The notes below the pieces were generated by a model. The model was not told the DNA's origin. It saw only the letters and a list, made by a program, of their open reading frames with translations, and did no database searches. 57,257 nucleotides of DNA, from IMG/VR virus record IMGVR_UViG_3300045391_005857; one strand, given 5' to 3'. The translations under genes were made by a program, and so were the position numbers. Origin of the DNA: an uncultured virus (IMG/VR IMGVR_UViG_3300045391_005857) (lineage: Duplodnaviria > Heunggongvirae > Uroviricota > Caudoviricetes). Below are positions 1-57,257 of the stretch, in pieces (the first letter of the stretch is position 1; each line of letters begins with the position of its first letter).

Positions 1-131
1 AGCAATGGCTTCGCCAGTCTAGGCGGTGGTGGGTTCGTCGGCACAGAGGCAGGCTACGCTGAAACGATGCAGCCCGCGCGGCACGAAGACCCGGATATGG
101 CCCCGATCTTCACAGGGCCGCCCCATCAGCC

Positions 132-386
132 TTAATTGGCGTTTAGCATCGCCAGCTCGGCGACCGCTTCCGCCGAAATCTCGTCGAGCCGCTGAATCTT
201 CAGGGACGACTGCCGGCCGTTGGGCGACATCACGAGGATCGTGACTTCGTCCTCACCCTTCTGCTCGGCCTTATCGAGAGCGGCGCCCAAGGCGCGCACG
301 GCCGACCGGTTCAGCGCGAGCCGGGGCTCAGCGCAGGCGTGACCAGCGTCTCGCAGGTCGACCAGAGGTGTGAGGGTTGCGGACAT
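132..386 (-). CDS. hypothetical protein (84 aa)
   Basis: ATG start, co-oriented with neighbouring minus-strand ORFs. Confidence 0.55.
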   Translation of the reverse strand: MSATLTPLVDLRDAGHACAEPRLALNRSAVRALGAALDKAEQKGEDEVTILVMSPNGRQSSLKIQRLDEISAEAVAELAMLNAN

Positions 387-471
387 GGTTAGATCATCCT
401 ATGCAGGTTGGTGTCGCCTCCCTGCTGGATTGGTTTCAAAGTCTATGCGGCCGCACGAGTTGTGGCTAGAC

Positions 472-1278
472 CTACTCGGCCGGCTTGTAGTCCACGATGC
501 CCATCGCAGCCAGCGCTTGACCGCGACTGATCATGCCACGCTCCTGGATTTGGGAGAGCGCTTGCATCTGCTCGTGCGACAACTGCGACGCGCGCGGGGT
601 GGCAGCCACATGAGCCACAACCTCCAGTGAAGGTTCGGCCACATTCGCCAGATCGGGCTCAACGATGAAGCTCATCGGCTGCACGGTCTCGTGGTCCCAG
701 TTGCCCCATTCGTTGCGGTAGATGCCGGGCGGCAACGACAGCGGATAGTCGGGCTGCGCGGACGGTGTTCCTACGATCGGTTCACCCAATTGGTGGTTGT
801 AGAACTCGTTCGCGGCTCGCTGCCGGGCGACCTCGTCCACCAGGCCGGTATAGTCGCGGGTCCACCGGCGATCTCGCATCGTCCTATTGGTCCCGGCCGC
901 CGGAGCCGAAGCTCCTGGCGGCAGGCCCAGTGGTTGAGGAGCTGCGGGAGCCACGCCGCGGGCTCGATCGGCCGCCTCTTGTTGCCGCTGCATCTCCTGA
1001 ACGAACGCCTGCTGCAGAGCACTTGCCGTGCCCGTGGGCTTCGGCGGCATTGGCTTAGAGGCCACGGGCGGCTTATCACGCCGCTGGAGCGATTCACAGC
1101 CGCAATACCGGCACAGGCAACCCTTTAGGCTCTCACCAAAGGGGGCTGGCGTCCCCTTTGGAATCTCCGCACCCGCCTGGTCGCCACAGTTGACGCACAG
1201 GGTGACAACCTTGTAGGTCGTTTGCTCGTCATTGGCCCCGCCGCTGATGTCGATCGACCGCAATTCTCTTTCTGCCAT
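472..1278 (-). CDS. hypothetical protein with N-terminal Zn ribbon and Pro-rich linker
   Basis: CVNC...CRYC pairs; AAGGA upstream of ATG. Confidence 0.7.
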   Translation of the reverse strand: MAERELRSIDISGGANDEQTTYKVVTLCVNCGDQAGAEIPKGTPAPFGESLKGCLCRYCGCESLQRRDKPPVASKPMPPKPTGTASALQQAFVQEMQRQQEAADRARGVAPAAPQPLGLPPGASAPAAGTNRTMRDRRWTRDYTGLVDEVARQRAANEFYNHQLGEPIVGTPSAQPDYPLSLPPGIYRNEWGNWDHETVQPMSFIVEPDLANVAEPSLEVVAHVAATPRASQLSHEQMQALSQIQERGMISRGQALAAMGIVDYKPAE

Positions 1279-1325
1279 GACAAATTCCTTTGTGCTTCGC
1301 AGCTAACTCCTTGCTGCACAAACCT

Positions 1326-1892
1326 TTAGACCTCTTCGCCCGTCACGATATTTTCCGCTTTTATCCGCGCATCCAGATCGGCGAAATTGTCGTTAAGTGG
1401 CTTATCCTCAACGACTTGCGCCACGCTATCCACCACATTATCGGTTCCTAAGTACCGTTTCCAGTCCCAACTCTCGGGATCGCGAGCCCCAATCACCGCA
1501 TGCGTCCCAGTCGCGACCAGCACCGCGGCACTCCCCTTCGGTACCGCAGCCAACGCCTCCTCCACCGTCTCGAATGGCGCCTCGTACGACCCGTTGGGCG
1601 TCTTCTTCGCCCCACGCTTCCCGACGTACCAGGTGTAGGCGTCTGGACCCATGGGGCGACGTACCATCTCGCCCGCCCCAACCTCACCCATCTGCCCTAC
1701 CTCACGCCACAGACCACTCTGCCATTCATAGTCGCCACACCGCTTCAGCTCCCCGATCCGCACCGGCCTCCAGACCATGAACAGAACAGGCAGTCCCTCC
1801 CCGCTCACTTCGTCGCCATCACCCCACGCACCCTCAGTTAGCTCACCAGCTGCTGCGAGCTGCAGCACGGGATCGACCGGTTTCCTGGGCAT
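1326..1892 (-). CDS. hypothetical protein (188 aa)
   Basis: Long ORF, AGGGG upstream of ATG. Confidence 0.65.
   Translation of the reverse strand: MPRKPVDPVLQLAAAGELTEGAWGDGDEVSGEGLPVLFMVWRPVRIGELKRCGDYEWQSGLWREVGQMGEVGAGEMVRRPMGPDAYTWYVGKRGAKKTPNGSYEAPFETVEEALAAVPKGSAAVLVATGTHAVIGARDPESWDWKRYLGTDNVVDSVAQVVEDKPLNDNFADLDARIKAENIVTGEEV
1444..1456 (-). repeat. variant copy of dispersed 13-mer (GGTACTTAGGAAC)
   Basis: GTTCCTAAGTACC on + strand, one mismatch to the motif, inside a minus-strand gene. Confidence 0.6.
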
Positions 1893-1982
1893 TAGAATAA
1901 TCCCCTAAATTTCTAACGTGAGCAGGACACTTTAGCAGAGTTGCTGTTGACACGCCTACACGTTCCTCCGGACATTGAGCCC

Positions 1983-2714
1983 ATGCACACGCCCACACCG
2001 ATCGCCACGCTCCTTGGCCACAGCGTTCCCTTGTCGACCCAGAGCACCTTTTCGGGAATCGCTCCAGCCTCACCACGGCGTTTCAAGATTGCCCAGCTCG
2101 TAGCCTGCCTAGTTTCCCGTCCAGACGCCCACGCACAGGCCCTCCCGTCGGAATCGATACTCACGGGCATGGGGTCCTACGGTACAAAACAGGCCGGAAT
2201 TGAAGACAACCAAGGACAGAATCGAGGACAACCAATACCGCCAGATTGGGCTGAACTCCTTGCTGCGTATAGAGTTAAGTGCGGACAAGAGCTGGCGTAT
2301 TTGATGCCGGCATTCCGCCCATTCCAATTGCCATCCGGCAGGTGGCTGACGCCAGGGGCTCCTGGAGCCGCTAGCATTGCGCCAGGCGCAGTGCCACACG
2401 ACGCAGCCTATATCCGAAATAATGAGGACGTTAAAACCGCCGCGTCGATCATCGCACCGGCAGCTTCGCCCGCGCAAGCCCAGCAGGCCCTGAACTCGAT
2501 GATGCCTTATCCGGCCCGCCAGCCGCTTCCCGGCCTCTCCGCACCGCCTGGCGGCGGCCTCCCGGGACACGCGGCGATCAACAACACCATCCAGACCAAA
2601 GGCCCGATCTCAGCCAGCGGGGATTTCGGCAATCCCAACGCTGGGCAGGACGTGGCCATGCAGCCGGCTAAAATTGCCGGTTGGCTGAAGATGCGGCGAT
2701 TACTAGGTGTATGA
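1983..2714 (+). CDS. Pro/Ala/Gly-rich hypothetical, possible virion-internal protein
   Basis: ATG at 1983 within ORF 1941-2714; KQAG, KTAA and KIAG motifs. Confidence 0.6.
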   Translation: MHTPTPIATLLGHSVPLSTQSTFSGIAPASPRRFKIAQLVACLVSRPDAHAQALPSESILTGMGSYGTKQAGIEDNQGQNRGQPIPPDWAELLAAYRVKCGQELAYLMPAFRPFQLPSGRWLTPGAPGAASIAPGAVPHDAAYIRNNEDVKTAASIIAPAASPAQAQQALNSMMPYPARQPLPGLSAPPGGGLPGHAAINNTIQTKGPISASGDFGNPNAGQDVAMQPAKIAGWLKMRRLLGV

Positions 2715-3177
2715 CGTGGTGATCTACGCTCCCCGTGAGCCCTTCAGAATCGAGTATTTCGCTATGGACGCAGATATCATTGGCGGCTTCCCGACGGTCG
2801 ACCCCAACTGTGCCGGCTGTGGCAAGCCGCTGACCCAGGAGAATGCCTGGATGACGGACGGCTGTCCGTGCAACCATCCGCTGGGCTGCAACAACCAGAA
2901 CGAGACGCGGTGGCGACTGCTCATGCAGCTCCAGCAGGCGCAGTCACGCGACCTGGCCGGCGTGCTCAATGTGTTGGACCTCATGGGCATACCCAAGACC
3001 TACGAGGGTAACAGCGATGGCGTGCGGCGGACCGAGACGTATACTGTGCTCGGGCGGATGCGGGAGCTGCAGCACCGCATGCAGCAGCTCCAGCCGCGGG
3101 AGAAGCAAACGCTCTCGCCGAAAGACGCGGCCTTTGTCGACTTTGCCGGCGATCTGCACACTGCGTTTGGTGGTTGA
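2707..3177 (+). CDS. hypothetical protein with Cys cluster
   Basis: CAGC...CPC...C; start uncertain. Confidence 0.55.
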   Translation: MYDVVIYAPREPFRIEYFAMDADIIGGFPTVDPNCAGCGKPLTQENAWMTDGCPCNHPLGCNNQNETRWRLLMQLQQAQSRDLAGVLNVLDLMGIPKTYEGNSDGVRRTETYTVLGRMRELQHRMQQLQPREKQTLSPKDAAFVDFAGDLHTAFGG

Positions 3178-3181
3178 GTTT

Positions 3182-3194
3182 GGTACTTAGAAAC
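3182..3194 (+). repeat. dispersed 13-mer GGTACTTAGAAAC, copy 1
   Basis: Exact copy, intergenic, 2 nt before ATG 3197. Confidence 0.9.
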
Positions 3195-3196
3195 CC

Positions 3197-3829
3197 ATGA
3201 CTTGTTACTTAGTGCTCGGTACTCCGCGCAGCGGCACGAACGCCGTGGCCGGCGTTATGCACCGGCTTGGCATCATGATGGGCGAGCGATTCATTGCAGA
3301 CGATCCAGAATGGAACGCCAGAGGTTTTTACCAGGATGCTGATTTTCACGAGGCCCACGCCACATTATTCAGTGGGGACGAGTTTCCGCGGCTGGGCAGC
3401 ATTGTTGATTATGCCGACGTCGACCCCATCCGGGGGTTAGTGCGACGGCGGGTGGAAGCCGGGTCGGATTTCGGTTTTGCCGGAATGTACGTGCCGTGGC
3501 TATCGCCAAACGTCGTGGAGTGGTGCCGGCCAATGGCGGTAGCTGTAATTGTCGTGCGTCGGCCCTTTCATGAGAGCGTGCAGAGTTGGGCGGCCCGCAC
3601 CGGTACGCCGCTGGAGATTGTCTGCCACGGCATGGCCAGGGCACTATATGCAGTCGAGGAGGCGGCCGCGATTGTCGGCTGCTGCAAACTCGAACTAAGC
3701 TATCACGAGCTGCTGCGCGACAGGGAGTCGACAGTTAAGCGGATTGCCGAATTTGTTGGTCGCGACAGCAACCGGGCCGCAATCGATTTCATCGATCCGT
3801 CGTTGCGGCGGTTTGGATCGCCACTATGA
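3197..3829 (+). CDS. sulfotransferase-family protein
   Basis: N-terminal PAPS-loop GTPRSGT; IVVRRP...SVQSW; C-terminal SYHELL...RIAEFVG. Confidence 0.8.
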   Translation: MTCYLVLGTPRSGTNAVAGVMHRLGIMMGERFIADDPEWNARGFYQDADFHEAHATLFSGDEFPRLGSIVDYADVDPIRGLVRRRVEAGSDFGFAGMYVPWLSPNVVEWCRPMAVAVIVVRRPFHESVQSWAARTGTPLEIVCHGMARALYAVEEAAAIVGCCKLELSYHELLRDRESTVKRIAEFVGRDSNRAAIDFIDPSLRRFGSPL

Positions 3830-4086
3830 TCCGCGCACAGCGAGTCGAGGGCGGCGGTTACTGGGCGTTGACGTCCGACGGTCGTGAGTTTTTCTTGTCT
3901 GCAGAGCAAATCGGGACGTTGGTTCAGATCCCTGAGATCGGGTTGGCGTCGTGGCGGTCGCAATCGCAAGTCGCTAGGATTCAACAGGCAATTGCCGCCG
4001 GGCTCGGGCTCACGGCAGATTTGGTTACGGTGACGTTGGCGGGCGGTCGACTTATCAATGTCGAGATAGGCTATGGCCACGGTTAA
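3826..4086 (+). CDS. hypothetical protein (86 aa)
   Basis: ATGA-coupled to the upstream gene. Confidence 0.6.
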   Translation: MIRAQRVEGGGYWALTSDGREFFLSAEQIGTLVQIPEIGLASWRSQSQVARIQQAIAAGLGLTADLVTVTLAGGRLINVEIGYGHG

Positions 4087-5224
4087 TATCTGCGGTTTTG
4101 AAACAGGCGACGCCACCGAGTTGGTATCGCTCACTGGTACCGCGTCTATTCAGAGTAGCGTGGTTCGCACAGGCGGTTACGCGCTGCGGAGCAATCCGAC
4201 CGGCTCCGGTGGCGGCAGCGGCACACTATGGGGGCTCGACGCATCTGGCTTACCTGTAGTCCATTCTCTAACGACTTACTACATGCGGTTTTATTTTCGC
4301 TACGCCATCAAGCCTGCCGCGGGCAACGAGATGATCGCCGCGATCGACGGCGATAGTAGCGCGAAGTTCCAATCTGCGCTGTTGCTGAGGCTGAATAGCG
4401 ATGGCACGTTGGCTGCGTATAGGTCCAGGGGTAATTATTTGACTGCCGGTTTGCTAGGGACGGGCTCGGCGGTTTTGAGTCAGGATACTTGGTACCGTAT
4501 TGAAATGATGCGATCCAGCACCGCGCACGCACCCTGGGAGGTCAGAGTCAACGGAGTCACGGACATATCCGGATCTGACGGCCCCAGCGTTATAACGAGC
4601 GGGGCATTTACGCTCGGCAAGGCCGGCAATGCCAATTCGCAAACGGTGGACTTCTTCTACGACGACGTTGTGATCTCGAATTCGGGTTTCCCCGGCGCTG
4701 GTGCGGTCATTGCTTTACACCCCGACGGTACCATCGCCGACGACTGGAGTATCGGTGCTGGCTCAGGGAGCGACTATCAGCAAATCGATGAGACCACCCC
4801 GGATGGTGATACGACATACTTGGTAGCATCTGTAGTCGGCTCTACGGGTACGTTCACGTTGACGGATACCGGTATTGATCCGGCGTCGGTGATTAACACC
4901 TGCAAGTTGCTGGGTGGGTTCAAGACTGGAAGCGGCTCGCCGGCAGTTAATATGTTTTTGTCCACGGCGCTCGGCCACAACTGCGATCCGACAGGCGATT
5001 ACAGCACCACCGGCAGCTATGTGGTCCTAGGGCAAGTCAACGATACAGGTCCTGCGGTCGACGGGTCGCCGGCGTGGACGCCCGCCGATCTCGACGGCTG
5101 TTTTGCCAACATTCAATTTAGTTCCGGGGTGGGCAGCGTCCCGCGCTGTACATATTTAGCGGTGATGGTTGATTACGGCCCGCCACCTCAGCCGCCTGTG
5201 CGGACAATTTTAGGCGTGCTGTAA
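4073..5224 (+). CDS. Gly/Ser/Thr-rich beta-sandwich (LamG/lectin-like) protein, probably virion structural
   Basis: TWYRIE, VRVNG and FFYDDVVIS patterns typical of concanavalin-like folds. Confidence 0.6.
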   Translation: MATVNICGFETGDATELVSLTGTASIQSSVVRTGGYALRSNPTGSGGGSGTLWGLDASGLPVVHSLTTYYMRFYFRYAIKPAAGNEMIAAIDGDSSAKFQSALLLRLNSDGTLAAYRSRGNYLTAGLLGTGSAVLSQDTWYRIEMMRSSTAHAPWEVRVNGVTDISGSDGPSVITSGAFTLGKAGNANSQTVDFFYDDVVISNSGFPGAGAVIALHPDGTIADDWSIGAGSGSDYQQIDETTPDGDTTYLVASVVGSTGTFTLTDTGIDPASVINTCKLLGGFKTGSGSPAVNMFLSTALGHNCDPTGDYSTTGSYVVLGQVNDTGPAVDGSPAWTPADLDGCFANIQFSSGVGSVPRCTYLAVMVDYGPPPQPPVRTILGVL

Positions 5225-5250
5225 TCTCGTTTTGAAAAGGAAGTCATGCC

Positions 5251-6003
5251 ATGGGAATCAGATATCTGGAGCAGCGCGAGCCGCTCTCCCATCTCGTGCC
5301 CGTCTACTTCGTGTTCGCGGTGATCTTGGGTGTCATCTTGCTGGTTGCTGTCGCTCGCGGGCAGAACCCGCAGGCCGCGCCGCAGCAGCCGGTAGCTCGC
5401 CCACGCGGCCAATTGATCCAGAAGGCGAAGACGCTGATCAGCGGCGCTGTTGAGCAGGCCTCGCAGCTCCAGCAGCAGCCGCAGCAACCCAACCCGGCCC
5501 AAGATCAAATCTCCGATCGCTTCCCGCCGATCGTAGGCGCGACACCACGCGGCGGACCCATCAAGCCTGCGTTGCCTGGTGGCATCAGCTTCGTATGGCT
5601 CGAACTCACCGAGCAGCCCCACGACGGCGACACCGTCAAGGGCATCATCCACCTGCCGTTTGGCACGGACATTCGCGAGGCGTCCTATCGCGGTTACGGC
5701 TACGACACCTGCGAGGTCGATCATACCCGGCGAAACGCCAACCCGCCGATCACGGCCGCCGAGATCGTCATTGGTAAGAAGTGCCGCGATGATTTCCGGG
5801 CGCTGTTGGCCCAGCCCAACACGTTCTTGCTGGCCGAAGATCCGTTTATTAGCTCTACGCCGGGGCAAACCTACGATCGTACCGAGGCTCGCCTGGTGGT
5901 CTGGCAGAACAACCAGTACATCGACGTGGCGAAGTGGATGCAGGATCGTGGATATCTGCGTTCCCAGTTGCAACAGGCCGTGCCGCCAATTCCGGCCCAG
6001 TAG
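5251..6003 (+). CDS. membrane-anchored thermonuclease (SNase-like)
   Basis: N-terminal TM helix, Q/P linker, then HDGDTV...GYDTCE...YDRTEA...VAKWMQDRGY matching the SNase motif order. Confidence 0.65.
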   Translation: MGIRYLEQREPLSHLVPVYFVFAVILGVILLVAVARGQNPQAAPQQPVARPRGQLIQKAKTLISGAVEQASQLQQQPQQPNPAQDQISDRFPPIVGATPRGGPIKPALPGGISFVWLELTEQPHDGDTVKGIIHLPFGTDIREASYRGYGYDTCEVDHTRRNANPPITAAEIVIGKKCRDDFRALLAQPNTFLLAEDPFISSTPGQTYDRTEARLVVWQNNQYIDVAKWMQDRGYLRSQLQQAVPPIPAQ

Positions 6004-6012
6004 GAGCTGCCG

Positions 6013-6276
6013 ATGGAAATGCAAGAACTAGGCCCGGTCAAGCTGACGCAAAAGCTGCGAGATCACGTGCGGGCCACCCGCGGCGACGAGACGGCGGATT
6101 GCATCGCTAATTACGAGGTGGCGATCTTACGGATTGCCGGCCCGCGTTTTTCGCTCACGTTCCCCGGCTTACCGACTCAGCTTAACTTCGACCGGCAAGT
6201 CCAGCACCACGATGCGGCGATCGTGCTAGACGGTGCTCCGCGGGATTTTGATCTATTGACCGTCGCTGCCGATTGA
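6013..6276 (+). CDS. hypothetical protein (87 aa)
   Basis: AGGAG RBS upstream. Confidence 0.65.
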   Translation: MEMQELGPVKLTQKLRDHVRATRGDETADCIANYEVAILRIAGPRFSLTFPGLPTQLNFDRQVQHHDAAIVLDGAPRDFDLLTVAAD

Positions 6277-6300
6277 CAGTTGGATTTCTCTTGTCATAAT
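6273..6300 (+). promoter_or_regulatory. sigma70-like promoter
   Basis: TTGACA-16-CATAAT with extended -10 TG. Confidence 0.7.
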
Positions 6301-6312
6301 TCTGTCATGACA
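6291..6312 (+). repeat. 22-bp operator-like box, copy 1
   Basis: TTGTCATAATTCTGTCATGACA, identical to 10409-10430. Confidence 0.9.
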
Positions 6313-6494
6313 CGGACGCGAAACCGTGTCAGCGTCATTGTGACGCTGTTGCCCCGATCGCCGGAAATCTACCTAGTGCCAAATGGCCTCGGTGGGCGCG
6401 TCCCGGTGATCAAAGGCGATGGTTTAACGATACGCAGCAGCAAGGCAGGCAGTGGTCGGCTGGGTCGGAGCCCTACCGACCGCTGCCCTTTTTT
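6306..6494 (+). ncRNA. structured leader or sRNA of unknown class
   Basis: Stems 6308-15/6324-31, 6330-37/6341-48, 6356-64/6403-11, alternative 6345-52/6434-41, then terminator. Confidence 0.55.
6448..6494 (+). terminator. intrinsic terminator or attenuator
   Basis: GGCAGTGGTCGG/CCGACCGCTGCC 12-bp stem followed by T6. Confidence 0.7.
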
Positions 6495-6505
6495 GTAGGC
6501 GCAGG

Positions 6506-6727
6506 ATGGCCAGCAAACATCTCACGACGGGCGACATCGCGAAACTGTGTAACGTGTGCCCGCGAACCGTTGTCAAATGGTGCGACAGCGGGCTGTTGCC
6601 GCATATCAAGCTGCGGCCGAGCCGGCATCGCTGGATCACTCCCCAGGCGTTGGTGGAGTTCCTGCGGCAGCACAATAATCCTATTCCGGAGGAGCTGCAG
6701 TTATGCGTCGGCTCTGGATCGCAGTGA
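6506..6727 (+). CDS. MerR/excisionase-type HTH (HTH_17-like) DNA-binding protein
   Basis: LTTGDIAKLCNVCPRTVVKWCDSGLL...RHRWI. Confidence 0.85.
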   Translation: MASKHLTTGDIAKLCNVCPRTVVKWCDSGLLPHIKLRPSRHRWITPQALVEFLRQHNNPIPEELQLCVGSGSQ

Positions 6728-6957
6728 TCATGCCCGGCTGCAGCTTTCTGCTCGGGCATGTGTTCTTCAACTGGGCGCTGAAGCCGCACCCTTGGTATCC
6801 GGACTACGTCGCGATCCCGGTGATCGCCACGCTGGCCGCCATCGTTGTGTGCCGGCTGCGTGACGTGTATCGTGAGGACCAACAGCATTGGAAACTGCTG
6901 ATGGAGATTCGAGATCGGATCGAGGCTGAAAACCGCAGGGAGGCTAACCGCGCATGA
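6703..6957 (+). CDS. small membrane protein
   Basis: Two hydrophobic segments. Confidence 0.6.
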   Translation: MRRLWIAVIMPGCSFLLGHVFFNWALKPHPWYPDYVAIPVIATLAAIVVCRLRDVYREDQQHWKLLMEIRDRIEAENRREANRA

Positions 6958-7373
6958 GCTGGCTCATCGGACATCTGGTCGGGGATTACTTGCTGCAGAA
7001 CGATTGGCAGGCGCAGGGCAAGAAGAAGGCCCATCTGCCGTGCCTGGTGCACGTGTCGCTCTATACGCTGGCCGTGATGTTGTTCACGCAATGGCCGCTG
7101 TGGGCGATTCCCGTGATCTTCATCCCGCACTATCTGATCGATCGCTGGTCGTTCGTGCCCTGGTACATGCGGCTGATCGGGCAGGGTGATTTCATGAAGG
7201 CATCGCATCTGCAGACGGAGCAATACGGCAGCACGTGGCATGTGCCATGGCAGACGATAACTGATGTCAAGCTGCACATCGGCCTCGGCCCCTGGTCGAT
7301 CATCGTGGTCGATAATGTGATGCACCTCGTGTGCTTGTATTTCACTGATTTGCTCGTCAAAGCCTATGGTTAG
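6954..7373 (+). CDS. DUF3307-like membrane protein
   Basis: GHLVGDYLLQ...LVHV..Y...HYLID...DNVMH. Confidence 0.75.
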   Translation: MSWLIGHLVGDYLLQNDWQAQGKKKAHLPCLVHVSLYTLAVMLFTQWPLWAIPVIFIPHYLIDRWSFVPWYMRLIGQGDFMKASHLQTEQYGSTWHVPWQTITDVKLHIGLGPWSIIVVDNVMHLVCLYFTDLLVKAYG

Positions 7374-7509
7374 CGTCTGCATTACCGAGAAACAGCTCTT
7401 CCGCTGCCATCCGCGCGATATTGAGACCTTGCGGCCTGTGTTCAATGCCATCCGCGGCGAGATGCCAGGGTGTCGTCCAGTTATTATTCCTACTACTCCT
7501 GAAATCTAA
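7366..7509 (+). CDS. small hypothetical (47 aa, not in ORF track)
   Basis: MVSVCITEKQ...TTPEI fills the gap between coupled genes. Confidence 0.45.
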   Translation: MVSVCITEKQLFRCHPRDIETLRPVFNAIRGEMPGCRPVIIPTTPEI

Positions 7510-7746
7510 ATGCAGACGCGCACCTGGCCCTACGGCACCAAACTCAAAGCCCGCCTGGAGAGCAAGAAGCACCTGGAGAACGGTCGTTTCGCCGGCGCCT
7601 GGGTCATTATCCTGGTGGACGAGAATAACGAGGCCCAGGTGCTGTTGCAGGCACATGGCACGCCTAAGAACCCCGGCGACAAGTGCGAGATCGAGTTCTG
7701 CGAGGGCGGGCCGACGGGCGGCTATTGGAAGATCGTGGAGGCCTGA
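7510..7746 (+). CDS. hypothetical protein (78 aa)
   Basis: Abuts neighbours, GC-rich codon usage. Confidence 0.65.
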   Translation: MQTRTWPYGTKLKARLESKKHLENGRFAGAWVIILVDENNEAQVLLQAHGTPKNPGDKCEIEFCEGGPTGGYWKIVEA

Positions 7747-8114
7747 TGCGGTTATCACCAGCTACCCGCAGAGCCCTGAGCAACCTGCTGCATCGTCGCG
7801 AGATCAGCGCCGGCTGCAAGCGGCAGTGCGATTACGGCGGGCTCCAGGGTACGATCGCCAGCCTGGTGCGGCGTGGCCTGATCACATACGGCAAGGCCAA
7901 TGGTTACGAGCTGACGCTGCTAGGCCGCGAGGTGATCACGGCCTACGAGCGGATCGAATGGCGGGACAGTCTGCTGACCAAGTACGAGCGGCGGATTTAC
8001 GAGCTGGAGGAGATGCTCGAAATGACTATGCCGTACCTGCACGGCGACTTCCAGCGTGCGGCGCAGGCGTTGCTGCGGCAGAAGGTTGGGCAACCACCGA
8101 AAGGAAAGCTATGA
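7746..8114 (+). CDS. possible winged-helix plus coiled-coil protein
   Basis: TIASLVRRGLI...YELTLLGRE; TGATG coupling. Confidence 0.55.
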   Translation: MRLSPATRRALSNLLHRREISAGCKRQCDYGGLQGTIASLVRRGLITYGKANGYELTLLGREVITAYERIEWRDSLLTKYERRIYELEEMLEMTMPYLHGDFQRAAQALLRQKVGQPPKGKL

Positions 8115-8123
8115 GCGTGACCA

Positions 8124-8315
8124 ATGACAATCATCGCCAGGAAGAACGGCAAAACGTACGTCATCACCGAAGAAGATCAGCGCGAAATCCTAAAGCTGCT
8201 GGTCCAGTGCGGCGATTTAGAACTTGCGACGGATCAGTACATGCGGCGCAAGTACGGCGAGGCGTTCGTCCCAGAGCCCGAGACTAAGCCCGATGATCAC
8301 CATCCCCTTCGGTAA
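8124..8315 (+). CDS. hypothetical protein (63 aa)
   Basis: In-operon ORF. Confidence 0.55.
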   Translation: MTIIARKNGKTYVITEEDQREILKLLVQCGDLELATDQYMRRKYGEAFVPEPETKPDDHHPLR

Positions 8316-8562
8316 GCCCTTCGGCGATCTCCAATACCACTCGATGGAGGGCGAGTGCATCCGCAGCTTGCTGCAGTTTGCTGACACGTTCACCACGATC
8401 GACTACGAAGAACGCCGCGACGAGTGGATCGCTGAAGTGGTCGGTTGCACCCGTGAGGAGATCGGCGAGCCCCGGCAAGACTGGGCCGGCCTGCGGCGGC
8501 AGATCCTGGGCAGTTGCATGGTGGTAGAGGTCGCTCCCGATGTGTGGGCCAAATACACGTGA
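8293..8562 (+). CDS. MIxIPF-tag protein (MITIPF, 89 aa)
   Basis: ATG ATC ACC ATC CCC TTC. Confidence 0.7.
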   Translation: MITIPFGKPFGDLQYHSMEGECIRSLLQFADTFTTIDYEERRDEWIAEVVGCTREEIGEPRQDWAGLRRQILGSCMVVEVAPDVWAKYT

Positions 8563-8774
8563 TCGAAATCCCCTTTCGTACCTTCCGGCGACTCTCGAAT
8601 AAATGCCGCGAAGGCGACTACGTCTTCTGGCCAACGCCGATCGAGCTACGGTTCGGTATCTTGTCGCGTTTCGTTGAGCCCTGGCGTTACGGGCATACCA
8701 AAGTCCTGATATATACCTGGGTAGCGATTGGCGGCGAAATTCACAATGGTTACCAGTACGTGGATATCCCGTGA
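8559..8774 (+). CDS. MIxIPF-tag protein (MIEIPF, 71 aa)
   Basis: GTG ATC GAA ATC CCC TTT on GTGA overlap; paralog of 12175-12399. Confidence 0.7.
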   Translation: MIEIPFRTFRRLSNKCREGDYVFWPTPIELRFGILSRFVEPWRYGHTKVLIYTWVAIGGEIHNGYQYVDIP

Positions 8775-8846
8775 TCGAACTGCTTAAAAGATGAGCAAGC
8801 CAAGTTTGCTGAGCCAAGTATGTCGTTACCATTACTTTGGTGATCC

Positions 8847-9110
8847 ATGATCGAAATCCCCTTCACCCTCGACGTCGCGCCCTGGCTGTGGTGCCAGCAG
8901 CACGGCATGCATACGACGGCAGATAGCTATGCCCGGTCGCTCGCACTGCCCACGCCCGTCGATATCCATGCCATCTTCAACACCAGGCGGCTAACGGACG
9001 CCGAGGCAGCGGCCGTGCGGGCTCTTGACGGCGACGATGGCGATGCCGGTATCATTACGCTGAGTTATGAGGACCACGACACCGATTTTGCATGGAGGTC
9101 ATTGGAATGA
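8847..9110 (+). CDS. MIxIPF-tag protein (MIEIPF, 87 aa)
   Basis: ATG ATC GAA ATC CCC TTC. Confidence 0.7.
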   Translation: MIEIPFTLDVAPWLWCQQHGMHTTADSYARSLALPTPVDIHAIFNTRRLTDAEAAAVRALDGDDGDAGIITLSYEDHDTDFAWRSLE

Positions 9111-9610
9111 GCTACGACAGCACTAGCGACACGCTCGAACACATCCGCAACGTCAGCGAGCGGCTGTACCACTTCGGCTCCCAACTAGCACTGCGGGCCA
9201 AGCTGCACGACCAGAGCAAGCTCGATACGCCGGAGAAGGAGGCCCTTGACCAGTTTACGCCGCTGCTCAAAGGGTTGACCTACGGCAGCCAGGAGTACAA
9301 GGATGGGCTGGAGAAGAGCGGTCCGGCGATGGACATCTACCTGAAGCATCATTATGCCAACAATCGCCACCACCCGGAGTTCCATGGCGAAAAGGGCGTC
9401 GCCGGCATGACGCTGATCGACCTGGTGGAGATGCTATGCGATTGGCGCGCAGCTACCGAGCGACACGCTACCGGAAACATTCTGCGATCGCTGGAAATCA
9501 ATCGCGAGCGGTTCAAGCTCTCCGACCAGCTTTACGAGATCCTGCTCAATACGGTTAAAGCGCTAGGTTGGGATCAGGCATCGGGCCAAATCTCGCCCGA
9601 CAAGACGTAG
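9107..9610 (+). CDS. HD-like phosphohydrolase (DUF5662-like)
   Basis: H...HDQSK...HHYANNRHHPE...EMLCDW; GGAGG RBS. Confidence 0.75.
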   Translation: MSYDSTSDTLEHIRNVSERLYHFGSQLALRAKLHDQSKLDTPEKEALDQFTPLLKGLTYGSQEYKDGLEKSGPAMDIYLKHHYANNRHHPEFHGEKGVAGMTLIDLVEMLCDWRAATERHATGNILRSLEINRERFKLSDQLYEILLNTVKALGWDQASGQISPDKT

Positions 9611-10140
9611 CCGATCGTGCTCTTGCTGACGTGAAAGCGATCGGCCAGTTTGACAATTGTCGTTTTCTTCGGGGCTGCGTAGGCGGCCCTGATCTTGCGT
9701 ACTTTAGCCGCCGTGAGTTTAGCCCGGCCATTACGTTCGCCGGCGTAGCAGCCGTTGCGGGAGCCGCTTCCGTATGATTTGCGAATGTTCTCAGGCCGCG
9801 TTGTGTAGATCAGATTGCCGGGCTTGTTGTTGCGTTTGTTCTCGTCCTTGTGGTCTACCTCGCAGAATCCAGCAATCGGCCCACGTCCGGGATGCAGCGG
9901 CAACGGCGGCGGCCCGTTAAACGCAACGGCCACCAGGTGATGGACCTTCTTAGAGAACGTCTTGCCATCTTTACGCAGGTTGACGACCAGATAGCCGCCC
10001 CGTTTGGCGACTTGTAGCTTGCGTATCTTCCCTTGTTGTCGTCTGCCAGCAGGGTCGATGCGATCAACAGACCGTACGCGACCTTTGTCAGAGACTTCGT
10101 AGATGCCGGCAAATCCCGGTGCTGGCAACCATTGCTCCAT
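9574..10140 (-). mobile_element. free-standing NUMOD4-HNH homing endonuclease with C-terminal HTH
   Basis: YEVSDKGRVRS (NUMOD4), VHHLVA..F, VDHKDENKRNN..GNL...EN, AKLT..KVRKIR..LADRFHVSKSTI. Confidence 0.9.
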
Positions 10141-10207
10141 AGACTGTTCACCTCGTGGCGGCTATTGTAGCATGTTGAAGTCACGTTGTGACTGGAAAGG
10201 CATTGGG

Positions 10208-10408
10208 ATGGTAAGTGCTGCTGAGCGACAGGCAGCCTGCGATCACCGCAGCAAGCACGAGCTGCCGCGGATCGCCGTCCGCGGTAAATGGTATCGCCGC
10301 TGGTCGTGCGGGCACTGCCACAAGCAGTGGTCCGAGTACGATCGGGACGTCGATCAGCGGAGCTTGACGGATTGCGAAGCTGCGGATGCTTCCCAAGGCA
10401 TCGTCTAG
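10208..10408 (+). CDS. small Zn-binding hypothetical
   Basis: CDH...CGHC; start uncertain. Confidence 0.45.
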   Translation: MVSAAERQAACDHRSKHELPRIAVRGKWYRRWSCGHCHKQWSEYDRDVDQRSLTDCEAADASQGIV

Positions 10409-10430
10409 TTGTCATAATTCTGTCATGACA
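10409..10430 (+). promoter_or_regulatory. 22-bp operator-like box, copy 2, with extended -10
   Basis: Identical to 6291-6312; TGTCATAAT; 11 nt before ATG 10442. Confidence 0.8.
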
Positions 10431-10441
10431 AGGGCATTCGG

Positions 10442-10648
10442 ATGTCCAAGCACACTGCAACCTTCCGCGGCAAACGAGTTGCCGTGACGTTGCACACCGG
10501 CCAGGTCTTAGTCGACCGCTTCATCGACCGTCCCAAGAACCGGCGCTGGATCGAGCTGAAGGTGGCTGGGCGAATCCCGATGAACCAGGTGAAGTCGTTC
10601 TCACCCCTGCAAGGCGAGTTCGACCCGAAGCGTATGCGGAGTCGTTAA
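10442..10648 (+). CDS. hypothetical protein (68 aa)
   Basis: ATG downstream of the box. Confidence 0.65.
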   Translation: MSKHTATFRGKRVAVTLHTGQVLVDRFIDRPKNRRWIELKVAGRIPMNQVKSFSPLQGEFDPKRMRSR

Positions 10649-10924
10649 ATGCTTGAAGCACGTATCCCCCCGCCGGCAGAAAACCCCAATGGCCTGCACC
10701 AACGCTACCGCGTCACGAAAATGGACGGCGAGTACGACCCCAACGCCGTGTACTTCGTACTGCGGCTCGACGGGCAGGGCGACGATCCGACCTGGATTAA
10801 AGCCTGTCGCGTGGCAGCATTGCGACTGGCCCACGAGCTGGACGTGCTCAAGCATATGCCGCACTTGGCAGATGACTTACGTTCGTTGGTGGAGCGGCTG
10901 GTTGCTCAGGATAAGTCGCAATGA
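10649..10924 (+). CDS. hypothetical phage protein (91 aa)
   Basis: GLHQRYRVTK...YFVLRLD...LADDL pattern recalls small phage proteins. Confidence 0.7.
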   Translation: MLEARIPPPAENPNGLHQRYRVTKMDGEYDPNAVYFVLRLDGQGDDPTWIKACRVAALRLAHELDVLKHMPHLADDLRSLVERLVAQDKSQ

Positions 10925-11118
10925 TCGAAGTCCCGTTCCTATCGTCGATGTGGATCACCCGGCCAATACCGCTGTCGCGTGATTCCAAACCTATGACAAT
11001 CGTGTCGTGGTCGACGCTAGGCGGCTCCCGGCGAGTCGGGCTGTTGATGGAGTGGGACAACGGGACAGCGATTATTTTTGATCTGGATCGCGAACGCGAA
11101 GTAGCAGTGCGGGCATAA
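10921..11118 (+). CDS. MIxIPF-tag protein (MIEVPF, 65 aa)
   Basis: ATG ATC GAA GTC CCG TTC on ATGA overlap. Confidence 0.7.
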   Translation: MIEVPFLSSMWITRPIPLSRDSKPMTIVSWSTLGGSRRVGLLMEWDNGTAIIFDLDREREVAVRA

Positions 11119-11171
11119 CATGGCAGTCCTCATCGGACCTACCGTCACATCAAAGCGGAGAAACCAGGCGA

Positions 11172-11450
11172 ATGACCACTGAACTAGAATCCCTGCTCAA
11201 ACAAGCGGGCTCGACCATTGGCGCCCAAGCAATGATCACGACTGAATCCAAACCGACTACGTTCACCACCGGCCAAGTCGCCCGCTGGTCATTCGTTTCT
11301 CCGGCCACCGTCCACAAATGGTGCGTGACGGGCATGCTGCCACATGTGCGGCTCGACAACGGCAATCGGTTGATCGAGAAGGCTGTGTTGTTAGCGTTCT
11401 TTCGCAAGCACGAGCTGCCCATCCCGGCGGAGTTGTGCGATGGAAACTGA
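11172..11450 (+). CDS. HTH_17-like DNA-binding protein, paralog of 6506-6727
   Basis: FTTGQVARWSFVSPATVHKWCVTGMLPH...PIPAEL. Confidence 0.8.
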   Translation: MTTELESLLKQAGSTIGAQAMITTESKPTTFTTGQVARWSFVSPATVHKWCVTGMLPHVRLDNGNRLIEKAVLLAFFRKHELPIPAELCDGN

Positions 11451-11628
11451 AGAACGCTGGTGCGGCCATTGCCAGGCCGACACCCAGCAACGCGGCCACG
11501 ACTCAGGCCACGAACGCGACAGCTCCGGCGATTTCTGGGAGTGTTTGACGTGCCACTGGTATTACACCGGGTACACGGGTAAATGGGAGCCGCCACTTAA
11601 TCTGGAGCAACACGATGGTCCTAGCTGA
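11440..11628 (+). CDS. small Zn-finger protein
   Basis: CGHC...CLTC. Confidence 0.6.
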   Translation: METEERWCGHCQADTQQRGHDSGHERDSSGDFWECLTCHWYYTGYTGKWEPPLNLEQHDGPS

Positions 11629-12178
11629 ACTCGTCCCCTCAGCTCATCCCGACGGCTGGGTCATCGGCCGGCAGAGCGAGCCGCCCTATTGGGAGTTCTG
11701 GACGCCCACTGGCTGGTGCGGCGCCGGCGTTCTGTGGACCGACAAGCCGACGGCCGAGGCGATCGTCGCCCTAATCAACCAGCAGTCGGTCGAGATCGAG
11801 CGGCTGCGGGAGGCCCTGGAGACGATCCAGCGGGTCGACGAGCACCGGATGTGGGTGCAGGACTATATCCGGAGCCCGACGCCCGAGGAGCTGGCCAAGA
11901 AGGCCCTGGCGGGCCATAAGACGCTGGGGCAGCTCCGCTGGGAGTGGCAAGGCAAGACGATCTGCAACTGGAAAGAGCGGGCGGAGGCCCTGGAGACGTC
12001 GATCGACCAGCATATCTTCGATCTCAATCATCGGCAGCAGCACGCCTTGACCGTCGAGGAGTGGGGTCGGCAGCTCGGGCTGGAGAAGGCCCGCATCATC
12101 GCGCGGTTCGATAAGCAGACCGCTGCGGATTGCAAGGCATTCACCGACGCCCAGATCGAGCAGAGGCAGCCGCGGTGA
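11615..12178 (+). CDS. hypothetical coiled-coil protein
   Basis: 187-aa in-operon ORF. Confidence 0.7.
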   Translation: MVLAELVPSAHPDGWVIGRQSEPPYWEFWTPTGWCGAGVLWTDKPTAEAIVALINQQSVEIERLREALETIQRVDEHRMWVQDYIRSPTPEELAKKALAGHKTLGQLRWEWQGKTICNWKERAEALETSIDQHIFDLNHRQQHALTVEEWGRQLGLEKARIIARFDKQTAADCKAFTDAQIEQRQPR

Positions 12179-12399
12179 TCGAAATCCCTTTCCGTACCTA
12201 CCGACGGTTGCGGCCGGAGTGTATGCCGGGTGATACGGTATTTTGGTTTTCTTGCGGGAAGCTGCGGCTGGGCGTGCTGGAGAAATTCTGGCTCAATCCG
12301 GAGACGCAGGCGTCGACGGCCGTGGTGAATGTGCTGGAGTTTTACGGGTACAGATATTGGTGGATGACCTGCACGACTAACGCGCACCGGTTCCCATGA
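12175..12399 (+). CDS. MIxIPF-tag protein (MIEIPF, 74 aa)
   Basis: GTG ATC GAA ATC CCT TTC on GTGA overlap. Confidence 0.7.
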   Translation: MIEIPFRTYRRLRPECMPGDTVFWFSCGKLRLGVLEKFWLNPETQASTAVVNVLEFYGYRYWWMTCTTNAHRFP

Positions 12400-12629
12400 T
12401 CGAAATCCCCTTCGCCCGCCGGCTGCACGACGACTACGGCGGCGACAAGCTGGTCGTGGACATGCCGGACTTGTCCGACGTCCACATGCGGCGGCATAAT
12501 CCGGCCAGATCGTGGCTGGCGTTGGACGCTGCGATCCACCATCCCAATGGCTTCGAGACGGGCACGGTCTTGCTCGACTGCATCCAGCTCACGTTCATGG
12601 CCTACCGCCGGACGGACGAATACGAATGA
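12396..12629 (+). CDS. MIxIPF-tag protein (MIEIPF, 77 aa)
   Basis: ATG ATC GAA ATC CCC TTC on ATGA overlap. Confidence 0.7.
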   Translation: MIEIPFARRLHDDYGGDKLVVDMPDLSDVHMRRHNPARSWLALDAAIHHPNGFETGTVLLDCIQLTFMAYRRTDEYE

Positions 12630-12787
12630 TCGCCATCCCCTTCAGCGCAGACTATCAGCCCCCGGAGCCCGTGCCTGACTGGGTTGCGGACATGCTGTAC
12701 GAGATCGATCGCGATTTTATTATTAGCTATCACATCGCGCAGGGCTGTCAGCCGCCTGATATCCCGCGAACGCGGCCACGACCATGA
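12626..12787 (+). CDS. MIxIPF-tag protein (MIAIPF, 53 aa)
   Basis: ATG ATC GCC ATC CCC TTC on ATGA overlap. Confidence 0.65.
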   Translation: MIAIPFSADYQPPEPVPDWVADMLYEIDRDFIISYHIAQGCQPPDIPRTRPRP

Positions 12788-12978
12788 TCGCCATCTCCTT
12801 CGCAACCAAATACTTCGGCCCCATCCTGCCAGGCGATCCCGGGCTGGAGGCGCTCAAGCCAGACTGGGATCGTTATGGCGTAGGGCGGCCCCAAGCTCCG
12901 CCGCCTGTATCTGTCAGCGGCCGCTGGCTGTCGCTCAAGGAGTTCCAGGAGCTGCTGGATGATCGTCGTCCCTTTTAA
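12784..12978 (+). CDS. MIxIPF-tag protein (MIAISF, 64 aa)
   Basis: ATG ATC GCC ATC TCC TTC on ATGA overlap. Confidence 0.65.
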   Translation: MIAISFATKYFGPILPGDPGLEALKPDWDRYGVGRPQAPPPVSVSGRWLSLKEFQELLDDRRPF

Positions 12979-13150
12979 CTCCGCCCACTATTTCACACGC
13001 ACGTCGTTCGAGATATTGCGGTGGGGTCGAGACGAACTGGACGACCAGACGCGGCGGGAGTTGCTGCAAAACCCGGGCGTCAGGACAATCGGGTTGGGAG
13101 CCTGGCGGGAAGACATGTTCGCAGCTATGGACTGGGACCCGGACGAATGA
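12959..13150 (+). CDS. MIxIPF-tag protein (MIVVPF, 63 aa)
   Basis: ATG ATC GTC GTC CCT TTT. Confidence 0.65.
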   Translation: MIVVPFNSAHYFTRTSFEILRWGRDELDDQTRRELLQNPGVRTIGLGAWREDMFAAMDWDPDE

Positions 13151-13521
13151 TCATCGTACCCTTCGCGAATCGCTGGCCGGCCTACGTCGTCCTCCACTGC
13201 GGCAGCGACGTCATGCAACCGCTCGTCGCTCATGCGCAGCCGATCCACATTGTCGGGGCGCGAGAGATAACATGCCGCGACGTGAAGTTCCCCAGCAACG
13301 TACTGTCAGTGATTACATCCAGCACGACGTTGTTGGACTCGCGCAAGGAAGCAATGAGTGAGTGCTACTTCCAGGCCGTGCAGATTCTGCCGGGCGACGA
13401 TCTGGCGATCGTCATCGATCACGACTGCGAAGTCGGCGGAATGTGGGTGCATCGGCGGCTGCAGGGAAATAGTCACTGGCGGCGCTCGCAAGAGGTGCAT
13501 CTGTTGAAGCCGCACTTCTGA
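13147..13521 (+). CDS. MIxIPF-tag protein (MIIVPF, 124 aa)
   Basis: ATG ATC ATC GTA CCC TTC on ATGA overlap. Confidence 0.65.
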   Translation: MIIVPFANRWPAYVVLHCGSDVMQPLVAHAQPIHIVGAREITCRDVKFPSNVLSVITSSTTLLDSRKEAMSECYFQAVQILPGDDLAIVIDHDCEVGGMWVHRRLQGNSHWRRSQEVHLLKPHF

Positions 13522-13558
13522 TTGCTATTCAGGCGTGCCACGCTCCGCCGTATATTCT

Positions 13559-13571
13559 GGTACTTAGAAAC
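13559..13571 (+). repeat. dispersed 13-mer, copy 2
   Basis: Exact GGTACTTAGAAAC, intergenic. Confidence 0.9.
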
Positions 13572-13598
13572 GGATTTTCCACCACGGAGGGCGGACGG

Positions 13599-14252
13599 AT
13601 GGAGCCGATCAAATGTTTCTTCGTCGAGCCAACGGGCGAAGTCGAACTCTACCTGCGACGCTATGTCGGCAGCGACAAAGCCAAGTGCCCCGGGCCAATG
13701 GGCTATCACGACGCCATGAAGCTGATTGGCGACGCGCCGGCGATCTATACCGAGCTGCACGGCCGCCGCGTGCTCGATCGCCGGCCGGAGGAGTTCAAGG
13801 ACGACGATCCGCGGTGGCCGACGGAGTGCATCTGCGGCTACAAGTTCCAGCCGGACGACAATCGCCAGATTTTCCAGGAGCAGGTCTATGTGCGACGAGA
13901 CACGGGAGAAGAATTCGGTCTACGTCATCTACCTGCTGGCGCTATGTACTTTGCTGACTGGATGCTACACGACGGCAGTAATCGCGATCGTGGCCCGGAT
14001 AACCATTCGCTGGTGGTGATGGTCCCGAGCCCCAAGACGGGCAAAGCCCATTGTTGGCATGTGGATTCACGCTGCAACAACTGTGACCTGCCCGACGACG
14101 ATGAGCACAAGTGCTGGGTGCGGCGCGGCGATCCGACGACGGGCATTATCACGGTCGATAAGAACGGCAAGACTTGCGGGGCGGGTGGCGGCAGTATACA
14201 AACAGACGATTGGCACGGGATGCTGACCGATGGAATCTTGAGGCAGTGTTAA
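13599..14252 (+). CDS. Cys/His-rich, probably metal-binding hypothetical
   Basis: CICG, HCWHVDSRCNNC...HKCW...WHG; GGAGG RBS. Confidence 0.75.
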   Translation: MEPIKCFFVEPTGEVELYLRRYVGSDKAKCPGPMGYHDAMKLIGDAPAIYTELHGRRVLDRRPEEFKDDDPRWPTECICGYKFQPDDNRQIFQEQVYVRRDTGEEFGLRHLPAGAMYFADWMLHDGSNRDRGPDNHSLVVMVPSPKTGKAHCWHVDSRCNNCDLPDDDEHKCWVRRGDPTTGIITVDKNGKTCGAGGGSIQTDDWHGMLTDGILRQC

Positions 14253-14253
14253 G

Positions 14254-14475
14254 ATGGCAACGCTGGGCGACGAGGTGATGCAGCAGATTTTTGCTGAGGA
14301 AGATGCCAAAGTGCTGGTCGCAGTTAGCAAAGCGGCTGAGGAGGCCGGCCAGCGAGAACGAGAGCAAGCCCGCCAGGCCGGCTTTCAACAGGGCTCAATT
14401 ATCGGCATGCTATTTGGGCTGATCTGCGGGATCATCGTCGGCGTGGTGCTGGCGAACTTAATCAAGCTACAATGA
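14254..14475 (+). CDS. small protein with C-terminal TM helix
   Basis: Hydrophobic C-terminus. Confidence 0.6.
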   Translation: MATLGDEVMQQIFAEEDAKVLVAVSKAAEEAGQREREQARQAGFQQGSIIGMLFGLICGIIVGVVLANLIKLQ

Positions 14476-14669
14476 CTCCAATGGCTACGGTGCGAGAGAT
14501 CGCGGAAGAAATCAACGGCGGCCCGCTCCCGGAGCCGGAGCCGCAATTTATGTTATCGTTCTTCGCCTATCAGACGATCGGCTACTACGGCGGCGACCCG
14601 GTCCCCGGCAGAATACCCAATTCCGAGCAGCAGGATGGCCCACCTTCCGACTCTCAAGCTCCTGATTGA
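14472..14669 (+). CDS. hypothetical protein
   Basis: ATGA-coupled. Confidence 0.5.
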   Translation: MTPMATVREIAEEINGGPLPEPEPQFMLSFFAYQTIGYYGGDPVPGRIPNSEQQDGPPSDSQAPD

Positions 14670-14844
14670 CGGCAAGAACGTCCTGCCGGAGGATATGGCA
14701 AACCGCTGCACGTTCCGCTTCGTCAGCAACGGCGACAACACGGCGAGCCCCGTGCTATACGTTGACGGCAAGCGGGAGACCAGGCTGTGGTTCCTGCACG
14801 TGCAGCACGAGGAGCCCAAGGACACCAATGGTCGGTCCGGCTAA
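14635..14844 (+). CDS. hypothetical protein
   Basis: In-operon ORF. Confidence 0.55.
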   Translation: MAHLPTLKLLIDGKNVLPEDMANRCTFRFVSNGDNTASPVLYVDGKRETRLWFLHVQHEEPKDTNGRSG

Positions 14845-15067
14845 GATATTACGACGATCGTTCCTGGCTGCTTTTCTAGCCGTGCTTTTTGTACGGCCGG
14901 CGAAACGGCCCTACCACATGCCGTCAGTCGCGGTATTCAACGCTTTGCCGACCGCCAAGTATATTCGCGGTCCGCGTTATCGCGTTCAGCTCGGTCGCAT
15001 CGTGGGTAGCAAATCTACGAACATGCGGTGGGTCCCCATTCCCGGTAAGTTTTTGGAGAAGGATTAA
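14828..15067 (+). CDS. small protein with twin-arginine-like leader
   Basis: LRRSFLAAFLAVLF. Confidence 0.5.
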   Translation: MVGPAKILRRSFLAAFLAVLFVRPAKRPYHMPSVAVFNALPTAKYIRGPRYRVQLGRIVGSKSTNMRWVPIPGKFLEKD

Positions 15068-15069
15068 AC

Positions 15070-15324
15070 ATGGCCCGCGCTGTCCCCGGCAAGCCGAAGT
15101 ACGATCGTAAGTTCGTCAAAGCCCTCGATCACCTGAAGGACTTTCTCAACGGCGTCAGCGACCACAATCACTCGCTGATCGACAATCTCAGCGCCGGCGA
15201 GATCGAGATGGCCCTGTCCCTGTTTGAACAACTATCGCCCAAGCTCCGCCACCACGCCCGTATCCGGGCCGAGCAGGGCATGAACCGTCGGTCGCCACGG
15301 CGCCGCGGTATGATCAAGAATTAG
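15070..15324 (+). CDS. hypothetical basic protein
   Basis: AAGGA RBS. Confidence 0.65.
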   Translation: MARAVPGKPKYDRKFVKALDHLKDFLNGVSDHNHSLIDNLSAGEIEMALSLFEQLSPKLRHHARIRAEQGMNRRSPRRRGMIKN

Positions 15325-15329
15325 ACTCG

Positions 15330-15365
15330 TTTAGTCGATCGACTAAATTTAGTCGGAGGGCTAAA
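15330..15365. repeat. nested inverted repeats of TTTAGTCG
   Basis: Perfect palindromes 15330-15347 and 15340-15355, imperfect third 15348-15365. Confidence 0.85.
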
Positions 15366-15369
15366 TCTC

Positions 15370-15756
15370 ATGTCGCGGATGAGCGTAATTGGCTGGCTTC
15401 TGATCGGTAGCGCCGCCCTGGCCTACGAGTTGCCCTTCCCCACACCGTTGCCGCCGGACGCCATCAACCACGGCTGGTCGCTGCACCAGATCGAACGGGA
15501 CAACAAATGGTCCGGCGCTGTGTACAGCTTGCTGGACGACAAGCGTGACCTGGAGAACCAGGTCTACTGGCTGGGCGTGATGTTGATCGTCAGTATGGTG
15601 CTTAACGTCGGGATCGTAATTGCGTTTGCGGAGAGCAATCGCCGGCGACAAGGAAAGTCTTATGCTAAGGCCCCGCTTCAGTCTGCGGTCGTTAGTCATC
15701 ACGCTCCCGCTGTTGATGACCATGTGCATGTGGTTATGGCGGTGCGGACAGATTGA
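15370..15756 (+). CDS. membrane or secreted hypothetical
   Basis: GGAGG RBS, signal-like N-terminus, one TM. Confidence 0.55.
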   Translation: MSRMSVIGWLLIGSAALAYELPFPTPLPPDAINHGWSLHQIERDNKWSGAVYSLLDDKRDLENQVYWLGVMLIVSMVLNVGIVIAFAESNRRRQGKSYAKAPLQSAVVSHHAPAVDDHVHVVMAVRTD

Positions 15757-16108
15757 CGTCCAGCCGCTCTACCACACCGACAACTTCGGCAACAAATCCG
15801 CCGGCTACGAAGGCCGGCTGTTTTCGTACCAGCTCTACGTCACCGATCGTAGGATCGAGCTGTCCCGCGTGATGGTCTGGATCGACACAGCGCCGCGCAC
15901 CGCCGACGATAGGCGGCCGTTCCAACTCGACAAGCATCCGTGGGACGGACGGCATTACGGCTCGTTCACGTACCGGCAGATGGTGTGCTTGCAGATCGGC
16001 GACCCGTTTGATGCCATCACAACACAGGCTCCCGGGTGGCAGGCTGTGGACGCGGTTATACGGCCCTGGCTGGGTGATAGCATCTGTGACTCGCTGATTT
16101 CGCGTTGA
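15662..16108 (+). CDS. membrane-anchored hypothetical with planctomycete-style RFSLRSL leader
   Basis: MLRPRFSLRSLVITLPLL. Confidence 0.6.
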   Translation: MLRPRFSLRSLVITLPLLMTMCMWLWRCGQIDVQPLYHTDNFGNKSAGYEGRLFSYQLYVTDRRIELSRVMVWIDTAPRTADDRRPFQLDKHPWDGRHYGSFTYRQMVCLQIGDPFDAITTQAPGWQAVDAVIRPWLGDSICDSLISR

Positions 16109-16134
16109 CCTGTTTTCCGGCGGCTGGCCATAAT
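16105..16134 (+). promoter_or_regulatory. sigma70-like promoter
   Basis: TTGACC-18-CATAAT. Confidence 0.5.
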
Positions 16135-16175
16135 CCGGGCTGTGAACGATTCACTTGCCACGGAGGGCCGCAGCC

Positions 16176-17279
16176 ATGCGGAATGGAGTCCTGCTCGCTA
16201 TCGCGATACTTGCCTCTTCCGCCGTCGCTCTGGACGGCATCCCCACGCTCGCCAGTCGCCCCGACGCGAAGAATACGCTCTACCTGGATTTCGACGGGCA
16301 CAAGATGGACAAGTGGGGGCAGTACCAGGACGCCAATGCCACGGCGTTCACGATGGACGACGACCCCAAGACGCTCAGCACACAGGAGCGATCGGCGATC
16401 ATTGACATCTGGGCCCGCGTCTCCGAGGACTACGCCCCTTTTCAGCTCAACGTCACGACGATCGAGCCGCCGGCGGAGCAAGACGACGTCGCCCGCATCG
16501 TGATCGGCGGCAACGGCAAGAGCTGGTATGGCTATCGCGACCGCAACAACTATTGGCATGCCTACCAGAGCGGCGGCGTGGCCTATGAGAAAGCGTTCAA
16601 GCTCAAGAAGTGGCCGTCGGTCGGCTGGGTATTCATGGATCACCTGGCGGTCCACGCCAAGCGTGGCGAGGGTTGGTGGGCCAAGGCGATGGCGGAAGCC
16701 GCCAGTCATGAGGCGGGACACTTATTCGGGCTCGCCCACACGCCGGCCAATGGCCGCACGTACGACAGCGGGACCAAAGCCGCGGCGCCCATCATGGGCG
16801 CCTCGTACTATTCGCTGCGGACCCGCTGGAACCGCGCGATCAACGACGAGAATAAAGACCAGGACGCGATCGCGGTCCTGGCGGACACGCTGGGCCTGGT
16901 GGATGACGACCACGGCGATACGATCGAGCGGGCCACGGCGATCGTGGGCACCGGCGGAATCGAGGTCAACGGGATCATCGGCACGCACAAGGACGTGGAC
17001 ACGTTCAAGTTCGCTAGCATGGCCGGCGGCCAGCTCTCCATCAAGGTGGAAGGCCTACACCGCGGCGGAAATCTGGACCCGCTGGTCGAGCTGCGTGACA
17101 GCAAGGGCGATGTGCTGCAGAAAGCCGCGGCCGGCGAGACCCTTTCGCGGACGCTTGACGGCGGTTTATATTACCTCTCGGTCCGCGGTACCGCCGGCTA
17201 TGGCGATTTAGGCTGGTACACGCTCACCGGCGAGGTGCCGTGTGTGACATTGGATGTGTACACAGTCCTGCGGCCGTAA
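16176..17279 (+). CDS. secreted metzincin metalloprotease with PPC-like C-terminal domain
   Basis: Signal peptide; HEAGHLFGLAH; Met-turn APIMG; DDDHGDT...DVDTFKF...G.YYLSV. Confidence 0.85.
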   Translation: MRNGVLLAIAILASSAVALDGIPTLASRPDAKNTLYLDFDGHKMDKWGQYQDANATAFTMDDDPKTLSTQERSAIIDIWARVSEDYAPFQLNVTTIEPPAEQDDVARIVIGGNGKSWYGYRDRNNYWHAYQSGGVAYEKAFKLKKWPSVGWVFMDHLAVHAKRGEGWWAKAMAEAASHEAGHLFGLAHTPANGRTYDSGTKAAAPIMGASYYSLRTRWNRAINDENKDQDAIAVLADTLGLVDDDHGDTIERATAIVGTGGIEVNGIIGTHKDVDTFKFASMAGGQLSIKVEGLHRGGNLDPLVELRDSKGDVLQKAAAGETLSRTLDGGLYYLSVRGTAGYGDLGWYTLTGEVPCVTLDVYTVLRP

Positions 17280-17291
17280 GGAGTCTTTGCT

Positions 17292-17939
17292 ATGGCATGC
17301 CGTTCAGGAGAATGCGGACACAGCTATCAACCACAGCCGAAGTGGCACCTGGCCTTGGCGGCGATCGCACTGATCGTGGCGACCATCACGCTGGCATGGG
17401 TCTGCGGGAGAGCCCAGGGAGAAGAGATCAAATATCCGCACGTGGTTCTGAAAGCCCCGGAACCCAAGGTGCAGATCATGATCTATCGATTGCCGAACTC
17501 CAAATCCAGCGGCTCCGCGGTGGCGATCGGGCGGGCGATGGAGCAACAGGGTTGGAGCGTGATCTATCTCGACGCCTACGGCGGAATGGCTGGCGTGTCC
17601 AAGATCAAAGTCGCCCCCACGACCGTGATCGAGACGGTCGGCGCTGACATGCAAGTGCATGAGGAAGCCCGCATTGAGGGCGCCGCGCCGGCTGAAACGA
17701 TTTACGCGGCTGCCAGAGCAGCGCGTAATAAGATCAAGCCGCCGGTCGCCGCACCAATCGGTTCTGCACAACCCAAGCCGGATGGCTCTTACCCGTACAA
17801 GATCGACGAGCAGGGTCGTATGTTCGGCCAGATCGATGGCGAGTGGAAAGACACCGGCCGTCGGTTTATCAAGGGGCCGACGAAAGAGTGGAACGAGATC
17901 ATTAAGCTCCCTGCACCAGCTATCGCCACTACACCCTAG
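17292..17939 (+). CDS. secreted or membrane hypothetical
   Basis: AAGGAG RBS, TM helix. Confidence 0.7.
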   Translation: MACRSGECGHSYQPQPKWHLALAAIALIVATITLAWVCGRAQGEEIKYPHVVLKAPEPKVQIMIYRLPNSKSSGSAVAIGRAMEQQGWSVIYLDAYGGMAGVSKIKVAPTTVIETVGADMQVHEEARIEGAAPAETIYAAARAARNKIKPPVAAPIGSAQPKPDGSYPYKIDEQGRMFGQIDGEWKDTGRRFIKGPTKEWNEIIKLPAPAIATTP

Positions 17940-18388
17940 TGCCTATCGTTATCCCGTTCTCGCGGTACTACGCCACGCGGACGTTGATTCGCTTCCGGCT
18001 CTTGGATGACGAACTCAACATCGTGACGGGTGGTTTCGTGGTGACCAATCTCACCACCGGCGAGCACGGGCCACGCGGCTACGTAACAATCGAGATCAAG
18101 GAGGCCGTGTTGCCCCTTGGTCGCTGGAAGGCGCTGGTAGAGGTTTACGGCAACGTCGCCAGCAACACGCGCTTCTCGGCCGTATTCCCGGTCAATGGGG
18201 CGTTGCCCCGCGTCCAAGACCCGATCATTATCCAGGTCGGCACGGCTGTTGCGGCGACGGACGTCGTCACAGATGACAGCCTGATCCTCGTTGAGTCCTT
18301 TGCCATCATTGGCCGGACCAACGAACACAACCATCGGATTTTCTACGAGTTGTGGCGACAACAACAATGCTCTCGCAAAGGACGGTGA
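17939..18388 (+). CDS. hypothetical with divergent MIxIPF tag (MPIVIPF)
   Basis: GTG CCT ATC GTT ATC CCG TTC on TAGTG overlap. Confidence 0.6.
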   Translation: MPIVIPFSRYYATRTLIRFRLLDDELNIVTGGFVVTNLTTGEHGPRGYVTIEIKEAVLPLGRWKALVEVYGNVASNTRFSAVFPVNGALPRVQDPIIIQVGTAVAATDVVTDDSLILVESFAIIGRTNEHNHRIFYELWRQQQCSRKGR

Positions 18389-18389
18389 C

Positions 18390-19397
18390 ATGCGTTGGTT
18401 CTTGCTGCTGTGTCTATTCGTAACTCCAGCTTACGCTCAGCGGGGCGCCATTCGGCAGGACGAGCTGAAGCACGTGCAGGAGCAATTCCAGCAGCTCTGG
18501 GGCGAGCCATTGTTGATGAAGCTCGCCGATCTGCCGGCGGAGGGCCACGTTCCCGACTTCCGCATCCCGTATAGCGGCCACGATTATCCCGATCGGGCGG
18601 GCGGCACTTACCTGGCCCTGTCCAAGTACGACCGAGCCTTCAATCGCGGCGCCCTGGCGACCAATTACGAGATCAACGACGTCAAGCTCCATCGCTACGG
18701 CAAGACCAAGCGGCCGCCGTTGCTCTTCCCCAAGGCGGCGGAGCGCCGCGTGCCGGGCTGGTACGGGCACTGCAACGGCTGGACAGCGGCCGCGATCAGG
18801 CATGCCGAGCCGCAGCACAGCGTGACCCGCAATGGCGTTACGTTCACGCCGGCGGACATTAAGGGGCTCTTGGCGGAGCTGTATATGTACTCGGACTCGA
18901 CGTTCCTCGGTGGCGTCGATCCGGCGATCAATCCGGCGATGTTGCACCTGGCTCTGGCCAACTGGCTGGGCCGTGGCGCGCATCCGATCGCCATGGAGGC
19001 GGCTCTCGGCGAGATGGTCGTGAACTTCCCCATCCACCGCTATTCCTCCACGATCTCACCCGGCAATCCGACCGTGGTCGCCACGACCGTCACCTACACG
19101 CTCAACATTCCGCGCGAAATCGACAAAGGCCCCGCGAACTTTAATCGCAAGATGGTGTTCTCTTATGCTCTCGACCTCGATCAGCAGGGCCAGATTCGCG
19201 GCGGCTACTACCTCAATGGCAGCCAGGCGATCGACATGCTTTGGGTGCCGCTCAAGCCGACCCAGGGCGGTCAGGCCGGCAATCAGTCGGGCAACCCTTA
19301 CCTCAACGTGAAAGATGTGCTGGCTCTGTGGCGGGACTCGGTGCCCGAGGAGACACGGAAGGCCTGGCACAACATCGATCCGGACGAAGCACCATGA
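18390..19397 (+). CDS. secreted transglutaminase-elicitor-like cysteine enzyme
   Basis: Signal peptide; WYGHCNGWTAAAI..EP...NGVTF...DIKGLLAELY; INPA..H; V.NFPI. Confidence 0.75.
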   Translation: MRWFLLLCLFVTPAYAQRGAIRQDELKHVQEQFQQLWGEPLLMKLADLPAEGHVPDFRIPYSGHDYPDRAGGTYLALSKYDRAFNRGALATNYEINDVKLHRYGKTKRPPLLFPKAAERRVPGWYGHCNGWTAAAIRHAEPQHSVTRNGVTFTPADIKGLLAELYMYSDSTFLGGVDPAINPAMLHLALANWLGRGAHPIAMEAALGEMVVNFPIHRYSSTISPGNPTVVATTVTYTLNIPREIDKGPANFNRKMVFSYALDLDQQGQIRGGYYLNGSQAIDMLWVPLKPTQGGQAGNQSGNPYLNVKDVLALWRDSVPEETRKAWHNIDPDEAP

Positions 19398-19780
19398 ATA
19401 TCCCTACGTACAACGCCGGCCGGTTCCGTCGCGACGGTTTCTTCATCTGGTTATTCGATCAGCGCTACGACATTCCCGAAATGCGAGCGTCCCACCTCGC
19501 CAATACGGTGCTGCCGCTAGTCAAGCAGCTCAATCCGCCGTTGACACCGTTGGAGACGATCTGGCTAATGGAGTTCGCCAGCGGTTACTGCGGGTCGCTA
19601 TACCGGCAATTCGTAGACGGCTTACGGGAGATCGTCGATGGACCTACCAGCCAAGGATGTGCCAGTGGGGCGGTTCTTCGTGACGGCGGACCCACCGCCC
19701 AACAATGTGTTCATCATGCGGCGAGCCCCGCGGATGGTGTTGCACGGCCGCAAGAAAGCGGAACGTCGGCAAGTTCTTGA
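19394..19780 (+). CDS. hypothetical protein
   Basis: ATGA-coupled; long 3' overlap with the next gene. Confidence 0.5.
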   Translation: MNIPTYNAGRFRRDGFFIWLFDQRYDIPEMRASHLANTVLPLVKQLNPPLTPLETIWLMEFASGYCGSLYRQFVDGLREIVDGPTSQGCASGAVLRDGGPTAQQCVHHAASPADGVARPQESGTSASS

Positions 19781-19931
19781 GGACGGGCTCTGCCAGAACA
19801 TCAACACGGACGAGTATATGCGGATTGACGGCCGTGTGCTCGTGCGGCTGTTGGCTGAAGCGGAGCATAACCAGACCCACTTCGTAGGCGGCGGCCTGCG
19901 GGAAGCTCTCGCAGCCACCGGGCTGTGGTAA
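19638..19931 (+). CDS. hypothetical protein
   Basis: GGGAG RBS. Confidence 0.6.
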   Translation: MDLPAKDVPVGRFFVTADPPPNNVFIMRRAPRMVLHGRKKAERRQVLEDGLCQNINTDEYMRIDGRVLVRLLAEAEHNQTHFVGGGLREALAATGLW

Positions 19932-20167
19932 GCATGGATGACGATGCCAGTCAACCAATTTATGCCCCGGACGATGTAAAGGTGGGGGATACCCTTACGA
20001 AGTTCGGCACGCGACAAGCCAAGGGCGAGTATCGCGTGATCTCGATCGGTGTAGCCACCGTTACGGTGCGGAAGGCAAGTGGCCTTACGACGACGTTGCG
20101 GCGGCGGATCGTGATCGTACGTCACCCGGCTAGAAACCGGCCGTGGAAGAAGCCGGCGGCCGGTTGA
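19925..20167 (+). CDS. hypothetical protein
   Basis: In-operon ORF; start uncertain. Confidence 0.55.
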   Translation: MVSMDDDASQPIYAPDDVKVGDTLTKFGTRQAKGEYRVISIGVATVTVRKASGLTTTLRRRIVIVRHPARNRPWKKPAAG

Positions 20168-20193
20168 CGGGTGCATATTTGTGTCAGTACACT
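20164..20193 (+). promoter_or_regulatory. sigma70-like promoter, possibly leaderless transcript
   Basis: TTGACG-18-TACACT, ATG at 20200. Confidence 0.55.
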
Positions 20194-20199
20194 GGCCAC

Positions 20200-20382
20200 A
20201 TGGCCAAAACAGGACGTCCGACGAAGCAAGAGCCCGAAAAGCGTAACAAGCTGATGCAGGTGCGGATGCGTGCTGCGGATATGAAACGCTTCAACGCGGC
20301 TGCGATCAAAGCGGGGCTCGATCTCTCCGGCTGGGTACGCTCCCGGCTGTTAAATGTTGCCCGCCAGGAACTTGGTACTTAG
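20200..20382 (+). CDS. ribbon-helix-helix DNA-binding protein
   Basis: GRP...LMQVRM...F..AA..AGLDLSGWVR. Confidence 0.75.
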   Translation: MAKTGRPTKQEPEKRNKLMQVRMRAADMKRFNAAAIKAGLDLSGWVRSRLLNVARQELGT

Positions 20383-20386
20383 AAAC
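20374..20386 (+). repeat. dispersed 13-mer, copy 3
   Basis: Exact copy; supplies the TAG stop of the RHH gene. Confidence 0.9.
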
Positions 20387-20398
20387 CGTAGGCATAGC

Positions 20399-20830
20399 AT
20401 GTCTGATCGCGACTGGTATGCTAGCTGGCGACGCCGCACTCACGCCGCTTACGAACTCTACAACACCGCGAGTCTCGTCGATGATCGCGGATTCATTGAG
20501 CTGTATAACAAACTGGTGCATGAGTTGCAGTTCTGTCCGGAAGTAATTATTCGTCCATCTGTCACGGCGCTGCATAACGGCAGGCACGACATTCTGCTGA
20601 AGATCAGCGTGTACGATCCCGACGATCCTGCCATGAATCTGCCAGACGGCACGATACGCTTCCGCGACCTGTACTTTGGCAAGGTGACTCGCGGCGCTAA
20701 GAAGATTATGGGTATTATGCAAACTCTATTCGACGAAGCGGCTATGCATAAGCCGCGTAAACGACTACCGCCGTTGCCTTCGCCGCCGGTGGAACGGACA
20801 CGCGCGATCGATCTTAGTTGCGGAAAATAA
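20399..20830 (+). CDS. hypothetical protein
   Basis: ATG at 20399. Confidence 0.6.
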   Translation: MSDRDWYASWRRRTHAAYELYNTASLVDDRGFIELYNKLVHELQFCPEVIIRPSVTALHNGRHDILLKISVYDPDDPAMNLPDGTIRFRDLYFGKVTRGAKKIMGIMQTLFDEAAMHKPRKRLPPLPSPPVERTRAIDLSCGK

Positions 20831-20889
20831 TCTACTCTGGCGTCCGCCCTCGCGACGTGCTAATAGTGATCAGCATCAGGGAGGATGCA

Positions 20890-21414
20890 ATGTCAGCGCT
20901 GCCAGTACCAGTACCGCAGCAGCTTAATCGCGTGCAGGAAGCCCGCCGTAATCAGGGCTGGTCGCTCCGCACCGCCGCGCGGCGGCTGGGCACCGATATC
21001 CGCACCGTGCGACAGCTCGAAGACCCGCACGCCGATCTCCGCCTGAGTGAGGTCTATCTCTGGCAGCGAGCCCTGGACGTGCCGCTGGAGGACCTGTGTC
21101 TGCTCGACGATCAACCCGTCGAGAGCCCGGTGCAGAAACGATCGGTGATGGTGCGTGTCATGCGGACCGCCCGGACGATCGAATCGCAGGAGCTGAGCGA
21201 ATCGCAACGCACCAACGTACAAAACCTTATCGCGCAGCTTTTGGAAGTCATGCCGGAGCTGGCGGAAGTCGTCGCCTGGCCGGCGGTGGGGCAGCGACGT
21301 AGTCTGGAGGAGCCCAGTCAGCGCGATCTCGAACCAACAGCGATACCGATGGGGATGCGGGGCTGGGAAGATAGCGAGAGCCGGACCGGAAAGCATCCGA
21401 CGGCTGACGTTTAA
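20890..21414 (+). CDS. XRE-family HTH regulator
   Basis: RVQEARRNQGWSLRTAARRLG...DLRLSEV...ALDVPLEDL; GGAGG RBS. Confidence 0.85.
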   Translation: MSALPVPVPQQLNRVQEARRNQGWSLRTAARRLGTDIRTVRQLEDPHADLRLSEVYLWQRALDVPLEDLCLLDDQPVESPVQKRSVMVRVMRTARTIESQELSESQRTNVQNLIAQLLEVMPELAEVVAWPAVGQRRSLEEPSQRDLEPTAIPMGMRGWEDSESRTGKHPTADV

Positions 21415-21432
21415 CGCGGTCGGGAGGCAAGG

Positions 21433-22083
21433 ATGCCACGTCGTCGCAAGAAGCAGCCGGAAGCCTCGGAGCAGTGGTGGACTTACCCGCCGCGGCCTGA
21501 TCGCGAGTCGTCCCGCTGGACCCGGGCCGAGCAACGCGGCTTCGTCTGCGTGCCGACCATGGTTGGCGTCGGCCCCAACGAGCGGAAGGTCTCGGACGAG
21601 CAGTGGGTCGAGGCCGTGCTGACGGGCGTCATGATCGACGTCGGGCCGTATGCGTTCTGGGTCGGCTTCACGAACCTGCTCCGCGCGGCGTTCCGCGAGT
21701 TCTATAACGAGAACGACTGGCCGGCGATCGGCAACTACGACAGCTACGAGCCCTACTTCGGCGAGCTGCCATTGCCCAATGCGGCGATCGTGCCCGGCGA
21801 CTGCGGCTACGTGGCCGGTAAATGGACGCCGGAGATGATGCGGGGCATGAAACATAATCCGGTGTTCGTGGGCATCCCGCCCTTCCCGCAGCTCATCGCC
21901 CAGGACGCCTGGTGCCAGAATATTGCGGACGACGACCAGGATGACGGCGTGCTGCAGCGGTTCGCCAACGTGCTGTTTTGCCTGCGAAGATCCTACGGCT
22001 GCGCGGCCTCGCCGGAAGTGCAAGCCCCGCTGGGGTATATGCTTCGCAACGGCCTGTTTATGCCGATGCCCGAGCCCAGTTAG
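21433..22083 (+). CDS. hypothetical protein (216 aa)
   Basis: GGAGG RBS. Confidence 0.7.
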   Translation: MPRRRKKQPEASEQWWTYPPRPDRESSRWTRAEQRGFVCVPTMVGVGPNERKVSDEQWVEAVLTGVMIDVGPYAFWVGFTNLLRAAFREFYNENDWPAIGNYDSYEPYFGELPLPNAAIVPGDCGYVAGKWTPEMMRGMKHNPVFVGIPPFPQLIAQDAWCQNIADDDQDDGVLQRFANVLFCLRRSYGCAASPEVQAPLGYMLRNGLFMPMPEPS

Positions 22084-22157
22084 GTTCGCCTGGACGCTGA
22101 GCGACCAATCGCGTATTGTGGATCGTTACTGAGGGAGTCTTTGCCCAGGGAGGGACC

Positions 22158-22361
22158 ATGGCCGCCGATCTGTCACAAGTGCCGCTGGCTGAGCTGGAAA
22201 CGGAAAGCACGCGGCTCTCGACCGCGATCCGCGAGCTGCAGGACCAACGGCGGCCTGTCGACGACGAGATCAGCCGTCGGCATGACGTCATCAAAGCTCT
22301 GAAGACTCAATCGCCGGCCGAAATCGACGCCGCGATCCGCGCAGCATCCAATCCGTCTTAA
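22158..22361 (+). CDS. small coiled-coil protein
   Basis: GGAGG RBS. Confidence 0.65.
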   Translation: MAADLSQVPLAELETESTRLSTAIRELQDQRRPVDDEISRRHDVIKALKTQSPAEIDAAIRAASNPS

Positions 22362-22385
22362 CGCAGCACCACAGGGAGGTGAGCG

Positions 22386-22805
22386 GTGTCGAGCAATTTC
22401 AAGCTGGGCGTCAGCGCCATGCAGGCGGCGTGCGATGCGATCGTCGATTTGGTCGATCCGGGCGGACCCGGGCTGTTGAAGATTTATAGCGGCTCGCCGC
22501 CGGCTACGCCGGCTACCGGCGCTACTGGTACATTGCTCGCGACGCTGACGTTCTCGGCGACGGCCTTCGGCAGCGCGAATTCATCTGGTACCGCGACGGC
22601 CAATTCGATCACTTCGGATACCAATGCCGATGCGTCGGCTGACGCGGGGTATTTTCGAGTTGTGACTGCGGGCGGTACAGTCATTTTTCAAGGGACCGCC
22701 GGTAACTCCGGCGACTCGCCCGATATGACTTTCGACAACAAAAGCATCGTGGCGGGTGGTACTGTAGCGTGCTCGGCCATGACCCTGACTGTGCCGACGC
22801 AATAA
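22386..22805 (+). CDS. probable virion structural protein
   Basis: GLLKIYSG.PP...TGTLLATLTF...AGYFRV...IFQG pattern recalls small phage tail/head proteins. Confidence 0.7.
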   Translation: MSSNFKLGVSAMQAACDAIVDLVDPGGPGLLKIYSGSPPATPATGATGTLLATLTFSATAFGSANSSGTATANSITSDTNADASADAGYFRVVTAGGTVIFQGTAGNSGDSPDMTFDNKSIVAGGTVACSAMTLTVPTQ

Positions 22806-22818
22806 CCGAGGTGGCTAT

Positions 22819-23130
22819 ATGAGTAAAGAAAAACGCCGGGCGTTTCTCCAGAACGACCCTATCAACGTCCACAACATCGTACCTCAGCAGACCATTAAGC
22901 AGGTTTCGCAAACCGGCCTGGCCGCCCTTCTCGAAAACGTCGAAATCAAGGCCACCGCCAGCAGTTCCTACACCCGACAGAACGTCGACGATCGGTTGAA
23001 TTTCCTGAGTGAGAGGTTGTGTGAGATCAAGGTGGGCCAGCGAGCACCAGACGAAGCGCCGGCCCTCCAAGAGGAACAAAATTACTTACTGCGGCTGCGG
23101 GAGCGTGACTTCGGCGTTCCGGCGGCCTGA
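22819..23130 (+). CDS. hypothetical protein
   Basis: GAGGT RBS. Confidence 0.65.
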   Translation: MSKEKRRAFLQNDPINVHNIVPQQTIKQVSQTGLAALLENVEIKATASSSYTRQNVDDRLNFLSERLCEIKVGQRAPDEAPALQEEQNYLLRLRERDFGVPAA

Positions 23131-23147
23131 TCGCCAGCGGGGCAGGG

Positions 23148-25001
23148 ATGCCGTCTGATCTGTACGATACTGCGGGCAGCATTACCTGGGATCGCAAGCC
23201 CGGCGTGACTAAGTTCACGTTCAAAGGCACCGGCGGCGGCGGTGGCGGCCTGGCGGGTGATGGGAGTAATTCTGGTAACGGCGGTGGCGGCGGCGGGTAT
23301 GTCGAGGCAGAATTTACCGGCCTGAGCGACCCTTCTTATTCAGGTGTTCTCGGCGCTGGTGGGTTAGGGGAAGATCCCGACATCTCGCAGCCCGTGTCCA
23401 GCGGCGGCGATACCTATATCAATGTTGGCGATGATTTAGCGCAGGCAGACGGCGGGGCTGATGGCTCAGCGCGTGTGGGCGGTTCTTGGACCGCTACGTC
23501 CGGGGCCGGTTTCAATGGCGGTACCGGCGGATTGGGCGGAACGGGTGGCGAAGTATCGGGTGCTGGCGGCGGAGGTGGCGCCGGCGACACTGGTGACGGC
23601 GGCGACGGTCATGATTTTTCCCCCAGCTCTGACGGTTTTGGCGGTGCCGGCGCGGCTACACGCGGCGGCAATGGCGGCGATGGTGATGTAGGCGGTAATG
23701 GTAGCGATGGGTCTCAGTATGGCGGCGGTGGCGCTGGCGCTACGAGCGGGCGTGGCGGTAATGGCGCCAGTGGTTTTGTTGAGGTGGCGTTTGAATATGG
23801 CACGCTGGTTGTGACAGTGCAGCCGTCGACTACTGACAGTGGCTTACCGATCGCTACGATCACGGTTCAGATCAAAGACATTGACGGCGCTGCGGACACA
23901 TCCGCGGATACAGCAGCAGCCGGCAACCTGATCTCTGTGGCGATTTTATCCGGCGCCGGTTCGTTTACTGCTGGTACGACGACCAAGGCTTACGGCAGCG
24001 GCGCGAATGGTTCGTTGGCTGACTTCAATGATCTGGTGATTACCGGCGCTGGTCCATTTGTTCTGCGCTTCACGGACGCCGTTACCGGGATTTTTGTCGA
24101 CACCGACAGTTTTACGATCGTCAGTCACGATGTGACTGTCGCCGATTTTATAGTAGACGGCGTGGCGTTTACCGCCAGCGCTACCTTCGGTGCTGGTGCG
24201 AAGACAGCCACGAGTGATCTCGTGGTGCATAACATCAGCGGCGTAGCCAGTGCGGCCTTCTCGCCCGGCACGCATACGGCCAACGCTGCTCCGTCCGTTA
24301 CTGGTATTAACCTCGCGGCTGCTGCGTCTTCCTTTTTGTACTGTACCGGTGATTTTACAGTGCACAATATCGGCGGCGTCGCCTCGGCCACTTTCTCGCC
24401 TGGTACACACACGGCCAACGCTGATCTGACTGTCACCGGTATCGCATTCGCTGCCACCGCGGCAGGCACTACACCGACGGCCACCGCGACAGCGGGTTTA
24501 ACTGTCCGCAATATCAGCGGTGCTGCTTTGACCACGTTTGCGCCCGGCACCCACACGGCGACGGCGGATCGTACATTGTCCGGGATTTCATTTGCGGCCG
24601 ATATGGTTTTTGCCGCCAGCGTGAGTATCGGCACAGCCAATCTCTCGACCCATAACATTACATTTGCGGCAGCTACCTCATTTTCGCCTGGTACGCACAC
24701 GGCGACATCGGCAGACTTTACTGCCCACGTCGTCTATGCCGCCACGGCATCGTTCTCGCCTGGTACGCATACAGCGACGGCGGCTCTGCTAGTTCCGTCG
24801 GTGGTGTTTGTGGCATCGGGAAATGTCACGAACTGCGAGTTCTACAAACGCTATCGGCATATCACGCGGTATGAGCCTCACAACGACTTCCCCGCCGGCC
24901 GCCTGGTGTTCTATCGAGATCACGTTACTTACCTCTGCAAGTATGGTCGTCGCGAAGAGGTGCGGATCGTAACGCACATCAAGCGCTACCGCATTCACTA
25001 A
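23148..25001 (+). CDS. Gly-rich tail-fibre or adhesin-like protein with internal repeats
   Basis: GGGGG-rich N-terminal domain, Ig-like middle, five F(S/A)PGTHTA repeats. Confidence 0.75.
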   Translation: MPSDLYDTAGSITWDRKPGVTKFTFKGTGGGGGGLAGDGSNSGNGGGGGGYVEAEFTGLSDPSYSGVLGAGGLGEDPDISQPVSSGGDTYINVGDDLAQADGGADGSARVGGSWTATSGAGFNGGTGGLGGTGGEVSGAGGGGGAGDTGDGGDGHDFSPSSDGFGGAGAATRGGNGGDGDVGGNGSDGSQYGGGGAGATSGRGGNGASGFVEVAFEYGTLVVTVQPSTTDSGLPIATITVQIKDIDGAADTSADTAAAGNLISVAILSGAGSFTAGTTTKAYGSGANGSLADFNDLVITGAGPFVLRFTDAVTGIFVDTDSFTIVSHDVTVADFIVDGVAFTASATFGAGAKTATSDLVVHNISGVASAAFSPGTHTANAAPSVTGINLAAAASSFLYCTGDFTVHNIGGVASATFSPGTHTANADLTVTGIAFAATAAGTTPTATATAGLTVRNISGAALTTFAPGTHTATADRTLSGISFAADMVFAASVSIGTANLSTHNITFAAATSFSPGTHTATSADFTAHVVYAATASFSPGTHTATAALLVPSVVFVASGNVTNCEFYKRYRHITRYEPHNDFPAGRLVFYRDHVTYLCKYGRREEVRIVTHIKRYRIH

Positions 25002-25012
25002 GGAGTAGTGTT

Positions 25013-25840
25013 ATGGCAGTAAAACGGTCGAAGCATCCCAGGCTCCATCGGCCGCCGGCGGAGAAGCCCAATCCGCCCGGCAAAGGTCGATACGGCTGGA
25101 TTCCCGATTTGCCCGACAAGCGTGACTACCGCTTCGCGGCTGAGCGGTATGTGGATTTGAAAGCCCTCCCGCGCAAGATCGACCTGCGGCCCGGCGATTC
25201 GCCGCTCTACGATCAAAGCCAGCTCGGCTCCTGCACCGGCAACGCGATCGCCGGAGCCCTGCAGTTTGATCGGCGGAAGCAACGGTTGAAGCCTGACTAC
25301 GTGCCCTCGCGGTTGTTCATCTACTACAACGAGCGGGTCATGGAGCGGACCGTCGGCCAAGACGCCGGCGCCTCGATTCGCGACGGTATCAAGAGCGTGG
25401 CCAAGCTCGGCGCTCCGCCCGAGACGCTATGGCCCTACAACATCCGCAAGTTCGCGACGAAGCCGCCAACCAAGGCTTATCAGACTGCGTTGTTGCACAC
25501 GGCCGTCAAGTATCAACGCTTGACCAGCACGTCGCTGGCTCAGCTCAAAGGCTGTTTAGCCGGCGGGCTGCCGTTCGTGTTCGGCTTCGCGGTCTATGCC
25601 CCGTTCGAGGGCGATGAAGTCGCCCGCACGGGTCGCGTGCCGATGCCGCAGCCGGGCGAGGAGGAATTGGGCGGTCACGCCGTGCTGTGCGTCGGCTATG
25701 ACGACAGCATCGGTTGCTTCATCGTGCGAAATTCTTGGGGTACCAGTTGGGGAGATGGTGGTTATTTTTATATTCCCTATGATTATTTGACCGACCTTGA
25801 TCTCGCCGACGACTTCTGGGTCATCCAGATCGTGAAGTAA
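25013..25840 (+). CDS. papain-like C1 cysteine peptidase
   Basis: DQSQLGSCTGNA, SRLFIYYNER, GGHAV, RNSWG..WG..GYF. Confidence 0.93.
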   Translation: MAVKRSKHPRLHRPPAEKPNPPGKGRYGWIPDLPDKRDYRFAAERYVDLKALPRKIDLRPGDSPLYDQSQLGSCTGNAIAGALQFDRRKQRLKPDYVPSRLFIYYNERVMERTVGQDAGASIRDGIKSVAKLGAPPETLWPYNIRKFATKPPTKAYQTALLHTAVKYQRLTSTSLAQLKGCLAGGLPFVFGFAVYAPFEGDEVARTGRVPMPQPGEEELGGHAVLCVGYDDSIGCFIVRNSWGTSWGDGGYFYIPYDYLTDLDLADDFWVIQIVK

Positions 25841-25869
25841 GAGACGATCGAGTCGACGGCGTCGTCGCG

Positions 25870-26043
25870 TTAGTGAATAGCGGCGACGCCGAAGTGGACG
25901 AGCCACAGCGCCAGCCCCAGCCACAGGCAAGCGAACCAGCCGAGCCACGGCGAATACGCCGGAGCGTTGGGCACAGCTCCCAGGAGCGAGAGCAGCCATA
26001 GGAACATCGTCATCACAAACAATACGAGTAGAACGATGGCCAC
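25870..26043 (-). CDS. small two-TM membrane protein (57 aa, not in ORF track)
   Basis: GGGAGG RBS, GTG start, MAIVLLVLFV...LALWLVHFGVAAIH. Confidence 0.6.
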   Translation of the reverse strand: MAIVLLVLFVMTMFLWLLSLLGAVPNAPAYSPWLGWFACLWLGLALWLVHFGVAAIH

Positions 26044-26094
26044 CACGGGTCACCTCCCTGTTGAAAGAAGCGAAGTTGTCGCTGCGTAGAACAG

Positions 26095-26376
26095 CTACGG
26101 CACGATGACGCGAACGCCTGGTGCCGAGTAATAACCGCTGCCGTAGTAGCCAGGCCCGTAGTAATAACTGCCGTAGACGGCCGGCGGTGGCGGAGCGTAA
26201 TAGCGACGGCCGTAATAGCCGTAGTTGTAGTAGTTGTAAGCCGGCGGCGGACCATAGTACGGTCGTCGACCGATCGAGACGGATGGGCCGAAAAAGCCGG
26301 CACGCACGCCAATCTGGGCGTGGGCGGGAGCCGACAGAGCGAGAACGACTAGTAGGCTGGCGATGAGCTTGGACAT
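26095..26376 (-). CDS. secreted Tyr/Gly/Pro-rich protein
   Basis: AAGGAG RBS, signal peptide ending AHA. Confidence 0.75.
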   Translation of the reverse strand: MSKLIASLLVVLALSAPAHAQIGVRAGFFGPSVSIGRRPYYGPPPAYNYYNYGYYGRRYYAPPPPAVYGSYYYGPGYYGSGYYSAPGVRVIVP

Positions 26377-26488
26377 GGCGACTCCTTTCGAGTGGGCTAA
26401 AGATGCAATCAGCGTGCCGGTTTGCGATTGACGAGTCAACAGCGATCGCGACACAATCGGGCCTGTCGCGTAAACCGGGAGGGAGCCC

Positions 26489-27274
26489 ATGGATGTGAAA
26501 TTAGTTCCGTCAGACGGAGAGTCCGTCGATTCTGCCGAGCAGCCTGACGCTGCAACGACCAAGCCGGCTGTCGTCTCCGTTGTCCCTGAGCCAGGAGCCT
26601 ATGAGATCCGGAAGCTCGAACTGGAGTTCGCCGACAAGCGCGATCAGCGGCATTCGGATTTGATTAAGTGGTTCATCGCCGCTGTCTGGCCAGCGATTCT
26701 CTCCCTGCTGACGACGTGGTCGCAGCACTCGGCGATCGACACTGCCAAGACCGAGATTAACAAGAACGTGGCCGTCGTGGAGGACAAAGCGAACGCCGCA
26801 GCGGCGAGCGCCGACACGGCCGCGAAGAAGGCCACCGTGGCGGCGAACACGGCGGCCAGCGCCGACAAGACAGCCACCGATACCAATGCCGTGACGGCCA
26901 AGCTCTTGGCCACGGTGACTGCCGATCCCGACGACATGGCGCGAGCTGAGGAAGCCAAGACGCGATCGGATAATAAGCCAATGCCGCCGCTACCCAGGCC
27001 CGACCAGGATGAGCCGCCCAAACCGCCGGCTAAAACCGATTCAAAAGCGGCTGCGGCGAATTATGACGTGATCAGGCTGTGGCGACAGCGGCAACAGCAC
27101 AAGGCGGTTGCCGTTGACGGGCACCCGCCGCTGCCAGACAATCACTCGCTACCCCACCAGATGTTCAGCCAAGGGAGTGGCCTCGATGGCGATGATCAGC
27201 CGCAAGCGTCTCAAGGCCGCCATGCTAGCGGTCAAACCACAGCCCAAGCCGCAAACCGGACCGCCCGGCCCTAA
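26489..27274 (+). CDS. membrane protein with Ala-rich coiled coil
   Basis: One TM, AAAS-rich helix. Confidence 0.65.
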   Translation: MDVKLVPSDGESVDSAEQPDAATTKPAVVSVVPEPGAYEIRKLELEFADKRDQRHSDLIKWFIAAVWPAILSLLTTWSQHSAIDTAKTEINKNVAVVEDKANAAAASADTAAKKATVAANTAASADKTATDTNAVTAKLLATVTADPDDMARAEEAKTRSDNKPMPPLPRPDQDEPPKPPAKTDSKAAAANYDVIRLWRQRQQHKAVAVDGHPPLPDNHSLPHQMFSQGSGLDGDDQPQASQGRHASGQTTAQAANRTARP

Positions 27275-29303
27275 GCTCGGCGGCAAAGCACCAGCGACAC
27301 GTGGCCCGTTCCGTCCCAAGATGGCAGCGATCAATGGCGGTCGGCAGGGCGGTGGTGCCGGCACGGGTTCGCAGCCAGTGGGTGGTATGGCCCCGGCGAT
27401 GAATAGCCAGCTCAAACCGCCGGGGGGTGGTGCTGACGGCGGAATGCAGACGTCGCAGGCCAATAAGAATATGCAGATCGCTCAGGGCGGTCGGCCTGGC
27501 GTGAATGGCATGGCTCCGAAGCCGCCAATGGGGCAAGAGCCAGCACCGCCGGAGCCGTCTGGCAATCCGTACGGCGGAGCCAGTATGGCTGATGCGGCTT
27601 TCTTCGAGCAGCAAGGTAGCGGGCATTTGCCGCCCTCGCCGCGTCAATCATTTCGGTTTAATCCGCCGCGGCAGGTCTCGTACGACGGCCGCCCGTTAGG
27701 TCCGCAGGCGCACCCGGGTATGCCTACGTCGGATCAATATCCTGGCAAGGGTCTTTACCCAGGATTGCCGTTCGGCGAGCAGAATTTTCTGGCCGAGCAG
27801 GGCGATATGCCTGAGCTGGAGCAATCACGGCCGTATCAGCCGTTGATGCCAGGGGGGTCGCCGCGAGATATGCCGCCGGCCGATCATTTTGCGCAGCCCA
27901 GTCGCGGGATGTTGCAAGCGCCGCCGACTGTCGCGGAGCCAGAGCCGAGCCCCGGTGCTGACTGGAGTAATTATCAGTCGACGAATGCGAAGCCAACGAA
28001 TGCGGTGGCGGGTCAGCCGGGCGGAGGCATCGGCGGTTTCATAGGCCGCATGTTTGGTCCTGGCAATGGGCCAGCTAAAAGCGAACAGCTCTCCCCGGCG
28101 ACGACGGATGCCGAGCGAATGGTGGGTCGCAATAAGTATCTCTACGGTCAGCCGGGTGCACCTGGCTTGAATCGTCCGGGAGAACTGCCTCGCGGCATGC
28201 GAGACTTGTTTAGTTCGTCTGGAATCGAGCCGCAGCAGCCGGAAGAAGGTATCGCCGGCGGTCCGCCCGGATCACCCGAAGGAGCCGACGGCTCTGGTGA
28301 AGGCGGGCCAATGCACGACCCGAACAATCCCTACGCGTTTCAAGCTGGCTCTGGTGCCGACTTGTTCCAGGGTGGTGAGGAACCACCGCAAGCGCCCAAG
28401 CCGCCGTCGGCCGCCGCCGCAAGTGCGGAGCCGCCGTCGGCCGCCGCCGCAAGTGCGGAGCCGCCGACATCACCGGTCAGTGCCCAGCGATCGCCAGGTG
28501 GCGGCATGTCGCCCGGCACGCAGCGGATGATGGACAAGAATCAAGCCGAGGTCGCCCGTCTGCAAGACCTGATGTTCAAGAACCCACAGAGCCAACATCT
28601 GCGACAACATCTGCAGGGGCGAATCGACGCGCTCAACGCCCAGAACCAGCTCTACGGCCACATTGGCCGCGACAATACCGACGCCGGTGCCGCCGAGATG
28701 ATGGGCGACGTTCCCGACGTGCGGCCAGCACCTACGCAGCCAGGTCAGCCGCAAAAGGCGTGGTGGCAGAGCGAGGAGCAGTTCGCCAACCAACAAGCTC
28801 CGCCTGGCCCCGGCAAAACGGAGATGACCATGAAAGGCGCCGCGGACTTCATCGGCGAGATGTTCGGCGAGAAAGACGCCAACCTCTACGGGCAGCCCGG
28901 CTCGACCGTACCCAAGATCAATCAGCCCAAGGGTCGTACCGTGACCCGCGAGCGATTCAAGCAGCGGATCAAGTTGCCCCTGCCCAACGAGCCCGAGAAG
29001 GCGGCCGCGAGCTGCTGTAGCAGCATGGCCAAGTCGCTCAAACGGCGACGAATGAACAAAAAGAAGGCTGACGCGGAAGATCCACTGTTGGCTCGGATGA
29101 TGCGTAAGGGCAAGATGGACAAAGGCAAAGCCGTGGCCATTGCGAAAAGCCGCGGCTGGATTCGCCAGTCCGGGAGGCATCTGGAATTGAACGAGTCCGG
29201 TCGCGGCCCTCGCAACAATGCCGCCAAGCACATTCGGCAAGAGGGTGGTAGCACAAAACTCTCGGCGGCGGCACAATTTGTCGAATCACTGATGGCCGGC
29301 TAA
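27186..29303 (+). CDS. large disordered Pro/Gly/Gln-rich protein, possible virion-internal protein
   Basis: ~705 aa low complexity; KMAA and EKAAA motifs; NxYxYGQPG twice. Confidence 0.7.
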   Translation: MAMISRKRLKAAMLAVKPQPKPQTGPPGPKLGGKAPATRGPFRPKMAAINGGRQGGGAGTGSQPVGGMAPAMNSQLKPPGGGADGGMQTSQANKNMQIAQGGRPGVNGMAPKPPMGQEPAPPEPSGNPYGGASMADAAFFEQQGSGHLPPSPRQSFRFNPPRQVSYDGRPLGPQAHPGMPTSDQYPGKGLYPGLPFGEQNFLAEQGDMPELEQSRPYQPLMPGGSPRDMPPADHFAQPSRGMLQAPPTVAEPEPSPGADWSNYQSTNAKPTNAVAGQPGGGIGGFIGRMFGPGNGPAKSEQLSPATTDAERMVGRNKYLYGQPGAPGLNRPGELPRGMRDLFSSSGIEPQQPEEGIAGGPPGSPEGADGSGEGGPMHDPNNPYAFQAGSGADLFQGGEEPPQAPKPPSAAAASAEPPSAAAASAEPPTSPVSAQRSPGGGMSPGTQRMMDKNQAEVARLQDLMFKNPQSQHLRQHLQGRIDALNAQNQLYGHIGRDNTDAGAAEMMGDVPDVRPAPTQPGQPQKAWWQSEEQFANQQAPPGPGKTEMTMKGAADFIGEMFGEKDANLYGQPGSTVPKINQPKGRTVTRERFKQRIKLPLPNEPEKAAASCCSSMAKSLKRRRMNKKKADAEDPLLARMMRKGKMDKGKAVAIAKSRGWIRQSGRHLELNESGRGPRNNAAKHIRQEGGSTKLSAAAQFVESLMAG
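28400..28466 (+). repeat. 30-bp in-frame tandem duplication (PPSAAAASAE x2)
   Basis: Two exact units plus a partial third. Confidence 0.95.
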
Positions 29304-29344
29304 CGTCGCCGGCCGCGAGCCTTCAACAAAGGAGTCTGTGTTCT

Positions 29345-29548
29345 ATGCGTAAGTATCTCATCACCTTCGCTGTGGTCGTTGCATCATTATTTGCGATGCC
29401 GGCCACCAGCGAAGCCTGCTGCTTGCTGGGCAAGCTGGCTCGCGGCGTCGGCGCCGTTGTGTCGGCCCCTGTCCGGTTGCACCGCAACCACAGGGCGAAG
29501 CGGCAAGCCCGTCATCAAAGCAAAGCCTGCGTTGTGACGTCGAAGTAA
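29345..29548 (+). CDS. small secreted protein
   Basis: AAGGAG RBS, signal peptide. Confidence 0.7.
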   Translation: MRKYLITFAVVVASLFAMPATSEACCLLGKLARGVGAVVSAPVRLHRNHRAKRQARHQSKACVVTSK

Positions 29549-29595
29549 GTCGGCCGGGCCGACTGATGCTTTCTCATACCAGCAGGGAGGCTGCG

Positions 29596-29832
29596 GTGCC
29601 GAAGCATCTGAAACGCCTCGTGGATATTTTGGCTCAAATCTCGGGGGCCGATCCGCATAGCATCCGGCCCCAGACGCGGCTCCTCCGCGAGCTGGGGCTG
29701 GATACGCTCGACATTGAAGACATCGAGCATGAAATCGCCATCGAGTTCGGCGTGGACCTCGATCTCATCCGGGCCGGCGATATCACCGTCCAGCAGATTC
29801 TGGACATGCTCAGTGAGAGCTTAGAATGGTAG
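29596..29832 (+). CDS. acyl-carrier-protein-like protein (Thr at the Ser site)
   Basis: I.PQTRLLRELGLDTLD...I..EFGVDL...ITVQQI; GGGAGG RBS. Confidence 0.75.
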   Translation: MPKHLKRLVDILAQISGADPHSIRPQTRLLRELGLDTLDIEDIEHEIAIEFGVDLDLIRAGDITVQQILDMLSESLEW

Positions 29833-30529
29833 CCAGCGAGAATAGTCCCTTGTCCACGTAGGGCGTCAGCGTGCGGCGGACGAAGCCCAGCTCGGCCTTG
29901 GTGGCTCGCCGGCGTTGTTTCCGCACCTCCATGATCTTGGCCGTGCCGGAAGTGTTCTCGCCGTGGCAAAGACGAATGTAGAGCGTGGGCGGGCTCTCGC
30001 ACGGCACGAACTCTCCTTGGTTCTTGAACGCCATGGCGAAGTCGCTATCCTCGCCCGTGTCGCGCGATGGGTAACGCTCCGACCCATGCTGCCAGAGGAT
30101 CGTCCCGCAGCATGCTCCGCAGCGGAAACATTTGCAGCTCCGCACAAAGCAGTTGCCGGTGTTGACGTCGATGTTGATGTACGACGTCAGGGCCGTGGCC
30201 CGCTTGCCTTGCATCTGGGCGTTGGTGAGCTGGTAGCGGATGCGATTGGGGTCGTGCCAGTCGTCATCGTCCCAGGCGATTGCCCAGTCGCCCGGGTTGA
30301 GGAACTGCATGATCTCGTTGCGGAGCTGCCCTAGCGTGGGCGGCCGCTGGACGATGTGCTCGCTCACCAGCGGGTGGTGGAAGTTGATCCGCTCCCCGTG
30401 GTTGAAGATGATCATCCGCTTTTCGTAATGCGTCTGCTCGGCAAAGCATTGCAACGACATCTGCGCCAGCTTCCTCCGCTGCGGCGTGCCGGCGGTAACC
30501 ATGAGGGCGGTGACGAGCGGTTGACTCAC
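29810..30529 (-). CDS. GT-A (GT2-like) glycosyltransferase
   Basis: PLVTALM, TLGQLRN, WDDDDWH.PNRI..Q, GEDSDF. Confidence 0.85.
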   Translation of the reverse strand: MSQPLVTALMVTAGTPQRRKLAQMSLQCFAEQTHYEKRMIIFNHGERINFHHPLVSEHIVQRPPTLGQLRNEIMQFLNPGDWAIAWDDDDWHDPNRIRYQLTNAQMQGKRATALTSYINIDVNTGNCFVRSCKCFRCGACCGTILWQHGSERYPSRDTGEDSDFAMAFKNQGEFVPCESPPTLYIRLCHGENTSGTAKIMEVRKQRRRATKAELGFVRRTLTPYVDKGLFSLATILSSH

Positions 30530-31248
30530 GGTAATTTCTCTCCCCGATAGCGATGCTTCTGGCGACGGCGATTGTGGAACATTGATTTGATACGGGCGGC
30601 CCTGGTCTCGGCTTCCGGGATTGCGATGCCGTCGAGACGCTTGGTGGCCCGGCCGAACCAGTTCTTGCCGTCCTCACCGAGGTGCAGGACTTCGAAGTTG
30701 GGGCGAATCTTGCGTTCGATCGGCCAACGGTCTTGGAAGATGCTGTCACAGCCGCCGGCATGAATCCATTTCACGTCGTACCACGGCCGTTCGACCAGCA
30801 CCGGATCGGCGGCATGAAAGAGTTGGAAGTAGCCAGGGAACTCGCCCTCATTGGTGCGATAGCATGTCGTCCAGTCGAAGTCGGGCGTCCATTGCGACGG
30901 GTCGGTGAGCATCCGGCGATGCGGCGTATACAGATTGCCGATCTGGATGTCGTTTAGCGGCATGACGTCGGGGAAGAGCGTGTCGGCGTCGTGGATGATG
31001 ATCCAGCCCGTGCGGCCGAGGAAGGTCAGGCCCTCCTCCATCGCGGCGCCTTTGTTGAACTTCGCCCCCTGGCGGTAGAAAGCATCGGTGACAAAGCAGC
31101 GGGCGTTGGGTACAGTTTGGACCAGCTCCTTCGTACGTTGATCGTGCGGAGCGGTGACGACGACGATCTCGCTTAGATGCCGGGCATTCAGGGGCAGGGT
31201 TATAGCGAGGAGGTCGTCATATTCCACACAGACAGTGATTCCTTTCAT
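30526..31248 (-). CDS. GT-A glycosyltransferase-like protein
   Basis: ITVCVEYDD.L, FNKG, HDADT, GYFQLF. Confidence 0.75.
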   Translation of the reverse strand: MKGITVCVEYDDLLAITLPLNARHLSEIVVVTAPHDQRTKELVQTVPNARCFVTDAFYRQGAKFNKGAAMEEGLTFLGRTGWIIIHDADTLFPDVMPLNDIQIGNLYTPHRRMLTDPSQWTPDFDWTTCYRTNEGEFPGYFQLFHAADPVLVERPWYDVKWIHAGGCDSIFQDRWPIERKIRPNFEVLHLGEDGKNWFGRATKRLDGIAIPEAETRAARIKSMFHNRRRQKHRYRGEKLP

Positions 31249-31999
31249 GCCCAAGCTCTCCATCCTGGTGATTACGTTGCAGTCACGAGCCGAGAAGCTC
31301 GCCAATCTGCTGGCTTGTTTGCGACCCCAGCTTACGGACGACGTCGAACTTTTGCAATGTTGCGACAACGGCGAGCGACAGTCCGGGGCCAAGCGGAACG
31401 AGCTGCTGTTCAAGGCCACCGGCGACTACGTCGCCTTCATCGACGATGACGACCTGGTGGCGGACGATTACGTGCAGCGGATGCTGGCAGAGATCGAGCA
31501 TAAGCCAGACGTGATTACCTTCCGCCTGCGGATGAGCCGGGACGGCAAGTTCGTCGAGCAAAAGTTCGGGCTGCACGAGCAGGACGGCCCCCAGTGGGGT
31601 ACGGATATCCGGATGACCGCTAACCACATCTGCGCCTGGCGTCGCGAGCTGGCCACGATGATGCGGTTCCCGGACTGGCTGGGCTACGGCGACGATCAGT
31701 TCTGGTACAAGCCGCTGATTGCCGCCGGCGTCGCGAAGACTGAGCGACACATCGATCACATCATGTACTACTACACGTTCTCCCGGGCGGCGACGGCGAA
31801 TCAAACCAAGGAGCGTGTGCGTGTTGCCGACAAGTGGGTTGGCAGCGGTATCCAGGCGTACTGGATGGCTGATCGGATCGTTATGGACCGACACTCCGCG
31901 CAGTTCGGTCGCGTTCGGCGGGTCTATGACGCCGGCGGACGCGAATTTGATATCGATGCAGCGGAGTTGAAACCGATCGCACTGTGCTATCTCAAGTAG
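31247..31999 (+). CDS. GT2-family glycosyltransferase
   Basis: KLSILV, GAKRN, ATGDYVAFIDDDD. Confidence 0.88.
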   Translation: MPKLSILVITLQSRAEKLANLLACLRPQLTDDVELLQCCDNGERQSGAKRNELLFKATGDYVAFIDDDDLVADDYVQRMLAEIEHKPDVITFRLRMSRDGKFVEQKFGLHEQDGPQWGTDIRMTANHICAWRRELATMMRFPDWLGYGDDQFWYKPLIAAGVAKTERHIDHIMYYYTFSRAATANQTKERVRVADKWVGSGIQAYWMADRIVMDRHSAQFGRVRRVYDAGGREFDIDAAELKPIALCYLK

Positions 32000-32959
32000 C
32001 TACTTCTTGCTGTTCTGGATGTACTCGGTGACCCGGTTGACGTGCCCGATCTGACTGGGGTGCGTTACGATCTCCAGCAGCCGGCCCTTGCTCTTGGGCT
32101 TGTAGATGCTTTCGTGGGTCTTGCTGCACTGCTCCTTCTCGCCGCCGATCGCCAGCTCGCCGCGGCCCTTCAAGGGCACGCCGCAGGCGTGGCAGTGAAA
32201 GCGCGCTTGCTGCTCGAAGGCCGCCATCGGCTGATTCCACCAGCCCGGCGTAACCGCCAGGCCCGTGTCCGGATAATCGGGCTCCTCCTGGTGCAGCATC
32301 GCCATCGCGCCGGCGATCTCGCAGAAGTAGCCCCGCAGCTCGCCGCGGAAGACGCCGATCATCGCCGACCAGTATTGGTTGACGTCACACTCGCCGATCA
32401 GCTTCCAGCGATTCTCCTCGGTGTTGGGGACACCGCCGGGCAAGACCTCCATGTCCTGCATGGCGTAGTACGGCGAAGCGTGCCGCGAATCGTCGGTGAC
32501 GCCGACGGGCCGGGCTTCGGGCCAGTCGCGGCGGAACTCTTCCAACGCCTCCTGGTCGAGGTGGACGTTGATGTTGGAGACGTGCGGGTTGAACGTCTCC
32601 CGCGCGATCGCGCCGTTGCCAAAGAGCTTGTTGCACCACAGCCCCCGTCGCTCGAACGGGATATACCGCTGCATGATCTTGCAGAGCTGCTCGAACTGCG
32701 GGTGCAACGCGGGGTTGCCGCCGAACACACCCACGACGCCGAAATAGTCCTGCAAGCTCTGGCAGGCGACTTCAAATTGTTCGACCGTGATTCGGCCCGG
32801 CTTGCCGCCGAGGTTCGAGGCCTGCGTGCAGCCGAAGCAAGCCTTATCGCAGCTCCGCGTCACCCAGATTTGTAGGACTCCCTGGCGCCACACTGTCGGG
32901 CGGCGATCCCTCGGGGACTTCATCGTGGGGGGTAGGGGCAGCATTGGCATCCTTTCCAT
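32000..32959 (-). CDS. radical SAM protein
   Basis: VTRSCDKACFGC (CxxxCxxC), FGGNPALHP, C-terminal Cys; start uncertain. Confidence 0.85.
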   Translation of the reverse strand: MERMPMLPLPPTMKSPRDRRPTVWRQGVLQIWVTRSCDKACFGCTQASNLGGKPGRITVEQFEVACQSLQDYFGVVGVFGGNPALHPQFEQLCKIMQRYIPFERRGLWCNKLFGNGAIARETFNPHVSNINVHLDQEALEEFRRDWPEARPVGVTDDSRHASPYYAMQDMEVLPGGVPNTEENRWKLIGECDVNQYWSAMIGVFRGELRGYFCEIAGAMAMLHQEEPDYPDTGLAVTPGWWNQPMAAFEQQARFHCHACGVPLKGRGELAIGGEKEQCSKTHESIYKPKSKGRLLEIVTHPSQIGHVNRVTEYIQNSKK

Positions 32960-34109
32960 AATTGAGCCGGAGTCGTTCGATCTCGGCCGCCAACTCGCGG
33001 CCGCGACGCCGGTAATCATAGAACGCCTGGGCCCTCTTCGCGAAGTCCTCTTGTTTGTCCTTCTCGTAAGTGTCGGCCGTATGGCGGATCAGCTTGGAGA
33101 GGGCGTGCAGCGGGATGTCGCTCGATATCCGGATCAAATTGCCCTCGATCTCCGGCAAAACGTCGATCTCCGGCAGGTTCGTGATGACGCGGCAGCCGCA
33201 GGCCGTGGCCTCGATTAGCTTGCGGAGGGCATAGCCCAGCCGCGAAGCGGTGCAGATCGCAACCTTGTAGTGCGTCAGCGCGAACAGGTAGTTGTCGGTG
33301 TCGGGGCCGTTGGCGGCATAGCCCGGGAACGACCGCGTTTCCACCGGCAGGTACTGGGCGTTAGCGTACAGTCGATTGCGGAGCGGGTAATAATCGCGGG
33401 CCGCGTTGCCCGAGAGCAGGCACGTGCGGTCGCGGGGGTTGGCGCCGTAAGGCGGGATCTTCGCCGGATCGACCGAGTGCCAGGTGCGGATGAGGTGCTC
33501 GCGGCGGATGTACGGCGCTAGCGCACAGACAATGTCCGGGTGGTAGTAAGCAATCCAGCCGTGATAGCCCATCTGCTCGGCGGCGTCGCGATGGTAGTGC
33601 GGCTCCTGGTGGGCGTCTTTGCAGATCGTGAGCTTGAAAATGTCCGGGCGATGCGACAGGTGGTGGTAGTTCTGAAAGCCGGCGTCTTTGTTCAGGCAGG
33701 TGCTGGAGCCCGGGTCCCACTCGCGCTTGTCTTGCACGATGAGCGTCCGCACCGGGGCGGCGAGGTTGAGGATTGTCGGCACGTCGCGTTGATCGTCCGG
33801 ATAGCCAGGTCCCCATAGGCGATAGCCGGCCAATGCTAAGCCTTCTTGCATCTGCCAGCCTTCGTCGGTCATGTGCTGGGCGAAGCTGTGTAGCCCCAGC
33901 ATGTGTAAGCCGCCCTCCTGCGGAATGTATTCCGGCGGATCGAGCCGCACCACCGGCGCCGTCGCTCCGCGACGTCGGCGGAGCACACGTCGCTTCAATA
34001 GTTTACGGGCTGTTGCCTGGGTACGGTTGCGGATGGACTTTCGTTGTACCGGGCCGGGCGTCGCGGCCCGTCGGATCGTGTTGACGACACGACGGTTTTG
34101 ATTGGTCAT
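32844..34109 (-). CDS. GT-B-like glycosyltransferase
   Basis: YPLR, Y..AL..YKVAICT, RKLIEATACGCRVIT. Confidence 0.7.
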   Translation of the reverse strand: MTNQNRRVVNTIRRAATPGPVQRKSIRNRTQATARKLLKRRVLRRRRGATAPVVRLDPPEYIPQEGGLHMLGLHSFAQHMTDEGWQMQEGLALAGYRLWGPGYPDDQRDVPTILNLAAPVRTLIVQDKREWDPGSSTCLNKDAGFQNYHHLSHRPDIFKLTICKDAHQEPHYHRDAAEQMGYHGWIAYYHPDIVCALAPYIRREHLIRTWHSVDPAKIPPYGANPRDRTCLLSGNAARDYYPLRNRLYANAQYLPVETRSFPGYAANGPDTDNYLFALTHYKVAICTASRLGYALRKLIEATACGCRVITNLPEIDVLPEIEGNLIRISSDIPLHALSKLIRHTADTYEKDKQEDFAKRAQAFYDYRRRGRELAAEIERLRLNYGKDANAAPTPHDEVPEGSPPDSVAPGSPTNLGDAELR

Positions 34110-34663
34110 TTTGGTTTGATGAAGAACCAGCTCTCGATCTCTTCCGCCGATGTCTTGTACGGCGTGAGCTGATGTTGTTCAGCGAAAGCGATAACGGCCG
34201 GGCGGACTTCGTCGGCCCACTCCCATTCGTTGAGATCATGGCCCGACATTACGCCGCCAGGTCGAACCCTGGTCCACCAGCTTTGCATATCTTCTTCGAC
34301 GAAGCGGCGGATGTGATTACCGTCGATATGTACGAAATCCAGCGCGGCGGGCTCGATCTGGGCGGCTGCCTCGGTCGAGAGCATTCGCCAGAGTCGCACA
34401 CGGTTGGCGAAAGGCGCTAGCGTATCGACGGCTGCCTGATAGTCTGCATCGCGATCGCCGTAAGCTACCATGTCGTGATAGCTGGGCAGCTTTCGCCAGG
34501 GGTCCACGCAGATCAGCTCGCCGGGCCAGGCATTAAGAAACAGCGCGGCGTACTCGCCGCGATGGGTGCCAACCTCGACCGCTGTGCCGGTGAGGTCCCG
34601 TGTCCGCAGGAAACTACCAAAATCGACACGGGTCGGTAGTTCGGGGTGAGCGACAATGTCCAT
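34106..34663 (-). CDS. class I SAM methyltransferase (Methyltransf_24-like)
   Basis: VEVGTHRG, VDPW, DFVHIDGNH, PGGVMSGHD. Confidence 0.9.
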   Translation of the reverse strand: MDIVAHPELPTRVDFGSFLRTRDLTGTAVEVGTHRGEYAALFLNAWPGELICVDPWRKLPSYHDMVAYGDRDADYQAAVDTLAPFANRVRLWRMLSTEAAAQIEPAALDFVHIDGNHIRRFVEEDMQSWWTRVRPGGVMSGHDLNEWEWADEVRPAVIAFAEQHQLTPYKTSAEEIESWFFIKPK

Positions 34664-34710
34664 GTCGCTTGTTATAGTGTCACCGACGCGCTGTTTGCTA
34701 GGGAGTTTCT

Positions 34711-35055
34711 ATGCTGTTAGCGATCGACTTCGATCGGACGTTCATGCTGGACCCGCCCCTCTGGGGCGCTTTTCTGAAAGCGTTAGTCCTCAGCGACCAC
34801 CGGGCCATCGTCGTGACTTGTCGTACGGCACGGGAGGACAATTACGAGCTGATTCGCGATGCGCTGGCGCGTGCCGGGGCGTTGCATTCCGTGGAAGATA
34901 TTTTGTGCACCAGCCATCGACCGAAGCGCACTTTCGCAGTCGCCTGCGGGTATCAGGTCGATGTTTGGGTGGATGACATTCCCGAAGTTATCGGAGCCCG
35001 CGACGAGGCCGAAGTGCGCGAGATCGAGGCCCGTTTCCACGTCGCCTCGACGTGA
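34711..35055 (+). CDS. HAD-family phosphatase
   Basis: AIDFDRT, VVTCR, K, VWVDD. Confidence 0.8.
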   Translation: MLLAIDFDRTFMLDPPLWGAFLKALVLSDHRAIVVTCRTAREDNYELIRDALARAGALHSVEDILCTSHRPKRTFAVACGYQVDVWVDDIPEVIGARDEAEVREIEARFHVAST

Positions 35056-35101
35056 CGTTCGGCGACATGCTATCTTACGCCCACCTCCGGAGACCTGCCT
35101 G

Positions 35102-35287
35102 ATGCCCACACAGACTGCTCCGCGTGAAATGGTCGTCAACCCTGCCGACTTTCAGCTCTTGCTGACGTCGCGCCGTAACATGATCCGCGAGAATCGCCGG
35201 CACCAAGGTTTGTTGGGTCTCCGCGATCGCGACACCGGTGAATTATTCTTGACCGAGGAGCGGAAGCTCAAACCGGTAGCTGTATGA
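35102..35287 (+). CDS. hypothetical protein
   Basis: GGAG RBS, ATG 35102. Confidence 0.55.
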   Translation: MPTQTAPREMVVNPADFQLLLTSRRNMIRENRRHQGLLGLRDRDTGELFLTEERKLKPVAV

Positions 35288-35484
35288 GCGACAATCTGGA
35301 CGTCGAATTCATGTCCCGCAGCGACCTCAAGGCTGAGGTGACCAAGCTCCGCGGCGAGAACAAAGGTCTGGTACTTAGAAACCGGGTGTTGCGGGCTCGC
35401 CCCGATCTACCGGTCGAACGAATGGATTTCCACGACGCCCTCGCCAGGGCTCAGGAAGAATTGGCAAAACTCCGTGGCAGCTAA
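35284..35484 (+). CDS. small coiled-coil protein
   Basis: ATGA-coupled. Confidence 0.6.
   Translation: MSDNLDVEFMSRSDLKAEVTKLRGENKGLVLRNRVLRARPDLPVERMDFHDALARAQEELAKLRGS
35370..35382 (+). repeat. dispersed 13-mer, copy 4
   Basis: Exact copy inside a CDS (VLRN). Confidence 0.9.
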
Positions 35485-36154
35485 TCATTGTCCGATCTGC
35501 GACTTCAAAAGCGGCTTTAAGAACTTTCGTGGCCGCGAGCGTGCTCAGTGTCCGACCTGCGGCTCACTGGAGCGGCACCGGCTCGTCTGGTTGTACTGGC
35601 GAGAGCAGACAACGCTGTTCGACGGTCAGCCCAAGCGGATGTTGCACTTCGCCCCCGAGGCTTGCTTCCGCGGCCGGCTGCCAAACGTCCCCGGCATCGA
35701 CTACCTCAGCGGCGATCTTAATCCGGGCTCCGTGAAAGCGATGCGGAAACTTAACCTGACCAGGCTGGACCTACCCAGCGAGACGTTTCAGGTGTTCCAT
35801 TGCTCCCATGTGCTGGAGCACATCCCCGACGACGCGGCGGCGATGCGCGAGCTGTACCGCGTGCTGGCTCCGGGCGGTTGGGGCATTATTCAGGTGCCGC
35901 TACGCCGGGGTGAGCATACCTACGTCGATCCCAATGCGAGGACCGCCGAGCAGCGGACGCGAGCCTACGGCCAGTACAACCACGTGCGAATTTACGGTGA
36001 ATTGGACCTTGCCCCGGCGCTGCGGATGGCCGGTTTTACGGTGGAGCCGACGCAGTACGGGCATGATCTGCCGTGGCAGATTGCCGGGAAATACGGGGTA
36101 GATCGTGACGAACTGCTGTTTTTCTGTTACAAAAATGGCCACGCGGAATCTTAA
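35474..36154 (+). CDS. Zn-ribbon plus class I SAM methyltransferase
   Basis: CPIC...CPTCGSLERHR, LHFAPE, CSHVLEHI, RVLAPGG. Confidence 0.88.
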   Translation: MAANHCPICDFKSGFKNFRGRERAQCPTCGSLERHRLVWLYWREQTTLFDGQPKRMLHFAPEACFRGRLPNVPGIDYLSGDLNPGSVKAMRKLNLTRLDLPSETFQVFHCSHVLEHIPDDAAAMRELYRVLAPGGWGIIQVPLRRGEHTYVDPNARTAEQRTRAYGQYNHVRIYGELDLAPALRMAGFTVEPTQYGHDLPWQIAGKYGVDRDELLFFCYKNGHAES

Positions 36155-36198
36155 TCCGCCAGGAGTCTTCAAGTCACTGATGGACTGTTGGAGTAGCA

Positions 36199-36411
36199 AT
36201 GTTAGGTACGATCAAAAACCTCGCCGAAAAGGGATTCGGCTTTATCACCAAAGATGGGGCAGCTCGTGGGGATAAAGACTATTTCTTCCACTGCCGCGCC
36301 TTGCAGAACGCTTCCTTCGAGGAGTTGGAGCGGGGCCAACGTGTGGAGTTCGACACGGAGCCCGACCCACAAGGTCGCGGCGACCGGGCCATTAACGTAC
36401 GTCGCGTTTAG
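36199..36411 (+). CDS. cold-shock domain protein
   Basis: KGFGFI (RNP1), DYFFH (RNP2), GQRVEF...RAINV. Confidence 0.92.
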   Translation: MLGTIKNLAEKGFGFITKDGAARGDKDYFFHCRALQNASFEELERGQRVEFDTEPDPQGRGDRAINVRRV

Positions 36412-36443
36412 GCTTGCCGATGCTTTCGACAGGTTGATACGAT

Positions 36444-37028
36444 ATGTCGATCTGGGAGTCTGTCGCTCGGCTCGCGGCGAGGCTAGGGATTGGTCAACCG
36501 ATGTCTATCAAGATTGTCTTTGACGTTCGGGTCCTTACCGCCCTAGAAACTATCGCAGCGGAGTCTGTTAAACAGACCGAGCTGCTCACCGATATCCGTG
36601 ATGTCATGCGGCGGGCTATTCCGCCACACAGTGCTCGTAACCTGCAGTTTCATTTGTTAAAGGAGATCGAGGTGGACAAGATCATTTTCTCTCTGTCGGC
36701 CGACGCCCCCGACCCGGATGTCAAGACGCGCGAGCTGACGCTCACGCTCAATCCTGGTACGTCGGAGGAAGCATTGCTTACGAAGGTCACTGGCGACGCG
36801 TCCACGGTGGAATTCACCAAGGACAGCGACGGCAACGACCTCGGCGGTCCGCAGGACGCGTTCGTGAAGGCCTCGCTCGTCGACATCGACGACGGCGGCA
36901 ATCCGGCCGATCCGACCGAGATCACGTTCCAGTTGCTCGACACGTTCCCGCCCGTCTCGGCCACAGGCCTCGGCGTGAAGTTCGTGCGCGAGGACCAGGT
37001 TCCTGATCCGCCGGCTCCGACGCCCTGA
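36444..37028 (+). CDS. hypothetical protein
   Basis: 194-aa ORF; start uncertain. Confidence 0.6.
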   Translation: MSIWESVARLAARLGIGQPMSIKIVFDVRVLTALETIAAESVKQTELLTDIRDVMRRAIPPHSARNLQFHLLKEIEVDKIIFSLSADAPDPDVKTRELTLTLNPGTSEEALLTKVTGDASTVEFTKDSDGNDLGGPQDAFVKASLVDIDDGGNPADPTEITFQLLDTFPPVSATGLGVKFVREDQVPDPPAPTP

Positions 37029-37034
37029 GTGCTG

Positions 37035-37109
37035 CGCAAAGATTGGGCAAAGCGCGTAGCGCTGCTCCGGTGCTTACTTGTTAAGCAGGCGCTACGCGCA
37101 CCATTTGCG
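37035..37109. other. long intergenic hairpin
   Basis: CGCAAA/TTTGCG, GCGCGTAGCGC/GCGCTACGCGC and TGCTTA/TAAGCA nested stems. Confidence 0.7.
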
Positions 37110-37172
37110 GAAGTGTCCAGCAGGCGGCTCTAAAAAGATTTTTGAAATTGCTCTCCAGGGAGGGGTAGCAGC

Positions 37173-39515
37173 ATGTCCCAAGCGTTCTCGCTGCTGGGTC
37201 CGATGAACACTCGGCCGTACGCGATCGGCGAACGGCCGGGCGGCTCGTACATCCCCACGATCCCACTGCTCTCGGGGCAAACTGGGTGGGATAGTCTGAC
37301 TCCGTATTACACGTCGCGTGCGCTGGATACGCATCTTGAACATTTCGGGCATGGCGGCCCGCGGGTGACGGATCACCCGCTGACGAAGAAGGCCAATGGC
37401 TTGATGACGTTGACGCGCGGTCTGTCCAAGCCCGGCGTGCCGCCGATCGATCCCAAGGTCTACGCCCGGCTCTTCCCGAAAATCGATCTCAGCAAGTCCC
37501 GCTCGACCGGCCCTGGTTTCTGGGATCGCGCCAAGGCAGTAGCTGCCCATCCGGCGACGCCCGGTGTTGTAGGTGCTGGCGCTGTCGGCGGTAGTGGGCT
37601 TGCTATGTTTGGCGGTGCTTTAGCTGCAGGTAACCCTGTCGCGGCGCCACAAGAAGGTGTTGGTGAAGGTAGCGGCCTGCCCAAGGGGACGCCGGATACG
37701 ACATCCGGCGAGACCGGCCCAATCCCAGGCCCGGGCCTCCCGAAGATCGAACTGCCGGAGAGTTTGCAGAAGCTGGTCGGCGGTGTTGGCGATCCTGGAC
37801 AGATCGCTCAGTTCGCCGGCAAGAACTGGGGAGCGTTGCTCGGTGGCGGGATGGGTCTCGCCGGTCTCGCTTATTTGCTCAACAAGCGTCGGCAGGCCAA
37901 GCAGCGGGAGAAGACGTTAGCGTCGATGCCATTCGTGATGAAGTCGGCGGAGGACGTCCGCGTCTTTGCGTTGGAGCATCCGCTCGTGGCCGGCTTTCTG
38001 CGACGCTGCGGGGAAGCCAAGCTCAACGATCGACAAATCATTACCAAGATTGCGGCTGCCTGCCGCGTCGATCCGTCGATTAAAGCAGCCTTCGACGCGG
38101 CCGGTACGTTGTTTGATCAAAGACAGCCGCCACAGTCGCCGAACCCGATGATTGCCAAAGCACCGCAGCCGAATCTAGCTGGCGACGAGCTGGCTAAGGC
38201 GCGCGCAAATGTGCCCCCGCCTGGTTCTCCGCAGGGCGGCAAGTTGGTGGGCTCACCCAGTCTGCCCGATAAGCCAATGAATGGTCCCAGCTTGTACGGC
38301 CATTACGCCGACCAGGCGTTCAATCCAAATCACGATTGGAGCCAGGACCCCACCGACGCACCGGGCGACGCAGCGTTGCGAACCGGTGCCCGTGTCAGCG
38401 GCGCTGTCGGTGGCGCTGCCGGCCTGGCCGCTGGCGGCATTGCAGCGACCCCGCTGGCGACGCTGCCGGCAACATCAGCACTCGGTGCGGCCGGCGGTGC
38501 TGCAGCACGTACTGCCGGCGGGCTGGCTGGTCAAGTTGCTCTCATCGGAGGCGCTCAAGCTATCGGACAAGGTATTCATGATTCACTCGGCGGTAATCAG
38601 CACATGGATATGGGCATGGGCGAAATGCCGCCAGCGGTCGACGGCAACGGGCAGCCGATCACTACGCCCGAGCAAGCTAAGCAGCACGTAGCTGAGACGG
38701 GGCAGAAGATACAGGAGGCCGCGGCTCAAAATCCCGAAATCAAAAATACTCTGGCTGAGGCGAATAAAACGCAGCAAGCGCCGCCCAGTATGACGGCCGG
38801 CGCCGCACAGAATTTATTAAACGAGCCGCACATCAAAGCCATGGGGGCAACATTGCAGGATGCGTGGCAGCACGTCTCCGCAATGCCGTGGCAACAGCAA
38901 GCACCGCTCTGGCTCGGCCTGGGGCTCGGGACGTACGGATTGCTGCATGGTCTATTCGGCAAAGAAGGCGGGATCGGCGATTGGCTGATGGGGCTGGTAG
39001 GTCTTGGCACTGCGGCTGGTATGGCAGCCCGCGGCGGTGCGTTTGGCCAAGGGGCCCAGCAAGCCGTACATGGTGCTGTTGGCGGAATCGGTAACTGGTT
39101 AAACGGAATGTTGCAAGGCAAAGCTGGTCCGCAGCAAGCTGGTGGGCAACCAGCAGCGACACTGTCGGAGGCTCCCAAGGTGGAGCCGAGCGCTATGCAA
39201 GGCGTCATGGCGAATCATAGCTGGCTGACACCGCATATCGGCGGCGGGGATGATCCGCACGCACTCGATAAAGGCGATCAAGCCGCGATTCTTAAAGCAT
39301 TTGCCGCTGGACAAATCAAACCAGAGCAAATGCAGGCTCTCGTACAAGAGCCTGCGCTCAGGCCGCTTATCCAGCACGGCGTCGATAGCGAGCTAGATAC
39401 GCAACGGAGCGGGCCAATAGCGCGGATGACCAACTGGGGCAGAGCGCTTACTCGCGAGCAGGCTTTACAGCACGCGGAGCCGTGGCAGCGGCAGCTTTAT
39501 GACTGGACGCGCTAA
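37173..39515 (+). CDS. Gly/Ala-rich 780-aa protein with hydrophobic helices, possible ejection/internal virion protein
   Basis: GxxxG-rich segments; KKAN, KSAE and KIAA motifs; GGAGG RBS. Confidence 0.7.
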   Translation: MSQAFSLLGPMNTRPYAIGERPGGSYIPTIPLLSGQTGWDSLTPYYTSRALDTHLEHFGHGGPRVTDHPLTKKANGLMTLTRGLSKPGVPPIDPKVYARLFPKIDLSKSRSTGPGFWDRAKAVAAHPATPGVVGAGAVGGSGLAMFGGALAAGNPVAAPQEGVGEGSGLPKGTPDTTSGETGPIPGPGLPKIELPESLQKLVGGVGDPGQIAQFAGKNWGALLGGGMGLAGLAYLLNKRRQAKQREKTLASMPFVMKSAEDVRVFALEHPLVAGFLRRCGEAKLNDRQIITKIAAACRVDPSIKAAFDAAGTLFDQRQPPQSPNPMIAKAPQPNLAGDELAKARANVPPPGSPQGGKLVGSPSLPDKPMNGPSLYGHYADQAFNPNHDWSQDPTDAPGDAALRTGARVSGAVGGAAGLAAGGIAATPLATLPATSALGAAGGAAARTAGGLAGQVALIGGAQAIGQGIHDSLGGNQHMDMGMGEMPPAVDGNGQPITTPEQAKQHVAETGQKIQEAAAQNPEIKNTLAEANKTQQAPPSMTAGAAQNLLNEPHIKAMGATLQDAWQHVSAMPWQQQAPLWLGLGLGTYGLLHGLFGKEGGIGDWLMGLVGLGTAAGMAARGGAFGQGAQQAVHGAVGGIGNWLNGMLQGKAGPQQAGGQPAATLSEAPKVEPSAMQGVMANHSWLTPHIGGGDDPHALDKGDQAAILKAFAAGQIKPEQMQALVQEPALRPLIQHGVDSELDTQRSGPIARMTNWGRALTREQALQHAEPWQRQLYDWTR

Positions 39516-39649
39516 CGGCCGGTGAGCCCGGCATAGAAGGCCAGCCAGCAGAGATAGGCTATCAAGCCCCAGAGCTGGTAGCGGCAATTGGTAAGACGTT
39601 TCTCCAGGATCGCGACGCGGTCTTCTAGCGGCAATTCAGGTGTTGCCAT
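39512..39649 (-). CDS. small membrane protein (45 aa, not in ORF track)
   Basis: GGAG RBS; MATPELPLEDRVAILEK...TM. Confidence 0.5.
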   Translation of the reverse strand: MATPELPLEDRVAILEKRLTNCRYQLWGLIAYLCWLAFYAGLTGR

Positions 39650-39738
39650 GGCGGCCAATACTCCGGTGTTTTAATGTTCGCCCATACGCGCAATCGTAAT
39701 CTCGACAAGCTCCCGAAGCCATAGTCTCAAAAACCACA

Positions 39739-39767
39739 TTGCCGCCACTTCGGGGGACTGATAAATT
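39739..39767 (+). promoter_or_regulatory. sigma70-like promoter for the structured RNA
   Basis: TTGCCG-17-TAAATT with TG extension; predicted +1 near 39774. Confidence 0.6.
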
Positions 39768-39774
39768 CATGGGC

Positions 39775-40015
39775 CTGGCATCGGAGCGCTGTCTTGGCCG
39801 CCCTGGCACGGGCTGGTGAAGACCGCCGGGGCCTACTATGAGGGTAGCTCCTGGCGTAGGAAAGCTCGTTTGGTAAACGCCGTCTGACGAGCGAGGACGG
39901 AGCGACGAAAGTGCCTTAATGTCGTCGCGGTGGGTGTGGGTGGCGCAAGTCATCCATGTCCGGTACCCGGGGGAAAGGGGATCTCCGGGGGCTTACGGCG
40001 GCGCTCCGGTGCCAG
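39775..40015 (+). ncRNA. unclassified multi-branched structured RNA (~240 nt)
   Basis: 19-bp closing helix with 3 G-U pairs, GCAA-capped 13-bp hairpin, several further stems, possible loop-loop pairing. Confidence 0.75.
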
Positions 40016-40076
40016 AGTTTGACGAAGCTGCTGCGTGGAGACGATACCACGGATTACTCCAAGGAGGGATGTAACG

Positions 40077-40394
40077 ATGCAGAGCAGCGACTGGCTCACA
40101 ATTGCCTTGTGGGGCTTGGGTGCACTGGGCACCGTGGTCGCAACTCTGATGGGTGTGCTGGCCTATTTCCTCAAGCGCCTCATCGATCAACTCGACAGCA
40201 CACGCCGCCAGGTGTTTTCGCTGCGAGATGAACTTCGCTCTATGCACGGGAAGTTCAAATTGTTCAAGATTGAGGTGCGCTTGCTGCTAACCAAGGCCGG
40301 CGTCAACACTCGCGAGATCGAAGAACTCGTCAAGCTGGCTGACGACGACGAGATCGCTGGTCCCTTGGACGACGTTGAGCTGCTGCCACCATGA
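40077..40394 (+). CDS. single-TM plus coiled-coil protein
   Basis: AAGGAGG RBS, N-terminal TM. Confidence 0.7.
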   Translation: MQSSDWLTIALWGLGALGTVVATLMGVLAYFLKRLIDQLDSTRRQVFSLRDELRSMHGKFKLFKIEVRLLLTKAGVNTREIEELVKLADDDEIAGPLDDVELLPP

Positions 40395-43300
40395 ACGATA
40401 TCTACTATTACGACGTTGGTGTAACGGTCGGCGCGATCTATCAGGCGTTACTGCGACGACCATCGGTCGAGAAGATTGCGGCCACGGCCGAACTGTCCTA
40501 CGGTCTGAAGGGACAGCTCTACAAATCGAGTGCCGGCTGGATTTTGCTGACGGTGCCGAATCATCTCGGCCGCGGGGCTTTCGATGCCCTCGGGGAGACC
40601 GGCATCGAGCTGCCGCTTAACAGCAAGGGCATCTACAACGCGCATATCTCGGTCATGCGACCCGAGGAGGTCGAGACGATCCCCGGCGGGGCCGGCGCGA
40701 TCAGCGAGCGGGGGCATGACTTCGCCTACACGCTAGGTCCGGTACGATCGGTGAAGCCGCACGGCTGGAGCGACGTCGCGAAGGTCTGGTACATCGAAGT
40801 TCACAGCCCTCAACTAGAACAACTGCGGAGAAGCTATGGGTTATCGTCACGACCGCGCGAAAACAAACATCGCTTCCACATCACGATCGCTATAAGAAAG
40901 TCGCAGGTCCTCCGGGAGAATGACAAGTCCAAAGCGGCTTCGTTCATTCACTACCCGGAGGAGATGTTTCGCGGTCGACTGGCGACAGCGGGACCTCCGC
41001 AGCTCGCCGAAGATGCTTTCCCCTGTTGTGATGCGGAGGCGGAGACTGGCGAGACGATCAAGACGGGGGAGGAAGCGATCGCGGCGCCAAAGGGTGAACT
41101 GTGCCCGTATTGTCAAGCGCGTTTAGAGTACAACCCCGACGATCAGACGTGCAACCATTGCGGCAAAGAGTATCCGCCGGAGAAGCTGGCGGCAGAGTCT
41201 GCCGGGCTCCATCCGGCAGTTGCACAGACAGTGCAACAGCATGGACAGATAGGTCCTGGCTTCCCCTACCAAAGCACAATCGGCCACGGGAAAGTTGGTC
41301 CCTTGATGCATTCGGACGCCGGGCTGGATTTTTTGCACCACGTACATGGCGATGCCGCCCGCGCTGGTTTGGGGCAGTCGTTACGCCGTAGCGGTTACGA
41401 CCCGACCAGCGAGCAGGCAACTAACGTCGGGCAGCAATTGTTCAATCAGCGATGGCCAACACAATTACCGCCGGTGCAATCAGGCAATGTTAGTCAGGCC
41501 GCTGGTGTCGGTGTGCAATTAGCCCCCGGTAGTTTTGAGCAGTCTTTGTACGGCATGCCTGCACACGGCATACTTAATCACGAGTTGGAGCATGTGCGAC
41601 AGGATCGCGTACCTGGCGGCGGGGCCGGGGTAGAGGTTGGGCCTAGTCTCGGTGATTTGGTATTCGCGAACGAGACGGCGAGACAGGTTACCGGGCAGCC
41701 TACGCAGCATCAGGTGACTTTTCCGAGTGGAAAAGAACACGACATCAACTGGATGACGGATCAAGCTAAGCAGCACGGGTATTTCGGCGGGAAGTCAATG
41801 GATGACTTATTGGCGACGCCGGCCGGTCAGCAGTGGTTACAGCAGGCGATTGGCGAGAAGGGGGCAGGTCTGCTGCCGTCGGTACACCTCCAGCCGCAAC
41901 AGCAACGCGTCTCGGACGAGATCAAACACCAACGCGTCCGTAAGCTCCTCTACCACTCCCTCGGCTCAGGCAAGACGCTGTCGTCTATCGCGGCCGCGGA
42001 ATCGGCTGGCGAGCCCTACCTGGCGACTGTGCCCGCGGCGCTGCGGCCGAACTTCAAGAACGAGCAAGCCCGCTGGACCGATCAACAAACGCCATCCGAG
42101 GTCGAGAGCTATTCCGCCCTCGCCAAGGGCGTCCCCCAGCAACACTTCGGCACCGCGATCTTCGACGAAGCCCAGCGACTGCGGAATGAGAACTCGCTAC
42201 AGACACAGCACGCTAAAGAAGTTGCGCGGCAGACGCCCAATCTGCTCATGCTCTCCGGCACTCCGATCGTGAACGGGCCAGGCGACTTCGCCCCGCTGGC
42301 CGAGATGCTCACGGGCAAGCCGCAGGACTCCAAGACGTTTGAGCAAACCTACGTCGGTCAGAAGACCGTGCGGCCTAGTCTGATGGCCCGCTTCCGCGGC
42401 GTGCAGCCGGCGAAGGTGCCGGTACTTAGAAACCAAGACCAGCTCAAAAAGCTGCTCGCCGGCCACGTCGATTACCACGCGCCGGCGAAGCCCGACGTCG
42501 AGCAAGTCGAGGAGCGTTATGAGACGCCCATGTCGGGCGAGCAGACGAAACTCTACCAGGCTTTCTGGAATCAGTTGCCGTGGGTGCTCCGCTGGAAGCT
42601 GCAGCACGAGTTCCCGCTCTCCAAGCAGGAGATCGGTAATCTATCCTCGTTCCTGGCCGGCCCTCGTCAGGTTTCCTTGTCAACGCTGCCCTTTATGCGC
42701 GGCCGTCGCGACCCGTACAAAGCCTTCCAACAATCACCCAAGCTCCAGCGGGCGATGCAGCTCGCTGAAGAGACGCTCGGCAGCAATCCCAACGCCAAGA
42801 TCGTCGCGTTCTCAAATTTCCTCGAAGCGGGCCTGCAGCCGTACGCAGCGGCGTTGGCTGCTAAGAAAATCCCCTATGCCATCTTTCATGGCGGCATGAA
42901 TGATGCCGAGCGCAAGCGGGCCGTCGCCGACTACAACGCTAATCGTATCCGGGCACTCCTCATCGCTCCGGCCGGCGCCGAGGGCATCTCCCTCAAGCAT
43001 ACCAACGCGCTGCAGCTCCTCGACCCGCACTGGAACGAAGCCCGCCTCGATCAGGCGATCGGCCGCGGCATCCGCTTCGATTCGCACACCGATCTACCGC
43101 CCGAGCAGCGGAAGGTGCGGGTGCAACGGTTCTTGTCGACGCTGCCGCCAGGCGTGCTATCGCGGCTGTGGCGGTACATCATTCAAACCAAGCCCAACAC
43201 CGAAAAAAGCAGCCCGGGTGTCGACCTGTACCTGGAGCACCGGGCCCGGAAGAAACAGGAGCTGAATAACCAGTTCCTCAATCTGCTCAAGGAGATCGGA

Positions 43301-43576
43301 TCACCCAAAGCCGCGGCCGCGACTGGCAGTTACTACCTGGACGCTGTTCAGCAAACGCCAGTCAGCTATGATTCATCCCAAGGTGCATTGCAGAACCTGC
43401 TAATGCACCTGGGCAAGGTCAGGGCTCGTGGCGATCGGGCGATCACAGAAGCCGAGAACTGGGACAGCTTGCAGGACGCCGCGGACCCAAATCGGTCACT
43501 TCTCAGGTTGCAGAGGCAACTAGCAGGCGAACCACCACTCGTCTCCCACCCTCTGGATAGATTGCTGCATGCTTAA
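40391..43576 (+). CDS. multidomain 2H phosphoesterase / Zn ribbon / HExxH / SNF2-family helicase
   Basis: HISV and HITI; CPYC..CNHC; HELEH; HSLGSGKT, DEAQ, SGTP, EGISL, QAIGRGIRFDSH. Confidence 0.88.
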   Translation: MNDIYYYDVGVTVGAIYQALLRRPSVEKIAATAELSYGLKGQLYKSSAGWILLTVPNHLGRGAFDALGETGIELPLNSKGIYNAHISVMRPEEVETIPGGAGAISERGHDFAYTLGPVRSVKPHGWSDVAKVWYIEVHSPQLEQLRRSYGLSSRPRENKHRFHITIAIRKSQVLRENDKSKAASFIHYPEEMFRGRLATAGPPQLAEDAFPCCDAEAETGETIKTGEEAIAAPKGELCPYCQARLEYNPDDQTCNHCGKEYPPEKLAAESAGLHPAVAQTVQQHGQIGPGFPYQSTIGHGKVGPLMHSDAGLDFLHHVHGDAARAGLGQSLRRSGYDPTSEQATNVGQQLFNQRWPTQLPPVQSGNVSQAAGVGVQLAPGSFEQSLYGMPAHGILNHELEHVRQDRVPGGGAGVEVGPSLGDLVFANETARQVTGQPTQHQVTFPSGKEHDINWMTDQAKQHGYFGGKSMDDLLATPAGQQWLQQAIGEKGAGLLPSVHLQPQQQRVSDEIKHQRVRKLLYHSLGSGKTLSSIAAAESAGEPYLATVPAALRPNFKNEQARWTDQQTPSEVESYSALAKGVPQQHFGTAIFDEAQRLRNENSLQTQHAKEVARQTPNLLMLSGTPIVNGPGDFAPLAEMLTGKPQDSKTFEQTYVGQKTVRPSLMARFRGVQPAKVPVLRNQDQLKKLLAGHVDYHAPAKPDVEQVEERYETPMSGEQTKLYQAFWNQLPWVLRWKLQHEFPLSKQEIGNLSSFLAGPRQVSLSTLPFMRGRRDPYKAFQQSPKLQRAMQLAEETLGSNPNAKIVAFSNFLEAGLQPYAAALAAKKIPYAIFHGGMNDAERKRAVADYNANRIRALLIAPAGAEGISLKHTNALQLLDPHWNEARLDQAIGRGIRFDSHTDLPPEQRKVRVQRFLSTLPPGVLSRLWRYIIQTKPNTEKSSPGVDLYLEHRARKKQELNNQFLNLLKEIGSPKAAAATGSYYLDAVQQTPVSYDSSQGALQNLLMHLGKVRARGDRAITEAENWDSLQDAADPNRSLLRLQRQLAGEPPLVSHPLDRLLHA
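42421..42433 (+). repeat. dispersed 13-mer, copy 5
   Basis: Exact copy inside the helicase CDS (VLRN). Confidence 0.9.
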
Positions 43577-43943
43577 AGCATTCGATTTCGTCGTCAACGC
43601 GATCGTCTGGGGCATCGTGGCCGCAATAGTAGCCGGGATGGCGCTGTGTGTCCTCGCCCAAGTTGTCGATTGGTTGGTCGCGATACGCCACTTGCTTCGC
43701 AAGCAACAGAAACCACTACAGGAACCGGAGTTTATGAGCGACTACAAGCCGGAGAGTGATTCGGAGTTGGAAGATCGAGCAAAGCAGATGGCCGAGTACT
43801 ACATGGGCCATCGCGAAAAAATGGGTGATGACGGGATCAGGGCCTGCATGCGTCGCGTGGCCCAGGAAAACCCGAAGCTGCATCGGTTCTTACAGCACGA
43901 GCTGACGGAATACATACGTTCCGAGAACCGTAAACCCAAGTAA
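43569..43943 (+). CDS. membrane-anchored hypothetical
   Basis: N-terminal TM. Confidence 0.6.
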   Translation: MLKAFDFVVNAIVWGIVAAIVAGMALCVLAQVVDWLVAIRHLLRKQQKPLQEPEFMSDYKPESDSELEDRAKQMAEYYMGHREKMGDDGIRACMRRVAQENPKLHRFLQHELTEYIRSENRKPK

Positions 43944-43945
43944 TC

Positions 43946-44227
43946 GTGACAATGTCTGGTTACTGGACTATGCTACGCAGCGGGCGGTTTAGTTCCGCCC
44001 GCGTTCGTGCCCGCCGGAAAAAGTATGCTGTCGGTCCTCGCGACCGACGGCGGGCTGCCCGCGACACACGAGGTTACACGCGGCGATGGGCTCAGAAGCA
44101 ACTACGCTTAGCCAACAAGCGACACCAGGACGCGATCGCCGCCTGGCTCTATGGTCCCTTCTCTTCGGGCCCGCCGCCGCGTCCGATCGAGAGCTGGGCC
44201 TGGCTGAACCGGTTGAAGACGGCGTAA
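43946..44227 (+). CDS. basic hypothetical protein
   Basis: Fills gap; overlaps the next ORF. Confidence 0.45.
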   Translation: MTMSGYWTMLRSGRFSSARVRARRKKYAVGPRDRRRAARDTRGYTRRWAQKQLRLANKRHQDAIAAWLYGPFSSGPPPRPIESWAWLNRLKTA

Positions 44228-45408
44228 AGCTCGCCGACTGGCAACAGGTGCCCGATCTCGTCCGCGAACGGTACAAAGAAGCGGCCGACGTCAAGAAGGT
44301 AGTCAGCCGGCTGCTCAAGCATCTGCCCAAAGAGATGCCCGACTATGGGCACGTCTTTTGGAACCCGAAGACGAAAGAGCTGTGGGCCGTGCTCAGCGAC
44401 AGCGAGCCGCAGTCCACCCATCAGCGCTGGCACAACGCGCTCAAAGCCGTCAACGGCGTCAGTGCCGTGCGGACAGAGGCCGAGTATGGTCCACATCGCG
44501 ACCCTGATTGGATTCGCGTCAAGAAAGCCGCCGCGCTCGAATATCTCAACAAGCCGTTCCAGATGGCCGGCGCGCTCACCGGCGGGCCGAGCCCAATGAC
44601 CAATGCGATCGTCGGCGGCCTCTTGGCCGGCGGAGCCGGTTATGCCGGCGGGGCGATCGCCGAACAACTGTTACCGCGGCGCTACGTGGAGCGTGGCCGC
44701 TTGCGAAAGGTACTTGGCTTGCTCGGCCTGGGGCTAGGCACTTTACCGGGGCTGTGGGAGGGCTCGGTGAATTCGCTGAATTCCAACCAGGCCGGCAAGC
44801 CTTTAGGTTGGCGAACGGCGATCACGCCGACGAACAACGTACCGCTCAATCCCCATACTCAGTTCCAGAGCAATCTATTACGGGGTGGACACTACAAAGG
44901 TGGCGAGGCGATCGACTGGGACACGCTCGACGCGGAGCTGGAGGGTTGCCCGCTGGCTCCGGAGTTCTTTTTGAAAGCGGCTGCCGGTTTCGCCGCCTCG
45001 CTCGGCCCTGCCGATTACAACCTGCGGTCGGTGCCGATGGACGCGTTCAATCAAGCGATCTGGAACGACGTCAGCAAAGGCATCAGCGCTCGCAACAACC
45101 CCTACGGCACCAAAGATCCGTGGGGCGACAACTCACAATCACTGCACACGCCACCGCCGCTGGGCGCAGCTACGGCGGGGCTCGTGGCCGGTATCGGCGC
45201 TCAATACGGGAATCCGTCGCTTCTTTCTCCTCAGCACTTCATCAGTGGTCTAGCGGCGGCCGGCGTCGATCTCGTAACAGCTCGCTTGGCAGGGGGCGTG
45301 CTCGGTGTGCTCGGCGGGCTCACGCCCGCTGCGCAAGAACAACTCCAAAATGCAGGGCTCTGGTCGGGTTTGATTCGCGGCGTAGCTAGCTCGGTGCTGG
45401 GCGTCTAG
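44086..45408 (+). CDS. Gly/Ala-rich probable virion protein
   Basis: KLAD, KKAAA and LKAAA motifs; true start may lie downstream. Confidence 0.65.
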   Translation: MGSEATTLSQQATPGRDRRLALWSLLFGPAAASDRELGLAEPVEDGVKLADWQQVPDLVRERYKEAADVKKVVSRLLKHLPKEMPDYGHVFWNPKTKELWAVLSDSEPQSTHQRWHNALKAVNGVSAVRTEAEYGPHRDPDWIRVKKAAALEYLNKPFQMAGALTGGPSPMTNAIVGGLLAGGAGYAGGAIAEQLLPRRYVERGRLRKVLGLLGLGLGTLPGLWEGSVNSLNSNQAGKPLGWRTAITPTNNVPLNPHTQFQSNLLRGGHYKGGEAIDWDTLDAELEGCPLAPEFFLKAAAGFAASLGPADYNLRSVPMDAFNQAIWNDVSKGISARNNPYGTKDPWGDNSQSLHTPPPLGAATAGLVAGIGAQYGNPSLLSPQHFISGLAAAGVDLVTARLAGGVLGVLGGLTPAAQEQLQNAGLWSGLIRGVASSVLGV

Positions 45409-45410
45409 GG

Positions 45411-45440
45411 TTGCCAAATCATGGGGCCTGTCAGTAAGGT
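45411..45440 (+). promoter_or_regulatory. possible sigma70-like promoter
   Basis: TTGCCA-18-TAAGGT just before GTG 45446. Confidence 0.35.
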
Positions 45441-45445
45441 AGGGC

Positions 45446-45670
45446 GTGCCGATGACCATCTTCCAAGCGGATTTGGAGAAGTGGTTCGCGCGGCCGCTCG
45501 TGCGGGACGATCCCGGCGAGAAGAAAATTCGCGACGCGGGTTTCGCGTTCGCTGTCGCGATTCTGGACAACACCAGCGCGGGCGTACCGGGGTTTAACCA
45601 GGAAGAAACGATTACGCGAATTCAGGAAGCCTGTTTACTGGCCTGCGCCAGTCGGCGGATATCACGTTAA
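45446..45670 (+). CDS. hypothetical protein
   Basis: 74-aa ORF. Confidence 0.6.
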   Translation: MPMTIFQADLEKWFARPLVRDDPGEKKIRDAGFAFAVAILDNTSAGVPGFNQEETITRIQEACLLACASRRISR

Positions 45671-45686
45671 AGCATGGAGGTTGGTC

Positions 45687-46913
45687 ATGCGTTGCTTGGT
45701 GACGTTTTTGTTGTTGGTGGGCTCGGCGGTTGCTGCACCGCCGGTGCGATTGATCCCCGAGTCCGAAGAGCAAGAAATTCTGGCCATGATGCCGCCGGTT
45801 CTCGATAAAGACGTCGAGGCGATTCTCTCGGCCGACGATCTGATCTGGTACAGCGAGATCGAGATGCCGCAGGCCTATCAGTTCGAGAATGCCTTCCATA
45901 CGCCGTACCACAATATCTCCGATCGACAGCAACAGCCGGACCGCGTCGGTAATGCCAATCGCGAGTTCCCTTGGAGCCATGCTGGCGGCGCCGACAAGGT
46001 CAAGAACCTGGAAGTCTTCCGCTTCGTCAAGTTTCCCAAGCAAGACGATCGCTACCTGCCGATGATTTACTTCCGGCAGAGACCACCGGGTGTGGACATT
46101 GGCGACGGCGCTCCGGGCCAAGGTCGCAGCACGTGGCGGTGGATGTATCCGCGCGGTACGGTCTTCGGCGAGCTGATGTGTATGGTCGGCCCCGACAAGC
46201 TGATTTATCCCTTCGAGCTGCGGCTGCGGACTCGCGAGCAAGACTCGTGGACGATGAACGCTCTGCGGCCGTTCCCCGACGCGACGGGGCTCGCCAACCG
46301 TATCAAACGCTTGCGGCCGGATTGGGAGCAAGCACCCGACCTGGTGAAGCTCGTGCGGCATCTCGAAGTCGTCAACAAGGATTACCCGTCGGCGACCATC
46401 GCCGACACGTCGTTAACGAGTCCGCGGCACACTGGTGTCCAAGCATTTCGGGCGACGGTCCATATCGATGCGTTGCCGCCGGTCAAGGACGACAAGCTCG
46501 TCTCGGACCTGCTGCTAACGACGCCGTGGAAGAGTGCAATCGCTGCGATCTGGCGGGAAGGCTACGATGGCGGAGCCGTGCACGCTCCTACCGTGGAGGA
46601 AGGCGCCGGCTTTCACATCGTGCCCGAGAACTATCGCGGCTATGCATTCAGCGTGGATGACGCGTCCTGTATGCAGTGCCATCAGCATACGAATATGACG
46701 GCCCGGACCTTCGACCGGCAGCGTGGCTGGTGGGGCCGCGTGAGGGGGGATGACGCGATTTTCTCGTTCCACCCGATCGATCCTAAGACCATTAGTACCA
46801 ACGGCCAGAATCGCACGGCCCGGGTGCGGCAGAGCTTTGTCGAGGCCGGTATTTTGACCGGTTACGACGCCCGGCGGCACCGTCCGCCGCTCTACCAGGC
46901 GATTTCACGTTAA
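45687..46913 (+). CDS. secreted protein with a single CxxCH motif
   Basis: Signal peptide; SCMQCHQ; GGAGG RBS. Confidence 0.75.
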   Translation: MRCLVTFLLLVGSAVAAPPVRLIPESEEQEILAMMPPVLDKDVEAILSADDLIWYSEIEMPQAYQFENAFHTPYHNISDRQQQPDRVGNANREFPWSHAGGADKVKNLEVFRFVKFPKQDDRYLPMIYFRQRPPGVDIGDGAPGQGRSTWRWMYPRGTVFGELMCMVGPDKLIYPFELRLRTREQDSWTMNALRPFPDATGLANRIKRLRPDWEQAPDLVKLVRHLEVVNKDYPSATIADTSLTSPRHTGVQAFRATVHIDALPPVKDDKLVSDLLLTTPWKSAIAAIWREGYDGGAVHAPTVEEGAGFHIVPENYRGYAFSVDDASCMQCHQHTNMTARTFDRQRGWWGRVRGDDAIFSFHPIDPKTISTNGQNRTARVRQSFVEAGILTGYDARRHRPPLYQAISR

Positions 46914-46991
46914 TCAGCTTGCACCATCGGGCCGGGCGGGTCATAATTTCGCCCAGCAGCAGTGAGGCTGTTATCAAACAGGGAGGTTTCG

Positions 46992-47255
46992 ATGGCCACG
47001 CCGAATATGACCGGCTCCCCCGCAGGATCGATTGCCGGGAGCGATTGGCTCAAAGTTCTCAAAGGCGCAGGGGTGGCTGCTTTTGGCGCCGTCATCACGT
47101 ACGGGCTTACCGTCGTCCTGCCTGACCTGCAAAGCCACGGTGCTATCACCGCGGCAATGTTCGTAATGATCTCTACCGCAGGGAACGCCCTGCTCAAGTT
47201 CTTAACGGACACTCAGGCTCCGGCTCCGCCGGATGATCCGCCGGCCCTCATTTAG
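46992..47255 (+). CDS. holin-like two-TM protein
   Basis: GGGAGG RBS; two hydrophobic helices. Confidence 0.55.
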   Translation: MATPNMTGSPAGSIAGSDWLKVLKGAGVAAFGAVITYGLTVVLPDLQSHGAITAAMFVMISTAGNALLKFLTDTQAPAPPDDPPALI

Positions 47256-47270
47256 GAAGCGTCTTGCGTC

Positions 47271-48041
47271 ATGCGTCGTCACATTTTGCTGGTTGCTCTT
47301 TTTCTCTTCGCACTTCCATCTATCGTCGCCGCACAAGTGACGGCGATTATTACGGCACCGCCCAAAGCGGCACTGGGTGATTTGGTGATCTTGGACGGTA
47401 GCGGGTCCGCCGGCACGGCGTTCCGCTGGGTCCTCCTGGGCAGCAGTAAAACATTCCTGCCTATCGAGAGCGGTAAGCGCGCTGTCTTCGCCAGCGGCAC
47501 GGCTGGCGAATATGTGTTCATGCTCGTCGTCGGCGGGCAGGCGCAAGGCGGCGGCGTTGACGTGGCGATGGCAGAGCACCATTTAATCGTTGGCGACGGA
47601 CAACCATCGCCGCCGATTATCCCCACGCCGTCACCCGCGCCGCAGCCCCCGCCGGTACCCGCGCCGCAGCCCCCGCCGGTACCCACGCCACCGGTCATTC
47701 CGGCCGGTAAATACGGCTTCGCCCAGATCGCTTACGACGCGGCCCAGGGCGTGCCATTGCCGCAGCGGGTTGGGCAAGGGCCACGGTTGGCCGAAAACTT
47801 CGAGGCCGTAGCGGCAGCGATCGCCGCCGGTGCTGTGACCTCGGTACGGGAGGCCAACGATCAACTCCGTGGCAAGAATGCTGATGTCGCCGGCGCAAAC
47901 CGCGATCTGTGGTTGCCGGTAATCAACGCCTTCGCCGCCAAGGCCACAGACCTGGCTCGCCAGGGCCAGCTGTCTACGATGGATGAACATCGTGCGGCCT
48001 ATCTCGAATTTGCGTCTGGCTTACGTCTCGCATCCAAATAA
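47271..48041 (+). CDS. secreted protein with Ig/PKD-like domain, Pro linker and helical domain
   Basis: Signal peptide; GDLVILDGSGS..FRW; 24-bp duplication at 47633-47680. Confidence 0.75.
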   Translation: MRRHILLVALFLFALPSIVAAQVTAIITAPPKAALGDLVILDGSGSAGTAFRWVLLGSSKTFLPIESGKRAVFASGTAGEYVFMLVVGGQAQGGGVDVAMAEHHLIVGDGQPSPPIIPTPSPAPQPPPVPAPQPPPVPTPPVIPAGKYGFAQIAYDAAQGVPLPQRVGQGPRLAENFEAVAAAIAAGAVTSVREANDQLRGKNADVAGANRDLWLPVINAFAAKATDLARQGQLSTMDEHRAAYLEFASGLRLASK

Positions 48042-48051
48042 GGGAAAAGTC

Positions 48052-48486
48052 ATGAAGACCTTGCAAGAGTTTTGCCAATCGGTCGCCACGGATGTCTCTG
48101 GAGCCTCGGCCGATGATGTGGCCCAGTGCTGTTCCGGCTCACCCGACACCGTCGGTGCGACCGTCGCCAGCCCGGCCGGCCCGCTGGTTGGCCTCGACAT
48201 CATGTCGCTGATCACCGCGATCGGCACGATCATCACGACGATCACGCAGAACTGTCCGCAGAAGAGTCGGGACCTGGCCAAGACAGCGGCCAATCCGACC
48301 TTCCGGCAACGTGTCCAATTCCGCGCGGAGGCCTCGCGGCAGCTCCGCAGCAATCCAAACTTCCGGTGGCGGGATCGTCACGAAATCGTGACGACTTCCT
48401 GCGCCAAGGTCTTTGGCGGTATGTCCGAAGAAGACCGCGTGGCGGTTATCGAAGATGCCCGCACCGCCGATTATTCCGTGATCTAA
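48052..48486 (+). CDS. hypothetical protein
   Basis: ATG 48052 after AAGGG. Confidence 0.65.
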   Translation: MKTLQEFCQSVATDVSGASADDVAQCCSGSPDTVGATVASPAGPLVGLDIMSLITAIGTIITTITQNCPQKSRDLAKTAANPTFRQRVQFRAEASRQLRSNPNFRWRDRHEIVTTSCAKVFGGMSEEDRVAVIEDARTADYSVI

Positions 48487-48530
48487 AGCCGCGGTGGCGA
48501 TAGATCGAATTTTGTGAAGGGAGTCACGCT

Positions 48531-48953
48531 GTGTTTACCGCACTTGTAGCGACCGTCCTGCTCTCCGCTTCGCCGATTCGTGATTACGAAACGGCCATCA
48601 AGGAAAGTGAGGCGAGCGGTAAGCCGCTGGTCGCCTTCGTCTCGGCCACGTGGTGCCGGTATTGCCCGGAGCGTCGCGCTAAGATGGAGCGGCTGCGGGC
48701 CGCTGGTCGCTTGGACGACGTCAATTACACCGTCATCGATTACGATCGCCAGGCTGCGGCACGCAACCGGCTAATGCCCAATCGCAGCGACCAGATGATC
48801 CCCCGCGTCATCGTGCTGCGGAAGGTGAAGGATGGCTGGGCCCGCGAGGAAGTCGCCGGCGTGGGAGACAGTCAGGATGTTCGTGTCGAGGACATGCTCG
48901 ACAAGGCGATCGCGGCGGCCAAAGACCGCCAGTCGCAGTCGGTAGCACCATAG
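48531..48953 (+). CDS. secreted thioredoxin-like protein
   Basis: GKPLVAFVSATWCRYC; cis-Pro-type IPRVIV; signal peptide. Confidence 0.85.
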   Translation: MFTALVATVLLSASPIRDYETAIKESEASGKPLVAFVSATWCRYCPERRAKMERLRAAGRLDDVNYTVIDYDRQAAARNRLMPNRSDQMIPRVIVLRKVKDGWAREEVAGVGDSQDVRVEDMLDKAIAAAKDRQSQSVAP

Positions 48954-48960
48954 GAGAGGC

Positions 48961-49977
48961 ATGATGCCGGTTTCGTTGATTCCCTGGCCGGACGAGGCGG
49001 TCGAGCTGTCGCCGGATAAAGTCATTGACATGTACGTCAATGGCTTCGCGGGAGCTTTCCATTCGCCCGAAGAGGCGGAGAAGCTCGCCGACTCGATGCA
49101 GTGGAAGAACTTCGGCGACGCGGCGGTCGAGTTCGGGCTCGAAGACAGCGGAGCTGGCAAGCTCTCACTGCCCTTCATGTCGCTGCTCAAGTTAGCACCG
49201 ACATGCTTCCCCGGGCCGGCTCAAACGACGGGCGACTGCGCTTCTCGCGGTACAGCCAACGCCTGTCAGGTTACGCTGGGTGTCGAGGTGGATCTTGGCA
49301 TCCCTGATCCCGACACCGGCGTGGTCGAGGGTTTTCCGGATATCCCGGAGCCTTCCCAGGGCATCATTGCCTCCGAGCCGATCTATGGTTATCGGGGGCA
49401 TTCGGGGCAGGGAGCCAACGTCCAGCGGCTGGCCCAGTTCATGACGACGGCTGGCGGCATCTTGCTCCGCAAGCCGTATCCGTCGCTCGGCATCGACCTC
49501 ACAAAATACGACAGCAGCATCGGCGCCCGCTGGGGTGGTCGCGGCACGCCGGCCAACGTCTGCGTGGAAGGCAAGCTGCACCAGGTCCGCACCTGCACGG
49601 CGATCAAATCGACGGAGCAAGCTCGCGACGCGCTGGCCAACGGTTACGGCATCAACGTCGGCTCGAACTACGGCTTCACTGACACCCGCAACGAAGACGG
49701 CGTCTCGAAACGATCGCGGCCGTGGAACCATGCCATGTCGTGGATCGCTGTCGACGACACGCCGGAGACGCGCAAAAAGTACAACGGGATGTTGTTCCTC
49801 GTCATGAACTCGTGGGCTCGCTTCAACCGCGGCCCACTGGCCAATCATCAGCCCGAGGGTTCGTTCTGGATCGTCGAGTCCGATGCCCGCGGGATGATAG
49901 CACAGGGCGGTGCCGTGGCGTTCTCAAATACTAACGGTTTCCCTGGGCGTGATCTCCCCAACTATTTGGTGATCTGA
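48961..49977 (+). CDS. divergent papain-like (C1) cysteine peptidase
   Basis: QTTGDCAS, WNHAM, MNSW, GSFWI. Confidence 0.75.
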   Translation: MMPVSLIPWPDEAVELSPDKVIDMYVNGFAGAFHSPEEAEKLADSMQWKNFGDAAVEFGLEDSGAGKLSLPFMSLLKLAPTCFPGPAQTTGDCASRGTANACQVTLGVEVDLGIPDPDTGVVEGFPDIPEPSQGIIASEPIYGYRGHSGQGANVQRLAQFMTTAGGILLRKPYPSLGIDLTKYDSSIGARWGGRGTPANVCVEGKLHQVRTCTAIKSTEQARDALANGYGINVGSNYGFTDTRNEDGVSKRSRPWNHAMSWIAVDDTPETRKKYNGMLFLVMNSWARFNRGPLANHQPEGSFWIVESDARGMIAQGGAVAFSNTNGFPGRDLPNYLVI

Positions 49978-50071
49978 TTGCTATAGGCAAGTCCGAAAAG
50001 GCTTGCTAGGCTGATTTCCGGTTTGGAACCCATTTGGCGATCATCCAGTCGCCGCACAAAGGAGTGAAGTC

Positions 50072-50662
50072 ATGAAGACGTTTCGAAAACTGTCCGTGCT
50101 CTTGTTTGCCCTGATGATGCTGTGCACCCTCTGCGTGGCGACGCCCGCTTCTGCCGTGGAAGACTATTTCGTCTTTGCGACCGCAGCGCCGACCTCATTG
50201 CCGAACGTGCTCAGCGACTACGACGTGCTCCCCGACCAAGCGCGGGCCAGTACGAGCGACCTGGAGGTCGCGGCCGTGGATGTTGCCGACTTATCGCAAT
50301 ACAGCGTCAACGGCGAACGGCCGAGCGGGGCTGCATTGTCGCCTAAGCCGCAATTCCAGGCGCCGATGCAAAAGCAATTCCAGGCCCCCACGCAATTTCA
50401 GTCCCCCAAGCAGTTTAGTAGCTCTCGCGCCTCCGGGTGTTTGCCGGGCCGCGCTGCTCGCTTGGATCGACGTGCTGACGTAGCCGCCGCCCGCCGGGCG
50501 GGTGGATGCTCGGACGCTTCGGCTTGTGCCGACGGCAGTTCGTGCAGCGGCCCCAGTCGCACGGTCTCGGACGCCGAATATGCGGGCGGCTGCAGCGGCA
50601 ATAACAGTTGCGACGGCCAAGGCTGCAGTGGTGGCGGTCGCGGTTTGTTACGTCGCCGCTAA
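50072..50662 (+). CDS. secreted protein with Cys/Gly-rich C-terminus
   Basis: AAGGAG RBS, signal peptide, QFQ repeats. Confidence 0.7.
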   Translation: MKTFRKLSVLLFALMMLCTLCVATPASAVEDYFVFATAAPTSLPNVLSDYDVLPDQARASTSDLEVAAVDVADLSQYSVNGERPSGAALSPKPQFQAPMQKQFQAPTQFQSPKQFSSSRASGCLPGRAARLDRRADVAAARRAGGCSDASACADGSSCSGPSRTVSDAEYAGGCSGNNSCDGQGCSGGGRGLLRRR

Positions 50663-50694
50663 TTGATCTATCGTATCGGCCCCCTGATCGATAG

Positions 50695-50736
50695 AACCCC
50701 GGCACGCGGGCCTCCAATCCGTGCCGGGGTTTTTTA
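50695..50736 (+). terminator. intrinsic terminator
   Basis: AACCCCGGCACG/CGTGCCGGGGTT stem followed by a T run. Confidence 0.85.
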
Positions 50737-50807
50737 TTGCGCTGTAGCGGTTACCGGGGCTGTGGGGTATGATTTTCCCCAGGTCACCCATACGCAAGGG
50801 ACGCAGG

Positions 50808-51335
50808 ATGTTTCGCCCAACCGGAGCCAGGACAGGCACCATTCTCAAGTACGAGAAGCTGACCTTCTTTGCCTGCGAGGGGCTGATCGTCCTCCACGAC
50901 GAGCGGGAAGCGGCCGAAGATTACAACGTCATCCTGCCCGACGACTTCCTCGAACGGGCTCGCGAGCTAAACCGGCTCGGCAAGGAGTGCACTTCGACCG
51001 ATAGCCAGCGATCGCTGCGGGAGACTGGTCGCAAATACATGCAGGGAGCTTCGGACATGCGGCTCGCTGCCAAAGAAGCCAAGGACATGGGCGATCCCAG
51101 CGATCCGGCGGTCCAAGCCTTCTGGGCTCGCCATCGCCCCGGCCGTAAATCGCGGGTTAGCTTGCGGGCGGGCAGCGACAAAGCCGGCTATCCCCAGCTC
51201 CCCGAGCTGCCCCGCGGCAAGAACACCGGCAAGACAGCCGCTGTTGACGGCAAAGCCAAGATCGTCGATCAAGATACCCATCTGCGTATCCACACACCGC
51301 CCCGGCGCAAGCGGCAACTGGTTTTGGATGTCTAG
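50808..51335 (+). CDS. hypothetical protein
   Basis: ATG 50808 within ORF 50769-51335. Confidence 0.7.
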   Translation: MFRPTGARTGTILKYEKLTFFACEGLIVLHDEREAAEDYNVILPDDFLERARELNRLGKECTSTDSQRSLRETGRKYMQGASDMRLAAKEAKDMGDPSDPAVQAFWARHRPGRKSRVSLRAGSDKAGYPQLPELPRGKNTGKTAAVDGKAKIVDQDTHLRIHTPPRRKRQLVLDV

Positions 51336-51344
51336 GAGGGACCG

Positions 51345-51704
51345 ATGACGGATCGCGACGCGTTCAAAATCGGCTTCCTCTTGCGTTGCGCCGAGGAGCA
51401 TTTGACCGCCGAAGAAACGCGGGGACGAATCAAGTCCGCTCACTGGACGGGCACAGTCGCCGGGCTTGGAGCTTTGGGCGCCGGCACTGGCTTGGCGGCC
51501 TCTGCCGGGATCGGTGCCGGCGCCGGCTGGCTCGGTGCGAAGCTAACTGAGCCTGACATGGATGCAGAAGACGCTAAGATGCAAGAATTGATCGCCGCCT
51601 TTCGCCAACAGGCCGACCAGGCCAAGCGAACGGCGGCACGCATCGCTTATCGAACTAGACCGCTGCGGCCACGTGGCCGGAGCTTATCACCAATCGCTGC
51701 ATAG
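51345..51704 (+). CDS. probable virion protein with GFLxRC...KSA leader
   Basis: AGGAGG RBS; Gly-rich hydrophobic helix after IKSA. Confidence 0.7.
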   Translation: MTDRDAFKIGFLLRCAEEHLTAEETRGRIKSAHWTGTVAGLGALGAGTGLAASAGIGAGAGWLGAKLTEPDMDAEDAKMQELIAAFRQQADQAKRTAARIAYRTRPLRPRGRSLSPIAA

Positions 51705-51715
51705 GGAGGTGCACC

Positions 51716-51922
51716 GTGGCTTTCAGTGTCAATCAACGTGTCAAAGTGACCGATCAGCATTCCGAGTTTCGTAACCACCTCGGAACGGTGTTGGCGGTCA
51801 ATGGCAATAGCCACCAGGTTCGCCTGGATGGCTTCCCTAACCGCAAGCGTCAGTTGCTGCTCACCGGGCAGCTCCAACTGACCACCTTGCCGGACCCAAT
51901 CGACTACAGTAACGCCGGCTAG
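51716..51922 (+). CDS. small KOW/SH3-like protein
   Basis: FSVNQRVKV...GTVLAV...VRLD. Confidence 0.65.
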   Translation: MAFSVNQRVKVTDQHSEFRNHLGTVLAVNGNSHQVRLDGFPNRKRQLLLTGQLQLTTLPDPIDYSNAG

Positions 51923-51939
51923 GCGAGGATGCGGTTGCG

Positions 51940-52437
51940 ATGCCGAAGGGGAGCATGCTGAAGTTCTTCCGCGATCGCGGAGGGCCGAACTCTCCGCACG
52001 GCGGATATCTTCAATGGCCGGGTACAGTCGATGGCTTCCCGGTCCGCTCGAACTCGCCGCTGGCTCCAGACCTGAAGCAAAGCGAGTTCGACGAGCTACC
52101 GCTCAGCTTCACCTACAAGTCCGAAAAGTTCGAGCTGTGGCGACCGGAGCAGAAGGCACATTTTGATGAGATCATGGATCGGATCGTCAACGGTTGGTAC
52201 TTGAAGTACAACCGCAACGATACGACCTCGACGGAGGGTGTGACGGTTTGGTTGGAGTGGGTTCAGATTTACGGTGAGGATATCACCGGCAAGACGCCAG
52301 GAGCGATCGTCCATGCAAAGCCAGTCACTCTCACCCCCGCCGTCCCTGCCATCCCCCAGCCGACTCGCCCCGCCCCGATCTCTAGCGTGTCACACGCCCT
52401 CCTCGGTTGGCCAGACGACGGTCAAACAGGCCCTTGA
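51940..52437 (+). CDS. hypothetical protein
   Basis: 165-aa ORF. Confidence 0.7.
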   Translation: MPKGSMLKFFRDRGGPNSPHGGYLQWPGTVDGFPVRSNSPLAPDLKQSEFDELPLSFTYKSEKFELWRPEQKAHFDEIMDRIVNGWYLKYNRNDTTSTEGVTVWLEWVQIYGEDITGKTPGAIVHAKPVTLTPAVPAIPQPTRPAPISSVSHALLGWPDDGQTGP

Positions 52438-53224
52438 TCCGCAGATCATGAAGAAGCAAGAGCTGCTCCAGTCGCTCTTGCATTTGGGCTTAGCAGGCGC
52501 GGGCATCGGTGCCGGCATTCGTGCCGGCACCGGGCTGCACCAGCTGCTCATCGCCGGCAAACCTAAGCCGGCCACGACGCTCCCTACGCCGGACACGGTC
52601 CCTGTGCCGGTGCTCCGGCCCGATCCGACCGAGATGAGCGAGCCGGATGACGGCGTGGAGGGCGAGCCGTCGATCGCCAAGATGGCGGAGAAGCTGGCGG
52701 CCGAGCAATGGCTGCCGCAGCCGATCGCCGATGCGATGCCGAATCTTTCCAACTCGGGGCACCCTTTTGCTTCCTGGCAAGGCATGCCGGCCGCGGTGGG
52801 TGTCGGCACGCTGGGCGTCGCCGGCGGCTACTCGCTCATGGACTGGTTGGCCAAGCATCGTCGCAAGGCCGAGCAGAAGGCCGACGTCGACGACGCCCGC
52901 GACGAGTTCCGCAGCGCCCTGGCCAATGAATACAACACGGCCATGTCGGCTAAACAGGCTAACGAGCTGGACGCTGCCTTCGACGAGTGGCAGAAGCAAG
53001 CCAATGGTCGGCAGCAACTTGCAGACATCGGCAACCTCGCCGGCGGGATGTATGGTGCAGCCGCGCTGGCTCTCGGCGGCGGCACGGCTTACATGACGTA
53101 TAAAGCGATGAAGGAACGCAGTGCGCAGAAGCTCTTGCAGAAAGCAATCGCCGCCCGCGCGCGACAGCGATCCACGCCGCAACCGATCTACGCCGTGCCG
53201 ACCAATGACCTTGCGACTGTGTAA
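52313..53224 (+). CDS. Gly/Ala-rich probable virion protein
   Basis: KQAL, KMAEKLAA and KQAN x2 motifs; three hydrophobic helices. Confidence 0.65.
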   Translation: MQSQSLSPPPSLPSPSRLAPPRSLACHTPSSVGQTTVKQALDPQIMKKQELLQSLLHLGLAGAGIGAGIRAGTGLHQLLIAGKPKPATTLPTPDTVPVPVLRPDPTEMSEPDDGVEGEPSIAKMAEKLAAEQWLPQPIADAMPNLSNSGHPFASWQGMPAAVGVGTLGVAGGYSLMDWLAKHRRKAEQKADVDDARDEFRSALANEYNTAMSAKQANELDAAFDEWQKQANGRQQLADIGNLAGGMYGAAALALGGGTAYMTYKAMKERSAQKLLQKAIAARARQRSTPQPIYAVPTNDLATV

Positions 53225-56200
53225 TGACCAGTATTCTCGATCCACCGGGCTCTTCCCCCGCACCTGCTAAGCCCAAACTGCGCCGCTTCGACGATACCCA
53301 GTCCACCCGGTCGGCGATTTTCGACAATGTGCTCCACGCCGCGAAGTCGATCGAGCCTATCACCAATCCGCGGCATACGCTCTCGCTGACCAATCTGAAA
53401 TACACCGGTCCCGAAGGTTACTCGCTGGCCGATCAGAAGAAGGCCATTCTCTCCAACCAGTCGTTGCATCGTCGGCTGCAGGGCACCTGGCAGCTTACTG
53501 ATACTGCGAGCGGTAAGCCGCTCGCCTCGCGTACAGCTACGATTGCGCACGTGCCCTGGATGACCGATCGCGGGACGTTCATCTACAACGGTACCGAATA
53601 TACGATGGCCAACCAATTTCGGTTGCTGCCGGGCGTCTACACCCGCCGCAAGAGCAACGGCGAGCTGGAGGCCCACGTCAATGTTGCTAAAGGTCTGGGC
53701 CACCGGCTGCATCTCGATCCGGAGAGCGGTGTCTTCCACGCGCAGTTCGGCCAGGCCAAGATCCCGCTGTACCCGCTCTTAAAGACGCTCGGCATCCACG
53801 ACTCCAAGCTGCGGGAGGTGTGGGGCAACGACCTCACGGCCGCCAACGCCGCCAAGGATGACCCGCAGGCGATGCGGAAGCTGTACACCAAGCTGCTGCG
53901 GTACGGCACCGACACCGACGACATGTCGAAGCGGGCGGCGATCGCTAAGGTCATCTCGCAAATGGAGCTTGATCCGGCCGTCACGAAACGCACGCTCGGC
54001 CAGTCGTACAAGAATGTTTCTGCGGACGTTATCCTGGCGGCTACGAAGAAGCTGTTGGACATCAACCGCGGCGAGGCAGAGGAGGACGATCGCGATCACC
54101 TGGCTTACCAGCGGGTGCTCGGTCCCGAGGATATGTTCGCCGAGGCGATGCACCGCGCTCGCGACGTCGGTCGCAAGTTGCTATGGAAGGCCGCGGTGAA
54201 GAACACACTCGATCATGTGCCGGCCGGAGCCTACACGCCAGCGATCAACGATACATTGCTCAACAGCGGCCTGGGCATGCCGCTAGAAGAAGTCAATACC
54301 GGGGAGATTTTCGATCAGCTCACACGTATCACGCGGATGGGGCGAGGCGGTATCCCATCGCTCGATGCGGTGCCCGATGAGTCGCGCGCGGTGCATCCCT
54401 CGCAATACGGCTTTGTGGATTTTTTACGTACGCCAGAATCTTCCAAAGTAGGCGTCGATCTTCGACTTGCGCGCTCGGCCCTCAAGGGAGATGACGGCCG
54501 AGTCTATACTCCGGTACGCGACGTGCGGCGTGGCGCAATAGCCCCCAAGTCGCCCCAGGAACTAGCCGACAGCGTGCTGGCATTCCCGGGCGAAATGGAG
54601 AGTGGTCGCCCATACGTCCACGCGTTTGTGCGGGGCAAACAAAGAGTCATCCCGCGACAGCAGGTGGAATACTCTTTGCCATCAGGGGAAGATGTTTTTA
54701 GTCCCCTTGGCAATCTGATTCCGATGAAGTCGGCTGTCAAAGGACAGCGATCCGTTATGGCGGCGCGCATGGTGACGCAGGCCTTGCCGCTCCGTGATCC
54801 AGAAGCTCCGCTAGTACAAAGTGGGGTACCTAATCAGAAGGACCACTCTTATGAACACGAATATGGTACTCGCCTTGGCGCTATTCGACATTCTGGTTCT
54901 GAGCCTGGTCGCGTGCTTTCTGTTGCGCCTGACAGTATCGTCGTGGAGAGCAGCGGGGGTCGGCAGACGATCGAGCTGCACCAGCATCTCCCCTTCAACC
55001 GCAAGACGTTCTTCCACCAAGAGCCGGTCGTCCACCCAGGCGACACCGTCCAGCCGGGACAACTCCTCGCGCGCTCGAATTTTACAGATTCCAACGGTGC
55101 CGCAGCCCTCGGTAAAAACGCCCGCGTGGCCTATATCCCATGGGGTGGGATGAACTTCGAAGATGCCAATGTGGTGTCGCGGTCGTACGCCGACCGTATG
55201 ACCTCGGAGCACATGTATCAGCACGGCGTCGAATGGGATGACAACACCAAGCGGGGTAAGAGCGCGTTCCAGGCGCTCTTCCCCGCTAAATATCCCAAGC
55301 AGGTCCTGGCGAACTTCGATCAGCACGGCGTCATTCAGCCGGGCACCGAGGTTAAGCAAGGTTCGCCGCTTATTCTGGTCGCCCGTCAACGCGAGCCCCG
55401 CAAAGGCGTCGTGCACCGCTCGCAGGGTCCCTCGTTTTCCGACGAGAGCGTGACGTGGGATCACCACGCGCCGGGCGTCGTCACCGACGTCGTGCATACC
55501 GGCAAAGGCGTGCAGGTCGTGGTGAAGACGGCACACGGCCTGGAGGTCGGCGACAAGCTCAGCGGGCGGTACGGTGACAAAGGCGTGGTGGCTGCGATCG
55601 TCGACGATCACGAGATGCCGCAGGATGCGAGCGGGCAGCCGTTCGAGGTGCTGCTCAATCCCAGCGGTATCTCGACCCGTACGAACCCCGCCCAGATTTT
55701 CGAGGCTGGCCTCGGCAAGATTGCCGCCGCGCATGGCAAACCGTACAAGGTGCAAGATTTCTCCGGCACCGACGATCTCAACGAGTACGTTACGCAGGAG
55801 CTAAATAAACACGGGCTCCAGGCTCGCGAAACGATTACCGATCCTCGTACCGGCCGGCAGATCCCCGACATCTATACAGGTAATCGCTGGCTGATGAAGT
55901 TGCACCACACGGCCGAGTCGAAGTATCAGGGTCGCGGACTGGGCGCTTACACGGCGGACGAAACGCCGGCTAAGGGCGGTACCGAAGGCGCCAAGCGGGT
56001 CGGCATGCTCGAACTCAACTCCCTGCTCTCGCACGGAGCCACCAATGTCGTCCGCGACATCGGACTCGTCCGCGGCCAGGCCAATCCGCAGTACTGGTCG
56101 CAGTTCATGGCCGGCTTCAAACCACCCACGCCTAAAGTACCGCACGTCTACGAGAAGTTCGTCAACCAGCTCAAGGCCTCCGGCATCAACGTGGTCCGCG

Positions 56201-57257
56201 ACAACAACCGGATCAATATCATGGCCTTGCGGGATAGCGACCTGGAACATCTGACCGGCGACCGCGAGCTGCAGAACGTCGAGACGGTCGACTGGCGAGA
56301 CTTCCTCAAGCCGATCGACGGCGGTCTGTTCGATCCTCGGCTCACCGGCGGCCCGGGCGGTAATCGCTGGTCGCACATCACGCTGCAGCACCCGCTACCA
56401 AACCCGGTAATGGAAGAGCCCATCCGGCGGTTGCTCAATCTGACGACGCCCCAATTCCACGACGTGCTCAGCGGCAAAGAACAGTTGCAAGGCCGTACCG
56501 GCCCCGAGGCGATCTCCGCTGCTTTGAATTCGATCGATCTCGGCAAAGAACTGGAACGAGCCCGCATCGAGTGCCACAGCAACCGCCGCACGGCTCGCGA
56601 TGCGGCGATCCGTCGCTTGAAGTACCTGAAATCGGCACAAGAATCGAACACGCATCCGAGGGAGTGGATGTTATCGAAGGTCCCCGTCTTGCCGCCGGCC
56701 TTTCGCCCGGTGTCAACTATCGGACCGAAGAAGCTGCCGCTCGTAGCGGACCCCAACTATCTCTACAAGGAGGTGTTCGACGCCAACCAGGCGTGGAAGG
56801 ATGTCGCGAAGGATATCGGCGACGCTGGTGACGAGCAGTTGGCGACCTACAAAGCATTCAAGGCTGTGACCGGGTTGGGCGATCCGATCCAGCCGAAGAA
56901 CCAAGAACGCCGCGTAAGAGGAATCCTCGAACATGTCTTCGGCTCTTCTCCCAAAACAGGTGCTGTACAATATCGATTACTGGGAAGACCAGTTGATCTC
57001 GTCGGTCGTGCGGTTATTGCACCGGACCCTGACCTGGATATGGACCAAGTTGGCGTCCCCGAGCATCGAGCTTGGGAAATCTATAAACCCTTCATTGTCC
57101 GACGACTCGTCCGCAGCGGCATGCCCCGAATTCAAGCCGCTCGGGCCGCTGAAGAGAGACACGAGGATGCTCGGAAAGCCCTCCTCCAAGAGATGGAAGC
57201 GCGGCCGGTTATCATCAACCGTGCCCCGACGCTCCACCGGTACGGGGTGATGGCGGC
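53224..57257 (+). CDS. rpoBC: fused beta-beta' DNA-directed RNA polymerase (3' partial; not in ORF track)
   Basis: Stop-free frame from ATG 53224: PWMTDRGTFIYNG, DDRDHL, VHPSQYG..RTPE, MNFEDA, GDKLSGRYGDKG, MKLHH, GAKRVG, then GLFDPRLTG, VPVLPPAFRP, LLGRPVD, NRAPTLH. Confidence 0.95.
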   Translation, partial: MTSILDPPGSSPAPAKPKLRRFDDTQSTRSAIFDNVLHAAKSIEPITNPRHTLSLTNLKYTGPEGYSLADQKKAILSNQSLHRRLQGTWQLTDTASGKPLASRTATIAHVPWMTDRGTFIYNGTEYTMANQFRLLPGVYTRRKSNGELEAHVNVAKGLGHRLHLDPESGVFHAQFGQAKIPLYPLLKTLGIHDSKLREVWGNDLTAANAAKDDPQAMRKLYTKLLRYGTDTDDMSKRAAIAKVISQMELDPAVTKRTLGQSYKNVSADVILAATKKLLDINRGEAEEDDRDHLAYQRVLGPEDMFAEAMHRARDVGRKLLWKAAVKNTLDHVPAGAYTPAINDTLLNSGLGMPLEEVNTGEIFDQLTRITRMGRGGIPSLDAVPDESRAVHPSQYGFVDFLRTPESSKVGVDLRLARSALKGDDGRVYTPVRDVRRGAIAPKSPQELADSVLAFPGEMESGRPYVHAFVRGKQRVIPRQQVEYSLPSGEDVFSPLGNLIPMKSAVKGQRSVMAARMVTQALPLRDPEAPLVQSGVPNQKDHSYEHEYGTRLGAIRHSGSEPGRVLSVAPDSIVVESSGGRQTIELHQHLPFNRKTFFHQEPVVHPGDTVQPGQLLARSNFTDSNGAAALGKNARVAYIPWGGMNFEDANVVSRSYADRMTSEHMYQHGVEWDDNTKRGKSAFQALFPAKYPKQVLANFDQHGVIQPGTEVKQGSPLILVARQREPRKGVVHRSQGPSFSDESVTWDHHAPGVVTDVVHTGKGVQVVVKTAHGLEVGDKLSGRYGDKGVVAAIVDDHEMPQDASGQPFEVLLNPSGISTRTNPAQIFEAGLGKIAAAHGKPYKVQDFSGTDDLNEYVTQELNKHGLQARETITDPRTGRQIPDIYTGNRWLMKLHHTAESKYQGRGLGAYTADETPAKGGTEGAKRVGMLELNSLLSHGATNVVRDIGLVRGQANPQYWSQFMAGFKPPTPKVPHVYEKFVNQLKASGINVVRDNNRINIMALRDSDLEHLTGDRELQNVETVDWRDFLKPIDGGLFDPRLTGGPGGNRWSHITLQHPLPNPVMEEPIRRLLNLTTPQFHDVLSGKEQLQGRTGPEAISAALNSIDLGKELERARIECHSNRRTARDAAIRRLKYLKSAQESNTHPREWMLSKVPVLPPAFRPVSTIGPKKLPLVADPNYLYKEVFDANQAWKDVAKDIGDAGDEQLATYKAFKAVTGLGDPIQPKNQERRVRGILEHVFGSSPKTGAVQYRLLGRPVDLVGRAVIAPDPDLDMDQVGVPEHRAWEIYKPFIVRRLVRSGMPRIQAARAAEERHEDARKALLQEMEARPVIINRAPTLHRYGVMA

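What the first reader, a model, noticed from the sequence alone, without database searches (positions are those of the whole stretch)
53224..57257. Single-chain beta-beta' RNA polymerase missed by the ORF track
A stop-free frame of 1344 codons runs to the window edge. A ~990-aa bacterial-like beta ends at ...FVNQLKASGINV (~56190) and continues directly into beta' (RINIMAL...ETVDWRDFLKP...NRAPTLH). Fusions are known in Helicobacter and Wolbachia, and phage multisubunit RNAPs exist, but this one is compact, divergent and collinear with the cellular enzyme. It is TAATG-coupled to a KxA protein, so it may be virion-packaged. The catalytic NADFDGD motif should lie just beyond the window.
Basis: partly seen in the sequence, partly recalled or inferred. 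Interest (0 to 1): 0.85.

Follow-up and report, generated by a model that had tools for sequence, protein, structure and literature searches.

The report
Phage RNA polymerase: beta fused to half beta-prime
The open frame at the window's end is the first 92% of a phage gene that joins the whole RNA polymerase beta subunit to the front half of beta-prime, while the back half of beta-prime is a separate gene in every relative, so it is an unusual two-chain enzyme and not the single-chain polymerase first proposed.

Summary
A stop-free frame of 1344 codons (53224-57255, +) runs off the window. It goes from RNAP beta (C-terminus at residue ~990) straight into beta' within about 10 residues.

The 'single-chain' reading does not hold:
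- In 82 of 82 related loci the fused ORF carries D[FY]DGD. In 81 of 82 it stops 86-94 residues later.
- A separate ~625-aa beta'C gene lies downstream in 75 of 82 loci. The other 7 loci end too soon to show it.
- A metagenome contig whose protein is 96% identical has NADFDGD, stops 116 residues past the window edge (inferred 1460 aa), and has a 628-aa beta'C gene about 1.1 kb on.
- 0 of 16 long family members have beta'C in the same chain; their extra length is inteins.

The family is large: more than 150 clusters at 50% identity, on phage contigs of about 200 kb. Cultured members are Salmonella phage Arash (gp206/gp216) and Vibrio phages D69/D148/D181.

Relatives have one RNAP set, a sigma70-like protein, and no detectable alpha or omega. 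The beta' zinc ribbon is deleted, and the window's protein has 1 cysteine in 1344 residues.

Arash particle proteomics found gp206, gp216 and sigma (PMC10585845), so virion packaging is plausible but not shown here.

This scan has noted the same family before on other DNA. I found no paper describing the architecture.

The parts
53224..57257 (+). 5' 92% of the fused beta::beta'N gene (1344 of an inferred ~1460 codons), cut off by the window edge
   Evidence: open frame; homologs of ~1460 aa at 56-68% identity; a 96%-identical relative continues 116 residues further and then stops.
53224..56193 (+). beta-homologous part (residues 1-990), reaching the very C-terminus of bacterial beta
   Evidence: residues 260-990 match rpoB NF001616 positions 311-1092 of 1096; residues 103-992 match positions 96-1058 of the 1104-aa beta chain 8gzg_C. 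ASGINV aligns to beta 1370-1375 of 1380.
54928..55953 (+). Rpb2 domain 6 (beta catalytic double-psi barrel region), residues 569-910
   Evidence: PF00562, E=1.3e-56, 192.7 bits.
56194..56214 (+). Short join between the end of beta and the start of beta' homology (residues ~991-997)
   Evidence: alignment A2; the model shows a beta C-terminal helix leading into a hairpin across the join. Block-mean pLDDT over model residues 171-210 is 55, 79, 56 and 89, so the junction itself is only moderately supported.
56215..57255 (+). N-terminal part of beta' (residues ~998-1344) up to NRAPTLHRYGVMA; the catalytic loop lies beyond the window
   Evidence: residues 1086-1344 match rpoC TIGR02386 positions 156-418 of 1147; residues 1070-1344 match beta' chains at 142-421. 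Foldseek top hits are beta'/gamma chains.
56344..56370 (+). Site where the beta' zinc ribbon (CxC...CxxC) is deleted (residues 1041-1049, TGGPGGNRW)
   Evidence: Salmonella 'CLCGKYKRLKHRGVICEKC' aligns to gaps in the window and in 3 of 3 phage homologs.
56749..56880 (+). Clamp-helix (sigma-docking coiled-coil) region of beta', retained but 13 residues shorter than in Salmonella
   Evidence: That this is the sigma-docking region is from established RNAP structure knowledge (recalled).
53222..53226 (+). TAATG stop/start overlap with the upstream gene
   Evidence: The exact overlap is not conserved in relatives (5 of 77 loci by a crude script).
52448..53224 (+). Upstream neighbour, probably 258 aa, with three Gly/Ala-rich hydrophobic segments and no family match; homologs lie directly upstream of the fused gene in relatives
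   Evidence: tblastn hits in 27 of 82 loci; no family.
40391..43573 (+). SNF2-type helicase with an N-terminal 2H-phosphoesterase domain; homolog of Arash Gp217, a possible RNAP partner
   Evidence: Helicase_C, SNF2-rel_dom, 2H-SAK; residues 495-970 match Gp217 1-472, 32% identity, E=2e-76; homologs in 55 loci, directly after the fused gene in L043, L045 and L047.

Best explanation
The frame encodes the large subunit of a two-chain, bacterial-type RNA polymerase of an uncultured tailed phage of about 200 kb.

Shown:
- One polypeptide carries all of beta joined through a few residues to the N-terminal ~470 residues of beta'. In relatives this part includes the Mg-binding D-F-D-G-D loop, so both double-psi barrels of the active site sit in one chain.
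- In relatives the chain stops about 88 residues after the catalytic loop. This is roughly where beta' is split in cyanobacteria and in phiKZ/AR9-type phages.
- In relatives the rest of beta' (bridge helix, trigger loop) is a second protein of ~625 aa encoded 1-7 kb downstream.
- The window cuts the gene 116 codons before its inferred end, so the catalytic loop, the stop and beta'C are not in the window.

Inferred:
- beta::beta'N and beta'C assemble into a catalytic core without alpha or omega. The covalent beta-beta'N link stands in for the alpha-dimer assembly platform.
- A phage sigma70-family protein (the Arash gp10 type) directs the core to promoters.
- The enzyme is probably made late, carried in the particle, and used for early transcription.

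My odds: architecture about 0.9; sigma dependence about 0.6; virion carriage and injection about 0.4.
For: Fusion in the window:
-.

Gene end and split:
- 82 of 82 loci have xxD[FY]DGD in the fused ORF, and 81 of 82 stop 86-94 residues later.
- 119 of 120 database homologs have xxDFDGD and end 87-99 residues later.
- An Arash-gp216-like gene lies downstream on the same strand in 75 of 82 loci. The other 7 loci end within 2.6 kb of the match.
- beta'C matches rpoC positions 548-1048 of 1147 and carries Rpb1_5. It aligns to the bridge-helix and trigger-loop regions of Salmonella beta'.
- The nearest relative, L101, is 90.6% identical in nucleotides and 480 of 501 in residues. It has NADFDGD, then 88 residues, then TAA; an inferred length of 1460 aa; then ORFs of 254 and 83 aa; then a 628-aa gene with Rpb1_5 at E=1.4e-18.

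Same lineage:
- Homologs of the window's upstream genes lie upstream of the fused gene in 27-71 of 82 loci, in the same order in the best-scoring loci listed.

Phage, not cell:
- Window gene content.
- Only 10 hits in 185,579 species genomes, all in metagenome bins.
- NCBIfam rpoB score is 294 bits against a cut-off of 896.

Partners in 5 relatives (4 of them at least 98% complete):
- One Rpb2_6 match each.
- alpha 0 of 5 and omega 0 of 5, with controls positive in 14 of 14 genomes.
- An Arash gp10 homolog in 5 of 5. It has Sigma70_r3 above the cut-off in 4 of 5, and its profile matches solved SigA/RpoD/RpoS chains at E down to 9e-12.

Virion:
- Arash particle mass spectrometry found Gp206 (128 peptides, 3516 spectra, the most detected protein), Gp216, sigma Gp10 and helicase Gp217 (PMC10585845, passages of section 16 and Table 2).
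Against: - The window itself shows neither the catalytic loop, nor the stop, nor beta'C, nor sigma. tblastn of these against the window gives only E >= 0.13. Everything about the 3' end comes from relatives.
- The closest relative is a different contig (90.6% nucleotide identity) that overlaps only the last 1507 bases.
- alpha and omega were sought with Pfam models only, so divergent or non-homologous stand-ins would be missed. Two conserved ORFs without any family match sit between the two RNAP genes in relatives.
- Pfam sigma region 2 found nothing in 0 of 5 relatives. The sigma-like protein is divergent and has not been shown to bind this core.
- Virion carriage rests on a homolog only 33% identical. 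That particle preparation yielded 116 proteins, including ribonucleotide reductases and RNA ligases, and its authors note that carry-over of abundant proteins is possible.
- The structure model is mediocre overall (pLDDT 63.7, pTM 0.53).
- No phylogeny was built.
Confidence: 0.88

Rival explanations
1. True single-chain beta-beta' polymerase: in this particular phage the frame continues past the window through the whole of beta'.
For: The window shows no stop. Full-length rpoBC fusions exist in some bacteria (NCBIfam models NF007172 and NF011417 exist).
Against: 81 of 82 relatives stop 86-94 residues after the motif. So does a 96%-identical relative. 0 of 16 long family members carry Rpb1_5 in the same chain. 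119 of 120 homologs end 87-99 residues after the motif.
Confidence: 0.02
2. The same two-chain polymerase, but made only inside the infected cell (a non-virion enzyme for middle or late genes). On this reading its detection in Arash particles is carry-over of an abundant protein.
For: The Arash particle proteome lists 116 proteins, including ribonucleotide reductases and RNA ligases, and its authors raise carry-over themselves (PMC10585845, passage). Relatives have only one RNAP set, whereas phiKZ-type phages keep separate virion and non-virion enzymes (PMC7598289, passages).
Against: Gp206 was the single most detected protein in Arash particles, above the major capsid protein. In Arash the gene sits next to the portal gene. 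The near-absence of cysteine and the loss of the zinc ribbon fit a protein that must leave the cytoplasm, though this is only suggestive.
Confidence: 0.4
3. A cellular rpoB-rpoC region from a bacterial contig, or an assembly or frameshift artefact that merges two genes.
For: The best solved-structure matches are bacterial beta and beta'.
Against: There are no ribosomal or nusG genes nearby, and the content is phage-like. Scores are far below the rpoB and rpoC equivalog cut-offs. The same join is found in more than 150 clusters at 50% identity and in 82 loci. The only hits in genome assemblies are 10 metagenome bins.
Confidence: 0.01

Closest known systems
Salmonella phage Arash gp206 (1525 aa) + gp216 (606 aa), and Vibrio phages D69/D148/D181 (OQ632216.1; OZ195729.1 and relatives)
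   Same: Same architecture: beta::beta'N in one ORF that ends 87-90 residues after the catalytic motif, with a separate beta'C downstream. The zinc ribbon is deleted. A sigma-like gp10 and an SNF2 helicase (Gp217) have homologs in the window's lineage.
   Different: Identity is only 31-33%. The motif is AADYDGD, not (N/G)ADFDGD. In Arash the portal gene sits just upstream and beta'C lies about 4.8 kb away. The Arash authors annotate gp206 simply as 'beta' and gp216 as 'beta'' and do not mention the fusion or the split (passages read).
Cyanobacterial/plastid RNAP with beta' split into gamma (rpoC1) and beta'' (rpoC2)
   Same: beta' is split after the catalytic double-psi barrel. P0001 matches the rpoC1 gamma models. 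The top fold hit is the 617-aa chain D of Syn7942 RNAP, which by its length I take to be gamma. The best full-length beta match is the ~1100-aa beta chain of 8gzg/8syi.
   Different: In those organisms beta is a separate subunit and alpha, omega and the zinc sites are present. By profile coordinates the phage split falls some tens of residues earlier than the end of gamma (my estimate).
phiKZ/AR9-type jumbo-phage multisubunit RNAPs
   Same: Phage-encoded, with no alpha or omega, beta' split after the DPBB, a virion-packaged form, and an SNF2 helicase linked to the RNAP genes (PMC7598289 and PMC7824862, passages).
   Different: Those enzymes have beta split into 2-3 pieces and never fused to beta'. 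They have two paralogous sets and no sigma factor. Their sequences are far more divergent from cellular enzymes.
mReC phages (Weinheimer and Aylward 2020, PMC7481178)
   Same: Uncultured Caudovirales with bacterial-like, easily alignable beta and beta' carrying NADFDG.
   Different: In supplementary file 5 (part 11 of 15 read) every row lists beta (999-1487 aa) and beta' (887-1391 aa) as different ORFs. The main text mentions fusion only for crAss-like phages.
Full-length rpoBC fusions of Helicobacter/Wolbachia (NCBIfam NF007172, NF011417)
   Same: The same order and the same join: the C-terminus of beta runs into the N-terminus of beta'.
   Different: Those carry the whole of beta' (~2,840-2,890 aa profiles) in a cellular operon. 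Here the score is 281 bits against a cut-off of 5372, and only the beta part matches.

Membership tests
Bacterial-type multisubunit RNAP catalytic core (beta + beta') | beta catalytic region (Rpb2 domain 6 / rpoB homology to the C-terminus) | tested here: met
   PF00562, E=1.3e-56; rpoB positions 311-1092 of 1096..
Bacterial-type multisubunit RNAP catalytic core (beta + beta') | beta' catalytic loop NADFDGD | tested here: inconclusive
   The window ends about 21 residues before the motif. It is present in 82 of 82 related loci and in the 96%-identical relative L101.
Bacterial-type multisubunit RNAP catalytic core (beta + beta') | beta' C-terminal half (bridge helix, trigger loop) | tested here: inconclusive
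   Absent from the window (all E >= 0.13). Present as a separate gene in 75 of 82 related loci and in L101.
Bacterial-type multisubunit RNAP catalytic core (beta + beta') | alpha dimer and omega subunits | tested here: not met
   PF01000 in 0 of 5 and PF01192 in 0 of 5 relatives' whole records, with controls positive in 14 of 14 genomes. No Pfam hit in the window. Pfam-level search only.
Bacterial-type multisubunit RNAP catalytic core (beta + beta') | beta' N-terminal zinc ribbon (four Cys) | tested here: not met
   Deleted in alignment A2. There is 1 Cys in 1344 residues.
Arash gp206-type beta::beta'N fusion clade | One ORF running from the beta C-terminus into the beta' N-terminus | tested here: met
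   In 149 of 150 representatives the best stretch spans the join (my reading of the table).
Arash gp206-type beta::beta'N fusion clade | Stop about 88 residues after the catalytic motif, with a separate beta'C gene downstream | not testable with these tools
   The window ends first. Met in 81 of 82 and 75 of 82 relatives and in L101.
Arash gp206-type beta::beta'N fusion clade | Conserved upstream gene neighbourhood | tested here: met
   homologs of five upstream window genes in 27-71 of 82 loci, in the same order in the best-scoring loci listed.
Full-length rpoBC fusion (Helicobacter/Wolbachia type) | Whole beta' in the same chain; cellular operon context; equivalog score | tested here: not met
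   (0 of 16 with Rpb1_5). (phage context). (281 bits against 5372).
mReC RNAP (Weinheimer and Aylward) | Separate beta and beta' ORFs, each at least 800 aa | tested here: not met
   (methods passage). (table part 11 of 15). Here the layout is beta::beta'N of ~1460 aa plus beta'C of ~625 aa.
phiKZ/AR9-type split RNAP | beta split into 2-3 polypeptides; two paralogous sets; no sigma | tested here: not met
   beta is intact and fused. There is one Rpb2_6 match per relative genome. A sigma-like gene is present in 5 of 5 relatives.

The most novel reading that the evidence does not exclude
This clade's only polymerase is a self-sufficient, particle-borne holoenzyme made of beta::beta'N, beta'C and a phage sigma, perhaps with the Gp217-type SNF2 helicase. 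It is packed in the head and delivered with the DNA, which makes early transcription independent of the host. On this reading the covalent beta-beta'N link replaces the alpha2/omega assembly platform. The loss of both zinc sites and of nearly all cysteines would then be an adaptation to passing unfolded through the tail or the periplasm and refolding without metal or disulfide problems.
Probability: 0.35. Interest if true: 0.8.

Novelty: new variant of a known kind. Interest (0 to 1): 0.6.

Why it matters
Multisubunit RNA polymerases have a fixed subunit plan in cells: alpha2, beta, beta' and omega.

This phage lineage redraws the subunit boundaries:
- Both catalytic barrels sit in one chain, and the mobile half of beta' sits in another.
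- alpha, omega and the beta' zinc ribbon are missing; the one relative's beta'C that I aligned also lacks the second zinc site.
- A sigma-type factor is kept.

That makes it a natural minimal sigma-dependent RNAP. It bears on how the core assembles without alpha and on why beta' splits repeatedly at the same place.

It would also be a candidate compact orthogonal transcription system. If it is injected with the DNA, it would be the first sigma-using virion RNAP.

The lineage is abundant: more than 150 clusters at 50% identity and 165 IMG/VR loci. It has cultured members (Arash and the Vibrio D-phages), so the questions can be tested.

Tried and rejected
- No whole genome is held for the window.
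- A viral-contig scan with the single protein found no relative. The alignment-based scan did.
I later ran residues 601-1344.
- megablast of the last 7 kb against phage records gave no match.
- Pfam Sigma70_r2 was found in 0 of 5 relatives, and Arash gp196 in 0 of 5. Only gp10 has homologs.
- PHROGs at a loose threshold gave nothing firm for the upstream operon. The only hint is a portal family at E=0.0025 for 50072-50659.

Literature:
- Of the mReC supplementary table I read only part 11 of 15.

Weak or rejected analyses:
- The overlap-conservation script is crude. It picks starts by proximity and accepts a stop in any frame. I use it only to say that the exact TAATG overlap is not general.
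- The isolated beta fragment of the structure model was poor, and I draw nothing from it.
- 'KxA protein' is rejected.
- Two alignment or scan calls failed because of my frame errors. The first was corrected; the second was dropped.

Not done:
- I built no phylogeny. The only cellular sequences at hand were a few Firmicutes and Gammaproteobacteria contigs, too few to test deep placement.
- Complex prediction, read mapping and the protein atlas were not used.
Full report
**1. Observation**

The frame is real. The ORF listing with open ends gives 53224..57255 (+), ATG start, 1344 codons, 3' open, and the translation has no stop. It appears only when open-ended frames are requested, which explains why an ordinary ORF track missed it.

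Pfam finds Rpb2 domains 2, 3 and 6 (residues 258-910; domain 6 at E=1.3e-56) and then Rpb1 domain 2 at 1254-1299.

NCBIfam places residues 260-990 on rpoB positions 311-1092 of 1096. It places residues 1086-1344 on rpoC positions 156-418 of 1147.

Against a real enterobacterial beta, the window's 'ASGINV' (985-990) aligns to residues 1370-1375 of 1380. In a multiple alignment, beta' homology begins about residue 998, seven or so residues later.

The stop of the upstream gene overlaps the start as TAATG.

The label 'KxA protein' is not supported. The neighbour has 5 K-x-A tripeptides against 2.46 +/- 1.39 in shuffles. It is better described as a ~258-aa protein (probable start 52448) with three Gly/Ala-rich hydrophobic segments.

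**2. Where the gene ends**

The window cannot show this, so I used relatives.

- *Protein collection.* The large collection returned more than 1,111 homologs. The best 120 are 56-68% identical, with a median length of 1467 aa. Of these, 119 of 120 carry xxDFDGD and end 87-99 residues after it.
- *IMG/VR.* A profile scan found 165 relatives, of which 80 loci were kept. Together with Salmonella phage Arash and Vibrio phage D69, 82 of 82 loci have xxD[FY]DGD inside the fused ORF. In 81 of 82 the ORF closes with a stop 86-94 residues later; the exception runs off its contig.
- *The second gene.* A homolog of Arash gp216 lies downstream on the same strand in 75 of 82 loci. The 7 without it have at most 2.6 kb of sequence after the match. 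This gene (~625 aa) carries Rpb1 domain 5 and matches rpoC positions 548-1048 of 1147. It aligns to the Salmonella beta' regions that hold the bridge helix and the start of the trigger loop (the landmark names are recalled).
- *Closest relative.* An exact search with the window's last 68 bases found a 6.6-kb metagenome contig, L101. It is a near relative, not the same contig: 90.6% nucleotide identity over the window's last 1507 bases and 480 of 501 identical residues. There the frame continues 116 residues beyond the window's edge, contains NADFDGD, and stops (TAA) 88 residues after it, for an inferred length of 1460 aa. ORFs of 254 and 83 aa follow, and then a 628-aa gene with Rpb1_5 at E=1.4e-18.
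- *Is any member a true single chain?* I scanned 16 of the longest members (1,944-3,350 aa). All 16 carry intein or LAGLIDADG domains, and 0 of 16 has Rpb1_5 in the same chain.

The protein is beta::beta'N, with beta'C as a separate gene.

**3. Phage or cell**

- The window is phage-like. It has a virion structural protein family, an SNF2 helicase, methyltransferases, and mostly unassigned ORFs on one strand. It has no ribosomal or nusG genes.
- Homologs of five genes upstream of the polymerase gene lie upstream of it in 27-71 of the 82 loci, in the same order in the best-scoring loci listed.
- Relatives sit on contigs up to 235 kb. Four of the five I searched whole are rated 98-100% complete at 200-226 kb.
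- In one genome per 185,579 prokaryote species there are 10 hits, all in metagenome bins of mixed phyla.
- Scores against the rpoB and rpoC equivalogs are a third or less of the cut-offs.
I did not build the tree.

**4. Size of the family**

An exhaustive search with residues 601-1344 found 10,080 proteins at E<=1e-3 and 1,467 at E<=1e-30. This library holds one representative per 50%-identity cluster. The best 150 are all members of this family (45-65% identity, E<=3.7e-205). By my reading of the table, in 149 of 150 the best stretch spans the join.

**5. How it probably works**

*Shown in five relatives' whole records:*
- There is exactly one Rpb2_6 match each, always the fused ORF.
- No alpha (PF01000, 0 of 5) and no omega (PF01192, 0 of 5) was found, with controls positive in 14 of 14 genomes.
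- A homolog of Arash gp10 is present in 5 of 5.
- That protein has Sigma70 region 3 above Pfam's cut-off in 4 of 5, plus a C-terminal helix-turn-helix with weak region-4 matches in 4 of the 5. Its profile matches solved SigA, RpoD, RpoS and FliA chains at E down to 9e-12 across regions 2-4.
- Neither the sigma-like gene nor beta'C is in the window. In one relative the sigma-like gene lies about 35 kb downstream of the fused gene.

*Shown in the window's protein:*
- The beta' zinc ribbon is deleted.
- The clamp-helix region is kept but is 13 residues shorter than in Salmonella.
- There is a single cysteine in 1344 residues. All 103 homologs of 1520 aa or fewer have 0 or 1 cysteine, against 7 and 15 in Salmonella beta and beta'.

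*Structure model.* An AlphaFold model of residues 801-1344 is confident for the beta'N part. It predicts a helix then a hairpin across the join, but block-mean pLDDT at the join itself is mixed (55, 79, 56 and 89 over model residues 171-210). The cut-out beta fragment is poor (mean pLDDT 63.7, pTM 0.53). Foldseek ranks bacterial beta'-type chains first, led by the 617-aa chain D of the Syn7942 holoenzyme, which by its length I take to be the cyanobacterial gamma subunit.

*Inferred:*
- The two chains form a core without alpha or omega.
- The covalent link does the job of the alpha-dimer platform. That the C-terminus of beta and the N-terminus of beta' lie close together in bacterial RNAP is recalled knowledge.
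- The sigma-like protein gives promoter specificity.

**6. Virion packaging**

The real support is external.

In Arash, particle mass spectrometry found Gp206 as the most detected protein (128 unique peptides, 3516 spectra). It also found Gp216, sigma Gp10, the portal Gp204 and helicase Gp217 (PMC10585845, passages of section 16 and Table 2).

The caveats are serious:
- The homolog is only 33% identical.
- 116 proteins were detected, including ribonucleotide reductases.
- The authors themselves allow for carry-over.

I put virion carriage at about 0.4.

**7. Comparison with what is known**

- The closest relatives are Arash gp206/gp216 and the Vibrio D-phages. They are annotated only as 'beta' and 'beta'' or as hypothetical proteins.
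- The split after the catalytic barrel resembles the cyanobacterial gamma/beta'' split and the phiKZ/AR9 split (PMC7598289, passage). Those systems do not fuse beta to beta'N.
- phiKZ-type phages also lack sigma (PMC7824862, passage).
- The mReC phages have separate beta and beta' ORFs in the part of the table I read (part 11 of 15).
- Helicobacter-type rpoBC fusions hold the whole of beta'.
- Searches found no paper that describes this arrangement.
- Earlier notes of this scan describe the same family on other DNA. I re-tested their main claims here. One difference: this window's protein has one cysteine, not none.

**8. Verdict**

- It is a new variant of a known kind (phage multisubunit RNAP), seen here as a truncated copy.
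- Interest 0.6.

Noticed in passing
window 40391-43573 (+): A 1061-aa protein. Its residues 495-970 are a clear homolog of Arash Gp217 (32% identity, E=2e-76), the SNF2-type helicase encoded right after beta'C in Arash and detected in its particles. The window's copy has an extra N-terminal ~490 aa with a 2H-phosphoesterase (2H-SAK) domain. Homologs occur in 55 of 82 loci and sit directly after the fused gene in L043, L045 and L047. It may be a RapA-like partner of the polymerase.
   Followed up: partly
family members P0044-P0273 and P0009-P0120 (not in the window): The fused gene is a hot spot for inteins. 17 of the 120 best homologs are longer than 1520 aa and cysteine-rich. 16 of 16 long forms scanned carry intein-splicing or LAGLIDADG domains at several different sites, with up to ~1,900 extra residues. 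beta'C genes of 900-1,630 aa in some loci suggest the same. The window's copy has no insert up to its cut.
   Followed up: partly
window 53224-57255; Cys codon at 56572-56574: There is only one cysteine in 1344 residues. 92 of 120 homologs have none and 11 have one. Other long ORFs of the window have 1-6 each. In L004 the cysteines of the second beta' zinc site also align to non-cysteine residues.
   Followed up: partly
relatives, e.g. L004 14395-15349; L101 minus strand 3736-4748: Two conserved ORFs sit between the fused gene and beta'C in typical relatives, one of ~200-265 aa and one of ~80-95 aa that abuts beta'C. Neither has a Pfam or NCBIfam match. They are candidates for extra polymerase subunits or assembly factors. 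They lie beyond this window.
   Followed up: partly
window 51940-52437 and 52274-53224: The longest-ORF call for the upstream neighbour (GTG at 52274, 316 aa) overlaps a conserved 165-aa gene that has homologs in 71 of 82 loci. tblastn hits to the neighbour begin at residues 54-151, so its real start is probably the ATG at 52448.
   Followed up: partly
window 29500-36400: A mixed-strand cluster of modification-type genes: a phosphopantetheine-binding (ACP-like) ORF (29566-29829), a family 2 glycosyltransferase (31154-31996), a weak radical-SAM match (32003-33019, minus strand), two methyltransferases (34109-34663 minus strand; 35474-36151), and a cold-shock protein (36199-36408).
   Followed up: no
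window 16155-19394 and 25013-25837: ORFs with weak metallopeptidase/PPC matches (16155-17276), a transglutaminase-elicitor-like match (18291-19394, E=3e-22 over about 50 residues) and a papain-like cysteine peptidase (25013-25837). Their functions in a phage are unclear.
   Followed up: no
L091-L100 (genome collection): The only hits in species-representative genomes are 10 contigs in metagenome bins labelled Planctomycetota, Gemmataceae, Thermoguttaceae, Moraxellaceae, Acidobacteriaceae or 'bacterium'. These are probably phage contigs swept into bins, though they might hint at hosts.
   Followed up: no
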